64,000 nucleotides of DNA. Source: an uncultured virus (IMG/VR IMGVR_UViG_3300021389_002231). Its lineage: Duplodnaviria > Heunggongvirae > Uroviricota > Caudoviricetes. The stretch is from the IMG/VR virus record IMGVR_UViG_3300021389_002231; one strand, given 5' to 3'. Of the stretch, positions 1-64,000 are shown piece after piece; the first letter of the stretch is position 1; the number at the start of each line of letters is the position of its first letter. Below the pieces are notes generated by a model, which ran no database searches, was not told the origin of the DNA, and saw nothing but the letters and a program-made list of their open reading frames with translations. Made by a program: the position numbers and the translations under genes.

Positions 1-987
1 GTAACAGGAGCAGGTGGGTATATAGGCTCACAAACATGTAAATTTCTAAGTGACAATGGACATAAAGTGGTAGGAGTTGATAGAAATAATCTTCGCCATA
101 ACTATTGCGTTGATAGTCATATAGGAAACTATGCAGATTTTGAAGTGCAACAGTTACTATTAGACGTTGATAGCGTTGTTCATATTGGTGCAACTAGTTT
201 AGTAGGACCTAGTGTTTTAGACCCTAGCAAATACTATAATAATAATGTTGTAGGCACACTAAAACTCTTAGACGCATGTAAAAATCAAGGTGTAAAGAGT
301 TTTGTGTTTGCCAGTAGTGCTGCAACTTATGGAGAACCAGAAGGCGGTGTGTGTTTAGAAACAGAACAACACACTCCTATGAATCCATATGGTTGGAGTA
401 AGCGTATGACAGAGATCATGTTAAGTGATTACGCTACTGCATACGGAATGAATAGTGTTAGTTTGCGTTTCTTTAATGTTGCTGGTGCAGATACATTAAT
501 GGAAATGGGACAAGAAAAAGACGCTACACATATCATTGCTAAACTTATAGAAATGACTATGGAAGGCAAAGACTTCACACTAAACGGTGGAGACTTTGAT
601 ACACCAGACGGAACATGTGTACGTGATTATGTTCATGTAGAAGATGTTGCTAGTGGAATACACAAAGCAATTGAATATACAAAAACAAATGAAGGTGCAT
701 ATCGTTTTAACTTAGGCAACAAAGAAGGTTACAGTAATATGCAAATAGTAGAAGCAGTGAGACGTAACACTCCACTAGAACCTAATGTTACAATTGGACC
801 AGCAAGGGATGGCGATCCTGCTACACTAGTGGCAAACACTATGTTAGCAAACGTAGAATTAAATTGGACACCAAAATATGATCTTGACACTATTGTTAAG
901 ACCGCATATAATTGGTATAGAAAAAAACAAAATGACATCCACGTCATAAACTCGGAGAAGAAAAATGAGCAAGTCGAAACAAATTAG
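1..987 (+). CDS. galE: UDP-glucose 4-epimerase (5'-truncated by window edge)
   Basis: Frame open from base 1 (VTGAGGYIG NAD motif); SSAATYG, YGWSK (YxxxK), LRFFNVAG, DGTCVRDYVHV. Confidence 0.9.
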   Translation, partial: VTGAGGYIGSQTCKFLSDNGHKVVGVDRNNLRHNYCVDSHIGNYADFEVQQLLLDVDSVVHIGATSLVGPSVLDPSKYYNNNVVGTLKLLDACKNQGVKSFVFASSAATYGEPEGGVCLETEQHTPMNPYGWSKRMTEIMLSDYATAYGMNSVSLRFFNVAGADTLMEMGQEKDATHIIAKLIEMTMEGKDFTLNGGDFDTPDGTCVRDYVHVEDVASGIHKAIEYTKTNEGAYRFNLGNKEGYSNMQIVEAVRRNTPLEPNVTIGPARDGDPATLVANTMLANVELNWTPKYDLDTIVKTAYNWYRKKQNDIHVINSEKKNEQVETN

Positions 988-1663
988 AAACAAATTAGAA
1001 GAAGCAGGAATTAGATATTGGGCAGGTGATAACATCAGCGAAGTATTACAAAATGGAGATAAAGCAGAATTGATAGATGAGGCAGCACTTGCCTTTGAAA
1101 CAGTATTAGATACATTAGTTATTGATAGAAAAACAGATCCTAACAGTATGGATACTGCAAGACGTTTAGCAAAAATGTATTACAATGAATTAATGGTAGG
1201 TAGATATGAGGCTCCACCACCTGCAACAGCATTTCCAAACGAACCAGATAATGTAACTAACGAAAAATATGATGGTATGTTAGTTGTACGCAGTGAACTT
1301 AAAAGTGTTTGCTCTCACCATCATCAGCCAGTAACTGGTGTAGCATACATTGGTATTATTGCCGCTGATACACTAATTGGCTTATCTAAATATACACGTA
1401 TCGCACAATGGTGTGCAAGGCGTGGCACACTACAAGAAGAACTTGCAATGGATATTTCACGTGAGATTATGAAAGTAACCAAGTCAGATGATGTAGGAGT
1501 TTACATTCAAGCAACACATGGTTGTTGTGAGAATAGAGGTATTATGGCAACTAGTAGTTTAACACAAACTACAGTTCTTAAAGGTGCATTCAAAAGCGAT
1601 CCTGCAACTAAAGAAGAGTTCATGGATAACATTAAATTACAATCAGATTTCGCAGCTAAGTAG
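965..1663 (+). CDS. folE: GTP cyclohydrolase I
   Basis: SVCSHHHQP, GLSKYTR, LQEEL and HGCCENRG motifs. Confidence 0.95.
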   Translation: MSKSKQIRNKLEEAGIRYWAGDNISEVLQNGDKAELIDEAALAFETVLDTLVIDRKTDPNSMDTARRLAKMYYNELMVGRYEAPPPATAFPNEPDNVTNEKYDGMLVVRSELKSVCSHHHQPVTGVAYIGIIAADTLIGLSKYTRIAQWCARRGTLQEELAMDISREIMKVTKSDDVGVYIQATHGCCENRGIMATSSLTQTTVLKGAFKSDPATKEEFMDNIKLQSDFAAK

Positions 1664-1673
1664 GAGATTACAA

Positions 1674-2192
1674 ATGGTTAACAAAGTACACTATACGTGG
1701 AAAGATATCGAGCATATGATAGATACTATTAATAATCTTATGTTTGCAGACAATTGGCGCCCAGATTATATTGTTGGAATGACACGTGGTGGCCTTGTGC
1801 CAGCAGTAATGATGTCAAACAAAACAGGTATTATGATGCATGCACTAGATGTAAGATTTAGAGACACAGATAATAATTACAGTGGTCCAGAATCCAATAC
1901 ATGGATGGCCGAAGATGCATTAGCCAAAGGCAAGAAGATTTTAATTATTGATGATATAAATGACACTGGCAAAACACTTAGTTGGATCAGAAATGACTGG
2001 CAAGCAAGTATGGGTGGAGCCTCGTATGATGTTAGTGCATGGGGCGATACTGTTCGTACTGCCTGCTTAATAGACAATCAAGCAAGTGGCTTTGATGGAA
2101 TGGACTATACTGCATTAGAAATTAATAAAATGGAAAATGATGTATGGGTAGTGTTTCCATGGGAAGGCGAACGTGATTATGGTAGCACATAA
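1674..2192 (+). CDS. Type I phosphoribosyltransferase (Gpt/Hpt-like)
   Basis: RGGLVPA, PRPP loop ILIIDDINDTGKT, WVVFPWE; AGGAG SD at 1662 favours ATG 1674. Confidence 0.85.
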   Translation: MVNKVHYTWKDIEHMIDTINNLMFADNWRPDYIVGMTRGGLVPAVMMSNKTGIMMHALDVRFRDTDNNYSGPESNTWMAEDALAKGKKILIIDDINDTGKTLSWIRNDWQASMGGASYDVSAWGDTVRTACLIDNQASGFDGMDYTALEINKMENDVWVVFPWEGERDYGST

Positions 2193-3357
2193 TCATAACA
2201 TATCTAAGATATTAAATACTCCTGATTTCTTATTACCTTGGGAACATAAAATAATACGGAATGCATTTGACAAAGAAACAGTTGATTCTTTATTAGAAGT
2301 ACTTCATACAGTAGATTGGAATAATGTTTCAAAAGATCGTTTTGCAGAAGGAATCCAAGCAAAATTTATATCACAGGATTTTGTTGAACTATTGCCACCT
2401 TCACTTGCTAAAGATGTATTACAAGAATTAAACGGATGGGCAACACATGAATTATTACTTCAGCATTACAACATAGATTATAGCACTGGGTATGAAGCTA
2501 GTCTTGTATTTGATTGGTGCCAACCAAACGGATCTAATGATAAACATAACGATACAGGTCCACGTAAAGATACATTAACATTACAATATTATTTACAAAT
2601 TGATGATGAAACACGAACATTGCATTTAGATGACTTTGATACTCGTGCAACTTCAGGTGATGCAGTTATATTTAAAAGCACACCACAAGCAATGCATAGT
2701 TTCAAAGCAGGCAAAGGAAATAGATTTAGTCTACGTTTACGTATAGGAACTAACATACTGAACCCAAAAATTATACAAAATAAAAGTAATAGCAAAGTTG
2801 GAGTGTTAATTGATTGTAAAGACATGGAAAGTAATAGCTTACATGAACTATTAGAAGTTAACTTAGGCGCAGTAACTTATAGAAATTTAATTCAAAATGG
2901 ATTTACTAATATAGTAACTTTTAGAGAACGTGAAGATTATGAATCAGCAAGAGATTTATTAAAAGAACACGGAGTAGAAAGAATACTAATGGTATTTGCA
3001 GGTGCAACTGTTGACGAAACAACACTAGCTCGAGTATATGCAGCAGAGCATATAACTGCACCAATTGATAATGATGAAGTACTGAGACAATTTGTAGTGT
3101 TTGATACTAGCGACAGTGACTTTGATATTGTTGGAGATTACTTAGGTAATGTTAAAGATAAAATAACACACGCTGATATGATGGATTTAGGTATTGCATT
3201 GTTACATCCAGATGATGAAAGTATAGACTTTCTTGGAGAGATAAGTGAATACATGATACCAAGTACAGCTCTAGAACATAAATTAAGTGAATACGATAAA
3301 GAACTGGCAGGAATAATTAAGCAAAGAGTAGGAAAAATACAATATGACGAAGTTTAA
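2179..3357 (+). CDS. Putative Fe(II)/2OG oxygenase domain fused to an unknown C-terminal domain
   Basis: HND...MHS...RFSL pattern (HxD..H..R) in the N-terminal half. Confidence 0.5.
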   Translation: MVAHNHNISKILNTPDFLLPWEHKIIRNAFDKETVDSLLEVLHTVDWNNVSKDRFAEGIQAKFISQDFVELLPPSLAKDVLQELNGWATHELLLQHYNIDYSTGYEASLVFDWCQPNGSNDKHNDTGPRKDTLTLQYYLQIDDETRTLHLDDFDTRATSGDAVIFKSTPQAMHSFKAGKGNRFSLRLRIGTNILNPKIIQNKSNSKVGVLIDCKDMESNSLHELLEVNLGAVTYRNLIQNGFTNIVTFREREDYESARDLLKEHGVERILMVFAGATVDETTLARVYAAEHITAPIDNDEVLRQFVVFDTSDSDFDIVGDYLGNVKDKITHADMMDLGIALLHPDDESIDFLGEISEYMIPSTALEHKLSEYDKELAGIIKQRVGKIQYDEV

Positions 3358-3613
3358 AACAGGTGGAACTTTTAGTGTAAAACAATCATACACTGATGAA
3401 CAACTTACTGCATATACAATAGGAAGTGGCAATGTAACTCTAGCAGAGCCTATGCCTATAATTGATCCATACGAAGAAAAAATAAAAGATGCACATTTTA
3501 AAATTGAAATACTAACAGAACTACTTGAAGAGATGGGAGTAGATGTTAGCAAACGAATAGAAGAAAAACTATTTCTAAATAAACTTTCAGGAGAAGACAA
3601 TGGCAAAGTATGA
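3344..3613 (+). CDS. Hypothetical protein
   Basis: Coupled ORF with SD. Confidence 0.65.
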   Translation: MTKFKTGGTFSVKQSYTDEQLTAYTIGSGNVTLAEPMPIIDPYEEKIKDAHFKIEILTELLEEMGVDVSKRIEEKLFLNKLSGEDNGKV

Positions 3614-4172
3614 AGTAGAATTATACGGCTATGGTGGTGAGTTTGTATTAGGCACACTAACAAAAGAGCAGTATGATTTTTGGATAGAAAACGAAGGTGA
3701 TGGACTAGACAGTCACGTATTTTGGGATCCATATGATGACGCTGATGGAGATAATCCTATTACTGATGAGGAAGACCCACGTTTCTTGGGTTACTGGCAC
3801 GACTTAGATGATATAGAACATGTATGTGGTGCTGATGTAGATTCGTGTAGAGTTGTAGTAACATCATTAGACTCGGGTGAAGAAGTATATACATCAGATG
3901 ATGTTAATCTAGTACATACCACAGACCAGCTTGTAGAAGAACAAAAGCGTGGATATTATTGGACTGCATATGCATCAGAAAAAGGTCAGCATTTTTATGC
4001 AGAACTTGAGATAGATGGTGAGTTTGATCCAACTAAATTAACAGTAAATGCAACTAACTTAGATGGCGAACATATAATTGATGAAGTTATGTATAACGAA
4101 GAAACACTAGATAATGACGGTGGATCTACAGAAACTAAGAGTCAAAGCTACGAATTGCACGAAATTGTGTAA
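3600..4172 (+). CDS. Highly acidic hypothetical protein
   Basis: 190 aa D/E-rich ORF, AGGAG SD. Confidence 0.8.
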   Translation: MAKYEVELYGYGGEFVLGTLTKEQYDFWIENEGDGLDSHVFWDPYDDADGDNPITDEEDPRFLGYWHDLDDIEHVCGADVDSCRVVVTSLDSGEEVYTSDDVNLVHTTDQLVEEQKRGYYWTAYASEKGQHFYAELEIDGEFDPTKLTVNATNLDGEHIIDEVMYNEETLDNDGGSTETKSQSYELHEIV

Positions 4173-4200
4173 AAAACCATTAAAAACCAATGTTTCTTGG

Positions 4201-4229
4201 TTGACAAATGGTATATTTTATCATATAAT
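4201..4229 (+). promoter_or_regulatory. Sigma70-type early promoter
   Basis: TTGACA-17 nt-TATAAT upstream of AGGAG and ATG 4259. Confidence 0.9.
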
Positions 4230-4258
4230 GTACTTACATTAACAGTCAGGAGACTACT

Positions 4259-6946
4259 ATGAAGAAACTAATTGCAACCGCGTTAATGGGGTTATTCATT
4301 GCTCTAACGCCAATATCAGCATCTGCACAAACAAGTTATTTTGATGCAGCCTGGTTCCAAAAAATGGACCAAATGCGACAAATAAACTTTTCTAAATCAG
4401 TCGTAAGAAATTACACAAACATTACTAATAGATATTCGTTACTAATAAACAAATATTCTCGCTATAGTAACGCCAGTTGGTATAAACGTATTCAATCTCG
4501 ATATACTTGGCATATAGCAGAGATTGAAAAATATAATACTATTATTAATTCAGACATTGCACCTAAAGTTGTGCGTACTTATGTAGAAGAAGTACCTGGC
4601 ACAGTTGTTAATCGTGGCGAAACTATTACTACCACAAACAATAGTGTTGTTGAAGAACAAGATGGTAACACAATCAGAGAGTATGCAGTAATTACTGTTA
4701 CTAAAACTACACCTATTACAACTACGTATTTTACTAATTACAAAACTGTTAGTGTTTATGATAATGGTAAAGAAACATATCAAAACGATGTTAAAGTTGA
4801 TCGCAAAGAAACTGTAAATGCAATTGACACACAAGTTGATCGTGAGCTAATTAGAGAGTATGCTCTTGTTGTTCCAATTGAGGAAGAACCAGATGCGCCT
4901 ACTGTAATTGTATTCACAGAAGCAGAATATCTTGCTAGAGGCGATGTTGACTATACAGTAAGTGATAGTTATTACAATGCCGTGAAGAATATGAACAGTA
5001 ATATTAATGATTCATATATTGAAAGACTAGGTGGATACTTTGGTAATAACTTAGATAAAATTGGAGCACCAGCGGCATGGTCTAGAGGATATACAGGTGA
5101 AGATAGTGTAATTGCAATCTTTGATACTGGTATTGATACTGATCATAGTGAGTTTACAGATAGTATTCTCGACGCACAGTGTTTTACAAGTGCATGTGAA
5201 CGTGGGTTTGAAACTGTAGAAGATGGTAATAAGTATGGACACGGAACACACGTGGCAGGTATTGCCGCAGCTAACTTAGATGGTATTGGTACTACAGGTG
5301 TAGCCCCTGATGCTGATTTACTTATTGGTAAACTTGCATACGACAGTGGCTTCTTTCAATTTAACAGGATTCCTGACGCAATGGAATGGGCAGTTAATAA
5401 TGGTGCAGATGTTGTAAACATCAGTGCTGGTACACGAACAAGTAGTGCATACAGAAACAGTCTTACAGAAATTAGCAAAGGTGTTTATTATGCAGATATG
5501 ACGTTTGGTGATTATAACACTCTTGGTTATAACCAAATATTTTCTACAAATGGACATGGTACTGCAATGATCGAGTCAATGAAAGGACACGAAACTGTAA
5601 TGGTTCTTGCCGCTGGTAATGATAGACTTAAAGTAGCTAGTCAAGAATCACATATTGCTCTTGATTCAGAAATTGGTGATCGTGTGCTTATAGTTGGTAT
5701 GTATGATGAAAGAAGAAACGGCCTTAGTAAATGGAGTAATGCGGCAGGAACTATTTGTCGAGATCTAAATGATGATGGCACTTGTAATTCTGATGCACTT
5801 ATAAGCGATAGATATATTATGGCACCCGGTGTATATGTAGCGGCTCCTACTATTAATGGAGAATACACAACACTAACAGGTACATCAATGGCGGCTCCTC
5901 ATGTAGCAGGTGCAGTTGCAGTTGTACATCAAATGTGGCCACACATGACTGGTGCTAATCTTAGTAAACTTTTGCTTAATACTGCAAGTACAGATGGTAT
6001 TAATAATTACGATTCTAGTGTACATGGACAAGGTATGCTAGATTTAGATGAAGCAACACAACCACAAGGTGCAATGGGACTAGCAACTACAGGTAGAATC
6101 GATGGTGCTACAGTAGATATTGCTAACAGTGGTACTATTGCAATGAGTGGTAATGTAAACATTTCAGCATTAAATAGTGTAATGGCAGTTGATGAGTATG
6201 ATAGAGATTATTACTTTGATGCCAATGGCATGGTAAACACAATTGATACTCGTACTGCAAGTGCCACACTAGCAGGTCAATATGGTTTTGCTCCAGACTA
6301 TTACATTGGATATAATGGCGGTAGTATTATTCCTGTATCAAATGCAGGTACACACATTGCATTAAATGATACAAATGGTAATGTCAGTATTGTGCAACAA
6401 TGGGACAAGTTCAGTATGGGTCTTGTAAATGAAGCAGAAAGTTTCTTAGGTAACTATGCAAACAGTGAGCTTATGAAAATAGATGGTTCTAATACTGCAT
6501 ATGTAGGTTTTACAGATAGTATAGACTTTAATAACGGTATTAACATGTGGGGCAGTGCTACACTAGGAGCAACAAGACTTAATGTAGATAATAGCTCTAT
6601 GCTTAAGAGTGCAGACATTATGATGTCTAATAGTGCAACACTAGGCATTAAACAAACTGTAGACAATGAAACATTTGGATTTGTAGCAAGTTTGCCAGTT
6701 AGTATTACAGGTGGTAATGCAAACTTTAGTATTCCTACTAGTGTTAGTTCCACTGGAGATATTTCAAATACAAATATGAATAGTTCAATGGAAATGAACA
6801 ATAGAGAGTTAGACTTGGGGTTGTTTTATATAAATACATTAACAGAAACAACTTCATTTACTGCTAACATTGAGTTGCGAAATAACTATTCAGGTACTAG
6901 CGACAATCATGTAACAGCAGGACTAACTTACAAGGTAATGTTTTAA
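4259..6946 (+). CDS. Secreted S8 subtilisin-like protease with putative C-terminal beta-barrel
   Basis: Signal peptide (ASA-Q); FDTG, HGTHVAG, AAGN, GTSMAAPHVAG; amphipathic C-terminal strands ending in F. Confidence 0.9.
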   Translation: MKKLIATALMGLFIALTPISASAQTSYFDAAWFQKMDQMRQINFSKSVVRNYTNITNRYSLLINKYSRYSNASWYKRIQSRYTWHIAEIEKYNTIINSDIAPKVVRTYVEEVPGTVVNRGETITTTNNSVVEEQDGNTIREYAVITVTKTTPITTTYFTNYKTVSVYDNGKETYQNDVKVDRKETVNAIDTQVDRELIREYALVVPIEEEPDAPTVIVFTEAEYLARGDVDYTVSDSYYNAVKNMNSNINDSYIERLGGYFGNNLDKIGAPAAWSRGYTGEDSVIAIFDTGIDTDHSEFTDSILDAQCFTSACERGFETVEDGNKYGHGTHVAGIAAANLDGIGTTGVAPDADLLIGKLAYDSGFFQFNRIPDAMEWAVNNGADVVNISAGTRTSSAYRNSLTEISKGVYYADMTFGDYNTLGYNQIFSTNGHGTAMIESMKGHETVMVLAAGNDRLKVASQESHIALDSEIGDRVLIVGMYDERRNGLSKWSNAAGTICRDLNDDGTCNSDALISDRYIMAPGVYVAAPTINGEYTTLTGTSMAAPHVAGAVAVVHQMWPHMTGANLSKLLLNTASTDGINNYDSSVHGQGMLDLDEATQPQGAMGLATTGRIDGATVDIANSGTIAMSGNVNISALNSVMAVDEYDRDYYFDANGMVNTIDTRTASATLAGQYGFAPDYYIGYNGGSIIPVSNAGTHIALNDTNGNVSIVQQWDKFSMGLVNEAESFLGNYANSELMKIDGSNTAYVGFTDSIDFNNGINMWGSATLGATRLNVDNSSMLKSADIMMSNSATLGIKQTVDNETFGFVASLPVSITGGNANFSIPTSVSSTGDISNTNMNSSMEMNNRELDLGLFYINTLTETTSFTANIELRNNYSGTSDNHVTAGLTYKVMF

Positions 6947-7524
6947 TGCAAAAGCAATACAAGACTAAACGAGGCAAACTTGAGGTCATAGCAGGCCCCA
7001 TGTTTGCTGGTAAGAGCAGTGAGTTACTCAAACGACTGCTCTTTATTGAACACGGTGGACATAAGTGTCTTGTATTGAAACCAGTTATTGATGATAGATA
7101 CGATGCAAATCATATTATAACACATAACCAACTTAAACATTCTGCCGTTGCAGTAATTGACTTAGAACTAGTTAAAGACAACTATACAATAAAGTCATAT
7201 AACTTTCATACAGTTTTTATTGATGAGATACAATTCTTTGACATGAACGAAACTATGTGGTTTGTTGAAGAAGGATTACGCAACGGTGTAAACTTTGTAG
7301 TAGCAGGTTTAGATCAAGACAGTAGGGGCGTACCGTTTGAAACAACATCACGTATGCTTTCACTAGCAGATGAAGTACTTAAAATTAAAGCATTTTGTAC
7401 AATATGTGGAATGGATGCAGGAAAGACACAACGACTAAGAGCAACAGATCACTCTACTAGAGTAAAGGTTGGTGGCGCAGAATCTTATGAGCCACGTTGC
7501 CACGAACATTGGGAATCTAAGTAA
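6946..7524 (+). CDS. tdk: Thymidine kinase
   Basis: GPMFAGKS, IDEIQF, VAGLD, Zn-site C..C and RC..H. Confidence 0.95.
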   Translation: MQKQYKTKRGKLEVIAGPMFAGKSSELLKRLLFIEHGGHKCLVLKPVIDDRYDANHIITHNQLKHSAVAVIDLELVKDNYTIKSYNFHTVFIDEIQFFDMNETMWFVEEGLRNGVNFVVAGLDQDSRGVPFETTSRMLSLADEVLKIKAFCTICGMDAGKTQRLRATDHSTRVKVGGAESYEPRCHEHWESK

Positions 7525-7703
7525 TGAAAAAAGTAACGAATAGCAAATGGATTATAGAAGTACAAGAAAATGGTGAAACAAAAGAATTGTTTATAGAGTT
7601 TCCACCAGAGGCGCTTAGTCAAGTTGGTTGGGATACAGGTGATACTTTGATTTGGGAAGAACTAGATCATGGAGCCTGGAGGATTACCAAGGCCAAAGAT
7701 TAA
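7524..7703 (+). CDS. 59 aa AbrB/MazE-like small protein (not in ORF track)
   Basis: MKKVTNSKWIIEVQENGETKELFIEFPPEALSQVGWDTGDTLIWEE...; TAATG coupling at both ends. Confidence 0.7.
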   Translation: MKKVTNSKWIIEVQENGETKELFIEFPPEALSQVGWDTGDTLIWEELDHGAWRITKAKD

Positions 7704-8299
7704 TGATAAGAGAGTTACATCTAGAAATAACTAGAAGATGTTTATTACAATGTCCAAAGTGTCCACGAACATACACAAGTGGATATAAGATAAGTGATAT
7801 GAGTACAGAACATTTTGAAGAATTAGTAAAAGTATTAAAACCTAAAACATTAAATTTCTGTGGAAACTTAGGCGATCCAATATTTCATAAACAATTAGAT
7901 AAGTTTGTAAAGTTTGGTGCAGAACAAGGTTGTGACTTTTTTATGTCAACAGCAGGTGTAGGAAAAGATTTAAAATGGTGGGAATCATTTTATAATAGTT
8001 ATACAAAAGGCAAAATTTATTTTGGCTTAGATGGATTAGAAGATACTGCACATAGATACAGAGTAGGCACAGATTGGCATAATGTATTTGATGCTATGAA
8101 ATTAGGTGCAAGCATGGGTAAAAATGTTGTATGGCAATGGATACCTTTCAGTTTTAATGAACATCAAATAACACAAGCAAAACAACTAGCCAAGCAATAT
8201 AATATTACATTTGCATTAAGAATAAGCAGTAGATTTGATGGACCAAATGATCCATTAAGACCAACACTAAAGGAGTACCAGCTTGGATATAACTCCTAA
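7703..8299 (+). CDS. Radical SAM core domain without SPASM
   Basis: CLLQCPKC, GNLGDP, LDGL; ATG coupled to the upstream stop. Confidence 0.9.
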   Translation: MIRELHLEITRRCLLQCPKCPRTYTSGYKISDMSTEHFEELVKVLKPKTLNFCGNLGDPIFHKQLDKFVKFGAEQGCDFFMSTAGVGKDLKWWESFYNSYTKGKIYFGLDGLEDTAHRYRVGTDWHNVFDAMKLGASMGKNVVWQWIPFSFNEHQITQAKQLAKQYNITFALRISSRFDGPNDPLRPTLKEYQLGYNS

Positions 8300-8576
8300 A
8301 TGTAGATACGGAGATACATTATTTGTAACACCGTTTGGTACACTAAGACCTTGTTGTTGGGTACCAGAACAAATGTGTTGGAAAACATTTGATATTGACC
8401 CAAATTGGAATATGGATATGACACCAGTAAAAACAATAAAAGAAAAAACAGTTCTAGACTTTGCAAACAAAATGGAACAACAACCTATGGACATATGTAA
8501 AAGAATGTGTTCTTCTCCAAACGATACCTCATTGTTTAATGCTACACAAAAAATGGTTGTTGATGATGGAACATAA
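8283..8576 (+). CDS. Stand-alone SPASM/Twitch Fe-S domain
   Basis: PKC...GTLRPCCW...ICKRMC; AAGGAG SD before TTG. Confidence 0.75.
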   Translation: MDITPKCRYGDTLFVTPFGTLRPCCWVPEQMCWKTFDIDPNWNMDMTPVKTIKEKTVLDFANKMEQQPMDICKRMCSSPNDTSLFNATQKMVVDDGT

Positions 8577-8820
8577 CTCACAAGAAAGGTACTATGATTT
8601 TATGCTTAGACGCACACGAGAAGTTCGTGAGCAAGAATTTTACGAAGCATGTATGTACTTTTATATGGTTAAAGGACATTTAGATACAAACGATAATACA
8701 ATAACAGAATCAAAGGAACATTATTTTAAGCGTATATGGAGAGCAGGTTGCGATGGTGCACCAGTTGACGAATGGGTAGATGGATTTGAAGAAGCATATA
8801 AGAAGAGAATGAATAAATAA
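8563..8820 (+). CDS. Hypothetical protein
   Basis: Coupled ORF; start re-assigned to ATG 8563. Confidence 0.6.
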   Translation: MMEHNSQERYYDFMLRRTREVREQEFYEACMYFYMVKGHLDTNDNTITESKEHYFKRIWRAGCDGAPVDEWVDGFEEAYKKRMNK

Positions 8821-8826
8821 TACTAC

Positions 8827-9459
8827 ATGTTATTAACTAATCCACTAGAAATAGAACTCACAACAAAATGCACACTTGGTTGCCCTGCATGTCCGAGAAA
8901 TCACGAGTGGGACAAGCCCGGAGATTGGGATGTTGGACACATGAATACAGACCTTGCTAAAAGTTTCGCAAACGATCCAAAAGACCGTCAACATCTTTTT
9001 GTAGGATGTTATGGTGACCCAATATATCATCCAGACTTTATAGACATTGTACGATACTATGTGGATAGAAATAAAAGAATTATGATTCATACTAATGGTA
9101 GTTTTAAAAAACAGAAGTGGTGGAATGAATTAGCAAGTCTTAATTGGTCGAGAAGACAACACTTTGTTTTTAGTGTTGATGGATTAGAAGATACAAATCA
9201 CATATATAGAATTCGTGCAAATTGGGAATCTATTATGCGAGGTATGAAAGCAATGGGATCACTTCCATTAGAACGTAAGCCTAGACTAGAATGGAAAATG
9301 TTAGTGTTTCCATATAACAAACATCAAGTATCAGAAGCAAGACAGTTAGCAATGGATATTGGAATTGATCATTACTCACCAGTTAGAAGTGAGAGAAATA
9401 TTAATAATTATGAATGCGAAGATCCAGAAATATACAGGTGGCCAAATGATAAAGCCTAG
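8827..9459 (+). CDS. Radical SAM core domain without SPASM
   Basis: CTLGCPAC, GCYGDP, HTNGS, FSVDGLEDT. Confidence 0.9.
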   Translation: MLLTNPLEIELTTKCTLGCPACPRNHEWDKPGDWDVGHMNTDLAKSFANDPKDRQHLFVGCYGDPIYHPDFIDIVRYYVDRNKRIMIHTNGSFKKQKWWNELASLNWSRRQHFVFSVDGLEDTNHIYRIRANWESIMRGMKAMGSLPLERKPRLEWKMLVFPYNKHQVSEARQLAMDIGIDHYSPVRSERNINNYECEDPEIYRWPNDKA

Positions 9460-9808
9460 ATGTTTATTATATAATATGCCAATGTTTTTATCTGCTGATA
9501 ATAGATTAAAGCCTTGCTGTTTTCTAAACCCAACTAATCAATGGAATGAATTTATTACCTGGGGCAAAGAAAATGGCTATGATGTAGAATATGATCTAGA
9601 TGTAACAAAGCACGATATAGATACAATAGTAAAAAGTCCTACATGGCAAGCAGTAATTGATGGATTTAAAACAGGTAACACTCCACAAGAATGTCATAGA
9701 GCATGTGGACCTGGTAGTTATACTAGTACAACTAATACTGCCAAACACAGTGATTATAAAGAAGAAGAAGATGGTAGTGGATTATCTTCTCCTTATAGTG
9801 AGGAATAA
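9446..9808 (+). CDS. Stand-alone SPASM/Twitch Fe-S domain
   Basis: MIKPRC...LKPCCF...ECHRAC; AGGTG SD. Confidence 0.75.
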   Translation: MIKPRCLLYNMPMFLSADNRLKPCCFLNPTNQWNEFITWGKENGYDVEYDLDVTKHDIDTIVKSPTWQAVIDGFKTGNTPQECHRACGPGSYTSTTNTAKHSDYKEEEDGSGLSSPYSEE

Positions 9809-9813
9809 TATTA

Positions 9814-10245
9814 ATGAAGATATTAATATGTGGACTACCTGGTAGTGGTAAAACAACACTGGCAGAACCGTTAGCAGAAGAATTAGGTGCTCATTGGTTA
9901 AATGCTGATGCAGTTAGAACCGAGTATAATGATTGGGATTTCAGTAAAGAGGGAAGAATGCGACAAGCAGATAGAATGAAATCTATAGCTGATACATTAG
10001 TAAAAGAAGGTCAAATTGTTGTTGCTGATTTTATTTGCCCTACTAAAGAAACAAGAGATTACTTTGGTGCTGATTTTACAATATGGATGGACACTATAAG
10101 TAAAGGAAGATACGAAGATACAAACGCAATGTATGAACGCCTTACTGACGATGAATGGGACTATCATATTGAAGCTTGGTTTGATGATACACACAAACAA
10201 ATAGTACCTATAATAAAGCGTTGGATAAAAACAAATGAGAAATAA
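9814..10245 (+). CDS. Adenylylsulfate kinase-like P-loop kinase
   Basis: GLPGSGKT, LNADAVR, DFSKEGR, FICP resemble CysC. Confidence 0.7.
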   Translation: MKILICGLPGSGKTTLAEPLAEELGAHWLNADAVRTEYNDWDFSKEGRMRQADRMKSIADTLVKEGQIVVADFICPTKETRDYFGADFTIWMDTISKGRYEDTNAMYERLTDDEWDYHIEAWFDDTHKQIVPIIKRWIKTNEK

Positions 10246-10248
10246 TAA

Positions 10249-11031
10249 ATGAACATAACAATATTTGGTTGCGGTTTCGTTGGCGGAACTGTAGCAAACT
10301 ACTTAGAAGAAAAATACGAAGGTGAACGTTACAACATAGTAAAAGTTGATCCGTTGCATTATCCAGATGTTGATCCACAACAAGCGGCAATGGAAGCAGA
10401 TGCAATTATTATATGTGTACCCACTCCAAGTGAATACTTTGGAGAATGTGATGATAGTATAGTTAGACAAGTATTAGAACTATGCGATGAACGTGTTCCT
10501 ATTTTACTTAAAAGTTCAGTAACACCAGATTTAATTAAAAAGTATCCACCAAATGTAATATACAATCCAGAGTTTTTAAGAGAAGCACATGCAGAAAGCG
10601 ACTTTAAAAACCAACATACATTTGTACTAGGACACCACGAGAACAACAAAGAACAAGCAAAAAACTGGGCAGACTTATTTTGTATACCAGAATGGAATGT
10701 AGTTTATACAGACCCATGTACTGCAAGTATGATAAAATACACACATAATGCTTGGCTGGCCACTAAAGTAGCGTGGTTCCATGAATTATACACCGAATTA
10801 CCACCAGGCATTGACTATGATACTATAACTAGTGCCTTAGGCAGGTTTCCTACTATCGGGTCGACACACATGCAAGTGCCAAACAGCAATGGAACCCTAG
10901 GATATAGTGGTGCTTGTTTCCCAAAAGACGTAAAAGCCTTGACAAAAGTGGTAAAACATAGTATACTTAGTACAGTTAAAGAAATAAATGAAACACTTAA
11001 TAAAACTAAAGGAGATCAAAATGAAGATTAA
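10249..11031 (+). CDS. UDP-glucose/GDP-mannose dehydrogenase family (short form)
   Basis: GCGFVG, CVPTP, KSSV, NPEFLRE, GYSGACFPKD. Confidence 0.9.
   Translation: MNITIFGCGFVGGTVANYLEEKYEGERYNIVKVDPLHYPDVDPQQAAMEADAIIICVPTPSEYFGECDDSIVRQVLELCDERVPILLKSSVTPDLIKKYPPNVIYNPEFLREAHAESDFKNQHTFVLGHHENNKEQAKNWADLFCIPEWNVVYTDPCTASMIKYTHNAWLATKVAWFHELYTELPPGIDYDTITSALGRFPTIGSTHMQVPNSNGTLGYSGACFPKDVKALTKVVKHSILSTVKEINETLNKTKGDQNED
10939..10967 (+). promoter_or_regulatory. Sigma70-type promoter inside the upstream gene
   Basis: TTGACA-17 nt-TATACT, about 55 nt before ATG 11021. Confidence 0.7.
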
Positions 11032-11512
11032 AGAAACACTACTAATAGCTGTAGCAGGATTAATATTTTTAATTTTAACTTCACCTGTAAGAGCTGACAG
11101 TTATACGGAAGTTGATGGCTACTTAACACACCATTACAAAACAGTTGAAACACAAAATAGAGTTTCAAACAGAACATGTTCAGAAGTAGATGTTCCTATT
11201 TACAGTAACACTGGTAAAGCACAAACAGGAGAAGTACTTGGTGGTGCAATTATTGGTGGTATACTAGGTAACCAAGTTGGTGGTGGCAAAGGTAAAGATG
11301 CCGCAACTATATTAGGTGCAATACTAGGAGCAGATTTTGCCAATAAAAAAGGTGGCGAGAAAACTATTGTTGGATATAAAAGAACAACAGTATGTGAAGA
11401 CAATCCTACTTTTGTAACTGAAACAACAGAAGTTTATAGTCATAGTACAATTAGATTTGCAGACGGTAATAGACAGTACGATATCAAATTTATTGACGAA
11501 AAAAGAAAATAA
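11021..11512 (+). CDS. Glycine-zipper 2TM domain secreted protein
   Basis: Signal peptide; GAIIGGILGNQVGGGKGKDAATILGAILG. Confidence 0.85.
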   Translation: MKIKETLLIAVAGLIFLILTSPVRADSYTEVDGYLTHHYKTVETQNRVSNRTCSEVDVPIYSNTGKAQTGEVLGGAIIGGILGNQVGGGKGKDAATILGAILGADFANKKGGEKTIVGYKRTTVCEDNPTFVTETTEVYSHSTIRFADGNRQYDIKFIDEKRK

Positions 11513-11519
11513 ACAACAT

Positions 11520-11581
11520 AGAGGACTTTATGCGTCGACCCTCTCTAAATACTCCGCCGTTTAATTTTATAGGAGAATACA
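11520..11581 (+). promoter_or_regulatory. Candidate preQ1-I-like riboswitch variant in the queD leader
   Basis: AGAGG/CCTCT stem, loop ending AC, A-containing tail, GCG:CGC pseudoknot, CTCC anti-SD. Confidence 0.45.
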
Positions 11582-12028
11582 ATGGCTTATTATAGCACAA
11601 AACATTACGGACACAACATTGGACTAAGTGCAGTGTTCCGTCAACCTAATGCAGATCATTCGCATTGCCATTTGCTACACGGATATAGTTTAGCATTTAC
11701 ATTTACATTTGGTTGTAATGAATTAGACAACAAAAACTGGGCAGTTGACTTTGGAGGACTAAAACCTTTAAAGGCTTGGCTAGAAGATAGTTTTGATCAT
11801 AAGGTAGCAGTAGACAAAACAGACCCACACATGGATACACTAAAAGATCTTGAATCAAAAGGTTTAGCAGAACTACGTATCTTTGATGGAGTGGGTGCAG
11901 AAAAGTTTGCCGAACACGCCTTTAACTTTGCAGACAAACTTATACGTGAAGCAACAGATAACAGATGCTATTGCGTTAAAGCCGAGTGTGCAGAACATGG
12001 TGCCAACTCAGCAATCTACGAGGCATAA
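11582..12028 (+). CDS. queD: 6-carboxy-5,6,7,8-tetrahydropterin synthase
   Basis: CHLLHGY, VDFG, FDHK; adjacent to queE. Confidence 0.9.
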   Translation: MAYYSTKHYGHNIGLSAVFRQPNADHSHCHLLHGYSLAFTFTFGCNELDNKNWAVDFGGLKPLKAWLEDSFDHKVAVDKTDPHMDTLKDLESKGLAELRIFDGVGAEKFAEHAFNFADKLIREATDNRCYCVKAECAEHGANSAIYEA

Positions 12029-12928
12029 ATGGATAAACTTAGATATAGTGAAGCATTCTATTCTGTTCAAGGTGAAGGAAAGTTTGTAGGAGTACCTAGT
12101 GTATTCCTTCGTACATTTGGTTGTAACTTTCGTTGTATGAACTTTGGATTAGACAGAGGTGAGCCTAGTAGAGCAGAAAAACATGCGGCAGGCAATCGTT
12201 ATAATGATGAGGTATTAGATCTTATTAATAATGATGTGCATAAGAACACTAAAGAATTTACAGATTTACCAATTATACACACAGGTTGCGATACTTATGC
12301 AAGCATCTATCCTGAATTTAAAGAATTTAATAAGCAAAGATCTATTGACGAAGTAGTAGAACACTTATTAAGTTTAACTCCAGAAGGCAAGTGGACTTGC
12401 GATAATGGGCAAGACATTCATCTTATCCTAACAGGAGGCGAACCGTTGTTGGCGTGGCAACAACTTTACGTACAATTATTTGAACATCCACGTATGGGAG
12501 ATTTACAAAATGTTACAGTTGAAACAAACACTACGCAACACTTACACGACGATCTGTTCCACTATCTCGACAACAATGACAGAATTACAGTCACGTGGTC
12601 TTGTTCGCCAAAGCTCTCCGTTAGTGGAGAATCTTGGGACGATGCTATTAAGCCTGTTGTGGCTAGGGAGTATAGTACTGTTGATGGTAGCGATATCTAT
12701 CTTAAATTTGTTGTTGCTGACAGGACTGATATTGATGAGGCTGGCAAGGCTGTTGATGAATATCGTAAAGCAGGGTTGGATTGTCCTGTGTACCTTATGC
12801 CGTTGGGCGGTAGGTCAGAAGAGTATAATCTCAATGTTCAAGAAGTTGCGAACATCTGTATGGAAAAGGGTTGGAGATTCACCCCAAGACTCCACATCAG
12901 CCTATTCGGAAACGCATGGGGAACCTAA
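12029..12928 (+). CDS. queE: 7-carboxy-7-deazaguanine synthase (radical SAM)
   Basis: FYSVQGEG, VFLRTFGCNFRC...GCDT, LTGGEP, ETN, SPKL, PRLH. Confidence 0.92.
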   Translation: MDKLRYSEAFYSVQGEGKFVGVPSVFLRTFGCNFRCMNFGLDRGEPSRAEKHAAGNRYNDEVLDLINNDVHKNTKEFTDLPIIHTGCDTYASIYPEFKEFNKQRSIDEVVEHLLSLTPEGKWTCDNGQDIHLILTGGEPLLAWQQLYVQLFEHPRMGDLQNVTVETNTTQHLHDDLFHYLDNNDRITVTWSCSPKLSVSGESWDDAIKPVVAREYSTVDGSDIYLKFVVADRTDIDEAGKAVDEYRKAGLDCPVYLMPLGGRSEEYNLNVQEVANICMEKGWRFTPRLHISLFGNAWGT

Positions 12929-12968
12929 AGACGGTCTAGAAGATCGTATAAGAAAAGCAGGATACTAA
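12510..12968 (+). CDS. Candidate overprinted (+1 frame) membrane protein inside queE
   Basis: GGGAG SD 9 nt before in-frame ATG; 152 open codons; queE avoids NTA codons here; ends 6 nt before metK. Confidence 0.45.
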   Translation: MLQLKQTLRNTYTTICSTISTTMTELQSRGLVRQSSPLVENLGTMLLSLLWLGSIVLLMVAISILNLLLLTGLILMRLARLLMNIVKQGWIVLCTLCRWAVGQKSIISMFKKLRTSVWKRVGDSPQDSTSAYSETHGEPKDGLEDRIRKAGY

Positions 12969-12974
12969 AAAATT

Positions 12975-14069
12975 ATGAAGCAAGGCAATTATATTTTTAC
13001 AAGCGAAAGTGTAAGTAAAGGCCACCCAGATAAGGTGTCAGATCAAATTAGTGATGCACTAGTTGATGCAGGATTAAAAAACGGCGACGAGACAACTCGT
13101 GTAGCAGTTGAAACACTTGTAACCACTAACCATGTAACGTTAGCGGGTGAAGTAAAGAACTTTAATGTAAGTAAGGACGAAGTAAAACAAATCGTTCGTG
13201 ACAAAGTTAAAGAGATCGGATATGAACAAGATGGATTCCATTGGGATAAATTAAACATTTATAACGAGATTCATTCACAGTCAGGAGATATTGGATTGGG
13301 AACAGACAGCTTTGGTGCAGGTGACCAAGGTATTATGTTTGGGTATGCATGTACAGACAATGACGCAATGCTACCAGCACCTATTCATTTCTCACATGAG
13401 ATTTTAAAACGACTAGATACATTTAGAGAAAGTGGATATGAATTTCTACTACCAGATGCTAAGTCGCAAGTAAGTGTTCAGTACGAAGGTGGAAAGCCAA
13501 CACGTATTGATCAAATTGTTGTATCACATCAACACAAACAAGGATTTCAACATAGCATTAAGGCACCTATAAAAGAGGCCGCTAATGAAGTATTAGGAGA
13601 TTTAATAGATGAAAACACTGTATGGCACATCAATCCTACTGGTAATTTTGTTATTGGTGGACCCGATGGAGACACAGGTCTCACAGGCAGAAAGATTATT
13701 GTTGATACTTATGGTGGTTTTGCTCCCCATGGTGGTGGCGCATTTAGTGGCAAGGATCCTACCAAAGTAGATAGAAGTGCGGCTTATATGGTACGTTGGT
13801 TAGCAAAGAACGTAGTAGCAGATAATATGGCTGATTGGTGTAGTATTCAACTTAGCTATGCTATTGGTGTTAAAGAACCTACTAGCATTTATGTAGATTC
13901 AAACGGGCACAATAGAAGTATTCAAAAGTATATTGAAGAAAATATTGACTTAACACCCAAAGGAATCATTGACAGATTCGGATTATTCAAGTATAATGAG
14001 TATAGTAAAAATTGTGTTTACGGACACTTTGGCGACAAAGATGTACCGTGGGAAAGTATAGGATGGTAA
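12975..14069 (+). CDS. metK: S-adenosylmethionine synthetase
   Basis: FTSESV..GHPDK, GAGDQG, GGGAFSGKDPTKVDRS. Confidence 0.97.
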   Translation: MKQGNYIFTSESVSKGHPDKVSDQISDALVDAGLKNGDETTRVAVETLVTTNHVTLAGEVKNFNVSKDEVKQIVRDKVKEIGYEQDGFHWDKLNIYNEIHSQSGDIGLGTDSFGAGDQGIMFGYACTDNDAMLPAPIHFSHEILKRLDTFRESGYEFLLPDAKSQVSVQYEGGKPTRIDQIVVSHQHKQGFQHSIKAPIKEAANEVLGDLIDENTVWHINPTGNFVIGGPDGDTGLTGRKIIVDTYGGFAPHGGGAFSGKDPTKVDRSAAYMVRWLAKNVVADNMADWCSIQLSYAIGVKEPTSIYVDSNGHNRSIQKYIEENIDLTPKGIIDRFGLFKYNEYSKNCVYGHFGDKDVPWESIGW

Positions 14070-14354
14070 ATGAGTATGTTAAATAAAATAAAAAATGTAT
14101 TAGGTGTTTCCAGTAATAAAAAAGATACTATGACTGAAAAAGACAAAGCAACTGCACGTGGCGAAGCATATGTTAAGGTGTTAGATGTTAAGTTTGATGC
14201 TGAAAAGCCAAGTGATGGTTACTTTGAATTGGAATGGAATAACGTTTTTGTTAAGCAATTACAAGAAGCTGGTTACAGTGGTGTTGATGAAAATGAAGTA
14301 GTTGATGCATGGTTTACAGGACTTTGTAGAAATATTGCAGAAGACGAATCGTAA
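14070..14354 (+). CDS. Hypothetical protein
   Basis: Coupled ORF. Confidence 0.75.
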   Translation: MSMLNKIKNVLGVSSNKKDTMTEKDKATARGEAYVKVLDVKFDAEKPSDGYFELEWNNVFVKQLQEAGYSGVDENEVVDAWFTGLCRNIAEDES

Positions 14355-14381
14355 TTTAATTTTAAACAATATAGGACCTCT

Positions 14382-15371
14382 ATGATGAGTTATATTTTAG
14401 TAGATGCAGCGAATATGTTTTTTCGTGCTAGACATGTAGTACGTGGAGACATGAACACAAAAATTGGCATGAGTTATCATATCATGTTTAACAGTATTAA
14501 CAAAGTGTTTCGTGAACAAAAAGGTACACATGTTGTATTATGTTTGGAAGGCCGTAGTTGGCGTAAAGATGCATATGAGCCTTACAAGAACAATCGTAAA
14601 GTAGCTCGTGCAGCACTAACAGAAGCAGAACAAGAAGAAGATCAAGCATTTTGGGATGCGTTTGATGGACTAAAGTCTTTCTTTGAGAAGCGTACTAATG
14701 TTACAGTATTACAACATGGAGAGTGTGAAGCAGATGACTTTATTGCTCGTTGGATACAAAATCACCCCACAGACAAACATTGCATTGTAAGTAGCGATAG
14801 TGACTTCTATCAGTTGCTTTCTCCTAATGTACAACAATACAACGGTATTACAGGACAACTTATTACAGTTGAAGGCATCTTTGATGATAAAGGCAAGCCT
14901 GTTATAGATAAGAAAACTAAAGAACCTAAACAACTAGGTGACCCACAGTGGTTGTTATTTGAGAAGTGTATACGTGGTGACACAAGTGATAACGTGTTTA
15001 GTGCATTTCCAGGTGCTCGTAAAAAAGGCACTAAAAACAAAGTAGGCATGATGGAAGCATTTGCTGACAAAGACACTAAGGGTTTTAATTGGAATAACTT
15101 TATGCTACAACGTTGGGTAGATCACAATAACGAAGAACATAGAGTGTTAGAAGATTATGAGCGTAACAAACACATTATTGATCTTACAGCACAACCTGAT
15201 CATATTAAAAGCAAACTAGATGAAGTTATTGTACAACAAGTACAAAAGGAACAGAAGTCACAAGTAGGCATACATTTTATGAAACTATGTGGACAATGGG
15301 ATATGCAACGTCTGGCAGATAGAGCAACAGATCATTCTATGTACTTGAATGCGAGCTACTCTAATGCATAA
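14382..15371 (+). CDS. rnh: T4 RNase H-like 5'-3' exonuclease
   Basis: ILVD, WRK..Y..YK.NR, EADD, SSDSDFYQL, GDTSDNV. Confidence 0.88.
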   Translation: MMSYILVDAANMFFRARHVVRGDMNTKIGMSYHIMFNSINKVFREQKGTHVVLCLEGRSWRKDAYEPYKNNRKVARAALTEAEQEEDQAFWDAFDGLKSFFEKRTNVTVLQHGECEADDFIARWIQNHPTDKHCIVSSDSDFYQLLSPNVQQYNGITGQLITVEGIFDDKGKPVIDKKTKEPKQLGDPQWLLFEKCIRGDTSDNVFSAFPGARKKGTKNKVGMMEAFADKDTKGFNWNNFMLQRWVDHNNEEHRVLEDYERNKHIIDLTAQPDHIKSKLDEVIVQQVQKEQKSQVGIHFMKLCGQWDMQRLADRATDHSMYLNASYSNA

Positions 15372-16080
15372 CGATGTTTATTTATTTGACGTCGATGGTA
15401 CCCTTACTATAAGTAGGACATTAATAGATCCAGAATTTAAAGAGTTTTTCCTAAATTTTATAGCCAATCATAATGTATGTATTGTAACAGGAAGTGACTA
15501 TCATAAAACACTAGAACAGTTAGGCAAAGAAATTATGCACAGTGTTATGCGTTCTTATCAATGCAGTGGCAATAGCATATGGGAAAAAGGTGTGGAAGTG
15601 AGTCGTAATGACTGGATACTAGGAAATGAAGAGCGTGACTTTTTGTTAGATGAATTGTTTAGATCTAGGTTTAAAACTAGAACAGGAACACATTTAGATG
15701 ACAGGCCAGGACTAGTTAACTTTAGTGTAGTAGGCAGAGGTGCCACAACAGAGCAACGAGCAGAATATGTAGCATACGATACTGAACATCAAGAGCGTAA
15801 GTTTATTGCAGAACTATTTAATAACAGATACGGACACAAAGGTGTTAAGGCTCAAGTAGCAGGAGAAACAGGATTAGATATTATACGAGAAGGATGTGAC
15901 AAGGGACAAGTTATAGATGACTTTGATGACTATAATGTGTTCTTTTTTGGTGATATGATGCAGCCGGGTGGTAATGATGAACCGCTTGCTACTACTATTG
16001 CTTCGAGAGGCAATGACAATGATGGCTCTATATGGGTCAAGGATTGGCAGCATACATGGGATATATTAAAGGATTTATAA
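15364..16080 (+). CDS. HAD-IIB hydrolase, phosphomannomutase-like
   Basis: FDVDGTLT, VTGSD, NFSVVGR, DKG, FFGD...GGND. Confidence 0.85.
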   Translation: MHNDVYLFDVDGTLTISRTLIDPEFKEFFLNFIANHNVCIVTGSDYHKTLEQLGKEIMHSVMRSYQCSGNSIWEKGVEVSRNDWILGNEERDFLLDELFRSRFKTRTGTHLDDRPGLVNFSVVGRGATTEQRAEYVAYDTEHQERKFIAELFNNRYGHKGVKAQVAGETGLDIIREGCDKGQVIDDFDDYNVFFFGDMMQPGGNDEPLATTIASRGNDNDGSIWVKDWQHTWDILKDL

Positions 16081-16081
16081 T

Positions 16082-16231
16082 CTGAATATTCAATATGGAT
16101 TGGGATTACTGTTAATTGGGTCAGTAATAACAATAATAGGGTTTTACATTGGTTACAAGATTGGTATGCCAAAAGTAAAAACAAAACAATCAAACCCAGT
16201 AGAAGAATTTTGGAGAAGATTAAATGGATGA
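16082..16231 (+). CDS. 49 aa single-TM protein with CTG start (not in ORF track)
   Basis: NIQYGLGLLLIGSVITIIGFYIGYKIG...; AAGGA SD; fills the gap and couples to the next gene. Confidence 0.55.
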   Translation: MNIQYGLGLLLIGSVITIIGFYIGYKIGMPKVKTKQSNPVEEFWRRLNG

Positions 16232-16427
16232 TTTAGAAAAAGCATATAGAGACTTTGAAAAACTATCTCTTGAATACGACCCTCTAGCGTCAGCAGGAGT
16301 AATGATGGCACAATCAATTAAAATTTATAAAGCATTGCTATCAGAAGAAGAATTTAATTTAATGACTCAACATGTACTTAATAGTGTTGATGACATTGAA
16401 CCACTACAAAGACCAACGTTGCAGTAA
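16224..16427 (+). CDS. Hypothetical protein
   Basis: GGAG SD, coupled. Confidence 0.75.
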   Translation: MDDLEKAYRDFEKLSLEYDPLASAGVMMAQSIKIYKALLSEEEFNLMTQHVLNSVDDIEPLQRPTLQ

Positions 16428-16555
16428 TGAAACACACACTGCAATTTTTTGGTTGTATAGCAGTTGCTTTAGGTCTGGGCATTATTGCAGGACATATGGG
16501 TGGATACACGATTATGTATCTTGATGAATGGGAAACAAACAGGACAATAAAATGA
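16427..16555 (+). CDS. 42 aa single-TM protein (not in ORF track)
   Basis: MKHTLQFFGCIAVALGLGIIAGHMGGY...; TAATG and ATGA coupling. Confidence 0.55.
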   Translation: MKHTLQFFGCIAVALGLGIIAGHMGGYTIMYLDEWETNRTIK

Positions 16556-16878
16556 TTATTGAAAGAGAAGAACTAGAAGGTAAACTTCGTACAAGTATTA
16601 TGGAAGTAAGTTTTAATAAAATTAACGGTGATAAGCGGGTTATGTCGTGTACATTAAATGTATCACATCTGCCACCAGCAACTAAAAAAGATCCACTCAC
16701 ACAAGAAAAGATTCGTAAGATTAACGAAGAAGTTATGAGTGTTTGGGATACAACTGCCAAAGGATTTAGAAGTTTTCGAATGGCAAATATCACTGAAGTT
16801 AAACGACTAGGAAGTGCGTGTTGGTGTGGGAAGAGCGGAAGTTATCCTACTTGTGATAATACACATAAATCTCTATGA
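16552..16878 (+). CDS. WYL_2/DUF2693-like domain fused to CDGSH iron-sulfur motif
   Basis: FNKINGDKRVMSCTL...VWD...GFRSFR, then CWCGKSGSYPTCDNTH. Confidence 0.75.
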   Translation: MIIEREELEGKLRTSIMEVSFNKINGDKRVMSCTLNVSHLPPATKKDPLTQEKIRKINEEVMSVWDTTAKGFRSFRMANITEVKRLGSACWCGKSGSYPTCDNTHKSL

Positions 16879-17321
16879 CACAAAAGATTAAAGAAATTAT
16901 AAAAGACAAGTATTGGATTGTAGAAGGTCAATATGGAAAAGTTGGCACACTACGTAAGGTAGATGAAGGATATGAGTTCTTTGATCAGAACAATAACACA
17001 AAAGAGTTATTAAATAGCCTTGAGAGCTTCAAATCCGTTGATACAGCGGTTGTAGGTGGTGCAACACAAGTATACAAAGGGTTACCAACGAACACGAGTA
17101 TTTTGTACCCTGTTGAACACGATACAATGCCACTGTTTAAAAAAGCAGAAAAAGGCAAGACTGTATTTGTAGCAGGTTATTATATTTTAAAATACGAAGG
17201 AATGGGCTGGCAACATGCGTTCTGTCCCAAACTAGAAACTGTAGAAAAATACGAAACAAGAGGACCATACTTTAGTGAATGGGATATGAATTTAAATTTA
17301 AAGAAAGCGAGGAAGGAATGA
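16875..17321 (+). CDS. Hypothetical protein
   Basis: ATGA-coupled ORF. Confidence 0.8.
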   Translation: MTQKIKEIIKDKYWIVEGQYGKVGTLRKVDEGYEFFDQNNNTKELLNSLESFKSVDTAVVGGATQVYKGLPTNTSILYPVEHDTMPLFKKAEKGKTVFVAGYYILKYEGMGWQHAFCPKLETVEKYETRGPYFSEWDMNLNLKKARKE

Positions 17322-17707
17322 AACTATTATATACATTAGGAGCATTGTTGTTCCTATCAACATCAGTAATGGCACAACAGGAACTTAATCCAACAGTGCC
17401 ACTACCAGTAGAGCCTGTTCCAGAAGTTGAACAAGCACCAACACCTGAAGCGTCACCGTGGAGACAAATTAACAGAGTTATTACATGTAATTCTTTGGGA
17501 ATTGTTAGAAATATACTAGAAACAAATGGACAAACAATATATGCAACTGGTATTAAAACACCAGAGTATTTGCCAATGGATCCATTTGATGGAGTTATTA
17601 TTACTAGAAACGAAATAACGTTAGAATATACTGTATTGCTTATTAAGTCAGATCTAAATATAGCATGTGTATTAGCCGGCGGCCAAAGATTTGAAGTAGT
17701 AGAGTAA
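17318..17707 (+). CDS. Secreted hypothetical protein
   Basis: Signal peptide (VMA-Q), Pro-rich linker, two Cys. Confidence 0.7.
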   Translation: MKLLYTLGALLFLSTSVMAQQELNPTVPLPVEPVPEVEQAPTPEASPWRQINRVITCNSLGIVRNILETNGQTIYATGIKTPEYLPMDPFDGVIITRNEITLEYTVLLIKSDLNIACVLAGGQRFEVVE

Positions 17708-18555
17708 TGCAATCTGTTCCTAACAAACCTTTTATGATTGCACTAGGAACTAGTCATACTAATGGTGATTGTGAAGAAGGTGATTACTACTCCAATACTC
17801 TACAAAATGGCAAAAAAGTTAACTTGGTACAAAAAACTGCATATCAAAGAGTTGCAGAAGAACTAGGATTAGAAATAGTTCAACTTGGATTATCTGGGTG
17901 CGGTAATATGGATTTATTAGAAGCAACAAATGAATTATCCAATAAAGGTTTCTTAAATAACAATTGTAAACTTTTTATACTAGAACCTCGTTGTATAGAT
18001 AATACAGTAAAATTACCACAAGAATTTTTTGAAGAGTTGCCAAATAAAGATTGGGTGCTTGGACATAAAATAAATAGTATACTAGAAGGGTGGGGACCAA
18101 GAAGGGGGTATGACAATAAAGAATACCGGAGTGCTATACAACAGATAGCACATGAAGTTAATGTTACAATTCCTAAGAATTATACAGAGATCTTTCCAGA
18201 CGCCGACCTAACCCTAATACAAAAAGCAAGTGAAGTTCATATATTTTCTGCAGGCACGGCAATGCAACTACACGATCATCTTGTTCATATTGAAACTATA
18301 AAGAATATTGTAATTTCTAATAATATTAATTTTAAATGGCAAACATGGAACTCAATAGCAAGAGAAATAAAAATGTGCAAACATATATTAGGACCAGGAT
18401 CAACTTTATTTGATTACTTTATAGGTGAAATATCACCAGATGCTACTCAAAACATCTCTAAAACGTTCTACTGTTCATGTGGGCATTACAACGAAAAAGG
18501 ACATATAAATTGGTATAATAATATCATTGAGGATATAAAATTAAGCATGAAATAA
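17707..18555 (+). CDS. SGNH/GDSL-like hypothetical protein
   Basis: LGTSHT block I-like, GCGN, C-terminal GHYNEKGH. Confidence 0.5.
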   Translation: MQSVPNKPFMIALGTSHTNGDCEEGDYYSNTLQNGKKVNLVQKTAYQRVAEELGLEIVQLGLSGCGNMDLLEATNELSNKGFLNNNCKLFILEPRCIDNTVKLPQEFFEELPNKDWVLGHKINSILEGWGPRRGYDNKEYRSAIQQIAHEVNVTIPKNYTEIFPDADLTLIQKASEVHIFSAGTAMQLHDHLVHIETIKNIVISNNINFKWQTWNSIAREIKMCKHILGPGSTLFDYFIGEISPDATQNISKTFYCSCGHYNEKGHINWYNNIIEDIKLSMK

Positions 18556-18586
18556 ACCATTAACTGATGTTTTTTTGATGTATTTG

Positions 18587-18594
18587 TATAAATA
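18587..18594 (+). promoter_or_regulatory. T4-type late promoter inside an RBS-sequestering hairpin
   Basis: TATAAATA 22 nt before ATG 18617. Confidence 0.75.
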
Positions 18595-18616
18595 CATGTA
18601 ACAGGAGAAACATTTA

Positions 18617-18919
18617 ATGGCAAGACCAAAACCTACAATTATACTTGACCAAGTGGATAAAAGTTATAATAGTGAACAAATATTAAAAGCAGAGGCAATA
18701 TTCGCAGTGTACTACGAAAGCAACCCAATTAACCTACGAACACTGAATACGTTAGTAAACTATCCAGGTCCTAAGTATAAGAAGGTAAGTTTCTCAAATA
18801 GCGGGCATGCATTTAATTTAGCAGATAGACTTAATAAAAAATTTAATACTGATCTATTTAGTGTAGTGAGATTAATAAATGGGGACACAATCACAAGAGA
18901 TTCAAATAATACAAACTAA
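18617..18919 (+). CDS. Basic hypothetical protein
   Basis: AGGAG SD, late promoter. Confidence 0.8.
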   Translation: MARPKPTIILDQVDKSYNSEQILKAEAIFAVYYESNPINLRTLNTLVNYPGPKYKKVSFSNSGHAFNLADRLNKKFNTDLFSVVRLINGDTITRDSNNTN

Positions 18920-19199
18920 ATTAATTAGTTTGATGGAACGTAATCATCTTAAGGTGAAAGAAGTATTTAAAAATAATCATACCTTAAGATTAACAAAGTA
19001 TGGTAAGAATCTTTTAAGTAAACAATTTAATGCATATCAATTTGAATCACCAAAAATGAGTGCGAATAATCTTATTCTTTTATTAAGAAAGATGAAATAT
19101 CCATATTATGTAGACAAGGACATCATAGTTTTGTTTACAGAAAAGGATGCATTTTTAACAAAGCTCGCGGGCGCCCAAGGATGGTTAGATGGCAAATAA
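18879..19199 (+). CDS. Hypothetical protein
   Basis: Coupled ORF; start uncertain. Confidence 0.65.
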   Translation: MGTQSQEIQIIQTKLISLMERNHLKVKEVFKNNHTLRLTKYGKNLLSKQFNAYQFESPKMSANNLILLLRKMKYPYYVDKDIIVLFTEKDAFLTKLAGAQGWLDGK

Positions 19200-19398
19200 A
19201 GAAAAGAAAGTCGAAGTACCTGAAACTATAATAGTTCATTGTACAGACAACGATCAAGACGTAGAAGTAACATATGTATCACAACACAATGGCATAATAA
19301 GAACAGACTTACAAGGAATGCCATTATATTTTAAACACCACAGAGCAAATATTTATGTAGGCAATATGCTAGGTAGAGAATTTGTAATGAAACTATGA
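19189..19398 (+). CDS. Hypothetical protein
   Basis: Coupled ORF with AGGA SD. Confidence 0.7.
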   Translation: MANKEKKVEVPETIIVHCTDNDQDVEVTYVSQHNGIIRTDLQGMPLYFKHHRANIYVGNMLGREFVMKL

Positions 19399-19703
19399 AC
19401 GAACTAGACTTACATGGATACAAAGTACATGATGCTTGGAAAGAGTTTTCTAAGTACATACAACAATGTTATCTAGATGAAATAAAAACCACAACGATTA
19501 TTACTGGACACGGTAAGATCGCAGAAGAAATAATAGCATGGGTTTATGCTAATCAATATTGTAAAACAATACTGCGAAGTAGAAATACTGGAGCATTTAT
19601 TGTTCACATCAGAAAAAACAAAAGCAAAAAGAAAGAAGATACTAAAGCAGAAAAGCCTAAAGTAGATTTATCTCCTTTGCTAAAAAAATTCAATAGTCAT
19701 TGA
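19395..19703 (+). CDS. Smr/MutS2 domain protein
   Basis: ELDLHG, IITGHG, GAF. Confidence 0.85.
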   Translation: MNELDLHGYKVHDAWKEFSKYIQQCYLDEIKTTTIITGHGKIAEEIIAWVYANQYCKTILRSRNTGAFIVHIRKNKSKKKEDTKAEKPKVDLSPLLKKFNSH

Positions 19704-19736
19704 CAAATTACGTAAATCTATTATAATATATAAATA
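19700..19736 (+). promoter_or_regulatory. Tandem early and late promoters
   Basis: TTGACA-16 nt-TATAAT (19700-19727) followed by TATAAATA (19729-19736). Confidence 0.7.
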
Positions 19737-19756
19737 TAATTATATGTGGAGAGAAT

Positions 19757-19921
19757 GTGATAAACGTTGATGCAATTAAAGAAAAGATTTACGGCAAAAC
19801 TAAGATTGAATTAGAAAGAGATAAAAGATATGAATCCAGATGGGTTTGGTATCACACATTTCTTGCCGCAGAAATATTTGTTACTAATATCTTATTAGTA
19901 ATTATTATCTACAAACTATAA
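19757..19921 (+). CDS. 54 aa protein with C-terminal TM (not in ORF track)
   Basis: GGAG SD, GTG start, MINVDAIKEKIYGK...FVTNILLVIIIYKL. Confidence 0.6.
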   Translation: MINVDAIKEKIYGKTKIELERDKRYESRWVWYHTFLAAEIFVTNILLVIIIYKL

Positions 19922-19936
19922 AAGAGGAAATATAGA

Positions 19937-20590
19937 ATGCAAGTGAAATTAATCTCACACAGTACAGCACCTGCTGACACAGGACTGGATAACTTACAAG
20001 AATTAATTGCCTTTTGTGCAAAGGTAAGCAATCCAAATAATCAAATCAATAAAGAAACAAGTGAGAAACTAATCAAGTATCTCATCAAACACCAGCATTG
20101 GAGCCCACTTGAAATGGTTAGTGCATGTTTAGAAATTGAAACAACACGTGATATTGCACATCAAATAGTAAGACATAGAAGTTTTGCATTCCAAGAGTTT
20201 AGTCAACGTTATGCTAATCCAGAAGAAATGGGCGAGCAGTTTGTAACACGCGAATGTCGTTTACAAGATACAAAGAACAGACAAAACAGTATTGATACTG
20301 ACAATGACTACCTAATGGAGCGTTGGGAAGATGAACAACTAAAAGTTATTATGCAAGCCGAAAAAGCATACAATTGGGCAATTGACAATGGCATTGCTAA
20401 AGAACAAGCCCGTGTAGTATTACCAGAAGGTTGTACTAAAACACGATTATACATGAATGGCACAATTCGTAGTTGGGTACATTACATCGAATTACGTGGT
20501 GCAAATGGTACACAAAAAGAACATATGGAAATTGCACATGCTTGTGCTAAAGTTATTGCAGATATATTTCCATTAGCAAAAGAACTATAA
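19937..20590 (+). CDS. thyX: FAD-dependent thymidylate synthase
   Basis: HWSPLE, QIVRHRSFAFQEFSQRY, EQARVVLP, TQKEH. Confidence 0.96.
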   Translation: MQVKLISHSTAPADTGLDNLQELIAFCAKVSNPNNQINKETSEKLIKYLIKHQHWSPLEMVSACLEIETTRDIAHQIVRHRSFAFQEFSQRYANPEEMGEQFVTRECRLQDTKNRQNSIDTDNDYLMERWEDEQLKVIMQAEKAYNWAIDNGIAKEQARVVLPEGCTKTRLYMNGTIRSWVHYIELRGANGTQKEHMEIAHACAKVIADIFPLAKEL

Positions 20591-21306
20591 TGCGAATAAA
20601 CAAAAAAGTAGCAGATGATTTAGCGAACCTTATACAAGAGCGTTATGATATTGATGTTAAAGATTATGAATCGTTTTTACAATTGCAATATGATATAGAC
20701 GAAGCATTATTGGCTCGTTACTTTGGCGATACTAAAGAATCCGATGAAGCAAAGACATATTGGAAACAACATTTAAAGTTTGAAACACGCAAAACAGGAC
20801 AAGAGATGTTAGATAAAATTAATGCTTTACAAGAACAAAGCAAAGATCCACTTGAAATACTTGATGTTGGTTGTGGAGATAATGGATGGAAAGAACACTT
20901 TGGTGCCAAATTAACAGGCATAGATCCATTTAACAGTAATGCAGATTTTAAAATAGGCATAGAAGAGTTTGCAAAGAAAAATCCAAACATAAAATGGGAT
21001 GTTGTGTTAGTACTAGGCAGTATTAATTTTGGTGATCAAGCAACAATAGAATCTCAACTAGTAGCTGCAGCCAGCTTAGTAAAACCAAGTGGCAAACTGT
21101 TCTTACGTGCTAATCCAGGTATAACACATGTAAACAAACATGCCCAGTGGATTGATTTCTTTAATTGGACTGAAGAATATATAACAGATGTTGCTAAACG
21201 ACTTGGATTCACAGTAAACGAAATAGGTTGGGACCACCCACAAAGCGATTTGGATATTCCAAATGGCAATAGATATTACAGCGAGTGGACTAAAACTAGC
21301 GTTTAA
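20590..21306 (+). CDS. Class I SAM-dependent methyltransferase
   Basis: ILDVGCG, GIDP, WDVVL, LVKPSG. Confidence 0.8.
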   Translation: MRINKKVADDLANLIQERYDIDVKDYESFLQLQYDIDEALLARYFGDTKESDEAKTYWKQHLKFETRKTGQEMLDKINALQEQSKDPLEILDVGCGDNGWKEHFGAKLTGIDPFNSNADFKIGIEEFAKKNPNIKWDVVLVLGSINFGDQATIESQLVAAASLVKPSGKLFLRANPGITHVNKHAQWIDFFNWTEEYITDVAKRLGFTVNEIGWDHPQSDLDIPNGNRYYSEWTKTSV

Positions 21307-21321
21307 TTACCACTTAAATCG

Positions 21322-21383
21322 TATAAATACATATAGTTTCCTATAGCCTTTTCTTAGGATTCTAATAAAAGGAAACTATATGT
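21322..21383 (+). promoter_or_regulatory. Late promoter plus 14-bp hairpin covering SD and ATG
   Basis: TATAAATA 21322-21329; ACATATAGTTTCCT (21329-21342) / AGGAAACTATATGT (21370-21383). Confidence 0.75.
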
Positions 21384-22639
21384 TAAAATCAAACAGCATC
21401 AGAAAGTTCTTCAAAAAACCTTTTGTAAGAACAACATCAATCATAGCAATAGCATTTATGCTCAGCGTAGTAACAAACTCATATTACAGAGAAATACAAG
21501 AAAAAATACATCAAGGTATTGGCTTTGTATATGATAAAAATGAAACCGTTGGACAAGCAATATATGATGTAAATGCATTTTTATTTAATGGCGATGGATT
21601 TGATCAAGAACGAAGATCAAAAGAAACAATATATGATAACTTTTCTAAAGTTGTTGTACTGAGTGTATTTGCTCCAGATAATCCAGAGCTTAATGGAATG
21701 TCAGGAAGAGGCACAGGTTTTATAATTGATGTAGACGATACATCAGCAACAATTGTTACAAACCATCATGTTGTTGACTCATACTTAGATCAACCAGACA
21801 TATTCAGAGTAAATGTACAGACTGCTATGCAAATGTGGTCTTACGAAGCAGAGATTATTGGACATGATATTGTAACTGACATAGCAGTTCTTAAAATTTA
21901 CAAAAAAGAAGATGAAGAATGGGAAGCAGTTGAATGGGGCACCAAAGACGATTATAGTACAGGAACACCTGTTGTTGTTATAGGACATGGAATGAGCATG
22001 TCTTGGACAAGTACACAAGGTCATGTTGTATACAGAGATAGATTTGGTATGCGTCCATATAATTTAATGTTACAAGTTGATGCAGTTATTAATCAAGGTA
22101 ACAGTGGCGGTCCTATATTTACTGATCGTGGAAAACTTATTGGTGTAGCTCAAAGTATTTACAGCCCAGGTAGAAGTATTCCAGGTTGGGATGGAGTTGG
22201 TATGGCAGTAAGTGTAGATCAAGTACGTAGAAGTGTTGATTATATTTTAAGTCCACAATACCATGCTAAAGGATATGTACCATATGCAGAATTTCCATTT
22301 AGTCTTAGCTCTTTCTTATTTGAAGAAGTAAAGCATATACCAGATGAAGATAGACATTATGCTTATTTTGATTATACAAAAAAGAAGCCCGATGCATTGC
22401 CTAACGTAGGCGAACTAGCTGGTTTTAAACAAGGTGATATATTAATAGAACTTAATGGTGAAGAAGTTATTAATAGTTTCTCAGTATTACGTGAAACACT
22501 AAAAGCATTTCCAGGAGATGTTTGGTATGTTACAGTATTACGTGGCGAAGAATTATTGACAATTGAAGTAGCATTAAGTGAAATGGATATACAATCACTT
22601 AGAGATATCATTACTCAACGAGAAAAACAACGTCAATAG
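21380..22639 (+). CDS. HtrA/DegP-like serine protease with PDZ domain
   Basis: N-terminal TM; GTGF, TNHHV, DIAVLK, INQGNSGGP; GDILIELNG PDZ segment. Confidence 0.9.
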   Translation: MLKSNSIRKFFKKPFVRTTSIIAIAFMLSVVTNSYYREIQEKIHQGIGFVYDKNETVGQAIYDVNAFLFNGDGFDQERRSKETIYDNFSKVVVLSVFAPDNPELNGMSGRGTGFIIDVDDTSATIVTNHHVVDSYLDQPDIFRVNVQTAMQMWSYEAEIIGHDIVTDIAVLKIYKKEDEEWEAVEWGTKDDYSTGTPVVVIGHGMSMSWTSTQGHVVYRDRFGMRPYNLMLQVDAVINQGNSGGPIFTDRGKLIGVAQSIYSPGRSIPGWDGVGMAVSVDQVRRSVDYILSPQYHAKGYVPYAEFPFSLSSFLFEEVKHIPDEDRHYAYFDYTKKKPDALPNVGELAGFKQGDILIELNGEEVINSFSVLRETLKAFPGDVWYVTVLRGEELLTIEVALSEMDIQSLRDIITQREKQRQ

Positions 22640-22668
22640 TTGACAAAATAGTCAACATATCTTATAAT
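22640..22668 (+). promoter_or_regulatory. Sigma70-type promoter with GTTGAC-N6-GTCAAC palindrome
   Basis: TTGACA-17 nt-TATAAT. Confidence 0.85.
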
Positions 22669-22691
22669 AATATAAACAATAGGGAGTAAGT

Positions 22692-23039
22692 ATGAATTGT
22701 TTAGCACTATCATTAGCAGTAACAATGCACCTTGGACTAGCAGGTGATTATAACTCATTACATCCACATGCAAGATGCGATGTTAATAATACAATAGCTG
22801 GAATTTATTATAATAGTGAAGAAAATATAAGTGGTTATGTTGGATATCAATTTCAAATGCCATATGATATAGAGCTTGAATTAGGTTGGGTTACAGGATA
22901 TAACACAGAAAAAGAAGTAGCTCCAATGTTCAGAATAACCAAAGATAATTGGTTTATTACACCAGCATATGAGACAAAACCCAATGAAAATTGGGGTATA
23001 ACTGTTGGTTTTGAGTTCCCATTAACAAAAAAAGATTAA
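22692..23039 (+). CDS. Small exported beta-strand-rich protein
   Basis: Hydrophobic N-terminus, GWVTGY, C-terminal VGFEF. Confidence 0.65.
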   Translation: MNCLALSLAVTMHLGLAGDYNSLHPHARCDVNNTIAGIYYNSEENISGYVGYQFQMPYDIELELGWVTGYNTEKEVAPMFRITKDNWFITPAYETKPNENWGITVGFEFPLTKKD

Positions 23040-23047
23040 ATTAATTT

Positions 23048-23076
23048 AAAAACCCTTGTAAAATAAGGGTTTTTTT
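23048..23076 (+). terminator. Rho-independent terminator
   Basis: AAAAACCCTTG-taaaa-TAAGGGTTTTTTT. Confidence 0.8.
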
Positions 23077-23099
23077 ATGACTTTTTTATGCTTAAAAGG

Positions 23100-23128
23100 T
23101 TGACAAGTAAGATGTCTTACTGTATACT
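23100..23128 (+). promoter_or_regulatory. Sigma70-type promoter with spacer palindrome
   Basis: TTGACA-17 nt-TATACT; GTAAGA-tg-TCTTAC. Confidence 0.85.
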
Positions 23129-23158
23129 GTAAGTATAGTTAATAAAAAGGAGAAGCAA

Positions 23159-23365
23159 ATGAATACATTTTTAAATATATTAGGCGGAATTTTGTTGTTT
23201 GGCGGGCTTATGGCTATAGCTGGTTCAGGTAACGATTGTGACGGTAAGTGTATGGAAACTGCAAATACCTTAGGAGAAATGCTAGTTGTAGCATTTGTTG
23301 GATTAATAACAATGGGAGTAGGAGGATTTCTTTTATTCCTAATTAACGGAAAGGCAAATTATTAA
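23159..23365 (+). CDS. Small 2-TM membrane protein
   Basis: Two hydrophobic helices around a CDGKC loop; AAGGAG SD. Confidence 0.75.
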   Translation: MNTFLNILGGILLFGGLMAIAGSGNDCDGKCMETANTLGEMLVVAFVGLITMGVGGFLLFLINGKANY

Positions 23366-23394
23366 TTGACTAATACAAAGAAGTGTATTATAAT
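23366..23394 (+). promoter_or_regulatory. Sigma70-type promoter with palindrome
   Basis: TTGACT-17 nt-TATAAT; TAATACA-N6-TGTATTA. Confidence 0.8.
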
Positions 23395-23458
23395 AGTTAT
23401 ATAAGTTATGCCAAAGAAGAAACAAATTTTATCACCACTAGAAGAAGGAAGTGAAAAT

Positions 23459-24583
23459 ATGAAAACTGCGATAAGTGAATCAAGAACAGTAAAAATTAGT
23501 GAGGCAACTACTCTCATTACACGAGCTTTTAAAAAGAAGCGTCCTGTATTTTTATGGGGTCCTCCAGGAATTGGTAAATCAGAACTAGTTAAAGAAATTG
23601 GTGACTCAGGTGCATTAGGTAAAACTCATGTTATTGATATGCGTCTTGCATTGTTTGAGCCTACTGATTTAAGAGGCTATCCTGTACCAAATATGGAAAC
23701 AGGTGTTATGCAATGGTTACCACCTGCAGATTTGCCAAGTAAAGAATTGGCTAAGAAGTACGATACAGTTATTGTATTCTTAGATGAAATGAACTCAGCG
23801 GCACCTAGTGTGCAAGCGGCGGGTTACCAGTTAATCCTTAACAGACGTATTGGACAATACGAACTGCCAGACAACGTTGTAATGATTGCGGCAGGTAATA
23901 GAGAAACTGACAAAGGTGTTACTTACAGAATGCCTAAGCCACTTGAGAACAGGTTTGTTCATTTTGAACTACGTGTTGATTTCCAAGATTGGTTGAATTG
24001 GGCTGTAATGCACGAAGTTAACCCAGACGTAGTTGGTTACCTTTCATTTGCAAAAGGCGACTTATATAACTTTGATCCTCAATCAAGTTCAAGAGGATTT
24101 GCTACACCAAGAGCTTGGACATTTACTTCAGAACTACTTGAAGGTGAAGATGACTTGTCAGATAGTTTACAGACTGATATGGTAGCAGGTTGTGTTGGCG
24201 AAGGTATTGCAGTTAAGTTTATGGCACATAGAAAGATTGCAGGAGACCTTCCTGTTCCAGAAGATGTACTAGATGCTAAAGTTAAAAAGATTGATACTAC
24301 TGAAGTATCGGCAATGTATGCATTGGCTACATCACTATGTTATGAACTTAGAGATAGATTTATTACTGGTGAAAAAGCAGGTGCTGATAGCAAGCAGATG
24401 GAAAAATACCACAAGAGCTTTTCAAACTTCATTAACTTTATGATGGATAACATGGAAACTGAAATGGTTATTATGGCATCAAGAATTGCAATGCAACAAT
24501 ACAAGTTAGTTCCTAAGCAAAAGAAAATTGAACGATTTGAAGAATACTTTGGTCGTTATGGACGTTTGGTACTAGACGCTTAA
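23459..24583 (+). CDS. MoxR-like AAA+ ATPase
   Basis: GPPGIGKS, VFLDE, AAGNR, NRF, TPRAW; alternative start 23408. Confidence 0.88.
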   Translation: MKTAISESRTVKISEATTLITRAFKKKRPVFLWGPPGIGKSELVKEIGDSGALGKTHVIDMRLALFEPTDLRGYPVPNMETGVMQWLPPADLPSKELAKKYDTVIVFLDEMNSAAPSVQAAGYQLILNRRIGQYELPDNVVMIAAGNRETDKGVTYRMPKPLENRFVHFELRVDFQDWLNWAVMHEVNPDVVGYLSFAKGDLYNFDPQSSSRGFATPRAWTFTSELLEGEDDLSDSLQTDMVAGCVGEGIAVKFMAHRKIAGDLPVPEDVLDAKVKKIDTTEVSAMYALATSLCYELRDRFITGEKAGADSKQMEKYHKSFSNFINFMMDNMETEMVIMASRIAMQQYKLVPKQKKIERFEEYFGRYGRLVLDA

Positions 24584-24604
24584 TTTAACTGTAAAGGAAA
24601 TATT

Positions 24605-25780
24605 ATGAACAAGACTGCAGAAGAAAGAATTACACAATCCAGAGTTAGGTTGCTATTAACTAAGCCTTTCTTTGGACAGTTAGCAGTAAGGTTAAAGATT
24701 GAAGATGCAAGCTCATATATTCCTACTGCGGCAACAGATGGCAGAAGGTTTATGTTTAACAGAGATTTTGTTAATTCATTACCAGATGAAATGTTAGACT
24801 TTTTAGTTGGACACGAAGTATTGCATTGTGTATTTGATCATATGCAGGCACGTGGAGATCGTAAGCCACAACTTTATAATGCTGCAGCTGACTATAACAT
24901 TAACATGACACTAGTTGAACAGAACATTGGTAAGCCTATTTCAGAAGATAAACTAGAAGGTGGCAAGATTTGTTTGGACTGGAAATACAGTGGTTGGAAC
25001 AGTTATGAGATATATGATGACTTGTTAAAGACTCAACAAGATGCTAAAGGCATGGATGTTCATTTAGACGAAATGAGCGATGAAGAAAAAGACAAAGCTG
25101 GTCAAGGTGCTGGTGAAGAAATGTCTGAAGAAGAAAAGAAAGCATTAGCAGACGAAATTAAACAAGCCACTATCCAAGCGGCACAAGCCGCAGGCGAAGG
25201 TGTACCAGATGTAATTAAACGTATGATTAGTGAGTTGGTTGCACCTAAAATGGATTGGAGAGACATACTTAGAACTCAATTAGAGAGTTCACTTAAAAAC
25301 GACTTTACTTTTATGCGTCCTAGTAAACGTAGTGGCGAAGTTATTTTTCCAGGTATGGACAAAGACGAAGAATTAAATATTGCAATTGCATTAGATACAA
25401 GTGGTAGTATTAGTCAAGATATGCTACGTGACTTCCTTAGTGAAGTACAAGGCATTATGGATCAATACCAGGCTTACAAAGTACATGTCTTTCAATTTGA
25501 TACGGATGTGTATGGTGCAGATGACTTTACTAGTGACGATGGTCGTACTATGGATGAATACGAACTTAAAGGCGGAGGCGGCACTGACTTTGATGTAGTG
25601 TTTAATTACTTAGAGCAGTATAACATTGAACCAGATCAACTAGTTATGTTTACAGATGGTTACCCGTGGGGTAGTTGGGGTAATGCAGATTACTGCGATA
25701 CATTGTTTGTAGTACATGGCGATAAACAAAAACGAATTCAATCACCTTTTGGAGTTACAGTACACTATGAAGCAGCTTAA
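24605..25780 (+). CDS. DUF2201-type metallopeptidase plus VWA domain protein
   Basis: TAATDG, HEVLH, DTSGS (MIDAS), GGGGTDF, FTDG. Confidence 0.88.
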   Translation: MNKTAEERITQSRVRLLLTKPFFGQLAVRLKIEDASSYIPTAATDGRRFMFNRDFVNSLPDEMLDFLVGHEVLHCVFDHMQARGDRKPQLYNAAADYNINMTLVEQNIGKPISEDKLEGGKICLDWKYSGWNSYEIYDDLLKTQQDAKGMDVHLDEMSDEEKDKAGQGAGEEMSEEEKKALADEIKQATIQAAQAAGEGVPDVIKRMISELVAPKMDWRDILRTQLESSLKNDFTFMRPSKRSGEVIFPGMDKDEELNIAIALDTSGSISQDMLRDFLSEVQGIMDQYQAYKVHVFQFDTDVYGADDFTSDDGRTMDEYELKGGGGTDFDVVFNYLEQYNIEPDQLVMFTDGYPWGSWGNADYCDTLFVVHGDKQKRIQSPFGVTVHYEAA

Positions 25781-26780
25781 ATTATTAATTACATTACTTG
25801 CATTTACATTTTTACCTGTACAAGGGTTTGCAGATAATTATCAAATACAAAATCCTAATGATTATTGTTCAAAAATAGCTCTTCCAACTGATGTAGCATT
25901 TAAAGATCATTATGGATTTTGTTTAGCTGATAAAACTGCATTTAAAGATTATGGATTTCAAATAGTTGATAAAAGCAATGGACATCCAGTAAGAGCAGGC
26001 AATCACTCAATGAGATTTGAATTAAGAGATGGTGATTGTAACAATCCTGCACAAGGATGGAATGATTGCAAAGGTGATAGAGAAAGATTTGAAATTTCTG
26101 GAAGAGACATGTTTGCTGGAGAACAAGGTTGGCATGCATGGTCAGTATTCATACCTAGCAATTTTGTAGATATTATGAATCCTGCACTTCTTGATCTTGG
26201 ACAATTTAATCTTGAATCATCTAAAGACTCTGACCCATGTTGTACTCTTTTATTCAAAAAAACAAAAAGTGGATTAGTTATTGATTCAGAACTTCAGAAC
26301 AGAGCATGGGTAACACTAGACTCAACAAAAACACAGGCGTGGAATGATTTTATAGTTAACTATAAATGGTCAAAAAAAGACGATGGGTTTATTAAACTTT
26401 GGTTAAACAATGAACTTGTATATGAATTTAATGGACCAACACTAACAAAAAATACGGAATTTGTTTATTTTAGATTTGGAATTTATAGAGGTGGGTTATC
26501 AAGATACCTTAATCATAAGAACTTTACACCTGAAGTTGAAACTTGTTTTAGAAATAGTGGAGCCAGTAATGAATTAATAAATGTTACTAAAAAAGGCGAA
26601 TGGTCAGAACTGCTAGGACTTGGAGGCGAATCAGCTACGTTTAAACTTTATAATCAATGTAAGCATCTTTATAAAATTAAAATGCCTACACAGGTAGTTT
26701 ACTATGATGAAATTAGAAACGGCAAAACTTGTAAAAGATTAAACCTAACAGATCTTAATTGTAAAGAACTTGGGCAATAA
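25767..26780 (+). CDS. Secreted polysaccharide lyase-like protein
   Basis: Signal peptide; SMRFELRDGDC, RERFE, GFIKLW, YFRFGIYR, VYYDEIR. Confidence 0.65.
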   Translation: MKQLKLLITLLAFTFLPVQGFADNYQIQNPNDYCSKIALPTDVAFKDHYGFCLADKTAFKDYGFQIVDKSNGHPVRAGNHSMRFELRDGDCNNPAQGWNDCKGDRERFEISGRDMFAGEQGWHAWSVFIPSNFVDIMNPALLDLGQFNLESSKDSDPCCTLLFKKTKSGLVIDSELQNRAWVTLDSTKTQAWNDFIVNYKWSKKDDGFIKLWLNNELVYEFNGPTLTKNTEFVYFRFGIYRGGLSRYLNHKNFTPEVETCFRNSGASNELINVTKKGEWSELLGLGGESATFKLYNQCKHLYKIKMPTQVVYYDEIRNGKTCKRLNLTDLNCKELGQ

Positions 26781-26783
26781 TTA

Positions 26784-27125
26784 ATGACATCATTATATAA
26801 ATTAGGACTAACACCTAAACTAGTAGACGAAGATACAATAGATATTAGCGAGTTTCATCCTAGGCAAAGAACAAATATTAGGTTATATGGACCAGAATGC
26901 AAAGATTGGACTCCATTAATGATCAGTGATTATAAAAGAAAATGGGCTCCAACAGGTACACCAATAGTAGTTTTTAATTACAATAGTGCATTGAAATGGT
27001 GCAAAAAGCATCTATATCATCATACATTTAATGCTACAAAATATGCAAATCCAGATGATAGCCATACAATACATTTTGAAAAAGAAGAAGATGCAATGCT
27101 ATTTAAATTAGCGTTTAGTGGTTGA
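26784..27125 (+). CDS. Hypothetical protein
   Basis: C-terminal FEKEEDAMLFKL motif shared with 59226-59480. Confidence 0.75.
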   Translation: MTSLYKLGLTPKLVDEDTIDISEFHPRQRTNIRLYGPECKDWTPLMISDYKRKWAPTGTPIVVFNYNSALKWCKKHLYHHTFNATKYANPDDSHTIHFEKEEDAMLFKLAFSG

Positions 27126-27150
27126 CACAACTACTAATTTGTTATATAAT
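27122..27150 (+). promoter_or_regulatory. Sigma70-type promoter
   Basis: TTGACA-17 nt-TATAAT. Confidence 0.8.
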
Positions 27151-27159
27151 AATACAATT

Positions 27160-27489
27160 ATGGGAATGGTAAAAGTGAAAAAAGAAACAAATAACAGAAT
27201 TAAGTTAGTTAACAATGGCGGAAGCCTGAGTGAAACAGACTTGCAATTAATTGCAGGTACAGAATTAGTCATGGATATGATGAGAAATAGAGTAGTTGTT
27301 GTAACTAATAACAACGACATCGCTTGGAATGACTTAATGACAGATGTAGTAGGACTATATCATATTAGACCTTTAGATAAGTCTAAACAAATATATCAGC
27401 TATGGTTTGAACTAAAAGACGACATAGCTCAATTTAACAAGAATCTTTATGTTAGTAAGTTAAGCAATACTGCTCACGTACCGGCATAA
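27160..27489 (+). CDS. Hypothetical protein
   Basis: First ATG downstream of the promoter. Confidence 0.7.
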   Translation: MGMVKVKKETNNRIKLVNNGGSLSETDLQLIAGTELVMDMMRNRVVVVTNNNDIAWNDLMTDVVGLYHIRPLDKSKQIYQLWFELKDDIAQFNKNLYVSKLSNTAHVPA

Positions 27490-27529
27490 ATAACATAGTA
27501 GTTAATTAAACTATACCAAGGAGTATAAA

Positions 27530-27790
27530 ATGAAAAAAGAAACAAAAGACCAAGCACCTAAAGATGCAGGCGAGATGGTAGGACTAGCCCTACAAGATAT
27601 CGTCCTTTCAGCAAATATTATTGATTTAGCAACACAACGTGGTGCTTTTAAGGCAGCAGAAGCAGGTCAAGTAGGTGCATGTTTTGAGAAGTTAGTAGCT
27701 TTTATTAAAGCAAACACACCTAAGCCAGAAGAAAAACCAGAAGATAAAGCAGACGCAGATGCAGATGCAAGCTCTTCAGATAAATCCTAA
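27530..27790 (+). CDS. Hypothetical protein
   Basis: ATAAATA (27486-27492) and AAGGAG upstream. Confidence 0.8.
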   Translation: MKKETKDQAPKDAGEMVGLALQDIVLSANIIDLATQRGAFKAAEAGQVGACFEKLVAFIKANTPKPEEKPEDKADADADASSSDKS

Positions 27791-27805
27791 TAAGGAGAAA
27801 CAATT

Positions 27806-28432
27806 ATGAGTATGAATATAAAACATGTGGGTAAGACCCATACAGGAAAAAAATGTGTAGTGGTATTCAGAGAAGTACCAGAAGAACCACATAACTGTTT
27901 AGTAGTAGACACAGACGCACTTCCAGATTGGATGCATGATGATATTATGAACGCAGTAGAATCACCAGGAGCTCAACAAAGCAATGACTTTTATGAGTAT
28001 GCAGAACGAACAGTTCTAACTGATGGTACTAATATGCTACAAGCATTACACACTACAGGTAGACTACAAAAAGTATCTACAGATCAAATCACACTGACTC
28101 CAAACAATTCAGTATCAGTTGGATTAACTGAAATTAATAATATTGTGCGTGAGAATACCGGTGATAAGTCAGTAGTTGCTCCATCAACTGAACAAGTTGG
28201 TATGGCAGGAAAAGATACATCATCTACTCCAGTAATGGAAAGTGCAGTTGCTCCTAGCAACAACGAAGGTATTAGTGATACTGATTTAGCTAAACAATTC
28301 TTAGCACAAGCAAAAGGATACGAAACAGAAGCAAAGAGTCTAAAAGCTCAAGCATATGAATTAGCTCCTGGATTAAAGCCTGGGCCTAAGAAACCAGTTT
28401 CTAAAAAAGAATCTGAAGCAGTTTCAGAATAA
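27806..28432 (+). CDS. Hypothetical protein
   Basis: TAAGGAG SD, 208 aa. Confidence 0.8.
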   Translation: MSMNIKHVGKTHTGKKCVVVFREVPEEPHNCLVVDTDALPDWMHDDIMNAVESPGAQQSNDFYEYAERTVLTDGTNMLQALHTTGRLQKVSTDQITLTPNNSVSVGLTEINNIVRENTGDKSVVAPSTEQVGMAGKDTSSTPVMESAVAPSNNEGISDTDLAKQFLAQAKGYETEAKSLKAQAYELAPGLKPGPKKPVSKKESEAVSE

Positions 28433-28448
28433 TTAAATAAGGAATAAC

Positions 28449-28745
28449 ATGCCAATAGAACGAAAAGATAGGTCATTCGATCTGATCTTTGACCAAGTAT
28501 CTATGGATCATGTTCCAGCTGAATATATCAAGGAAGTTAGAGTAGATCTAAGTACAGGTGAAAGAATAACACTAACAAAAGATGATTTGCAGATGATTAA
28601 GAACAAATCTGCAGATGAAATTATTAAGGCACTCACGGTAGATACAATGTCTAATATTAGTTTGAAATTAGATTACACTGCTATTAAATCTGATGTAATA
28701 CGAGGAGTTACTGGGTTTTTAGGAAAACACTTTGATGACAAGTAA
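28449..28745 (+). CDS. Hypothetical protein
   Basis: TAAGGA SD. Confidence 0.75.
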   Translation: MPIERKDRSFDLIFDQVSMDHVPAEYIKEVRVDLSTGERITLTKDDLQMIKNKSADEIIKALTVDTMSNISLKLDYTAIKSDVIRGVTGFLGKHFDDK

Positions 28746-29433
28746 CGTTTGGTTTTGCGGTATACCGGGTAGTAGATGGAGCGGCATTGATATTCAAATG
28801 CGTTCCATACTACCTTGTGATCGAACAGATGAAACACCAGAAAGAACAATGTACCACAGAGCGTACGATCCTAATGATGTTAATAATGGTCATCGCGGCA
28901 GTTATTGGGGCCCTGGAATGGGGTGTGGTGAAGACTGGATAGACTTTAATTTTTTAACAAAAAACAAATTACAAGATGATATTAATAATGTATTCAGTGG
29001 CACAGGATATAGAATTATCAAGTGCCATTTTTTAGCAAGAAAATTTAACTTAGACTTTATATGGAATAATTTTCCTGGAGACAGGATTGTGTTAATTTAT
29101 AGAGAACCTCAAAAAAGTTTTGCATGGTGGAGTGAAGTAATGGATCTTGCACCAGATCATTATCCAGACTATAGACCTGGGTATACAGACTACAATACTA
29201 TGCGTGACTTACTATGGAAAGAATCTGCAAACATGACAGATTTTGCCATACGTAAACAATTACAATTTAAACCTTACAATACAAATGAATTTGCCCTTTG
29301 GGAAGGATTTGACCGTACTAGTGCTTTTGAATTAGACTTTAAAAAGATAAATAATACTAAGCACAAAGATGTTTTTATAGCATCTTGTCAAATACCAAAT
29401 CAAAGGAATAATGTTCATGCCCTCCCCATTTAA
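28732..29433 (+). CDS. Sulfotransferase-like/P-loop-like protein
   Basis: N-terminal GIPGSRWSG loop; IIKCH and IVLIYREP resemble sulfotransferase K-x-H and RxP motifs. Confidence 0.45.
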   Translation: MMTSNVWFCGIPGSRWSGIDIQMRSILPCDRTDETPERTMYHRAYDPNDVNNGHRGSYWGPGMGCGEDWIDFNFLTKNKLQDDINNVFSGTGYRIIKCHFLARKFNLDFIWNNFPGDRIVLIYREPQKSFAWWSEVMDLAPDHYPDYRPGYTDYNTMRDLLWKESANMTDFAIRKQLQFKPYNTNEFALWEGFDRTSAFELDFKKINNTKHKDVFIASCQIPNQRNNVHALPI

Positions 29434-30121
29434 TAAACCTTGGCATTTTAATAAATTTAAAACTGACCTCGAAGGAGAGTATGTTAAGATTATTGGTGTG
29501 TTAGACGGTAATTGGGAAGAAGAAATAAAACACGCCAGAAGCAAAGGCGTAACAAATCAAAACTACAACGAACAAAGATATGAGCATGCGGCTAATGTCA
29601 AAAGCAAAAATCATGTTGTAGAAGATAACGAAAATCCAGACGGGAAACCCGAAGCTACAATGTTTCGTAAAGTTAATTACGATAAATATCCAGAGGAGTT
29701 CCCACAGTTTATGAAGATTACAGACATGCTAGGATTTAATACTACAGAAAAAATAACATGTAAATTTAATGATCAGTATCCAAATGATCAACTAATGTGG
29801 CATATAGATAACTTGCCAGGTAATCCACGTAAAGAGAGAGTTATTGATAACCCAGAGTTTAAGTATCAACATCCTGATAAGATACGTTTTTTAATTACAT
29901 TAGAAGATTGGGAACCAGGACAAATATTTCAATTTGGAAACATTGTATATACACAATGGAAAGCAGGAACAATTTTTGCATGGGAATGGAGTACACTACC
30001 ACATGTTACATGGAATGGTAGTTGGACTAAAAGACCTTGTTTACAAATAACAGGAACTGCAACAGAACAAACATGGGATCTAGTTACAAAAGGAACTAAA
30101 GATACCATATATAATATATAG
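29411..30121 (+). CDS. Fe(II)/2OG oxygenase-like protein
   Basis: WHID...LPHVTWN...RPCL (HxD..H..R). Confidence 0.6.
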   Translation: MFMPSPFNKPWHFNKFKTDLEGEYVKIIGVLDGNWEEEIKHARSKGVTNQNYNEQRYEHAANVKSKNHVVEDNENPDGKPEATMFRKVNYDKYPEEFPQFMKITDMLGFNTTEKITCKFNDQYPNDQLMWHIDNLPGNPRKERVIDNPEFKYQHPDKIRFLITLEDWEPGQIFQFGNIVYTQWKAGTIFAWEWSTLPHVTWNGSWTKRPCLQITGTATEQTWDLVTKGTKDTIYNI

Positions 30122-30129
30122 AGAATAAT

Positions 30130-31554
30130 ATGTCAGATAATAAATTACCAAGCGATACTTTTTGTATACTTCCGTGGATACATTTAAGCACAAGACCAGA
30201 TGGAAGTATGCGAGTATGTTGTACTGCTAACGCATCAAGTGTAGGAGCAACAAATGATAAAGCACACGGTGGACGAGTAGGTATTGTTAAAACAGAAGAT
30301 GGTAAGCCTGCTAACCTAAACAACAGTGATCTTAATAGCAGTTGGAATAACAGCTATATGAGAAGCGTTAGACAAATGATGCTTAGAGGTGATAAGCCAG
30401 CTAGTTGTTTAAAATGCTACAAAGAAGAAGATGCAGGACATAGATCAAAGCGTCAATGGGAAACAGACTATTGGATGCGTGATGGTATTGATGTTGACGA
30501 ACTAGTAGCACAAACATACGAAGATGGAAGTACAGATAGTAAACTACGTTATATTGATATTCGTATGGGAACTAAATGTCAGTTAGGTTGTGTTATGTGT
30601 AGCCCACATGATAGTTCAGGTTGGGTCAAAGACTGGAATGCATTATATCCAAATATTACAAATGAATCTCTAAAAGAAACTATGAATTGGGATTCTAAAG
30701 GTAAAACGTTTGGTGCTAGTTATAATTGGCACAAAGACAATCCTGTATTTTGGGAACAGTTTTATGCACAAATTCCATACATTAGACAATTATATTTTGC
30801 AGGCGGCGAAAGTACAGTTATTGAAGAACATTACAGTATTTTATCTAAAGTTATTGAAATGGGATATGCACATCAAATTGAAGTGCGTTACAATTCAAAT
30901 GGTGTTGAACTTCCAGATAGACTATTAGAACTATGGACACATTTCCAAAAAGTACGTTTCCATTATAGTATTGACAGTATTGGTGCAATGAATGATTATA
31001 TTCGTTACCCAAGTGAATGGGACCATCAACTTAAAATGTTTGAAAGACTAGATAAAGAAACATCTAACAATGTAGAAGTTACAATTGCATGTGCCGTTAA
31101 CGCTCTTAACATTCATTATATTCCAGACTTCCTTAAATGGAAACTTACAAGTGATTTAAAGAAAACAAATATGTGGCCATTTGGTGCAGGTGGTATTAAC
31201 TATCACTTTGTATACTGGCCAGGACATTTAAATGTTAAAGTATTACCAGATGAATTCCTAGACAAGACTGAAAAGAAATATGAAGAATTCATTAAGTGGT
31301 GGAAAGACAATTGGGAACTAGGTGTTCCTAGTTGGCACAAAGGAAAAGTAGATTACCAAACATGGGAAGATGCAAGTTACGGTATTAAACGTTTAAGAGG
31401 AATGATTAGTTTTGCTCGTAGTGAAGACTGGAGCAGACGCTTACCAGAATTTAGAGAATATATTAATAAACTAGATGAGTTACGTGGAACAGATTTCCGC
31501 AAAACATTTCCTGATATGGCATACTTACTAGATGAACCGGAGAATGATAAATGA
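30130..31554 (+). CDS. Radical SAM protein with N-terminal Twitch/SPASM
   Basis: FCILPW..RVCC..CLKC; CQLGCVMC; FAGGE; SIDS. Confidence 0.92.
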   Translation: MSDNKLPSDTFCILPWIHLSTRPDGSMRVCCTANASSVGATNDKAHGGRVGIVKTEDGKPANLNNSDLNSSWNNSYMRSVRQMMLRGDKPASCLKCYKEEDAGHRSKRQWETDYWMRDGIDVDELVAQTYEDGSTDSKLRYIDIRMGTKCQLGCVMCSPHDSSGWVKDWNALYPNITNESLKETMNWDSKGKTFGASYNWHKDNPVFWEQFYAQIPYIRQLYFAGGESTVIEEHYSILSKVIEMGYAHQIEVRYNSNGVELPDRLLELWTHFQKVRFHYSIDSIGAMNDYIRYPSEWDHQLKMFERLDKETSNNVEVTIACAVNALNIHYIPDFLKWKLTSDLKKTNMWPFGAGGINYHFVYWPGHLNVKVLPDEFLDKTEKKYEEFIKWWKDNWELGVPSWHKGKVDYQTWEDASYGIKRLRGMISFARSEDWSRRLPEFREYINKLDELRGTDFRKTFPDMAYLLDEPENDK

Positions 31555-32126
31555 AATATTTACTAGTTGCACTTGAAACAGAAGTGCCAGACATCGAATT
31601 ACCCGATGATTATACACTGATGATTACAGGTGTTGGTAAAATAAATGCTACTATGATGGCTACTATTGCCGCTAGACAGCCAGACTGCGAATGCATTATT
31701 AATTATGGAACTGCTGGAACTTTTAATCCTAAATTAATAGGTAAGCTACATAGAATTGGTATAGTTAAGCAACGAGATATGGATACCCGACCACAAGCAC
31801 CATTGGGAGTTACACCATATGAAGCTACACAATTTGGTGGCGACTTGCAAATTTACAAAGGAAGTAAATTCACATTAACTACAGGTGATAACTTTGTAAA
31901 AGGCAATCCCGAAATGCAAAGTGACTTTGTAGATATGGAAGGGTATGCTATTGCAAAAGTGTCAGGTATGTTTAACAAGCCTTGTATGATGTTAAAATAT
32001 GCAAGCGACTTAGCTAACGAATCCGCACCAGAAGAATGGGAAGCAAATCAAGCCAAAGGAAAAGATATGTTTCTAAAATGGCTAGACGATTTAGAAAAGA
32101 ATATTCAAGAACTAAAAGATGAGTAA
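31551..32126 (+). CDS. mtnN: MTA/SAH (5'-deoxyadenosine) nucleosidase
   Basis: TGVGKINA, NYGTAG, TGDNF, DMEGYA, SDLA. Confidence 0.8.
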   Translation: MKYLLVALETEVPDIELPDDYTLMITGVGKINATMMATIAARQPDCECIINYGTAGTFNPKLIGKLHRIGIVKQRDMDTRPQAPLGVTPYEATQFGGDLQIYKGSKFTLTTGDNFVKGNPEMQSDFVDMEGYAIAKVSGMFNKPCMMLKYASDLANESAPEEWEANQAKGKDMFLKWLDDLEKNIQELKDE

Positions 32127-33378
32127 TTCGGGCTTTTGTGCATTACCTTTTGTACAATACAGTACATACAATGGCGGCCGGTTTAGGTTATGTTGTATGG
32201 CCAAAGAACCCAAAGAACTTGTTAACCAAGAAAAACTAGGTATTGATGGTACATGGAACCACGATTATATTAAAGATGTAAGACAAAGAATGACTGCTGG
32301 TGAGAAACTACCAGAGTGTGTAGAATGTCATCACTTAGAACGCAACGGAATAATGAGCTCACGCCAATGGGAAAACAAGGTATGGGCAGATGTTATAGAT
32401 GATGTAGTAGCAAACGCATCAGCTAATGATTGGGAAATCGATCAACCCCTACAATTTGATTTTAGACTTGGTAACTTATGCAACTTGCAGTGTCAAATGT
32501 GCAACAAGGAAGCATCTCACTTAGTGAGTGTGGAACGGGCGACAATGGTACAAAGCGGACTCGGAGCGAACCATCCTGATTGGGACGGCAATATTGCAAA
32601 CAAAAAAGAAGCATTACTTCAACCTGGAATAGAGTGGGAGAGCTTTGAAAGAATGTTACCATATGCTCGCAAGATAAAACTAATAGGTGGCGAACCTACA
32701 GTTGCAACAGACATGTTTAAATTACTAGACATTGCAACCTCAAGTGGACATGCTGAACATATTGAATTAAGTTTTTACACAAACATAACTAACATGCAAG
32801 ACAAGTGGCTTGATCAGTTAGCTAAATTTGAAAAAGTAATTGTAAACTGCTCGCTAGAAGGCATGGGAGATATGAATGATTATCTCAGACCTCCAAGTAA
32901 GTGGGCAAGTGTATGGAAGAATTTTGACAAGTTAGTTAAGTTCTCAGACACAAAAGAAGGTAAGCGTATTAAGGTGCGTGTTACTACAGTAAACCAAATA
33001 ACCAATGCATTGCATACTGCTACATTTTGGAAGTTTATGCATGATTACCAGATGACTAGTAATAGAGGTATTGGTATGAGTACTAACCAATTAGTAGAGC
33101 CAGCATACTATAGTATGGCACATGCTCCTGAATGGTTGAAAGAAGAACAACGTGAACAGATTTTGGAATTTCTCAAAAGCATTGGCAACAGTCCACATTT
33201 TGAGCAATACGAAGAACCTCTTATGGAACTTGTTAATTTTAGTTTGGATCCTGAGCATAAGTATGATGCTAACATCATGCGCCAGTATGTTCAAATCACC
33301 GAAAACTACGACAGATTCAGACAACACGATATTACCAAAGTGTCGCCCGAATTTGGAAGAATTAAAAGAGACCTCTGA
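32119..33378 (+). CDS. Radical SAM protein with N-terminal Twitch/SPASM
   Basis: FCALPF..LCC..CVEC; CNLQCQMC; GGEP. Confidence 0.92.
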   Translation: MSNSGFCALPFVQYSTYNGGRFRLCCMAKEPKELVNQEKLGIDGTWNHDYIKDVRQRMTAGEKLPECVECHHLERNGIMSSRQWENKVWADVIDDVVANASANDWEIDQPLQFDFRLGNLCNLQCQMCNKEASHLVSVERATMVQSGLGANHPDWDGNIANKKEALLQPGIEWESFERMLPYARKIKLIGGEPTVATDMFKLLDIATSSGHAEHIELSFYTNITNMQDKWLDQLAKFEKVIVNCSLEGMGDMNDYLRPPSKWASVWKNFDKLVKFSDTKEGKRIKVRVTTVNQITNALHTATFWKFMHDYQMTSNRGIGMSTNQLVEPAYYSMAHAPEWLKEEQREQILEFLKSIGNSPHFEQYEEPLMELVNFSLDPEHKYDANIMRQYVQITENYDRFRQHDITKVSPEFGRIKRDL

Positions 33379-33436
33379 TATTACTGACGCAGAAACATAT
33401 CGTCGTTGGGATTGTAAATGGTCTATAGATTTTTAA
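33152..33436 (+). CDS. Candidate overprinted (+1 frame) lipoprotein
   Basis: K..LLILVWILSISMMLTSC lipobox; host-frame codon skew; extends 58 nt past the host stop. Confidence 0.5.
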   Translation: MNRFWNFSKALATVHILSNTKNLLWNLLILVWILSISMMLTSCASMFKSPKTTTDSDNTILPKCRPNLEELKETSDITDAETYRRWDCKWSIDF

Positions 33437-34253
33437 TGCGTTCTACCATACATAGCTCAGGCTTAATCAAACTTTCATTTAATATATCAGCTTCAAAGCA
33501 TTGTAACTTTGTACCAAACACAATTTGATGTGTTATCCACTGTGCATTAAAGAACCAAATATCACCAGGATTAAAAGTAATATAATGTAATGGGTGATGA
33601 AACTGATCCCATTGTTGTTCATTCCAAACGCATTTATTACGCATTTCAGTAATAAATGTGTGTATATTATTCTTATCTAACTCACCTAAATTAAACTCAT
33701 CTTTATAATCATAGTACATTTTTTCTAAGTCAGGTCCAAATGATAAAACTCTAGGACGTTTCTTATCTAGTTGTACAAACATACGTATCTGTTGTTCATT
33801 ACCGGTATGTTGTTCATCTAGTTCATCCAAGTGTAGTTTATTTTCTACTAGTGTATTGTATCTGTGACTAAGCATACGCTCAGTTGTTTTGTAATGTGGG
33901 AATAGCATATCAAATATTTCGTTCCAACCTTCTTGTGATTGTTTATGCTTCTTATGAAATAAGTCTATTTGTTCCTCAGACCAATTACGTTCATCTCTTA
34001 ATCTATCACGTTTTTTAATATGGCTGTTATACCATGGCATAATCCATTTGTTATCAGGAATAGTCCAATCTGGCAAGTCATCATAGTATTCGTAATCTAA
34101 CTTTGGTATGGTTAAATTTTTAATAACTACAGGCCAGCCACTTTCAAATGCTTCGTATAGTTTAAAATTGTCTTCTAGGTCTTGTATTTTAGCGTCGAAA
34201 ACATTGACAATGAAGTCGTTTCCTGCTATAATATCTTTAGCGATACGGGTCAT
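33423..34253 (-). CDS. Kdo hydroxylase (KdoO)-like Fe oxygenase
   Basis: KLHLD, RMFVQLD..RPRV, FNPGDIWF..Q.ITHQIVFG; alternative TTG start 34271. Confidence 0.6.
   Translation of the reverse strand: MTRIAKDIIAGNDFIVNVFDAKIQDLEDNFKLYEAFESGWPVVIKNLTIPKLDYEYYDDLPDWTIPDNKWIMPWYNSHIKKRDRLRDERNWSEEQIDLFHKKHKQSQEGWNEIFDMLFPHYKTTERMLSHRYNTLVENKLHLDELDEQHTGNEQQIRMFVQLDKKRPRVLSFGPDLEKMYYDYKDEFNLGELDKNNIHTFITEMRNKCVWNEQQWDQFHHPLHYITFNPGDIWFFNAQWITHQIVFGTKLQCFEADILNESLIKPELCMVERIKNL
34204..34232 (+). promoter_or_regulatory. Consensus sigma70 promoter with extended -10, antisense to the KdoO-like gene
   Basis: TTGACA-17 nt-TATAAT with TG at the extended -10 position. Confidence 0.8.
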
Positions 34254-34283
34254 GTTTGTATAAAACTCCAATCATGTATATAG

Positions 34284-34309
34284 ATAAATACATATATAAC
34301 AGTATTTAT
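34284..34309. promoter_or_regulatory. Face-to-face late-promoter-like motifs
   Basis: ATAAATAC-N10-GTATTTAT inverted repeat between divergent genes. Confidence 0.55.
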
Positions 34310-34367
34310 GCAAACTAAATCTACGTCCAAATAACATTATGGACAAATATCATATGAGAATAAAAAA

Positions 34368-35453
34368 ATGACAAAATCAATTAATGTATGGAGCGAATTT
34401 CAGCCCCTTAAAAAAGTAGTGCTAGGAGCACCATTTCCACTTGAGACCTTTGATTGGCATGAGGACGAAGAAACACGCAATGTAATGCGTCAAATATTTA
34501 AAGAAACAGCCGAGGACATAAAAGTGCTGGAGGGAATATTAAAGGACAGAGGTATCGAAGTGGTACGTCCTAAAAATATATTTACAATCACAGGTGAAGA
34601 ACAAATTAAATTACCATGGATGCATTGTGGGTTTCCTAACCACCCACTAATGCCACGAGATACACTTATGCCGTATGGTAAGAGTATGTTTGAAGTATTT
34701 ACAGGTAGCGATAATCGTTACTTTGAGAATCTTGCATATTACGATCATTGTTCGCAATGGTTTCGTGAAGGTGCAGATTGGGTTAGTATGCCAGGAGTAT
34801 TAGTAGAGAGTGGTAAAAAATACGACCACTTTGTAGAGAACGATCGACTGCTTTATCATGCGGCTAACATGATAAAGTGTGGACGCCACGTTTTGTTTAG
34901 CCAACCCTATGAGGGAGACAATAAACGAGGCAGAGGCACGGCACTGGGCCGCGAATGGATTCAACGTGAAATAAAGTTGCGATATCCAGACACCCAATTT
35001 TTGGACATTCCAGTAGGAGGACATATCGATGGTAAAATAGCTCTACTAAAGCCTGGTGTACTGATGACCTGGAATAAAAACTGGGTACCAGATGAAATGA
35101 AAGGTTGGCATATTATAGAAGTAGCAGATGACTTTGATATGCCTGAAGACTTTCAACAAACTCGTAAGCGTAGATTTCACAAAGAATATGTAAGCAAGTG
35201 GTTAGAGCATTGGGTAGGTTGTCCAGACGAAAGTGTGTTCGATGTTAATGTATTATCATTAGATGAAAGCACAGTTATTTGTACAGGTAAAAACGAAGCC
35301 GCATTTGCTGAAATGGAAGCACATGGTATTGAGCCAATATATTGGAACTTTAGACATCAGTATTTTTGGGATGGTGGTATTCATTGTTTAACAAGTGATA
35401 TTGTTAGAGAAGGTGATTGCCACGATTATATAACTAACAAGAGGTACTATTAA
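34368..35453 (+). CDS. Amidinotransferase (glycine/inosamine-phosphate family)
   Basis: WSEFQPLKKVVLG, MPRD, HIDG, FDVNVLS, GGIHC. Confidence 0.88.
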   Translation: MTKSINVWSEFQPLKKVVLGAPFPLETFDWHEDEETRNVMRQIFKETAEDIKVLEGILKDRGIEVVRPKNIFTITGEEQIKLPWMHCGFPNHPLMPRDTLMPYGKSMFEVFTGSDNRYFENLAYYDHCSQWFREGADWVSMPGVLVESGKKYDHFVENDRLLYHAANMIKCGRHVLFSQPYEGDNKRGRGTALGREWIQREIKLRYPDTQFLDIPVGGHIDGKIALLKPGVLMTWNKNWVPDEMKGWHIIEVADDFDMPEDFQQTRKRRFHKEYVSKWLEHWVGCPDESVFDVNVLSLDESTVICTGKNEAAFAEMEAHGIEPIYWNFRHQYFWDGGIHCLTSDIVREGDCHDYITNKRYY

Positions 35454-36553
35454 TGAACTGGTATAGACAAATACATAAATTACAAGTAGACATAACAAGT
35501 CATTGTAACGCAAGATGTGGTGCTTGTATTAGAAATGTAGACGGCGGAGAAACTAGACCAGGGTTACCACTTACTCACTTTGATGTAGATGTTTGGAAGC
35601 GTATGGCAACTGTGGATACTAAAGGCTGGTGGGTTAGACAACTAACACTAAATGGAAATTGGGGCGATCCAATGATGCACCCTCATTTAGTAGAAATGTT
35701 AGAAGTATGGATAGATGCACATCCAGAAAGTATGATATCAATTGCAACAAATGGAAGTATGCGTAGTACTAAGTTTTGGTCAGATCTTGCTACAGTATTA
35801 CGTACAAGCTCTCACCACAAAGTTGATTTTGCAGTTGACGGAATGGAAGATACGCATCACATATACAGAAGAAGAACTGTGTTTTCTAAACTAAAAGAAA
35901 ACATAAAAGCATTTACTCAAGCAAAAGGAAATGCAATTGCAGTAATGACCATGTTTGAACATAACCATCATCAAATTGATGAAGTAAAAGAATTATCAAG
36001 AGAACTAGGGTGCAGACAATTTAATGCAAGAAGAAGTCACAGTGATCATATGTTAATTAAAGACGGCAAGGAACAATATGAAATAAAAGGTTGGTATCCA
36101 ACTGGTAATGGCGAACATATAATTGATAACGATGAAGCAGAAATAAAGGTCAGATTTGAAGAAAATGACTGGCCGTTAAGTTCTAATAGAGATAGAATAT
36201 GGTTAGAAGCTAATGAGCGTTTTGAAGAATTAAATGACAACTATATTAAAAGTAAATGTCCATGGAAAGACGATGGTGAAGTACAAATAGACCCGTGGGG
36301 TATAGTATGGCCTTGTTGTCATATAAGTTTATATGGTGGACTAGGAGATTCTAGTCATATGTCAATAAGATTAAACTTTAACCAAGAAGCAGAAGACACA
36401 AAGTTAATAGAGGAAGCTCAACGGTCAAATGATTTACATACTAGATCTTTGAAAGATATATTAAATAATGATTGGTATAATACTACATTAAATAACGCGA
36501 TAGATGATGCAGAATATTATGTATGTAGAAATAGTTGTGGAGTATGTAAGTAA
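35453..36553 (+). CDS. Radical SAM protein with fused C-terminal SPASM
   Basis: CNARCGAC, GNWGDP; KCPW..GIVWPCCH..CRNSC. Confidence 0.92.
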   Translation: MNWYRQIHKLQVDITSHCNARCGACIRNVDGGETRPGLPLTHFDVDVWKRMATVDTKGWWVRQLTLNGNWGDPMMHPHLVEMLEVWIDAHPESMISIATNGSMRSTKFWSDLATVLRTSSHHKVDFAVDGMEDTHHIYRRRTVFSKLKENIKAFTQAKGNAIAVMTMFEHNHHQIDEVKELSRELGCRQFNARRSHSDHMLIKDGKEQYEIKGWYPTGNGEHIIDNDEAEIKVRFEENDWPLSSNRDRIWLEANERFEELNDNYIKSKCPWKDDGEVQIDPWGIVWPCCHISLYGGLGDSSHMSIRLNFNQEAEDTKLIEEAQRSNDLHTRSLKDILNNDWYNTTLNNAIDDAEYYVCRNSCGVCK

Positions 36554-37803
36554 TGTACGTTAATCCAATGTTAAATGATACACGTTATCCAACGTGTCTT
36601 GCACCTTGGAATGCACTTACTATTAAATGGGGTGGAGCAGTATTACCCGATATTATATACAATGGCAAGTTTGGAAACATTACAAGACAAACATTACCAG
36701 AGATATTAAACAGTGAAGAAGCAGTAGCATTAAGAAAATCACATGCAAGCAGAATAGTACCAGAAGCTTGTTTGGCTTGTACTAAAAAAGAAAAAAGTGG
36801 CAAAAGCCGTAGAATGTATTTTTGGGATAAGTTAGACGAAGATGTAAAGCGTGGTAGTATTAAAAACAGTGTAGATAGTAAACCCGATATACGCTACTTA
36901 GACTTTACAATCAGTAATAAATGTAACCTAGCGTGTATACATTGTAATCCTTTTGTAAGTACAGGTTGGACTAAAGATGGAAAGAAATTAAACAAAGAAA
37001 ATCCAGACTATTGGGAAAAAGCACAGATAGGATATCATGGAGTTGAAGACATGTCATTCCTTGATAACTTGTTTGCTGATCCAGAATACTTTCGTAATCT
37101 ACAGTGGGTCGCGTTAAGAGGCGGTGAGCCGTTGTATGATGAAAGTTGTAAAGCAATATTACAATGGTTTATTGATCAAGGATTAGCATCAAACATTATG
37201 CTAGATATTAGTACAAATGCTACAGTGTTTGATGATGACTTTCAAGAGATATTTAAACACTTTAAGCATATTGAATTGCTTATTAGTATCGAAGCAGTAG
37301 ATGAATTATATAGTGTAGTACGAGGCGGTTCGTATACATTTAAAGAACTAGAAGAAAACATAGAAAAGTTTTACACATATCCTAACATTGAGGTTGTGTT
37401 TGCAGTAACAGTTATGCTAACAAACATATTTGGGTTAGACAAAGTATGGAATTGGTTTAAAGAAAAACATATGCACCGAGCAAGTATAAGCATGAGCAAC
37501 GTAGTAGTAAATCCTACATACCTCAATATTGCATACATGCCGGAGGTGTTAAAGTACATTATGTATGATAAATTGCTACAGATACCAGATCAAAGCATTT
37601 GGCCAAAGGGAAGCTATCATGCAGATGAGATACATTATCAAACAGGTATCCACGCTATTAGAGATGGATTGCAAGTTGAAGTAGACGAAGCAGAACAAGA
37701 AAAGCAATGGAAGTGGTTTGTCAAGTATACAGAAGACTTAGACAGATTGCGTGGTACAGATACCTTTGCACTAATAAAGGAGTTGAAATTATACAATGAG
37801 TAA
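36553..37803 (+). CDS. Radical SAM protein with N-terminal Twitch/SPASM
   Basis: CLAPW..CLAC; CNLACIHC; GGEP; the usual CC is replaced (LPDI). Confidence 0.9.
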   Translation: MYVNPMLNDTRYPTCLAPWNALTIKWGGAVLPDIIYNGKFGNITRQTLPEILNSEEAVALRKSHASRIVPEACLACTKKEKSGKSRRMYFWDKLDEDVKRGSIKNSVDSKPDIRYLDFTISNKCNLACIHCNPFVSTGWTKDGKKLNKENPDYWEKAQIGYHGVEDMSFLDNLFADPEYFRNLQWVALRGGEPLYDESCKAILQWFIDQGLASNIMLDISTNATVFDDDFQEIFKHFKHIELLISIEAVDELYSVVRGGSYTFKELEENIEKFYTYPNIEVVFAVTVMLTNIFGLDKVWNWFKEKHMHRASISMSNVVVNPTYLNIAYMPEVLKYIMYDKLLQIPDQSIWPKGSYHADEIHYQTGIHAIRDGLQVEVDEAEQEKQWKWFVKYTEDLDRLRGTDTFALIKELKLYNE

Positions 37804-38701
37804 CCCAGATTTTGGAAAGACAGGAAACAGTGTATGGAACCAACCATACATGGATCACCTTAATGAAACATTCTTTCCTAACATAGATATATCAACACTA
37901 GCAGACGAATCTAACATTATGTTAGACAGATATCAAGGCTGGATTGAAAGTAGTAAACTAAACAATTTTACTGGGCTAGATGCATTTCCTTATAGGTTTG
38001 CAAGTGTAGGTACTACACAAACACTAGACTGGTGGCACTACTACTGTTCAGTAAATAACCTTAACCTCAAAACATTCAGAGGCGAGTATCCGTATAACAG
38101 AGATGCATTGTTGCACACAAAATTAGAATGGAGTGACAGTATTGATGACAAAGGTCTAACACAAGGCGATGCAGTATTAGTAAGTGTACCATTTAGTGGC
38201 ACTGGTAGAGTTCCTGAGCGTTTTGACGATATGATTAAAATATGCAATCAATTAAAGATTCCAGTGTTAGTTGATTGTGCATGGTTTGGTACTTGCTTTG
38301 ACATAGATATAAACTTAGACGAGCCTTGTATTAAGATGGTAGCATTTAGTACTACCAAAGGACTAAGTTGTGGTAACTGGCGTGCAGGTATTACATTCTC
38401 ACGCATCAACGAAGGTAGTTTAGAAGTACAAACAGATTGGAATCATGGAAACCATCTCAACACTGCAATTGCTAATAGGCTTATGGAAAAGTTTGGACCA
38501 GATACTATTCCTAAAAAGTATATGGACTCGCACGTAGCAGTATGTGATCATTATGGATTTGAAATGACAAACACCATACATATTGCACTAGCACCTAAAC
38601 ATACAGAATATGATGAGTTTCATCGAGACGGAATATACAACAGAATTAATATTGCGAAAGCATTAAAGCGTTACAAGACCAAAGGTAACTTTTATGAATG
38701 A
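37796..38701 (+). CDS. PLP-dependent (fold type I) enzyme-like protein
   Basis: LVDCAW, FSTTKGL (Schiff-base Lys), WRAG. Confidence 0.7.
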   Translation: MSNPDFGKTGNSVWNQPYMDHLNETFFPNIDISTLADESNIMLDRYQGWIESSKLNNFTGLDAFPYRFASVGTTQTLDWWHYYCSVNNLNLKTFRGEYPYNRDALLHTKLEWSDSIDDKGLTQGDAVLVSVPFSGTGRVPERFDDMIKICNQLKIPVLVDCAWFGTCFDIDINLDEPCIKMVAFSTTKGLSCGNWRAGITFSRINEGSLEVQTDWNHGNHLNTAIANRLMEKFGPDTIPKKYMDSHVAVCDHYGFEMTNTIHIALAPKHTEYDEFHRDGIYNRINIAKALKRYKTKGNFYE

Positions 38702-39137
38702 CAACCCTATAGAAATTACTAGTCGCAAATATCCTATTATAGCAAACATGATATTTGATGGAATTGGACAAGAAAATTGTGAAGATATTATTTGGCAAAA
38801 TGTAATTGATACAGTAAGTGAAATTGAACAAAATGAAATAGGAGTAAGTGTAACTCAGAGTTACCAATACACAAAACTAAATGACGAACCAACTATTATA
38901 ACTAGATGGCAAGGTATTAAAACTACTAATGGTAGTGAATTTAGAATTGGATTGGGTACAGGTAAATCAGCAGATAAAAATACTCCACCTATAATGTCTG
39001 GAAACTTTAAAACTGGTGTGCAGGTCAATAGTACATTATCTATAGAATCAATTAAATTAGGTTGCATAGATGGAAAACTTGCAGTTGAAAAAGATGGCAG
39101 ATGGTATGCTATACAAATAGGAGAACGTATTGAGTAA
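38694..39137 (+). CDS. Hypothetical protein
   Basis: Coupled ORF. Confidence 0.65.
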   Translation: MNDNPIEITSRKYPIIANMIFDGIGQENCEDIIWQNVIDTVSEIEQNEIGVSVTQSYQYTKLNDEPTIITRWQGIKTTNGSEFRIGLGTGKSADKNTPPIMSGNFKTGVQVNSTLSIESIKLGCIDGKLAVEKDGRWYAIQIGERIE

Positions 39138-40272
39138 CCTTCCTAGTAATGCATGTGCATATCCATTTAAAGCAGAAATGCTTATGCATGGACAACCGTC
39201 AACACCGTGTTGTAGATTCCATACAAGATTTTTGCCAGAAGATAAAAGTTTTAATGAGATACGAGAAACTATGATGCGTAACGAATGGCATCCAGGTTGC
39301 TATAAATGTAAGTCAGATGAAGCAATGAAAGGCAGTAGTATGCGAACTGATGCTGATGAATTTTTTGATGACTTTACAGATACAGTAAGATTAGAGTATT
39401 TGGAAATAACTGTAGGTAGACTTTGCAACTTAGCATGTTTGAGTTGTGGAGCAGAGTTTAGTCATACATGGGATAAAGATGAACTTGCATTGGGCATAAG
39501 TGATGAGGCTAAGATTGAAAAGTTAAAAGAAGTACAAGAATATGATTTAGATAATTTAGATTTAGACAAATTAAAAGATGTTAAGTTTATAAAAGTAACT
39601 GGTGGTGAACCATTCTTACATAGACAGTTTTTAAACCTAGTCGTTAGATTAGCGGACAGTGGAATAGCAGGACAGATCGACTTAGAGATATTTACAAACT
39701 GTACATGGTTTCCAAAGAAATTAGAACTTGATGCATTATTAAAGTTTAAGCGTATACAACTAAGTCCTAGTATTGATGGTGTAGGTAGTACAAACGACCT
39801 ACTACGTTACCCTAGTAAATGGGAAACAATAGAAGCTACACTTGACAAGTGGATAGAAGTAAAAGACGCTACAGGACGCTTAAAAATAGCTACAGCCACC
39901 ACTGTAAGCGTTATTAATGCTCCACAGCTACATGAGTTTATACATTGGGCAAGAGTGCATAAAGGCATAGGAGTAATGCTACAAACAGTATATGAACCTC
40001 ATTATTTAAGTGTAGAACATTGGGGTAATGCATATAGAAAGTTATTAAAACTAACAGTGGATCAACAATACATGGGTTTTAATAAGAATGAAAGTAAATT
40101 TAGTGCTAGTTATAAACTGTTAGATAATTTATGCTCTGTAGTAACTAATGCACAACAAGATAAAACACAAGACTATATTATAGAATTAAAAAGAATATTA
40201 GCACACAGAGGACAAGACATAAGTATGGCTCCTAAGTTTGCAAATATATTAAGGCACATGAATTATGATTGA
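39130..40272 (+). CDS. Radical SAM protein with N-terminal Twitch/SPASM
   Basis: CAYPF..PCC..CYKC; CNLACLSC; TGGEPF; TTG start with GGAG. Confidence 0.9.
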   Translation: MSNLPSNACAYPFKAEMLMHGQPSTPCCRFHTRFLPEDKSFNEIRETMMRNEWHPGCYKCKSDEAMKGSSMRTDADEFFDDFTDTVRLEYLEITVGRLCNLACLSCGAEFSHTWDKDELALGISDEAKIEKLKEVQEYDLDNLDLDKLKDVKFIKVTGGEPFLHRQFLNLVVRLADSGIAGQIDLEIFTNCTWFPKKLELDALLKFKRIQLSPSIDGVGSTNDLLRYPSKWETIEATLDKWIEVKDATGRLKIATATTVSVINAPQLHEFIHWARVHKGIGVMLQTVYEPHYLSVEHWGNAYRKLLKLTVDQQYMGFNKNESKFSASYKLLDNLCSVVTNAQQDKTQDYIIELKRILAHRGQDISMAPKFANILRHMNYD

Positions 40273-41503
40273 TAAAGAAAAATTAAAACAAAGTAGCACA
40301 TTTTGTATGTTACCGTTTATGCATATTTACGGAACAGCAGGAGGCGATATAGTGCCGTGCTGTGAAGCACAAGAAGTACCATTGAATAATCCAGGTGAGA
40401 CTGCTCTTGAAAGCTGGAACAATGAAAACTACAAAGAGCTAAGACGAGCTTTGGCCAAGGATGAAAGACCAGAACGCTGTGCAGTGTGCTGGCATAACGA
40501 GGACAGTGGGATCGTAAGCAATCGTCAACAATGGGAACAAGACAACTGGAACGAGTTCGCTGACATCATTGAAGTAAATGATGATTACAGTGTAAACAAT
40601 CCACCTATATGGATTGAACTTAAAGTAAGTAATTTTTGTAACTTAAAATGTATAATGTGTAGCACACATAGTTCTTATAAACGTGTAAAGGACTTAGACA
40701 TTATAACAAAGTATCAAGACAGTGGACACGAAACAAGATTACTTAGACCAACTACTTTGTTTGATAGCTTAAATGAGTGGCCGGAATTATGGGAACATGT
40801 ACACACCTTACAGTTTACAGGTGGTGAGCCTATTATTAATCAAGAACACTATGATTTGTTAGAGTCAATTCCACAACATTTAAAGCATAAAATAAAATTA
40901 CGCTATGCTAGTAATTTAAGTCATGTAAAATTTAAAAAGTATGATTTAGTTAAAATTTGGAATGAATTTAAAACTGTTAACATCAAAATAAGTATGGACG
41001 GTGTAGGAGATGTGTATAACTTTATCCGCCAAGATGGTGATTGGGATAATGTGTATGCTAATATGATGGTACTTGATAGTGAACCAACTATAGACGTGGC
41101 TGCTGGTATTACAATACAAGCACATAATATATACCATATGCCAGAGTTTTATGCTTTTTGGAAACACAGTGATATTAAACTTAGGTTCATTACTGCTAAT
41201 ATTTTACAAACACCAAGATACTTAGCACCAAGTGTATGGCCAGGAGAATACAGAGAAGCTATTATTAATAAACTAAAGGGTGCCCTAGATGAACATCCTG
41301 AAATGCAAAAGTTCATTACGTATATGGAAAATAATCAACCTAATATACGTGACTATGCAAAAATGAGAAAGTATAACAGAGATATAGAAGCACGATATCC
41401 AAAAGAAGTAACACTAGCATCAATGCTTAAAGAACACTTAGACATGCAACCAGAGAATATGGAAGCAGTACATAATAGATTATTGAAAGAAGAAAATAAA
41501 TGA
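40265..41503 (+). CDS. Radical SAM protein with N-terminal Twitch/SPASM
   Basis: FCMLPF..PCC..CAVC; CNLKCIMC; TGGEP. Confidence 0.92.
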   Translation: MIDKEKLKQSSTFCMLPFMHIYGTAGGDIVPCCEAQEVPLNNPGETALESWNNENYKELRRALAKDERPERCAVCWHNEDSGIVSNRQQWEQDNWNEFADIIEVNDDYSVNNPPIWIELKVSNFCNLKCIMCSTHSSYKRVKDLDIITKYQDSGHETRLLRPTTLFDSLNEWPELWEHVHTLQFTGGEPIINQEHYDLLESIPQHLKHKIKLRYASNLSHVKFKKYDLVKIWNEFKTVNIKISMDGVGDVYNFIRQDGDWDNVYANMMVLDSEPTIDVAAGITIQAHNIYHMPEFYAFWKHSDIKLRFITANILQTPRYLAPSVWPGEYREAIINKLKGALDEHPEMQKFITYMENNQPNIRDYAKMRKYNRDIEARYPKEVTLASMLKEHLDMQPENMEAVHNRLLKEENK

Positions 41504-41679
41504 ATCGTAAGTTAAGAATTAGTGGCGCAGAAGTGCCTGCATTTGATATACCAATTAAATTAAAAATAGTAACTAAATGTCCTAACAAATGGAAACTAGT
41601 AGATATGGAAACAGGAGAAGAATATATTGGACAAGTACCTACAGAAGAAGATACACACCATTGGAAGAAAATTAAATGA
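41500..41679 (+). CDS. 59 aa hypothetical protein (not in ORF track)
   Basis: MNRKLRISG...TKCPNKWKLVDMETGEEYIG; ATGA coupling at both ends. Confidence 0.7.
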   Translation: MNRKLRISGAEVPAFDIPIKLKIVTKCPNKWKLVDMETGEEYIGQVPTEEDTHHWKKIK

Positions 41680-41954
41680 TTAAAGTATTTTTTATTGCTA
41701 AAATGAAATCACCTATGCCAAGTGAGTATTTACAGATGAGTAAAAAGATGCGTGAACTAGCAGAAGCTCATCCTGGCTTTATAGATATTACAAGTGAAGA
41801 ACATGGCGACATTGAAATTACTATTAGTAGTTGGCGTAGTAAAGAAGATGTAATGGATTGGGCAAACAATCCAGAGCATATGGAAGCAAAACAAAGATCA
41901 GGTGAATGGTACGAATGGGTACGAGGAATACACGTAGAGGCAGTAGATGATTAA
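41676..41954 (+). CDS. Antibiotic biosynthesis monooxygenase (ABM) family
   Basis: HPGF, ITISSW, W...PEH..A, WY. Confidence 0.75.
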   Translation: MIKVFFIAKMKSPMPSEYLQMSKKMRELAEAHPGFIDITSEEHGDIEITISSWRSKEDVMDWANNPEHMEAKQRSGEWYEWVRGIHVEAVDD

Positions 41955-42228
41955 AGTAGTTATTATAGGAAAACTTAAAAATGCTAATAGCGAATATTTT
42001 GATTATTGCAAACGCATAGAAGAAAAAAGAATTGCTAACAGTCCAATTGGCCTAATTGATTACTCGACTGAAATAAAAGATGATGTTGAAATAACAATTA
42101 GCTCATGGAAAACCTGGGATAACATGTTAGATTGGGCACATGATCCATTACAAAAAGAAGCCAAAGAAAAAGAAGATGAATGGTATTATTGGGTTAAAGG
42201 AATTCACATAAAGGCAGAAGATGATTAA
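41947..42228 (+). CDS. ABM family protein, tandem paralog
   Basis: Collinear with the previous gene (EITISSW, DWA, WY.WV.GIH). Confidence 0.7.
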   Translation: MIKVVIIGKLKNANSEYFDYCKRIEEKRIANSPIGLIDYSTEIKDDVEITISSWKTWDNMLDWAHDPLQKEAKEKEDEWYYWVKGIHIKAEDD

Positions 42229-43507
42229 AGGGCAAAAAGATTGGGATTATCAGTTTGTAAGTGACTGTGAAATAGTAAATGTGTTTATACCAAAAAACAC
42301 ACATTTAGCAGAATATCAGACACTTAAACAAAAGCTATTGTTATTGCAACAAGTAGAATGTGATAATCACTTGACATCAAGTATAGTTAACCTGTATAAT
42401 ACTAGTAGCATTGAATGGATTGAACATGTTAGAAAGATGGGACACAAGTATGTTGCATTTTGGTTTGATGGCTGCTGGCCTAAAACAGATGGAATTGAAA
42501 AGAAGATATTAACTTATATAAATCGCTTAGAAAAAAAGGATTGGATTACAGCAGTACATCCAAAATATGTAGATAGTTTAATGTTACTGAACATAGACGA
42601 ATTTATAGCCTGGCCTGCCAAAGCACCAAACTTTGGAAAGTATGACTTTTGGGCCGAAAATTGGCTAGGAGATTCAACCGTTGAATTAAGTAAAACTATA
42701 GAAAGAAACATTGTAGTGGGTGCTCCTAAGACAGATCCAGTTAACTTTTTAAATGGATTAATGGGTAAAAAGTACACAGATCATACGATAGCAAGAGGTG
42801 CCAGAGTTATTATTAAACGTAAAAATATACCCAGTAGTCCTATATATTTTGTTAATACAGAGCCTAGTAGTCCTACAGTAGCAGACCCTATTAAAAACAC
42901 TATATTCAAGCAATATGTGGGTGCTACAGCCGGGTTTAAACTGCTATATTACGCTTATACGTACGGTTTAGATATAGACAGTACAAAGTTCGTATGGTAC
43001 GATTTCGACGCTTACAGCGTTAAATTTAAGCGTCTAATGGTGGAAAAATGGGACGGTTTTGACTATCCAGCGTTTGTTAAGCAGTTTTGTGAAGATAATC
43101 CAGATGCAAATGCATTATTGCTAAAACAGGTAGACAAACAATGGTTAAATATAGTAGAACAGTTCGGTGGAATGGATAATTGGTTAGATTTTTGGATGCA
43201 AGTAAAGTTATGTAAACACGAGTTCTTAGAAGTAGATCTTGTAAACAATCATAAAGCAATTACAGATAAACTAGACAACGATTCAAGTACATTCTTTTGG
43301 GCAAGCAACATATACAGTTATGTGCTACTAAAAGTAATAGTTGAGCCATTTACACTAGAACGAAGTTTTGCCAATTTAATGGTAAGACTACAACAAATAG
43401 ACAAGTGCTGGTTTAGTGGCACAGATCCAAACGATAACGATTTAACATGCGATGTTAAATGGGTGCTTGGGTACAGTACCAACGATAGTATAGGAATGGG
43501 AATATAA
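42221..43507 (+). CDS. Hypothetical enzyme-like protein (paralog of next gene)
   Basis: Shares GxWP, NTE, WxD, WxG.D, SNI blocks with 43507-44910. Confidence 0.75.
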   Translation: MIKGQKDWDYQFVSDCEIVNVFIPKNTHLAEYQTLKQKLLLLQQVECDNHLTSSIVNLYNTSSIEWIEHVRKMGHKYVAFWFDGCWPKTDGIEKKILTYINRLEKKDWITAVHPKYVDSLMLLNIDEFIAWPAKAPNFGKYDFWAENWLGDSTVELSKTIERNIVVGAPKTDPVNFLNGLMGKKYTDHTIARGARVIIKRKNIPSSPIYFVNTEPSSPTVADPIKNTIFKQYVGATAGFKLLYYAYTYGLDIDSTKFVWYDFDAYSVKFKRLMVEKWDGFDYPAFVKQFCEDNPDANALLLKQVDKQWLNIVEQFGGMDNWLDFWMQVKLCKHEFLEVDLVNNHKAITDKLDNDSSTFFWASNIYSYVLLKVIVEPFTLERSFANLMVRLQQIDKCWFSGTDPNDNDLTCDVKWVLGYSTNDSIGMGI

Positions 43508-44910
43508 TGGGATCAGAAACAAAACTAACAATAAGAGAAAAAGAGATATGCCACGTAACATTAGAAGGTGTTATGTGCAAAGAACTAGAAGAAAAAGCAT
43601 CTGATGATTATATATCTATTTTAAAAATGGCTACAGATTGGAATGTGAATCTTGCTACAAACGGATCTTTTATACATGGAGTTATGATAGAACAACTAGA
43701 CTCAGTACTATCAGATTTAAAACAACTTGGATTTAAAGTAGCTGTACTTTGGGCAGAAGGCAGTTGGCCAGAAGATAGTGATATTGACAAAGAAATATTA
43801 AAGTCTGTTGAAGAATGGGATAAAGAAGAATGGGGATGTGCTGGTCATATATTAGACAGGCCAGGAAGACGTAGACCTATATTTCATCATCAGTGTGTTA
43901 TTGTTAATTTACGAAAACTTACACAAAGTATACAATGTAGAATTCGTGATTACGAAGCAAGCACAGAACACTTTCACGATGATTATACACCTAAGTGGAT
44001 TAAGCCGGTATCGGAAAAATATGTACCAGATAGTCATTGGAAAAGTTATGAAGAAGCAAAAACACCATATAACTTGTTTAACTGTTTATTACGAACATCA
44101 CTAGAACATGGACTAAAAGTATTTAACTTAGATTATAATATACGAAGCCTTAAAGTATGTTCATATCCAGAAGATGATATTGAATGGACTGAGAACGAAT
44201 TATTTAAAACATACGAACATGCAGATCGCATATGGGATATAAAAGAAACATACGAAGATAAGATTCCACTACTTGAGTTTAAAATACAAGATTCAAGTGT
44301 TGTATATATTCTTAACACGGAGTCAGTGCCACATGTAATTGTAAATGATATACAAGTAATGGTGTGTCCATGCAGTGGATTGCATCAATTTAAATATATG
44401 GAAAAAAGTTTAGATGTAATGGAAATGATTATATGGTCAGACTACAGCCCTTACTCAGTTGCATGGATGGAGATACTTATACACGAATGGAATGGAAAAG
44501 ACTTTCATGGATTCTTTGAAGCAAACAAACACAGATTAAATTTTGATGGAACATTTGAACTTGGGTTCGGAACATGGGAAAAGTTTATGGACAGTTTTGA
44601 TAGTGAAGAACAATGGCTAGAAGTATGGAATAAAATACAAAACTTAGAGCATCAATTTGAAGTAGTCAATATAGTTAATGACCATGATGCAATTGTAAAT
44701 TTAATACCACCTAATAAAAATGTACTATTACAATGTAGCAATATATTTTTATATGAATCAAATTACTTTAACAAAGGATTAGACACTACATTTAACGCTA
44801 TTTCATATATAAGAAAAGTACAAGGTATTTCTAATAAAGTTTATTTTAATGGCGACATTAATGGAAACTATTATAATATGAGAAATATAAACAGGATGAA
44901 ATGGATATGA
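43507..44910 (+). CDS. Hypothetical enzyme-like protein (paralog of previous gene)
   Basis: 467 aa; shares the same motif blocks. Confidence 0.75.
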   Translation: MGSETKLTIREKEICHVTLEGVMCKELEEKASDDYISILKMATDWNVNLATNGSFIHGVMIEQLDSVLSDLKQLGFKVAVLWAEGSWPEDSDIDKEILKSVEEWDKEEWGCAGHILDRPGRRRPIFHHQCVIVNLRKLTQSIQCRIRDYEASTEHFHDDYTPKWIKPVSEKYVPDSHWKSYEEAKTPYNLFNCLLRTSLEHGLKVFNLDYNIRSLKVCSYPEDDIEWTENELFKTYEHADRIWDIKETYEDKIPLLEFKIQDSSVVYILNTESVPHVIVNDIQVMVCPCSGLHQFKYMEKSLDVMEMIIWSDYSPYSVAWMEILIHEWNGKDFHGFFEANKHRLNFDGTFELGFGTWEKFMDSFDSEEQWLEVWNKIQNLEHQFEVVNIVNDHDAIVNLIPPNKNVLLQCSNIFLYESNYFNKGLDTTFNAISYIRKVQGISNKVYFNGDINGNYYNMRNINRMKWI

Positions 44911-45656
44911 TACACTACAATAATTTATCATGGTGGGAACCCCCAAATGATGAAACAATGGAATACTTTGAAACATGGGAAAATTTTAAAACAAATCCTG
45001 CACTAGCTGATAACAAACAATTAGATGCAACAGATCTAAATAACATAATGGACAACACTAATGTCCCATGGGTCACTATGCCAGATATACCAGTACCATG
45101 GAAAGACATACATGCCGAAGCAATGGCATTATTAGAAACTGAATGTTTCTCGTTACATAGAGCAGTAGGTAGTGGTGGTTGGTTAAGTTTATGTGTACAT
45201 GGAATGAGTAGTGTTCATACAAATGTTCCAGAAGATTATAACTTGCCAGATGAAGCTGAATACGAATTAAGTGATTGGACAGATATTAGTAAATTTACAC
45301 CACGTACTAAAGAATGGATGCAAGACGAAATGTTGTATGAAAGATTTAGTCGTGTAAGATTTATGGCAGTATTGCCAGGTGGTTGGATTAGTCCACATCG
45401 AGATACAGATAAATTAGCAGGTTTAGGTGCAACCAATGTTGCTATTAATAACCCAAAAGGTTGCAATTTAGTAATGGAAGAATATGGTATATTGCCATAC
45501 ACAGACGGTCTTGTAGTAAAGATTAATACAGGACACAATCACGCGGTATGGAATCGCAGTGACGAGCCTCGAATACATATGATATTTGATGGCGATACAA
45601 GTACAGAATTTAAAACAAAAGTGAATGAGAATTATGCCAAAATGTTTGATGTTTAA
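44901..45656 (+). CDS. Aspartyl/asparaginyl beta-hydroxylase family oxygenase
   Basis: RVRFM..LPGGWISPHRD..HAVWN...RIHMI. Confidence 0.8.
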   Translation: MDMIHYNNLSWWEPPNDETMEYFETWENFKTNPALADNKQLDATDLNNIMDNTNVPWVTMPDIPVPWKDIHAEAMALLETECFSLHRAVGSGGWLSLCVHGMSSVHTNVPEDYNLPDEAEYELSDWTDISKFTPRTKEWMQDEMLYERFSRVRFMAVLPGGWISPHRDTDKLAGLGATNVAINNPKGCNLVMEEYGILPYTDGLVVKINTGHNHAVWNRSDEPRIHMIFDGDTSTEFKTKVNENYAKMFDV

Positions 45657-46689
45657 AAACGGTGTTACTATAGGTCCTGGCGGACAAGTCAGGCCTTGTT
45701 GTATGTATATGAATACTGATATCGAACAACGATACAATGAGCCAGGTTGGCGTGAAAAGTTTGATGAACTGTATGAAGAAAGTTTAACTAAATGGTTACC
45801 TAATTGTTATGAATGCAAAGCAGAAGAAGATAGAGGTAGAAGAAGTTTAAGACAAGACTCATTAGAATGGTTTAATGAAGCACAAGGAATACAGTATTGG
45901 GATTTAAAATTACATAATACTTGCAACTTAACTTGTGTAATGTGTAATCCGTTAAGTAGCAGTAAATGGCATACAATGGTAAATGCAAATCCAGATGAGG
46001 ACTGGCATAGACTAGTTAAAGTAGAATCAAAAATGAAAACAGGGTGGCACAAAGATATACTGCCGGAAATATTATCATCATTATATGATACAAAGTATTT
46101 AAAATTTACAGGTGGTGAGCCATTAATGATTCCACACGTAAGAAAAATTATTACGCAGTTATATGAAGATGAAGTTTCACCTTCTGTTAGACTAAGCATT
46201 ATTACAAACGGTACTATACCACTTGATGCTGAATTATTAAAAATGCTACTAACATTTAAACAGGTAATATTTTTAGTAAGCATAGACGGAATAGAGGATA
46301 AGTTTGAATATATTAGAGCTGGTGCTAATTGGAAAGAAGTAGAGGCTAATTTAATAAAGTTTAAACAGATTGAAATTAATTACCCAGATAAGTTTCATTT
46401 AAATATAAATTATTTGCCTATGTCAGTTAATGCATCACAAAATGAAGAGGCGGAACAATGGGCAAAAGATTTAAAGATTAGATTTAGTAAAAGTGTAGAA
46501 ATATATAGACCACATTATTTAACATATGCTGGGCTAAACAATAAATTAAGAGAAAGATATAATATAAAAACTCATCACGAATATGATGAGAATGTGTTTA
46601 AGGAATTACTAAAACATATGGATATGAAAGATAGATTACAAGGCACTGATTTTAGAAGTGTATTTCCGGAGTTTTTTGAAGATGAGTAA
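45634..46689 (+). CDS. Radical SAM protein with N-terminal Twitch/SPASM
   Basis: C..RPCC..CYEC; CNLTCVMC; TGGEP. Confidence 0.9.
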   Translation: MPKCLMFKNGVTIGPGGQVRPCCMYMNTDIEQRYNEPGWREKFDELYEESLTKWLPNCYECKAEEDRGRRSLRQDSLEWFNEAQGIQYWDLKLHNTCNLTCVMCNPLSSSKWHTMVNANPDEDWHRLVKVESKMKTGWHKDILPEILSSLYDTKYLKFTGGEPLMIPHVRKIITQLYEDEVSPSVRLSIITNGTIPLDAELLKMLLTFKQVIFLVSIDGIEDKFEYIRAGANWKEVEANLIKFKQIEINYPDKFHLNINYLPMSVNASQNEEAEQWAKDLKIRFSKSVEIYRPHYLTYAGLNNKLRERYNIKTHHEYDENVFKELLKHMDMKDRLQGTDFRSVFPEFFEDE

Positions 46690-47899
46690 AAAATTACCAA
46701 GCGATACATTTTGCGTATTACCATTTATGCACGCCGCAGTTAACCCTGGCGGTGGCTTTCGTGTTTGTTGTAACAGTAACCCTGCTAACAACAAAGTATT
46801 AAAAGACGATGGCAGTGGCAAAGCATATAGGATATTCAAAGATGATATCAATGATGTATGGAACAGTGAGTGGTATAAAAACATTCGCAAAGAGTTTATA
46901 AACGGAGAGCGTCCTGAAACATGTCAAAGATGTTTCCGTGAGGAAGATGCAGGTATTCGTAGTCCACGCATAGGTTACAATGAGAAGTGGTATAAAGACA
47001 ATGTAAAAGTAGCAGAAGAAATACCATTGGACATTCGTTATGTAGACTTGCGTTTAGGTAACTTGTGCAACTTAAAGTGTAGAATGTGTAACCCATGGAG
47101 TAGTAGCATGTGGGTTAAAGACTGGAACAAAGTAACTGGACTTGCAGAGCTTACACCCAATGAGCCACTAAACAGTGACGAATTAGACTTTATGGAAGTT
47201 ATGAAAGTATGGCCAGATCGTAAACAAACTGGATTAAACTTTGTAGAGATAGCACATACAATTGAAGAAATTTATTTAACAGGTGGAGAGCCTACACTTG
47301 CAACTAGTCAATATGCATTATTTGATTACTGCATTGAAAATGAACTAGCAGGCAATATTAAACTAAAGTATAACACTAACCTTACAAATATTCCACAAAA
47401 AATGATTGATTACTGGAGTCACTTTAAAGGTGTGCAACTTAATTGTAGTATTGATGCAACTGGCGATAGAGATAGATATGTTAGGTATCCAAGTAGTTGG
47501 GGTAAAATAGTAGAAACATTTGATAAACTATTAGCACTACCTAATGTGTACATTCAAGTACATTGTACAGTACAAGTACTAAACATGTGTGCTATGAGTG
47601 AACTGTTTGATTGGACCCGTAGCAAAGGAATACCTGACAAAGATATATATCTAAATATTCTTAATCACCCAGAAATGTATAACATACGTTCTCTACCTAA
47701 AGAACTAAAACAGCTCGCCGAGCAAAACTTACAACCTTATTTAGACATACCAAAAGTAGCAGACTGTATTAAGTATATGTGGTCCGAAGATTGGTACGAA
47801 AAGCGTTGGAAAGAGTTTGTAGACTTTAATACAAAAACAGATGATTTACAAAAAGGTAACTTGTTAGATGTTGCACCGGAGTTTAAGCCATATGTCTAA
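46682..47899 (+). CDS. Radical SAM protein with N-terminal Twitch/SPASM
   Basis: FCVLPF..VCC..CQRC; CNLKCRMC; TGGEP. Confidence 0.92.
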   Translation: MSKKLPSDTFCVLPFMHAAVNPGGGFRVCCNSNPANNKVLKDDGSGKAYRIFKDDINDVWNSEWYKNIRKEFINGERPETCQRCFREEDAGIRSPRIGYNEKWYKDNVKVAEEIPLDIRYVDLRLGNLCNLKCRMCNPWSSSMWVKDWNKVTGLAELTPNEPLNSDELDFMEVMKVWPDRKQTGLNFVEIAHTIEEIYLTGGEPTLATSQYALFDYCIENELAGNIKLKYNTNLTNIPQKMIDYWSHFKGVQLNCSIDATGDRDRYVRYPSSWGKIVETFDKLLALPNVYIQVHCTVQVLNMCAMSELFDWTRSKGIPDKDIYLNILNHPEMYNIRSLPKELKQLAEQNLQPYLDIPKVADCIKYMWSEDWYEKRWKEFVDFNTKTDDLQKGNLLDVAPEFKPYV

Positions 47900-49034
47900 T
47901 ACTTACTGTAACGAACCATGGAAAACAATTCACTACGATAATGTAGGAGCAATTGGCCCTTGTTGTACATATAGAGGTAACCGAGATACAAGTTTAAAAA
48001 GTGTACAAGAATATTTAGACAGTGATTGGCTAAAAGAATTAAAACATAAAATGCTAAATGACAAGCGTGATGCAGGCTGTCATAATTGTTGGATTAAAGA
48101 AGATGCGGGTGAAGACAGTCAACGTTTACAACAAAATAGAAAAGATGGCATATTAACAGAAACAAACATACAACGAGTTTGGCTAAGTTTTGGAAACATA
48201 TGTAATAAAAATTGTAACATATGTAGACCTGCTAGAAGTAGTATAATAGCAAAAGAATATAAAAAATTAGGTAGTGATCACGAGATATATTCTATAGACT
48301 CTGATCCAGAAATAGTAGACAAACAATTTAGTGGAATATATTTGGATAAGTGGGAGAACTATATAGATGCATTAGATTCTGCACATGAAATAAATTTAGA
48401 TGGTGGTGAACCGTTCTTTACAAAACAATGTACAACTATTTTAGAAACACTAGTTAAAAAAGGATCAACGAATAAAAAACTAAAATTCTCAACAAATGGA
48501 AGTGCAACTGAGAAGCATTATGAATTATTAAAACATTTTAGACACATTGACTTTGGGCTTAGTATTGATGGCATAAGTGAATTATATAGTTTAGTAAGAA
48601 GTCCACATCAATGGAATTGGTGGGAAACGCAACATAAATTAATGGAACAACAGAGTAACTTAACTTGGACTTATCTTGCAGTAGTGCATTCGTTTAATGT
48701 ACACCAATTGCCTAAAATGATAAGATACTTTGTAGAGAATAATCCTAATACAGATGCAAGGTTTCACCTTACAACAGTTGTATCTAGGCCTTATTTAGGT
48801 TCGCATGTTGTTCCAAATTATATAACAGAAGAAACAATAAAAGAACTTGTATTATTAGAGCCGTATTTAAATAAAAAAGAAAAACTAAACATTAATAATA
48901 TTATAAACCACTTAGTGTATAGTATGGAAAACAAATCAACAACAGACGAAGAGAATTTTAAAAAATTTGTAGACATATTTGGTCCTATTAAAAAGTTAGA
49001 TTATCAAAGTTATTTGCCATGGAGTATTAAATGA
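47892..49034 (+). CDS. Radical SAM protein with N-terminal Twitch/SPASM
   Basis: YCNEPW..PCC..CHNC; CNKNCNIC; GGEPF. Confidence 0.9.
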   Translation: MSNTYCNEPWKTIHYDNVGAIGPCCTYRGNRDTSLKSVQEYLDSDWLKELKHKMLNDKRDAGCHNCWIKEDAGEDSQRLQQNRKDGILTETNIQRVWLSFGNICNKNCNICRPARSSIIAKEYKKLGSDHEIYSIDSDPEIVDKQFSGIYLDKWENYIDALDSAHEINLDGGEPFFTKQCTTILETLVKKGSTNKKLKFSTNGSATEKHYELLKHFRHIDFGLSIDGISELYSLVRSPHQWNWWETQHKLMEQQSNLTWTYLAVVHSFNVHQLPKMIRYFVENNPNTDARFHLTTVVSRPYLGSHVVPNYITEETIKELVLLEPYLNKKEKLNINNIINHLVYSMENKSTTDEENFKKFVDIFGPIKKLDYQSYLPWSIK

Positions 49035-49678
49035 TTCCAACATTAGCATTTGACTTTGCATTAACTAGTTATTGTCAATCTAGATGTAGAACTTGTCCGC
49101 GAACAAACATTGAAACTGGTGAGCCAATGGATTGGTTAGTAATAAGACATGTACCATTTTCTAAATGGAAGAAAAATACCATCGGGCTAAGTTTAGAAGA
49201 CAACATAGAATTTATTAAGTTTTGTGGACAAACTGGAGATCCTATGATGCATCCAGATATTACAAAATTTGTTAATCATGCATTTACATTTACTAACAAT
49301 ATAATGATTAGTACAAATGGTGGCTTAAGAAATACTAACTGGTACACAGAAATGGGTAACAAGTATGGTGAAGAATTAAAAATTGTATTTGCAATTGATG
49401 GAATTGATCATGACACAAATTGGAAATACAGAGAAGGTGTTGACTTTAATAAAGCATGGAATAACATGGTTGCATATTGTAATAGTCCAGGATATACACA
49501 ATGGGATTTTTTAGTGTTTGATTGGAATTGGCAACAAATACCAATAGCGGCAAAAATGGGCAAGTCAATAGGGGTAGATTGTGTAAACTTTAAAATTAAT
49601 ACACAACCATATGGATTGTTAGACCCAGCAAAGAAACCAATTGTAGAGGAAATGATATGCCAAGCAAATACAATATAA
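49031..49678 (+). CDS. Radical SAM core domain without SPASM
   Basis: CQSRCRTC, GQTGDP, STNGG, AIDG. Confidence 0.9.
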   Translation: MIPTLAFDFALTSYCQSRCRTCPRTNIETGEPMDWLVIRHVPFSKWKKNTIGLSLEDNIEFIKFCGQTGDPMMHPDITKFVNHAFTFTNNIMISTNGGLRNTNWYTEMGNKYGEELKIVFAIDGIDHDTNWKYREGVDFNKAWNNMVAYCNSPGYTQWDFLVFDWNWQQIPIAAKMGKSIGVDCVNFKINTQPYGLLDPAKKPIVEEMICQANTI

Positions 49679-49980
49679 AATGTGAAACATGGACAGACGA
49701 ACGCAAAGAGATCTTCGTAACCTCTGATAGTAAAGTATGGCCGTGTTGTAACTATACCAGTGCTGAGTTAAATCCAGATGATAGAAATAAATTAGATGAC
49801 GATGAATATGTTGCTAAGATATGTAAAGAAGATCCAGACTGGAATAACTGTGATGTTAATCCAATTAGTAAAATACTAGAACATGATTTTTTTACTAAAC
49901 ACATATCAAAAGAAAACTGGGCTAGTGATAACCCGCCAGCAATGTGTGTGACATGTTGCCATTATAAGGAAAAACAATGA
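49657..49980 (+). CDS. Stand-alone SPASM/Twitch Fe-S domain
   Basis: IKC..KVWPCC..MCVTCC; GAGGA SD. Confidence 0.75.
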   Translation: MPSKYNIKCETWTDERKEIFVTSDSKVWPCCNYTSAELNPDDRNKLDDDEYVAKICKEDPDWNNCDVNPISKILEHDFFTKHISKENWASDNPPAMCVTCCHYKEKQ

Positions 49981-50540
49981 ATATAATTTGTACAGGAAAC
50001 CCAGAATTTGGTATAGCAAGTGCTATAGCAGAACGCTGGCCAGAAACTACATTTGTTAGTAGAACAGATTGGGGCTACGATTTAACTGAAAATGGCTATA
50101 AAATCAAGTTAGCAGAAAAGGCTCTTAATTATGACGTCTTTATTAACTGTAGTGCATTATGGCAGTACCATCAAACTTTGCTACTAGATGTAGTCTATAA
50201 AACCGCCTTAAAGAACCTTAAACGACTGCATATAGTGTCGTTAGGTAGTACAACAGACAGAGCTACCAAAGGATCTGATTGGCATTATCAACAAGAAAAG
50301 AAGGCTTTGCGTAGTACAAGCAATGCATTGGGTTTAAAAAGCATTTGGGCAGGTGGACCTAAAGTAAGTTATGTTACATTTGGCACATTAGAAAACAATG
50401 CACACAAGCACCCAGGTAGAGCAGTAATGCAGTTAAATGATGCAGTAGACATGATTGAATATGTAATTAACATGCCATATCATTTAAATGTAAATGAACT
50501 AAGCATAGACCCTATACAAACGGATTGGCCAAATGAGTAA
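49977..50540 (+). CDS. Short-chain dehydrogenase-like protein
   Basis: TGNPEFGIA, DVFINCS, SLGS, YQQEK (YxxxK). Confidence 0.7.
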   Translation: MNIICTGNPEFGIASAIAERWPETTFVSRTDWGYDLTENGYKIKLAEKALNYDVFINCSALWQYHQTLLLDVVYKTALKNLKRLHIVSLGSTTDRATKGSDWHYQQEKKALRSTSNALGLKSIWAGGPKVSYVTFGTLENNAHKHPGRAVMQLNDAVDMIEYVINMPYHLNVNELSIDPIQTDWPNE

Positions 50541-51687
50541 ATTTTGCTACATGCCTTGGAATGCAATTACACTAAGTGCTAATGGAGACATTAAACCTTG
50601 TTGTCAATTCAGCAACAAAGGGCGTATGCCTAATACTGAACATGACACTATTATGGAAAACTTTAATAGTGAGCGTATGCAAGACTTACGCAAAGACTTT
50701 TTAAAAGGTGTACAACCTAGTGCTTGCAATAGTTGTTGGGAACGAGAAGATTTAGTAGGACAAAGTAGACGCTTATGGTTTAACAAAAAGTTCCTTAATA
50801 ATGAACCTAGACCAACTACATATGATGTTCCTAATCCAAAGTTTTATCAAGCAGATATTAACTTATCAAATGTATGTAATTTAAAGTGTCGTATGTGTGG
50901 AAGTTGGGCAAGTAACAGTTGGTTTGAAGAAGAACTAGCACTTGCTAAAATAGACAAACGCTATGAGAAAAATAGTAATCCTATCCCATTACAACAATAT
51001 GGATTAGAAGATTTACGCAATATGCTACCGCATCTAAAAGATGTAAAACGCATAGACTTTAAAGGTGGAGAGCCCATGATGGCAAAACATCATAATCAAT
51101 TCCTACAATGGCTTATTGAAGAAGATATGACTGATGTAGAATTATTTTATACAACAAATGGTACAGTTGTTAATCCTAAAATATTAAACTTGCTAAAACA
51201 GTTTAAACGTGTTAGTATATGTTTTAGTATAGAAGGCACAGGAGAATTATACAGTTATATAAGAGGTGGGAAATATACATTAGAAGATTTTGAAAAAACA
51301 CTAGCAATGTACAGTGAATTAGAAAATGTAAAAATTATGTTCAATGTAACACTACAAAATTATAATGTTTTCAACTTACCAGATTTGCATTTCTTCCTAC
51401 ACGAAATGGAAGATAAATATAGTAGAGTAAGTGCAAATAGTAGTTTCACTACTATCTGTAACAAACCAGCATATTTAAGTCCAATGAACTTGCCAGATGA
51501 TTTGCGAGATAAAGCAATTGAAAAGTTATCTCTATTTGATGATTTTGACAAACTAGTAGAGAGTATGAAAACAAGAACATTTAACCCAGAGCTATGGGAA
51601 ACATTTATTAACTTTACAAATGACTTGGATAAAATGCGAGGAGATAGTGTAGTGCAAGCAGTGCCTCAACTAAAGGAACATTTTTAA
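50533..51687 (+). CDS. Radical SAM protein with N-terminal Twitch/SPASM
   Basis: FCYMPW..PCC..CNSC; CNLKCRMC; GGEP. Confidence 0.92.
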   Translation: MSKFCYMPWNAITLSANGDIKPCCQFSNKGRMPNTEHDTIMENFNSERMQDLRKDFLKGVQPSACNSCWEREDLVGQSRRLWFNKKFLNNEPRPTTYDVPNPKFYQADINLSNVCNLKCRMCGSWASNSWFEEELALAKIDKRYEKNSNPIPLQQYGLEDLRNMLPHLKDVKRIDFKGGEPMMAKHHNQFLQWLIEEDMTDVELFYTTNGTVVNPKILNLLKQFKRVSICFSIEGTGELYSYIRGGKYTLEDFEKTLAMYSELENVKIMFNVTLQNYNVFNLPDLHFFLHEMEDKYSRVSANSSFTTICNKPAYLSPMNLPDDLRDKAIEKLSLFDDFDKLVESMKTRTFNPELWETFINFTNDLDKMRGDSVVQAVPQLKEHF

Positions 51688-52403
51688 TGCTAGTAGGTAT
51701 AGAAGATAACCACGCACCAAAGGACGAGCTACTTAGAGTAGAATGGAACTTGGGTAAGCGTTGCAACTATAACTGTAGTTATTGTGGGAATGAATTACAC
51801 AATAAAACCAGCGATCATATGAGTTGGGAAGTGTATACTGCTACAATAGATAAAATTGTAGAAGCGTCTAATGGTAAGAAAATTAAAATTAGTTTTACAG
51901 GTGGAGAGCCATTTGTGCATCCGCAGTTTGTTGATATGTTAAAGTACGCGAAAGAAAATGGTGTGTATAGGTGTAGTGTAACAACTAACGGAAGTCCTCC
52001 ACCTAAGATATATAAAAAAGCATTACCATATTTGCATTATGTCGTTATCAGTTATCATTTTGAATTTGCATACCATGAGAAAGTAATTAATAACATCACA
52101 GGTATGTGGGCAGATATACAAGAATACAGAGACAAAGATGACTACAAAGGAATGCATGTACACATTATGGCATTACCTGGTCATATGGATAAATGGAAAG
52201 AAATTATAGATGAACTAAAAGATTGTGGCGTTGAGTATACTATAAGAAAAATTAGACCACGTGTTAACATAGATCGCACAGGTTGGAATAAACCATATGC
52301 TGATGGTATGTTAGGACAACATCCTAAACATGAAGAAACAGAAAAGTTTGCCGGTCAATATTACAGTGCTGAAGAAGAGGAGTGGTTAAGTAACAATGTT
52401 TAG
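51687..52403 (+). CDS. Radical SAM core domain without SPASM
   Basis: WNLGKRCNYNCSYC, TGGEP, TTNG; paralog of the 55310 N-terminal part. Confidence 0.9.
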   Translation: MLVGIEDNHAPKDELLRVEWNLGKRCNYNCSYCGNELHNKTSDHMSWEVYTATIDKIVEASNGKKIKISFTGGEPFVHPQFVDMLKYAKENGVYRCSVTTNGSPPPKIYKKALPYLHYVVISYHFEFAYHEKVINNITGMWADIQEYRDKDDYKGMHVHIMALPGHMDKWKEIIDELKDCGVEYTIRKIRPRVNIDRTGWNKPYADGMLGQHPKHEETEKFAGQYYSAEEEEWLSNNV

Positions 52404-53667
52404 TAAAAAACAAAGAAAAGACTGGGTAAGTAAGCCAGGAAACAATTTTTGTGCAATGCCATTTGGGCATATGGCAATTGAAGCTAACGGAGATATACGT
52501 CCATGTTGTATGGGTGATAAATTTAAAAATGATGATGGAACGTTTCTTAACATTAGAGGCAAAACAATACAAGAAGTTTATAACGATCCTATAAGACAAG
52601 ATTTTATAGAAAGTTTTAGACAAAACAAGCAACACAAGTTATGTAGAATCTGTTGGGAAGATCCAGAACCACGAAAACATTTCTCATCTGCAGATGAATC
52701 TCAGAGTATAACAGAACAAGCAATGAATGGAAATATACCCAGCACTGAATTAAAATGGTTAGAAATTAAACCAGGAAATAGATGTAATTTAAAATGTAGA
52801 ATATGCGGAACATATAATAGTAGTAGTTGGGCAAAAGATGAACATAAGATGGATGAACCAAATGTTCCATATAAAAAAAGTGAGGCATTTACATATACAC
52901 AATCATGTGACTGGATAGAAGATAAAGATTTTTGGCATGATATAAGAGAATTAGAGTCAGTAGAGTATATACATTTTATGGGCGGCGAGCCTTTTATGGT
53001 TCCTGAACACTTTCAGTTATTAGAACGATTAGTAGAAGACCCAACTATTGATACTAGTAATATTACAATAGGATACAACACAAACGGTACATACTTTCCT
53101 ACAGAAGAAAATATTAACTTATATAAAAAATTTAAAGAGGTTAGATTTGCGTTAAGCATTGATGACATTGGTGCTAGATTTGAATATCAACGTAAACTAG
53201 CTAAATGGGAAGAAGTAAGATCAAATATTATTAATTTTGTAAAATTATGCAAAGAACAAACCTATCATGGAGACCATGGTTATTACGATGAACAGTTTTT
53301 ATATACTATGGATGTTACTGTAAGTGCTTTAAACATATTTTCATTAGATGAAATATATGAAGAATTTTTAAAACTTGGATGTACTATTGCAGAGGACCAT
53401 GAACATTATGTATACACTGGGCCTTACGCAATTCATCAAATGCCACCTTATATAAAAAATATTATACTAGAGAAATATAAAGACACTAATATATCGTGGA
53501 TAGCAAAAGCTATGAAATACATGATAAGCCAGGAGCCCAAAGAAAGCAAATGGGAGTTTCCCAATTATAATATTACATTAGATAATATACGTAAAGAAAA
53601 CTTTAAAACTACATTTCCGGAATGGTATGAAGTAATAAAGACATACTGGAAAAGAAAACATGAGTAA
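52396..53667 (+). CDS. Radical SAM protein with N-terminal Twitch/SPASM
   Basis: FCAMPF..PCC..CRIC; CNLKCRIC; GGEPF. Confidence 0.92.
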   Translation: MFSKKQRKDWVSKPGNNFCAMPFGHMAIEANGDIRPCCMGDKFKNDDGTFLNIRGKTIQEVYNDPIRQDFIESFRQNKQHKLCRICWEDPEPRKHFSSADESQSITEQAMNGNIPSTELKWLEIKPGNRCNLKCRICGTYNSSSWAKDEHKMDEPNVPYKKSEAFTYTQSCDWIEDKDFWHDIRELESVEYIHFMGGEPFMVPEHFQLLERLVEDPTIDTSNITIGYNTNGTYFPTEENINLYKKFKEVRFALSIDDIGARFEYQRKLAKWEEVRSNIINFVKLCKEQTYHGDHGYYDEQFLYTMDVTVSALNIFSLDEIYEEFLKLGCTIAEDHEHYVYTGPYAIHQMPPYIKNIILEKYKDTNISWIAKAMKYMISQEPKESKWEFPNYNITLDNIRKENFKTTFPEWYEVIKTYWKRKHE

Positions 53668-53986
53668 TTTTAAAAACATTATTGTACACTATGAAGATGG
53701 TACAAGCGAAGAAGATAACGTAAACAGTGTTATGGCACGTGATGAAAATGACTTCCGTGGTTGGGAATGTTGGGCTGGTGTACAAAATATTACTATCAGT
53801 AATACAGGTGATGTGTTTAGAGCTATATGTAAAGTAGGTGGTAAACTAGGAAACATTTATGATGGATTTGAAATGCCAAAAGAAACTATTATATGTAATA
53901 AGCCTAGATGTGTATGTGCGGCAGATGTTCAACTATCAAAAGCATTACCGGAACATGTTCACAAGTTGAGGGTAGGCAATGAATAA
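53660..53986 (+). CDS. Stand-alone SPASM-like Fe-S domain
   Basis: FRGWECWAG..C..LGNI..C...CVC.AD; matches the C-terminus of 55310-56479. Confidence 0.8.
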   Translation: MSNFKNIIVHYEDGTSEEDNVNSVMARDENDFRGWECWAGVQNITISNTGDVFRAICKVGGKLGNIYDGFEMPKETIICNKPRCVCAADVQLSKALPEHVHKLRVGNE

Positions 53987-55310
53987 AAAAGAATACTGGA
54001 AAAATACTGATAAAAATAAGTATGAAACGTTCTATGATCATGCAGTAAATAAATTAAAAGGACTAGACGTGAAGACTGATACCTTTTGTCCTTTACCGTT
54101 TACACATATAAGCACTATGCCACATGGCGAGATAAAATTATGTTGTAGAGCTCAGCCACCTCAACACAAAGGTAATCCTAATATTAAAGACAAAGACTTT
54201 AATCTCAAAAAATACTGGCAAAGTGAAGCTATGAATGAAGTGCGTGACGATTTAATTCTTGGAAATAAAAACTTTCAATGTAAAAATTGTTGGAAAATGG
54301 AAGATAATGAAATTGTCAGTTTACGTATGAATAGACTTATGGATTTAATGGATAAAGAAGTTTACAGAGAAAATATAGAATATTATTTAAGACACAGAGA
54401 GATTGAATTTAAAATACCGTTAATTGAGCTTAAACTAAGTAACGTATGCAACTTTAAATGTAGAATGTGTTGGCCAAAGGATAGTTCAAAGTGGGTGCAA
54501 GATTGGGATAAAGTAAAAGAGTTTTATAGTGCAGGCGATCAACGTTATATAGAAGAAATAGTAGACAGCAATAATCTACGTAAAACTCGTGTAATGAATT
54601 TATATGAAAAAGACGAAGAATTTGTAGGGAATCTAATTGAGCTTATGGAACACGTAGAAGAACTTGAATTTGCAGGAGGCGAGCCTCTTATGGATCCAAT
54701 TCATTATCGTGTATTAGACAGTATTCCGCACCCAGAAAATGTTACATTAAAATATAGTACAAATTTAAGTATTATGAAGATGGGCAAACACAACGTTATA
54801 GACTTATGGAAGAAATTTAAAAATATTAAACTAACTATTAGTATAGATGGACACCGAGAACTTAACCATATGATTCGTAGAGGATCTGATTGGAATCTAC
54901 TAAAAAGTAATATTGAACTAGTTAAGAACGAACTTGATAACCTAGACGTTATTAAAGGAACTACATGTATAAGTGGACTAAATGCACAAGAATTAGGCGA
55001 AACAGTCGAAGCAATTGTGTTTGAACTAGGCATACACTGGCATACTAGCCGTGTACAATGGCCTGATTTCCTACATGCAAATGTACTAAGCCCTGAACAA
55101 CTACAAACAGGAATAGACGGCTTAAAACGGGTATTTGATAGCTTAAACACGCCAGAAAGATGGCATACTGATAGACGCTTTATGCTAGAGACACATATAA
55201 AAGGTGCTATTAGTTGGTTACAATCAGCAATAGATGATAACAGGCATGAAGAAAAATATGAAGCATTTAGTAAGTTTAATGAAACAATAACAGATATGGA
55301 TAAAGAATAA
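53979..55310 (+). CDS. Radical SAM protein with N-terminal Twitch/SPASM
   Basis: FCPLPF..LCC..CKNC; CNFKCRMC; AGGEP. Confidence 0.92.
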   Translation: MNKKEYWKNTDKNKYETFYDHAVNKLKGLDVKTDTFCPLPFTHISTMPHGEIKLCCRAQPPQHKGNPNIKDKDFNLKKYWQSEAMNEVRDDLILGNKNFQCKNCWKMEDNEIVSLRMNRLMDLMDKEVYRENIEYYLRHREIEFKIPLIELKLSNVCNFKCRMCWPKDSSKWVQDWDKVKEFYSAGDQRYIEEIVDSNNLRKTRVMNLYEKDEEFVGNLIELMEHVEELEFAGGEPLMDPIHYRVLDSIPHPENVTLKYSTNLSIMKMGKHNVIDLWKKFKNIKLTISIDGHRELNHMIRRGSDWNLLKSNIELVKNELDNLDVIKGTTCISGLNAQELGETVEAIVFELGIHWHTSRVQWPDFLHANVLSPEQLQTGIDGLKRVFDSLNTPERWHTDRRFMLETHIKGAISWLQSAIDDNRHEEKYEAFSKFNETITDMDKE

Positions 55311-56479
55311 TGAGTGATAAAGATTTAAAATGGAGTGAATACGACTTTACAAAAACACCGTATGATGATATAGTACGTGTAGGTCAACGTAATATGTTAT
55401 ACAGAGATATGTTTACAGTAAGTTGGTTGCTAGGCCGCTTTTGTAACTACAATTGTAGTTATTGTTGGCCCTATGCTAGAAGTAATAGAAAAGATCACAG
55501 ACCCACAGAACTTAATTTAAAAACCATTGACGAGATTAAGCGTCAAGCACGTGAGCGTGGATTTAATAGTTTTCACTTTAGTTTAAGTGGAGGTGAGCCT
55601 ACATTTCATCCAGGTTATTTGGATATGCTAAAACATCTAAGTGATGACTGTCATAACACTAACTATACAAGTGTACATATGACAAGTAACTGTAGTCGTA
55701 ATATGAAATGGTTTAAAACTTATGTGGACTATGCTAGTAAGTTTCATAGAGCCAGTATTACTTGTAGTTTACATGTTGAGCATGTTGACACAGTTGAGAA
55801 GATGCAGGACCTTGCAGACAAACTTATACTATGCCAAGAACATGATGTACAAGTAACTATTAACATGGTTATGGTTCCTGAAGTATTTGATCAATATTAT
55901 GATAATGCATTATTTTTCCATAATCAAGGAATTAATGTTACACTTAAACCTCAATCAGATCCAACTGCAAGTAGAGTAGTTGATGGTTATACAGAGGAGA
56001 TGAAAAAGAAATTACACAATGGTATGCCACAACGTGGATACACAGAAGCAAAAGCCCAACAAAAGAAATTAGTTAAAAGACCTCAACCAACATTCCAAAT
56101 AGATGTAGAAGATGAATATAGAAAACAAACTGCTTCTGTTCCTTGGCATATGCAAGTAGAATTTAGAGATAGCAAAGGTGACCCATGGTACATGGACCAA
56201 GCAGAACGCTTTAACGCATTTGACTTTAATAAGTTTAAAGGTTGGGAATGTAGTAGTGGATATCGTAGCATAATTATACGTGAACCAGATGGCAGTGTTA
56301 AGCGTTCTTATAGTTGTGTAGATCAACCTCTAGGTAATATTGAAACAGGATTTAAATTATTTGATGGTCCTGAAATATGTACAACAGGTGCGTGTGTCAG
56401 TAGTGCTGATAGTAAAATTCCAAAACGTGCACCGGGAACAAAGATGCCATTATTTCCAGGTGACAAAACTTTTAAATAA
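55310..56479 (+). CDS. Radical SAM protein with fused C-terminal SPASM-like domain
   Basis: CNYNCSYC, SGGEP; FKGWECSSG..LGNI..C...C. Confidence 0.92.
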   Translation: MSDKDLKWSEYDFTKTPYDDIVRVGQRNMLYRDMFTVSWLLGRFCNYNCSYCWPYARSNRKDHRPTELNLKTIDEIKRQARERGFNSFHFSLSGGEPTFHPGYLDMLKHLSDDCHNTNYTSVHMTSNCSRNMKWFKTYVDYASKFHRASITCSLHVEHVDTVEKMQDLADKLILCQEHDVQVTINMVMVPEVFDQYYDNALFFHNQGINVTLKPQSDPTASRVVDGYTEEMKKKLHNGMPQRGYTEAKAQQKKLVKRPQPTFQIDVEDEYRKQTASVPWHMQVEFRDSKGDPWYMDQAERFNAFDFNKFKGWECSSGYRSIIIREPDGSVKRSYSCVDQPLGNIETGFKLFDGPEICTTGACVSSADSKIPKRAPGTKMPLFPGDKTFK

Positions 56480-56697
56480 TGGGAATAATACGAAGACCTA
56501 ATACTGTTAAAAAGGTTTTTACTTGGTGGCCAAAACGTATGAGTAGTGGTAATCTAGTTATTGGATATTACTACGAAATGACAATATTTAAATATGGTGC
56601 TGACCCTAGACATGCTTTATGGATTCAAAAAAAATACTCCCAAAAGGAGTATTTCTTATTAAAACTACAAGGTGTTAAAGAGTTTACATTAAATTAA
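56479..56697 (+). CDS. Hypothetical basic protein
   Basis: TAATG-coupled ORF. Confidence 0.6.
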   Translation: MGIIRRPNTVKKVFTWWPKRMSSGNLVIGYYYEMTIFKYGADPRHALWIQKKYSQKEYFLLKLQGVKEFTLN

Positions 56698-57143
56698 ATT
56701 TGTGTCCACGCCTTATCAGCCCATCCATACTGTTGAGCCCATCGCACAAACAAACCAACTTCTCTACCGTTAGCTTCAATCTCCCAAGGCAAATCCCAAT
56801 AATCAGTTGAGTCAGGAATATATTTTCCTTTCCATTTATAGTACACTTCTTTGTACTGCCAGTCATTCATTTCACGTCTAGCATATTGTTTAACATGTAC
56901 CATTTCATGTGCAACTGTTTCTAACATCTTACGCAATGGCAATCTGCTATCCACTTCAATTTCAAAATCTCTATTTGACTCACGCAAACAATAGCCTTCA
57001 GCATCGTCTTTAATACGAGTAAGTTTAACTTCAATATTAAGAGTCTGCATACGAGGCATAAGGTTCTTAATACAAAACTCTACCATTGTGCGTATTTTGT
57101 CTTGTTGGCTTTTCTTACCGCCTACTATTTCAATATAATTCAT
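56694..57143 (-). CDS. Zn-metallopeptidase-like protein
   Basis: HEMVH and PWEIEA. Confidence 0.75.
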   Translation of the reverse strand: MNYIEIVGGKKSQQDKIRTMVEFCIKNLMPRMQTLNIEVKLTRIKDDAEGYCLRESNRDFEIEVDSRLPLRKMLETVAHEMVHVKQYARREMNDWQYKEVYYKWKGKYIPDSTDYWDLPWEIEANGREVGLFVRWAQQYGWADKAWTQI

Positions 57144-57146
57144 TAA

Positions 57147-57383
57147 TTATTGTCCCAAATAATCTGCTTTCAACACTTCCAATCGATCTGCGGCTTGATT
57201 CAATTCAAACTGATCAGCCATGTCATTAAACCAGCTATAAAAGTTTTCACCAATAGCATCAGCAATACCATCTAAATTAAGATCTGCGTCAACATAATTC
57301 CAAATAACTTCGTTATTCTCATCAATGTTTTCTGGGTTTGTTGCGGCTTTTTCAAATGCTTTGATAAATTTTGCGTCTAACAT
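57147..57383 (-). CDS. Acidic hypothetical early protein
   Basis: AAGGAG SD, directly after an early promoter. Confidence 0.8.
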   Translation of the reverse strand: MLDAKFIKAFEKAATNPENIDENNEVIWNYVDADLNLDGIADAIGENFYSWFNDMADQFELNQAADRLEVLKADYLGQ

Positions 57384-57414
57384 ACAGTTCTCCTTTTGCG
57401 TTGTTTATGTATAT

Positions 57415-57443
57415 ATTATAACAAGATTTCTTGGTATTGTCAA
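57415..57443 (-). promoter_or_regulatory. Sigma70-type promoter with spacer palindrome
   Basis: TTGACA-17 nt-TATAAT on minus strand; CAAGA-aa-TCTTG. Confidence 0.85.
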
Positions 57444-57456
57444 CCTTTAAGGTCAT

Positions 57457-57483
57457 AAAAAAACCCTTGAAAAACAAGGGTTT
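57457..57483 (-). terminator. Rho-independent terminator
   Basis: AAACCCTTG-ttttt-CAAGGGTTTTTTT on minus strand. Confidence 0.8.
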
Positions 57484-57512
57484 GTAAAATAATTTAAATT
57501 AATTTTGTTTTA

Positions 57513-58130
57513 TTATGGTCCGCATCCAAAGTGTGTGTCACATTCTGGAAGATAATCTTCATTATTAGCGATATTACTGCTAATTGGACTATAATCTCTA
57601 ACAGTATCATCACCAACATCTTGATTATGTATTTCGTTGATTAAATTCCCATCAACTCCCATATCTCTAAGTACTGGTTTCTTTGTAGGCAATGGACTTC
57701 TTTCTATTTCATCAAAACGAATATCTTCGCTTCTACTCATATCGTTTTTGCCTTTTTCTGTTTCTTTAAATTCGCCAGTAATTGGTCTACCGACTTCTGC
57801 TTGTTGTTGTAATTTTTTCATTTCTTCTGCATTCTTTTTAGTATATGTAATTCTATGATAAACAGGTTTTGTTTCTCCCATTGGTCTAACTAAAAAGTAT
57901 ATGTTAGGCTTTTGTATTTCTACCCAAATAACTTCTACTTGTCCATCAGGCATATCGTCAATTGGTGTTCCTTGTAATGCAAATATTGTATAACCTGTAA
58001 ATATACTTGCAATAAGTGCCAGTGGAATTAAGAAGAAAGTTAATATATTATTTTTACCTAATTGTATTAATGAATAAACTGTAAGCACTGATAATGCAAA
58101 CACTAATCCTATTGACATATAAATTATCAT
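57513..58130 (-). CDS. 2-TM membrane protein, third gene of the ExbB-like operon
   Basis: Two N-terminal TM helices followed by a soluble domain. Confidence 0.75.
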   Translation of the reverse strand: MIIYMSIGLVFALSVLTVYSLIQLGKNNILTFFLIPLALIASIFTGYTIFALQGTPIDDMPDGQVEVIWVEIQKPNIYFLVRPMGETKPVYHRITYTKKNAEEMKKLQQQAEVGRPITGEFKETEKGKNDMSRSEDIRFDEIERSPLPTKKPVLRDMGVDGNLINEIHNQDVGDDTVRDYSPISSNIANNEDYLPECDTHFGCGP

Positions 58131-58759
58131 TGTCCTGCTCCATTTCCTCTTTGCGGTACTATTTGTCTAACGTGTTTAAAAACACTTGTAACTCTGCCAT
58201 TAGGTGCTACTGTAAATGCTGGCAATCTTTGTATTTCTCTGTTTACTAAAAACTCACCTGTTAAACTGTATATTTGTCTAAATGGGTTAACTTTCATAAC
58301 AGTAACAGTATATGGAACATTTGCCGCTTTTTTGGAATAAGCGTGTACAGTAACATAGTAATCTCCAGGTATAAGACCTCTTACTGTTATTGTTTCTCTG
58401 TTTGTTTTTATAAAGATAACTTGTCCATCAACAACAATACGATCGTTAGTTGTACCTAAATCATCTCTGTCTAAGTGTAATGGAGTCTCTTCTCTATTAG
58501 TGAATCCAACAGGTTTATTTTTATCTAACTGCATCCACAAGTCTAAGTCGTCGCTTGCATCTTCGTCCCATTCTAAGACAATTATAAATTCTGCTTTTAC
58601 TGGAATATCTGCTTTTTTGGCAATGGGATTTATCATTAAAAACGCAATTACAAATAGCATAACAAATCCAATTAACACATTAAACAATAAATCGTTAAAT
58701 GCTAAGTTGGATCCGGTGCGTCTTTTTTTACCTGTGAAAAAGTTTTCTTGATCAGGCAT
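58127..58759 (-). CDS. ExbD/MotB-like single-TM protein with DUF2135/YfaP-like domain
   Basis: AFNDLLF (Asp at TM start); DLDLW..DRDDLG..PGDYYVTVHAY. Confidence 0.6.
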   Translation of the reverse strand: MPDQENFFTGKKRRTGSNLAFNDLLFNVLIGFVMLFVIAFLMINPIAKKADIPVKAEFIIVLEWDEDASDDLDLWMQLDKNKPVGFTNREETPLHLDRDDLGTTNDRIVVDGQVIFIKTNRETITVRGLIPGDYYVTVHAYSKKAANVPYTVTVMKVNPFRQIYSLTGEFLVNREIQRLPAFTVAPNGRVTSVFKHVRQIVPQRGNGAGQ

Positions 58760-59192
58760 ACTCTTGCTCTTGTATAATTACTTGCACCTTAACAAACAAA
58801 CTACCAATCAATCCACATAGTGTTGTAAGTAATGCTGTACTCATACCAGCAGCCATGTCAGTAATAACACGCTTCATGCTATCAACATTTGATGGGTCAA
58901 TTTCTGCAAAGCTACTTCCTAGCATAAGCATAAATCCAATAACAGTTCCTACCATACCTACTGTCATACAGGCCTCACCTATAAACCAAGGTGTTTCAAA
59001 ATCGTTTCTATCTTTAAAGCTTCTATAACCTACGCTGGCTGTCGCAGCAAACCACATGGTTATAATTGCAAAGCTCAATTTAGTTGAATCATTTTCTAAC
59101 AAAAATGGAATAGCACCATAGTAAACTGCTGTTCCTAAACCAATGATTTGCATAACAACAATCAACCACCAAACTAAAAATCTCTTATTCAT
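58752..59192 (-). CDS. MotA/TolQ/ExbB proton channel family protein
   Basis: Four TM segments; GMVGTVIG and GMSTALLTT motifs. Confidence 0.85.
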   Translation of the reverse strand: MNKRFLVWWLIVVMQIIGLGTAVYYGAIPFLLENDSTKLSFAIITMWFAATASVGYRSFKDRNDFETPWFIGEACMTVGMVGTVIGFMLMLGSSFAEIDPSNVDSMKRVITDMAAGMSTALLTTLCGLIGSLFVKVQVIIQEQEYA

Positions 59193-59225
59193 AACGTTCT
59201 CTTTCCTTTTATCAGTGTGTAGTAT

Positions 59226-59480
59226 TTATCTAAATTTCTTAGATAAACGGAAAAGCATCGCTTGTTCTTCGTTGAACAAAAAATAAACCTGAACCCAAGT
59301 ACCAGTGACATAATCAAGGCAAGAGTCAAAGTCTTTATATCTACTGGTTTCAGTAAATATTACTTTTTTAGGTTGATATTCTTTTACTAATTGCTGAACC
59401 TCTTCTACAGTTCCTGAGACTTTGTATGATATTTGTTCTCCGTAATAGTCTAAACTTTTATCAATTTGTATCTGTCTCAT
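59226..59480 (-). CDS. Hypothetical protein
   Basis: EEQAMLFRL motif; ATAAATA late motif (59223-59229) at its end. Confidence 0.65.
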   Translation of the reverse strand: MRQIQIDKSLDYYGEQISYKVSGTVEEVQQLVKEYQPKKVIFTETSRYKDFDSCLDYVTGTWVQVYFLFNEEQAMLFRLSKKFR

Positions 59481-60405
59481 TACACAATATATTCGTTAAA
59501 AAATCGCTTCTAGTAATCGTTTTCAATCTATCTTTTGTATCAGCTTTAACAAATATATCGTGGAACGATTTGAATAAATCAGCGTTCGCATAGATCTTTA
59601 AGCTGTTACACATGTATTTATAGTATTCTTCACTGGTACTTCTATTGTCAGTTAATTCTGAAATATCAAACATTGTAACACCTTTTTCTTCTATTTGGTG
59701 AGGTATTTTTGGGACTGATAAGAAGTCTTTTGTAAACTTACTTACGCCCTCTTCGATGGTATATTCAAGTCCATGTTCTAATGCCATATCGACTATTGCA
59801 ATAGGTTTGTCCTTGATAAAATTAGAACCCCGGTCGGGATTCTGGGGGGATATTTTCTTACCTATTTGGTAGAGAAAATTATTGTATGTTGAATCTGTTA
59901 AATTATAATGAAAGTTTAATCTTAATAAATTACCTTCATTAACAGTCATAACATTATCTGTTTTATAGTTAACATTGTAATCATATATGTATAATTGGTG
60001 AGGTTGCTTTGTAAAATATACAAGTTGGTCTGGATTATTAACTGCTATGTTTCCTAAATCAATACTAGATGGTAAACAGTATTTAAAGTCACTTTCTAGT
60101 ATTGGCCCGTTTTCTATATCAGTACAAGTACTTAATGCTTTTTTTAGCATTTTTATATAATTGCTATCATTGGGACTAGTATTGTATCCATGCATTAATA
60201 ACGGTAGACTAATAACTCGTGTAGAGCCACCAAACTCCATATTAGGATTATTTCTATATAAGAAGCAACGTTGTTGTGATATACTGTCTAATTGTTGGGG
60301 GAATATACCTGTGTTCTCAGAATAAGTTATCAAGTGTTGCAATATACTTGATTGTCCACATATATTATTGAGATTTACGTTAAGTAAAAGATTACGGATT
60401 TGCAT
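59461..60405 (-). CDS. Hypothetical protein
   Basis: 314 aa coupled ORF. Confidence 0.7.
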   Translation of the reverse strand: MQIRNLLLNVNLNNICGQSSILQHLITYSENTGIFPQQLDSISQQRCFLYRNNPNMEFGGSTRVISLPLLMHGYNTSPNDSNYIKMLKKALSTCTDIENGPILESDFKYCLPSSIDLGNIAVNNPDQLVYFTKQPHQLYIYDYNVNYKTDNVMTVNEGNLLRLNFHYNLTDSTYNNFLYQIGKKISPQNPDRGSNFIKDKPIAIVDMALEHGLEYTIEEGVSKFTKDFLSVPKIPHQIEEKGVTMFDISELTDNRSTSEEYYKYMCNSLKIYANADLFKSFHDIFVKADTKDRLKTITRSDFLTNILCNETDTN

Positions 60406-61324
60406 TTAGTGTTCTTGCAATTTCTACCATAGTAGCACTTAGATTAATCTCTGGATCTGCTACTTGAGTATGCTTAATCATACCCTCTCTAATTGCTAGT
60501 ACACAACTATCATATGTAAAGTCATCATTAGTATACAAGTCTAAGTTTCTGTATAACCAAGTAAAGATTTCATTGTATTCATCTGCTCTTGCACTACCAA
60601 CAATTAATTTACGTGCATCTTGTATTTTACCTTGCTTAAATAATTCCACCATTTTAACACGCCACTCAGCAGTACTACCACCTTCTTCTGGCTTAGTAAG
60701 TGTATTGTCAATAACACTCATTTGTACGGTATTAATAGTTTTACGCAAGTCTGGATAGTTAGCACGAACCATTGCATCTAATGTATCAATATCAAATTGT
60801 ACATTGTTGTCTGCACAGATTTCGCCAACTCTTACAGTAAATTCTGTTTGATCTAATTGTTCAATATGAAAACCTTGACATCTACTGTGTAATGCAGGAA
60901 TAATCATGTTAGGATAATTACAAGTTAAAATAAATCTTACGCTTGCATGATACTGTTCCATAACTCCACGTAATGCCGCTTGTCCTTCAGGACTAATATG
61001 ATCCGCCTCATCAAGTAAAATAACTTTAAATTCACCCCAAGGCATAGTTTCACTAAATGCACTAATTTTCTTACGAATCATTTCAACGCCGTTATCTCGA
61101 CTAGCATTAATATAAAGTACATCAGCGGCTTGTACTTTAAGTTCAGCAATAAGTACCTTTGCAAGAGTAGTTTTTCCAGTACCTGGGCTACCACTAAAAA
61201 GTAAATGAGGTATTCCACCATCATCTATCCAGTTTTGTACTTGTCTGCGTTGTGCTTCATCTCTGAATACATACTCGCCGACTGTAGTAGGTCTATACTT
61301 TTCAACCCATAAGTCTTTAGCCAT
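60392..61324 (-). CDS. Sliding-clamp loader ATPase subunit (T4 gp44/RFC-like)
   Basis: LWVEKYRP, GSPGTGKT, INAS, LDEAD, SRC, DLRK. Confidence 0.92.
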   Translation of the reverse strand: MAKDLWVEKYRPTTVGEYVFRDEAQRRQVQNWIDDGGIPHLLFSGSPGTGKTTLAKVLIAELKVQAADVLYINASRDNGVEMIRKKISAFSETMPWGEFKVILLDEADHISPEGQAALRGVMEQYHASVRFILTCNYPNMIIPALHSRCQGFHIEQLDQTEFTVRVGEICADNNVQFDIDTLDAMVRANYPDLRKTINTVQMSVIDNTLTKPEEGGSTAEWRVKMVELFKQGKIQDARKLIVGSARADEYNEIFTWLYRNLDLYTNDDFTYDSCVLAIREGMIKHTQVADPEINLSATMVEIARTLNANP

Positions 61325-61508
61325 TTATAACTCCGTTTTCCCAATTTTCAGCACAATCTTCTGCATAGCGTCTGCTTTTGCCATACATAGGTCTTTCTTC
61401 TGCTAGTTCATCACCAACATATAGTTTAACTACATAGTGAGTTTCTTCAATAATAACTGCACGTCTGTTTTCTTTTTTAAATTCTACTGTTTCGCCGTTT
61501 TTAACCAT
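61317..61508 (-). CDS. Hypothetical protein
   Basis: Coupled ORF with AAGGA SD. Confidence 0.7.
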   Translation of the reverse strand: MVKNGETVEFKKENRRAVIIEETHYVVKLYVGDELAEERPMYGKSRRYAEDCAENWENGVING

Positions 61509-61509
61509 T

Positions 61510-61731
61510 TTATTTTCCTTTAAATAAATTTGGAAATACTTTATCTATAATTTCCATCATACCCATAATTAATACTACTGCCCATCCAACCGGACCTGCA
61601 ACAAACAAAAATGCAAATATTTGCCATGTTTTAGCATCTTTGCCTACAGTCTTTTTAGCTGTAAACATTACTATGATAAACCATAGCAACATTATACTTA
61701 ATATACATAATACACTAAAAAATAATTCCAT
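61510..61731 (-). CDS. Small 2-TM membrane protein
   Basis: Two hydrophobic segments, GGGGA SD. Confidence 0.7.
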   Translation of the reverse strand: MELFFSVLCILSIMLLWFIIVMFTAKKTVGKDAKTWQIFAFLFVAGPVGWAVVLIMGMMEIIDKVFPNLFKGK

Positions 61732-61742
61732 ATAAGTTCCCC

Positions 61743-62708
61743 TTAAATCTTATGTGTAAACAAACTGCTTACACTTTCTTCATTTGATACACGCCTAATG
61801 GCTTCACCAAACATAGTTGATACACTTACTGCACGAGTCTTTTCGCAATCATGTGGACATTTAAAATCTATACTATCTGTGATTACAAGTTCTTCTAATA
61901 CACTGTTCTCAACCTTATGACATGCTTCGCCAGTTAGTACTCCGTGTGTGATGTATGCTCGTACACTTAATGCACCAGCATCCATTATTGCCTGTGCAGC
62001 ATTACATAAAGTTCCACCACTATCAATAATATCGTCAACTAAAATAGCATGGCAACCTTTGACTTCACCAATTATATTCATTACTTCGCTTACACCTGCT
62101 TTGGGTCTACGCTTGTCTACGATAGCAATATCTCCGCCAAACATATCAGCAAAGTTTCTAGCTCTAACAGTACCGCCGGCATCTGGAGATACAAAAACAG
62201 TTTCTACATCGTGTACATCTTGTCCTTCTTTGTAGAATTGTTTTTTAATATCTTTTGCAAACACAATACGACTTGTTAAATCATCTACAGGAATATCAAA
62301 GAAGCCCTGTATCTGTCCTGCGTGTAAATCCATTGTAAGGATTCTATCTGCACCTGCCTCTGTAATTAAGTTTGCTACTAATTTAGCAGTAATTGGTGTA
62401 CGACTTGCACTTTTACGATCTTGTCGTGCATAACCAAAATAAGGAATAACTGCTGTAATACGCTTGGCACTGCTACGCTTAGCCGCATCAATCATAATCA
62501 TTAATTCCATTAGGTTATCGTTTACTGGTGTACTTGTACTTTGTATAATAAAAACATCTTCACCACGGATATTTTCTAAAAATTCTACGCTACTTTCACC
62601 ATCCGCAAACGCTTTTATTTCTGCAGGTACTAGTGTAGCAAAACAATGAGCAGCTATCTTCTCTGCCATCTCAATGTTACTATTTCCAGCTATAATCTTC
62701 ATATGCAT
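61743..62708 (-). CDS. prs: Ribose-phosphate pyrophosphokinase
   Basis: [45 protein letters not shown]. Confidence 0.97.
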
Positions 62709-62742
62709 TCAGAGTCCATTCTCGGTTAAAGTTATAAGTATA

Positions 62743-62771
62743 ATAATACTATATTTTAGTTGATTTGTCAA
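62743..62771 (-). promoter_or_regulatory. Sigma70-type promoter
   Basis: TTGACA-17 nt-TATTAT upstream of prs. Confidence 0.7.
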
Positions 62772-62780
62772 TAGAAATGT

Positions 62781-63173
62781 CTATAATTTTACCTTTAAAA
62801 GTAATGACATAATGTCTAACACTTCGCTAGGTTGAGCATAGTATTCTTCTTCTAGCCATTGTTTTTTTACTGAAATATCTGGGCAAAGAAAACTATGATC
62901 GCCGTTACCATTAGTAAATGTACAATAGTTCCATACTCTTGCAACTACAGGTAAGTGTGTCATACCTAATCTTGGTGCTAAATATATTCTGTGATTGCCT
63001 GTGTCTAGTCTTACTTGTCTACTGTAAACTCCTACACCAAGTATTATGGGTTCCAGTATGCCATTTTGCATAATATCTTCCATAAGTTCTAAATCATTGT
63101 TTGGGCTAGGTGTAGGTGATTTCCATTGGTCTAAAAGTACTACAGGCATTTGCTGTATTAGACCTTCGTACAT
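62781..63173 (-). CDS. ParB/Srx-like domain protein
   Basis: DIMQNGILEPII...GNHR...LG...PV. Confidence 0.65.
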   Translation of the reverse strand: MYEGLIQQMPVVLLDQWKSPTPSPNNDLELMEDIMQNGILEPIILGVGVYSRQVRLDTGNHRIYLAPRLGMTHLPVVARVWNYCTFTNGNGDHSFLCPDISVKKQWLEEEYYAQPSEVLDIMSLLLKVKL

Positions 63174-63814
63174 TAATAAGTGTCTACGACAGCATCTGCA
63201 ATTCCGTGCTTAACGGCTTCGTCGGCGGTTAGCCAAACATCTTCCGGCGGTAGCAATATTTCTTTGATTTTCTTTTCTGATAAACCAGTACATTTTTTAT
63301 AATGATTTAACATACGTTCTGATGATAATTCAAACTCTTTTACACGAGCAAATAGTTCGTGTTCTTTACCGCCTGAACCCCATGAATATTGATGTGATAA
63401 GATACTTGTGTTATTTGTTAACACACGTTTGCCTTTAGTACCTGCCATAAATGTAAGTACACCACATGATGCAATCATTCCCAAACCTACAGTTTTAATA
63501 GGTAGTGCTGAACCTTTCATTACATCAATAAGACCAAATGCGGCATGTACGCTACCACCTGGGCTATTAATAATAAGTGTAAGTTCTTTAGGACGCTCAC
63601 TGTCTGGTAGTAAGTTTTTCTCAATAATCCAGTTTACAACTGGCTTTGTAGATTCGTATGTAAACCCATCAGCAAAATAATAAATACCTGATTCATATAA
63701 TACTTGTCCTGGTTGTTTAGGTGGACCTGCTGGTGTTTGTGGATTTGCTGCACCTTTTTCTTCTAATGCTTGGCCCATTTCGCCAATTGCTTTTTGTAGT
63801 TTTTCAATATTCAT
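63173..63814 (-). CDS. clpP: ClpP-like protease
   Basis: INSPGG, ASCG (Ser), SHQ (His), DVWLTADEAVKHG. Confidence 0.88.
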   Translation of the reverse strand: MNIEKLQKAIGEMGQALEEKGAANPQTPAGPPKQPGQVLYESGIYYFADGFTYESTKPVVNWIIEKNLLPDSERPKELTLIINSPGGSVHAAFGLIDVMKGSALPIKTVGLGMIASCGVLTFMAGTKGKRVLTNNTSILSHQYSWGSGGKEHELFARVKEFELSSERMLNHYKKCTGLSEKKIKEILLPPEDVWLTADEAVKHGIADAVVDTY

Positions 63815-63835
63815 TATTTTTGAATTCCTTTTAAG

Positions 63836-64000
63836 TTATAATGTGTGTCTAGTCATATCGCCCGATGGACGTTTTGGTATTGCTTTGCCGTGAATTTGCA
63901 TTTTGTTATCTTCCATTGGATTAGTTTTGGATTCTAGTAAACAATCTTTATTATCAAGTAAATAAATTTTTAAATCATCATTTACTTTCATACCATTACT
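63836..64000 (-). CDS. Truncated CDS (3' end), possibly GroES-like
   Basis: Frame open to window edge; IYLLDNKDCLL only weakly recalls co-chaperonin C-termini. Confidence 0.35.
   Translation of the reverse strand, partial: SNGMKVNDDLKIYLLDNKDCLLESKTNPMEDNKMQIHGKAIPKRPSGDMTRHTL

Follow-up and report, generated by a model that had tools for sequence, protein, structure and literature searches.

Introduction

Among the overprinted membrane proteins of small phages are E of phiX174, whose gene lies inside gene D, and L of MS2; both are lysis proteins of tiny genomes under strong size pressure. The lipoprotein Llp of phage T5 is encoded by a free-standing gene next to the gene of the receptor-binding protein. 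Overprinting in viruses has been reviewed (PMC8227390). An o-spanin gene is embedded in, overlaps or is adjacent to an i-spanin gene, whose product has an N-terminal membrane segment and a coiled-coil periplasmic domain. As set out in PMC6139136, a u-spanin of the T1 gp11 type combines a lipoprotein signal with a C-terminal transmembrane segment and has no periplasmic cysteine. PMC9586334 describes Llp as a small lipoprotein of a lytic phage which is anchored to the periplasmic face of the outer membrane and carries a Cys11-Cys58 disulfide. The Llp and Cor lipoproteins are also treated in 10.64898/2026.03.26.714494.

The window analysed here, a stretch of 64,000 nucleotides from an uncultured virus (IMG/VR record IMGVR_UViG_3300021389_002231), carries at 33152..33436 a putative small lipoprotein gene which is previously unannotated. 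Our overall reading, to which we give a probability of roughly 0.7, is that this open reading frame (ORF) is a real protein-coding gene born by overprinting and that it encodes a lipoprotein acting on the envelope. From the comparison of sequences the ORF is very probably coding, and its product is probably a lipoprotein; an Llp-like role is a tentative analogy. The genes and segments concerned are the following.

32119..33378, plus strand: host gene, a radical SAM enzyme of 419 aa (Pfam Radical_SAM PF04055, E 2.5e-8), with its C-terminal 75 codons overprinted
33137..33139, plus strand: +1-frame stop codon which bounds the overprinted ORF upstream; the open stretch begins at 33140
33152..33436, plus strand: overprinted +1 ORF, the proposed lipoprotein gene; GTG start, 94 aa, stop codon included
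33379..33436, plus strand: 58-nt private tail which codes only in frame +1, pN/pS 0.36
33423..34271, minus strand: convergent gene of 282 aa, family unassigned, regarded as outside the system
34368..35453, plus strand: conserved downstream gene of 361 aa, PHROG 25854

Lambda Rz1 and other o-spanins with embedded or overlapped genes, as PMC6139136 presents them, resemble the predicted product in several ways: they are small lipoproteins of phages, their genes overlap another gene in frame +1, they have a signal peptide, a consensus-type lipobox and periplasmic cysteine, and gene callers routinely miss them. The preliminary description of this DNA was right, however, to set it apart from Rz1, since the overlapped gene matches Radical_SAM and is not an i-spanin gene. 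Further differences are that neither an i-spanin partner nor a lysis cassette is nearby, that there is no sequence similarity, that the ORF overlaps the host gene only in part and ends in a private tail of 58 nt, and that most related phages can do without the gene. Of the features which define an o-spanin, the ORF has a predicted outer-membrane lipoprotein signal; it lacks the i-spanin-gene context and membership of a spanin family. PF03245 was not found in the records of five relatives, but as these are fragments of 28-52% completeness the result carries no weight. Unlike a u-spanin of the T1 gp11 type, the product has no C-terminal hydrophobic segment and has two invariant periplasmic cysteines.

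With T5 Llp and Cor it would share small size, the lipoprotein nature, an outer-membrane anchor and a disulfide which ties the ends of a domain of about 60 residues (Cys11-Cys58 in Llp; the invariant mature Cys22 and Cys46, predicted, here). Yet PHROG, Pfam and PDB-sequence searches detected no significant sequence or profile similarity to these proteins, and the gene is overprinted on a radical SAM gene whereas that of Llp stands free. What it has in common with phiX174 E and MS2 L is that a small, hydrophobic protein targeted to the membrane arose in frame +1 of a gene unrelated to it, the hydrophobic residues being provided by wobble positions of the host gene that are rich in T. The phage genome is, in contrast, of roughly 350 kb as extrapolated from completeness estimates, and the product has a lipobox.

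The locus and its reading frames

The ORF lies in frame +1 over the last 75 codons of the host gene. From stop to stop this frame extends over 98 codons (33140..33436), and TGA or TAA stands at the position of 33137..33139 in all seven ORF-bearing sequences compared there. The preliminary description had reported a lipobox peptide with a basic residue, a hydrophobic stretch and two further cysteines, an extension of 58 nt past the host stop (33376-33378) up to the convergent gene, the lack of NTA codons in the overlapped host part, and the use there of rarer codons. All these statements hold. The peptide runs from K through a hydrophobic run to L-T-S-C, with Cys codons at 33278, 33341 and 33413, and the last 14 nt of the ORF overlap the 3' end of the convergent gene. 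Host codons 345-419 include 15 codons for Leu, Ile or Val, of which 0 are NTA, as against 37 of 63 in the part of the gene further upstream (Fisher p 1.7e-5). CTC, CGC, TCG, CCC and ATC, all of them rare, occur in the overlapped part.

Pfam and PHROG searches with the convergent gene gave no match, and this gene is absent from the ORF-bearing relatives L022, L003, L007 and L008. In relatives without the minus-strand insert, the ATG of the homologue of 34368..35453 overlaps the ORF stop. The product of the latter gene has a weak ADI-like C-terminus (E 0.015, under the Pfam cut-off). Around the ORF some 20 radical SAM genes form an array, and several of them have Cys-rich parts of the SPASM type; the surroundings of the ORF are an enzyme cluster, not a lysis cassette, and the neighbours are enzymes or proteins without assigned function. 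On the plus strand of the ORF region, checks for promoter, terminator, Rfam families and unusual RNA fold found nothing (fold z -1.0). An antisense ORF at 33091..33432 was rejected as a by-product, being open in only 8 of 21 variants.

One sequence taken alone makes the case beyond chance only partly. The genes of the window have 0.079 +1 stops per codon, from which a simple geometric estimate expects about two open +1 runs of 75 codons per window, and three other same-strand open stretches of at least 80 codons lie inside window genes. Given the host amino acids and codon usage, the probability of finding no +1 stop is about 0.04 from the GTG to the ATG site discussed below and at most 0.0006 for the remainder. 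Against chance, the comparison of orthologous sequences is decisive.

Distribution among relatives

Relatives were selected through the host gene, which gave 29 viral loci (22 distinct sequences) with 71-96% amino acid identity and with host C-termini conserved with or without the +1 ORF. Nine of the 29 loci keep the ORF, three hold a decayed remnant and 17 have +1 stops; counted as distinct sequences, 7 of 22 bear the ORF, 2 are decayed and 13 are without it. The nine intact loci retain the hydrophobic stretch, the L-[TA]-S-C lipobox and two further cysteines. In the non-bearing L010, L029 and L014 the +1 frame has 9, 6 and 7 stops, respectively. According to the preliminary description, +1 stops or the loss of the lipobox Cys in close orthologues would speak against a gene. 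The outcome supports the gene: the bearing group keeps the frame, the lipobox and both further Cys, and the remaining orthologues have many +1 stops. The latter indicates that the ORF is a clade-specific gain and not a by-product of the host sequence.

A second search with the ORF's own peptide patterns found the intact ORF in 22 of 22 loci. Of the 21 distinct variants referred to throughout, 14 were drawn from this own-motif search, so that their intactness is partly by construction, and only three or four independent deep lineages are present among the bearing sequences. Between the bearing lineages pS at host sites upstream of the overlap is 0.54-0.72, yet there are 0 +1 stops. In one library fragment (P0004) the ORF reads straight into the next gene, without the normal C-terminus and stop; this could reflect an error or a genuine variant.

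All bearing ORFs come from one clade of uncultured marine jumbo phages. Among named phage proteins only distant radical SAM relatives were matched (19-28% identity), and a DNA search of named phage records gave no match. Contigs of the RNA libraries X15 and X16, both from one study, cover the locus almost identically, with DNA carry-over possible, and those of X17 and X18 cover parts of the locus or relatives; contigs of this kind are no evidence of transcription, strand, ends or translation.

Synonymous constraint on the host frame

Synonymous-site constraint in orthologues, which the preliminary description had put forward as a check, is present only in the bearing group and only in the overlap. 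The ratio of pS in the overlap to pS upstream has a median of 0.61 for 21 bearing pairs, as against 0.99 for 104 pairs among 15 other distinct sequences, two decayed ones included. The host pN ratio is alike in both groups (1.78 and 1.76); thus the low pS does not result from recent transfer of the segment. Among 18 bearing sequences the synonymous diversity is 0.173 in codons 363-419, and upstream windows of 57 codons have a minimum of 0.253. The lowest value of the whole gene, 0.035, falls on codons 377-388, at the lipobox. Near the GTG there is a dip to 0.162 (codons 341-352), and between the GTG and the ATG site the diversity is near background (0.261 in codons 345-362, 0.379 in codons 353-364).

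Fixed rare host codons specify the Ser of the lipobox, the second Cys and a K-T-T-T motif in 20-21 of the 21 variants. The host codons concerned, and their neighbours, are:

host codon 384, xCT: fixed in 21 of 21; +1 residue Leu at lipobox position -3
host codon 386, Ile codon ATC with a usage of 7%: fixed in 20 of 21; +1 residue Ser at -1
host codons 396-398, AAC-TAC-GAC: fixed in 21, 20 and 21 of 21; +1 residues T-T-T
host codon 408, GTG: fixed in 21 of 21; +1 residue Cys
host codon 409, TCG: fixed in 20 of 21
host codon 410, CCC: fixed in 21 of 21

Under the hydrophobic core, host third positions of the bearing sequences are 58% T and 5% A, as compared with 35% T and 38% A elsewhere in the gene.

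Beyond the host stop, Ser codons of the tail switch between TCN and AGY (TCT, TCA, TCG, AGT and AGC are all used), and Cys (TGT/TGC) and Phe (TTT/TTC) vary silently. ORF lengths are 92, 95, 98, 103 and 105 codons with the C-terminal motif in frame in all, and in many loci the ORF stop overlaps the ATG of the next gene. Orthologues without the ORF lack the tail, and there the next gene abuts the host stop (L012, L029). To judge from these patterns the non-overlapped tail behaves as protein-coding sequence. The proposal of a dual-coding region is therefore supported: frame, lipobox and Cys are kept at near-saturated synonymous divergence, and the constraint is limited to one clade.

Start codon and signal peptide

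The features around the signal peptide, all on the plus strand, are:

33200..33211, plus strand: alternative start region, with TTG at 33200 and ACG at 33209, the latter being ATG in some relatives
33212..33268, plus strand: positive residue and hydrophobic core, K-N-L-L-W-N-L-L-I-L-V-W-I-L-S-I-S-M-M
33269..33280, plus strand: lipobox L-T-S-C, with Cys 33278-33280 as the proposed lipidated residue

GTG 33152 is kept in 21 of 21 variants and is the sole candidate start common to all; the N-terminal residues M1, N2, W5 and N6 which follow from it are invariant in the same set, and in no variant is there a stop in the frame ahead of the ATG site (P about 0.04 per sequence). Position 33209 is ATG in 8 of the 21 and ACG in 13, TTG is possible in 14, and five have neither alternative. 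No convincing Shine-Dalgarno sequence precedes the candidate starts (-2.2, -1.5 and -1.9 kcal/mol, background median -2.2), so that the start is as uncertain as had been noted before; about half of the window's genes, the host gene among them, also do without one.

Lipoprotein rules of the PROSITE type ask for a short N-terminal region with K or R and for a Cys which lies some 15-35 residues into the protein. A start at 33200-33209 gives a classical lipoprotein signal peptide of 24-27 aa. From TTG 33200 the Cys is residue 27 and K residue 5, and this peptide is among the 6 of 1030 start-to-stop peptides of the window which pass the rule; inspection of the six listed sequences shows that it alone has a long uncharged hydrophobic run before the Cys. 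The ATG of 8 of the 21 variants likewise gives a peptide which agrees with the rule. With the GTG start, the region before the Cys has 42 residues, the Cys is residue 43, beyond the range of the rule, and the hydrophobic segment lies 21 residues from the N-terminus. The lipobox reads L-[TA]-S-C in 21 of 21 variants, with only T or A at -2, and in the window and all variants it fits, at the end of a hydrophobic segment, the consensus [LVI][ASTVI][GAS]C quoted in PMC6139136. The residue at +2 after the Cys is A, N, V or I, never D.

Mature domain

33278..33433, plus strand: mature domain of 52 aa with conserved K-T-T-T, [PF]-K-C-R-P, E-L and W-x-C-x-x-x-x-x-F

The invariant residues of this domain (alignment A4) are C1, K9, T10, T12, L19, K21, C22, P24, L26, E28, L29, W44, C46 and F52; the invariant residues of the whole small protein include three Cys and two Trp. 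The C-terminus, W-x-C-K-W-S-I-D-F, has no hydrophobic segment. Searches against Pfam and the PHROGs gave no match at strict thresholds. At E up to 1, phrog_2425 was matched weakly by 17 of 21 variants (best E 0.0063) and SieB by 1 of 21, these matches being driven by the hydrophobic segment. The best score in the ESM Atlas is 0.88, under the lead level of 0.9, with LPAM_1 on 18% of the members of one cluster, and the sole match of the PDB sequence search is a Psb27 signal peptide (E 0.6). Two AlphaFold runs gave poor models (pLDDT 59.5 and 51.1) which at most hint at two short strands at the two Cys. In an HMM search of a representative library, the 904-aa tandem-repeat protein P0002 matched 16 profile positions 14 times; this was rejected as a chance match to a repetitive sequence.

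Origin by overprinting

Protein sets of 5.8 billion and 1.84 billion sequences contain no relatives except fragments of the same ORF, and in the larger set gene callers have produced only one truncated call of it. This absence of homologues outside the phage clade fits a de novo birth by overprinting. The host frame is the older one, as its C-terminus is conserved in all 29 loci, 17 of them with +1 stops. With an older host frame, purifying selection on the new frame and no homologues elsewhere, the ORF has the features expected of an overprinted gene. In a tree test, bearing and decayed sequences as one clade are not rejected (AU p 0.141) and bearing sequences alone are rejected (p 0.028), which makes the L005 group a secondary loss. 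A full-text search of the open-access literature yielded neither a description of a lipoprotein overprinted on a phage gene outside the spanins nor one of the radical SAM array of this phage group.

Discussion

We suggest that the gene arose and works in the following way. An ancestor of one marine jumbo-phage clade would have opened the +1 frame over the last 75 or so codons of the radical SAM gene and gained 37-76 nt of new sequence between this gene and the next. The protein would be translated from the host-gene mRNA, most likely from GTG 33152, although some variants might start at ATG or TTG near 33200-33209. After its export by Sec, Lgt would lipidate Cys43 of L-T-S-C and signal peptidase II would cleave at this residue. 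Cys22 and Cys46 of the mature protein probably form a disulfide which closes a small hairpin. As to the role, our best guess, by analogy, is a lipoprotein of the outer membrane which is stapled by its disulfide and acts as T5 Llp/Cor do, that is, an envelope accessory factor which may mask a receptor or exclude superinfection rather than form part of a spanin.

The lipoprotein could instead act in lysis, as an o-spanin-like outer-membrane partner or as another factor that disrupts the outer membrane. The o-spanin traits listed above after PMC6139136 are in its favour, as are matches of 3-4 of 21 variants to PHROGs of Rz-like spanins. These matches are, however, weak (E 0.005-0.05), below significance and probably owed to the hydrophobic segment. 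Moreover, the host gene encodes a cytoplasmic enzyme without an N-terminal membrane segment, no i-spanin-like gene is adjacent to the ORF, and the ORF lies in the enzyme cluster. Its absence from 17 of 29 loci and its loss in one lineage would be odd for an essential lysis step. We therefore consider a lysis role unlikely.

Equally, the product might carry no lipid. It would then be either bitopic, with a signal anchor in the membrane, or released as a peptide by way of signal peptidase I, and the lipobox-like motif would serve otherwise. The GTG start makes the hydrophobic segment more signal-anchor-like, and the low-confidence AlphaFold model (pLDDT 59.5) has one long helix over residues 3-47. 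Against this, 21 of 21 variants keep all three lipobox positions as well as the Cys, by means of wobble positions of the host and a rare codon, the lipobox is the point of strongest synonymous constraint, and T or A at -2 is within the consensus of PMC6139136. Such a non-lipidated product is in our view rather improbable.

Bolder forms of the lipoprotein reading, which we hold to be quite unlikely, are a de novo lipoprotein as a stand-alone envelope weapon (a factor without relatives for one-component outer-membrane lysis or for receptor blocking) or a lipid-anchored peptide tailored by radical SAM enzymes. If true, the latter would be a phage-made modified lipopeptide, tailored before export by some 20 radical SAM enzymes.

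It is very unlikely that the small protein is a RiPP-like Cys/Trp peptide, a substrate of the neighbouring radical SAM enzymes which is exported after modification. The array with its SPASM-like members and the invariant three Cys and two Trp would suit such a precursor. But enzyme and array occur without the ORF at 17 of 29 loci and are thus independent of it, the strongly hydrophobic export signal at the N-terminus seems atypical for a leader, and no family supports the assignment.

That there is no second gene at all, and that chance, an RNA element or local codon preference produced the open frame and the codon bias, is likewise very improbable. Such runs are expected about twice per window and other open stretches exist, but the constraint is clade-specific, the tail evolves like a protein with indels in frame, no RNA family or unusual fold was found, and the joint probability of stop-free frames across several near-saturated lineages speaks against it.

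Finally, ribosomal frameshifting into the +1 frame, which would give the radical SAM enzyme an alternative membrane-anchored C-terminus, might account for the lack of a good Shine-Dalgarno sequence and of a universally classical start, and the dip at codons 341-352 could mark a shift site, but it is highly implausible: inspection of 33140-33210 revealed no known +1 shift motif and no host-frame stop, a conserved +1 stop lies four codons before the GTG, and a lipobox, to our knowledge meaningful only near an N-terminus, would make no sense in mid-protein.

The envelope lipoprotein born by overprinting thus remains our preferred reading. It would be a clean natural case in which overprinting gave rise to a gene in a large dsDNA phage, with the states before, with and after the gene visible in relatives. 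It would imply that a full export-and-lipidation signal, here predicted, can be built out of the wobble positions which an unrelated gene for an enzyme provides, and that embedded lipoprotein genes occur outside spanin cassettes too. In practically all public records standard gene calling has passed over the ORF. The genomes of marine phages may therefore hide more such envelope-acting small proteins, with consequences for host range, superinfection and lysis in the sea.

Architecture of the overprinted open reading frame

The 3′ end of a radical SAM gene, whose product is a protein of 419 aa, carries in its +1 frame an open reading frame of 98 codons between the stops at 33137–33139 and 33434–33436. 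The features of the locus are:

32119..33378, + strand, radical SAM gene (host gene)
33152..33436, + strand, overprinted ORF
33423..34271, − strand, convergent gene of 282 aa without family match

Candidate starts are GTG 33152 (94 aa) and TTG 33200 (78 aa). The predicted peptide consists of a charged residue, an 18-residue hydrophobic run, the motif L-T-S-C and 51 mostly polar residues, which contain the two further cysteines (positions 64 and 88 of the 94-aa peptide). The ORF extends 58 nt past the host stop and shares 14 nt with the convergent gene. The preliminary description had noted a lipoprotein-like +1 ORF over the radical SAM 3′ end, and this sequence observation is confirmed.

Chance expectation and other readings of the locus

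An open frame by itself is weak evidence for a gene. The genes of the window have 0.079 +1 stops per codon, from which simple arithmetic gives about two open +1 runs of this length per window, and three other same-strand open stretches of at least 80 codons are present inside genes. Conditioned on the host amino acids and the codon usage of the window, the probability that the +1 frame is free of stops is about 0.04 for host codons 345–363 and at most 0.0006 for codons 364–419. The avoidance of NTA codons claimed earlier for the host frame also holds, as NTA accounts for none of the overlap's 15 Leu/Ile/Val codons versus 37 of 63 upstream (p = 1.7e-5). The longest +1 open run of the window lies elsewhere, inside a QueE-like gene (12029..12928); this frame (12432..12968, + strand) has 178 codons from stop to stop with a TTG at 12480, and its product has no Pfam match.

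An antisense frame of 113 codons (33091..33432, − strand) is open in the window but in just 8 of 21 distinct ORF variants and is a by-product of NTA avoidance. Nothing in Rfam matches the ORF region, its RNA fold is not unusual (z = −1.0), and neither a + strand promoter-like site there nor a terminator in the tail downstream of the host stop was detected; no frameshift motif was seen on reading the locus sequence. RNA libraries yielded contigs over the locus, though assembled contigs say nothing of expression.

Related loci and selection on the +1 frame

A search with the host protein, unbiased as to the ORF, retrieved 29 viral loci with 71–96% identity.

State of the +1 frame at the 29 related loci
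Bearing (n = 9; L001–L004, L007–L009, L022, L028): open for 92–105 codons, same architecture
Decayed (n = 3; L005, L006, L013): open for 75 codons, without lipobox Cys and without tail
Lacking (n = 17; remaining loci): +1 stops

In the codon alignment each of the 13 distinct lacking sequences has several +1 stops (within codons 345–419 nine in L010, six in L029 and seven in L014) and the seven distinct bearing sequences have none. These stops originate at Leu, Ile and Val codons before A or G. Since the C-terminus of the host protein is conserved at all 29 loci, with or without the ORF, the host frame is older than the ORF. A search with motifs of the ORF itself added 22 metagenome loci, all intact; this set is biased to intact copies and was used only to describe variation, giving an alignment of 21 distinct variants in total.

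We compared the synonymous divergence (pS) of the host gene between the overlap (codons 362–419) and the upstream part. Mean pS in the overlap is 0.349 for the seven bearing sequences and 0.702 for the 15 other distinct sequences. Among the bearing sequences the overlap has the lowest pS of all 58-codon windows (others 0.42–0.65), and the median overlap/upstream ratio is 0.61 (21 pairs) versus 0.99 in the others (104 pairs). Recent exchange of the segment does not explain this drop, because the corresponding ratio of nonsynonymous divergence is equal in both groups (1.78 and 1.76) and the drop is thus confined to synonymous sites. Upstream pS among bearing lineages reaches 0.54–0.72, near saturation. 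Across 18 bearing sequences, synonymous diversity drops from 0.319 upstream to 0.173 in codons 363–419, below the minimum of all upstream 57-codon windows (0.253), and it falls to 0.035 at codons 377–388, which underlie the last part of the hydrophobic core together with the lipobox.

The low diversity arises because individual host codons are fixed for +1 residues.

Host codons fixed among the 21 variants
Ile ATC (usage 7%): 20/21, +1 residue Ser at −1
xCT at codon 384: 21/21, +1 residue Leu at −3
Val GTG (usage 10%): 21/21, +1 residue second Cys
TCG: 20/21
CCC: 21/21
AAC-TAC-GAC: 21/21, 20/21 and 21/21, +1 residues T-T-T

Under the hydrophobic core the host wobble positions of bearing sequences are 58% T and 5% A versus 35% T and 38% A elsewhere in the gene; in lacking sequences the same positions are 39% T and 36% A.

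Tail downstream of the host gene

The tail (33379..33436) is free of host-frame constraint and has a pooled pN/pS of 0.36. Its silent variation includes TGT/TGC for Cys and TTT/TTC for Phe, and one Ser is encoded as TCT, TCA, TCG, AGT or AGC among the variants; such a switch between TCN and AGY requires selection on the protein. The ORF has 92, 95, 98, 103 or 105 codons, with the C-terminal W-x-C-x-x-x-x-x-F always in frame with the lipobox. The tail is added sequence, because in lacking L012 and L029 the downstream gene overlaps the host stop directly (offsets −1 and −14) and in bearing phages it starts 39–80 nt later. Where the minus-strand gene is missing, the ORF stop and the start ATG of the following gene overlap.

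In one library fragment (P0004, 54 aa) the W-D-C-K of the ORF runs without stop into M-K-F-G-F-K-S-Y-N-S-W of the downstream gene, a pattern that a one-base difference in length close to the ORF end would give; either a misassembly or a natural variant by fusion or frameshift could account for it. Four loci (L042, L043, L048, L049) have one tail version (…N-P-N-S-Y-R-M-W-D-C-[KR]-W-S-I-D-F) on different signal-peptide and mature-domain backgrounds, which suggests recombination within the overprinted gene.

Start codon

We place the start at GTG 33152 with slightly better than even odds. This GTG is present in 21/21 variants, the residues that follow are invariant at N2, W5 and N6 (through host codons CGT, GAA and TTG, the last with 10% usage), synonymous diversity dips to 0.162 at codons 341–352, and no variant has a stop in this frame between the GTG and the ATG site (P about 0.04 per sequence). 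Against it, synonymous diversity over that stretch is near background, and no candidate start has SD-like pairing above background; the same is true of half of the window's genes, the host gene included. The site of ACG 33209 is ATG in 8/21 variants and ACG in 13/21, and the inner ATG may be an additional start in some. In 14/21 the start could be a TTG at the 33200 position, and five of 21 have neither this TTG nor the ATG.

Gain and loss

When a tree is built from the host protein outside the overlap, the bearing rows are not one clean group. The AU test rejects a clade of bearing rows alone (p = 0.028) but not one that includes the L005-type rows (p = 0.141). The latter (L005, L006, L013; about 4046..4273) carry the overprinted gene in a decayed state: with the tail gone by deletion, the host gene ends where others have the ORF stop; the lipobox Cys is lost, and a +1 stop stands at codon 349 with 75 codons still open. 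One gain followed by one loss is the simplest history. No relatives elsewhere were found among 5.8 billion clustered proteins and 1.84 billion representatives, which fits a de novo origin. The matches in these sets were one truncated gene call for this ORF (57 aa), two fragments at contig ends and one repetitive protein, set aside as chance.

Genomic setting

The window (GC about 35%, + strand densely coding) comes from a large phage. PHROG matches include thymidylate synthase, clamp loader, head maturation protease and 7-deazaguanine genes; the nearest named relatives of the clamp loader are in the jumbo phages PA5oct, Atu_ph07 and RsoM2USA (51–40% identity), and related contigs of 99–192 kb are rated just 28–52% complete. 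Genes for GTP cyclohydrolase and QueD-like and QueE-like proteins (965..1663, 11582..12928) point to modification of the phage DNA with 7-deazaguanine.

The ORF lies within an array of some 20 radical SAM genes, all in a single orientation (30130..56479, also 7652..9459), a density unusual for a phage. Several have SPASM-like N-terminal Cys-rich parts, and small unknown ORFs lie in between. The array also contains:

31551..32126, PNP_UDP_1 (nucleosidase-like) gene
34368..35453, ADI-like gene

The convergent minus-strand gene is present in the window, L001, L028, L005 and L013. In L022, L003, L007 and L008 it is missing, and the next gene on the + strand comes immediately. It looks like an inserted gene.

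Predicted product and possible function

By sequence logic the product would be a signal peptidase II substrate with a mature protein of 52–58 residues. In enterobacteria, lipoproteins without Asp at +2 are sorted to the outer membrane; none of the 21 variants has this Asp, and by the enterobacterial rule the product would go there. The two invariant cysteines of the mature protein probably form a disulfide, and two low-confidence AlphaFold models both pair the short strands that bear them.

Rz1-type o-spanins, as PMC6139136 presents them, share the overprinting trick and the lipoprotein nature but are defined by an i-spanin partner, which the context of the ORF does not supply. T5 Llp, as portrayed in PMC9586334, resembles the predicted product in size, location and a disulfide linking the termini; the two have no sequence similarity. 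We infer that an accessory envelope function (exclusion, receptor masking) ranks above an essential lysis role, because the gene sits among accessory enzymes, is missing in most related phages and was lost once.

The dual-coding lipoprotein region proposed in the preliminary description is supported: the ORF is most probably a phage lipoprotein gene embedded by overprinting in a gene for an enzyme. It belongs to no known family and, as the protein-set searches show, it has been missed by gene callers.
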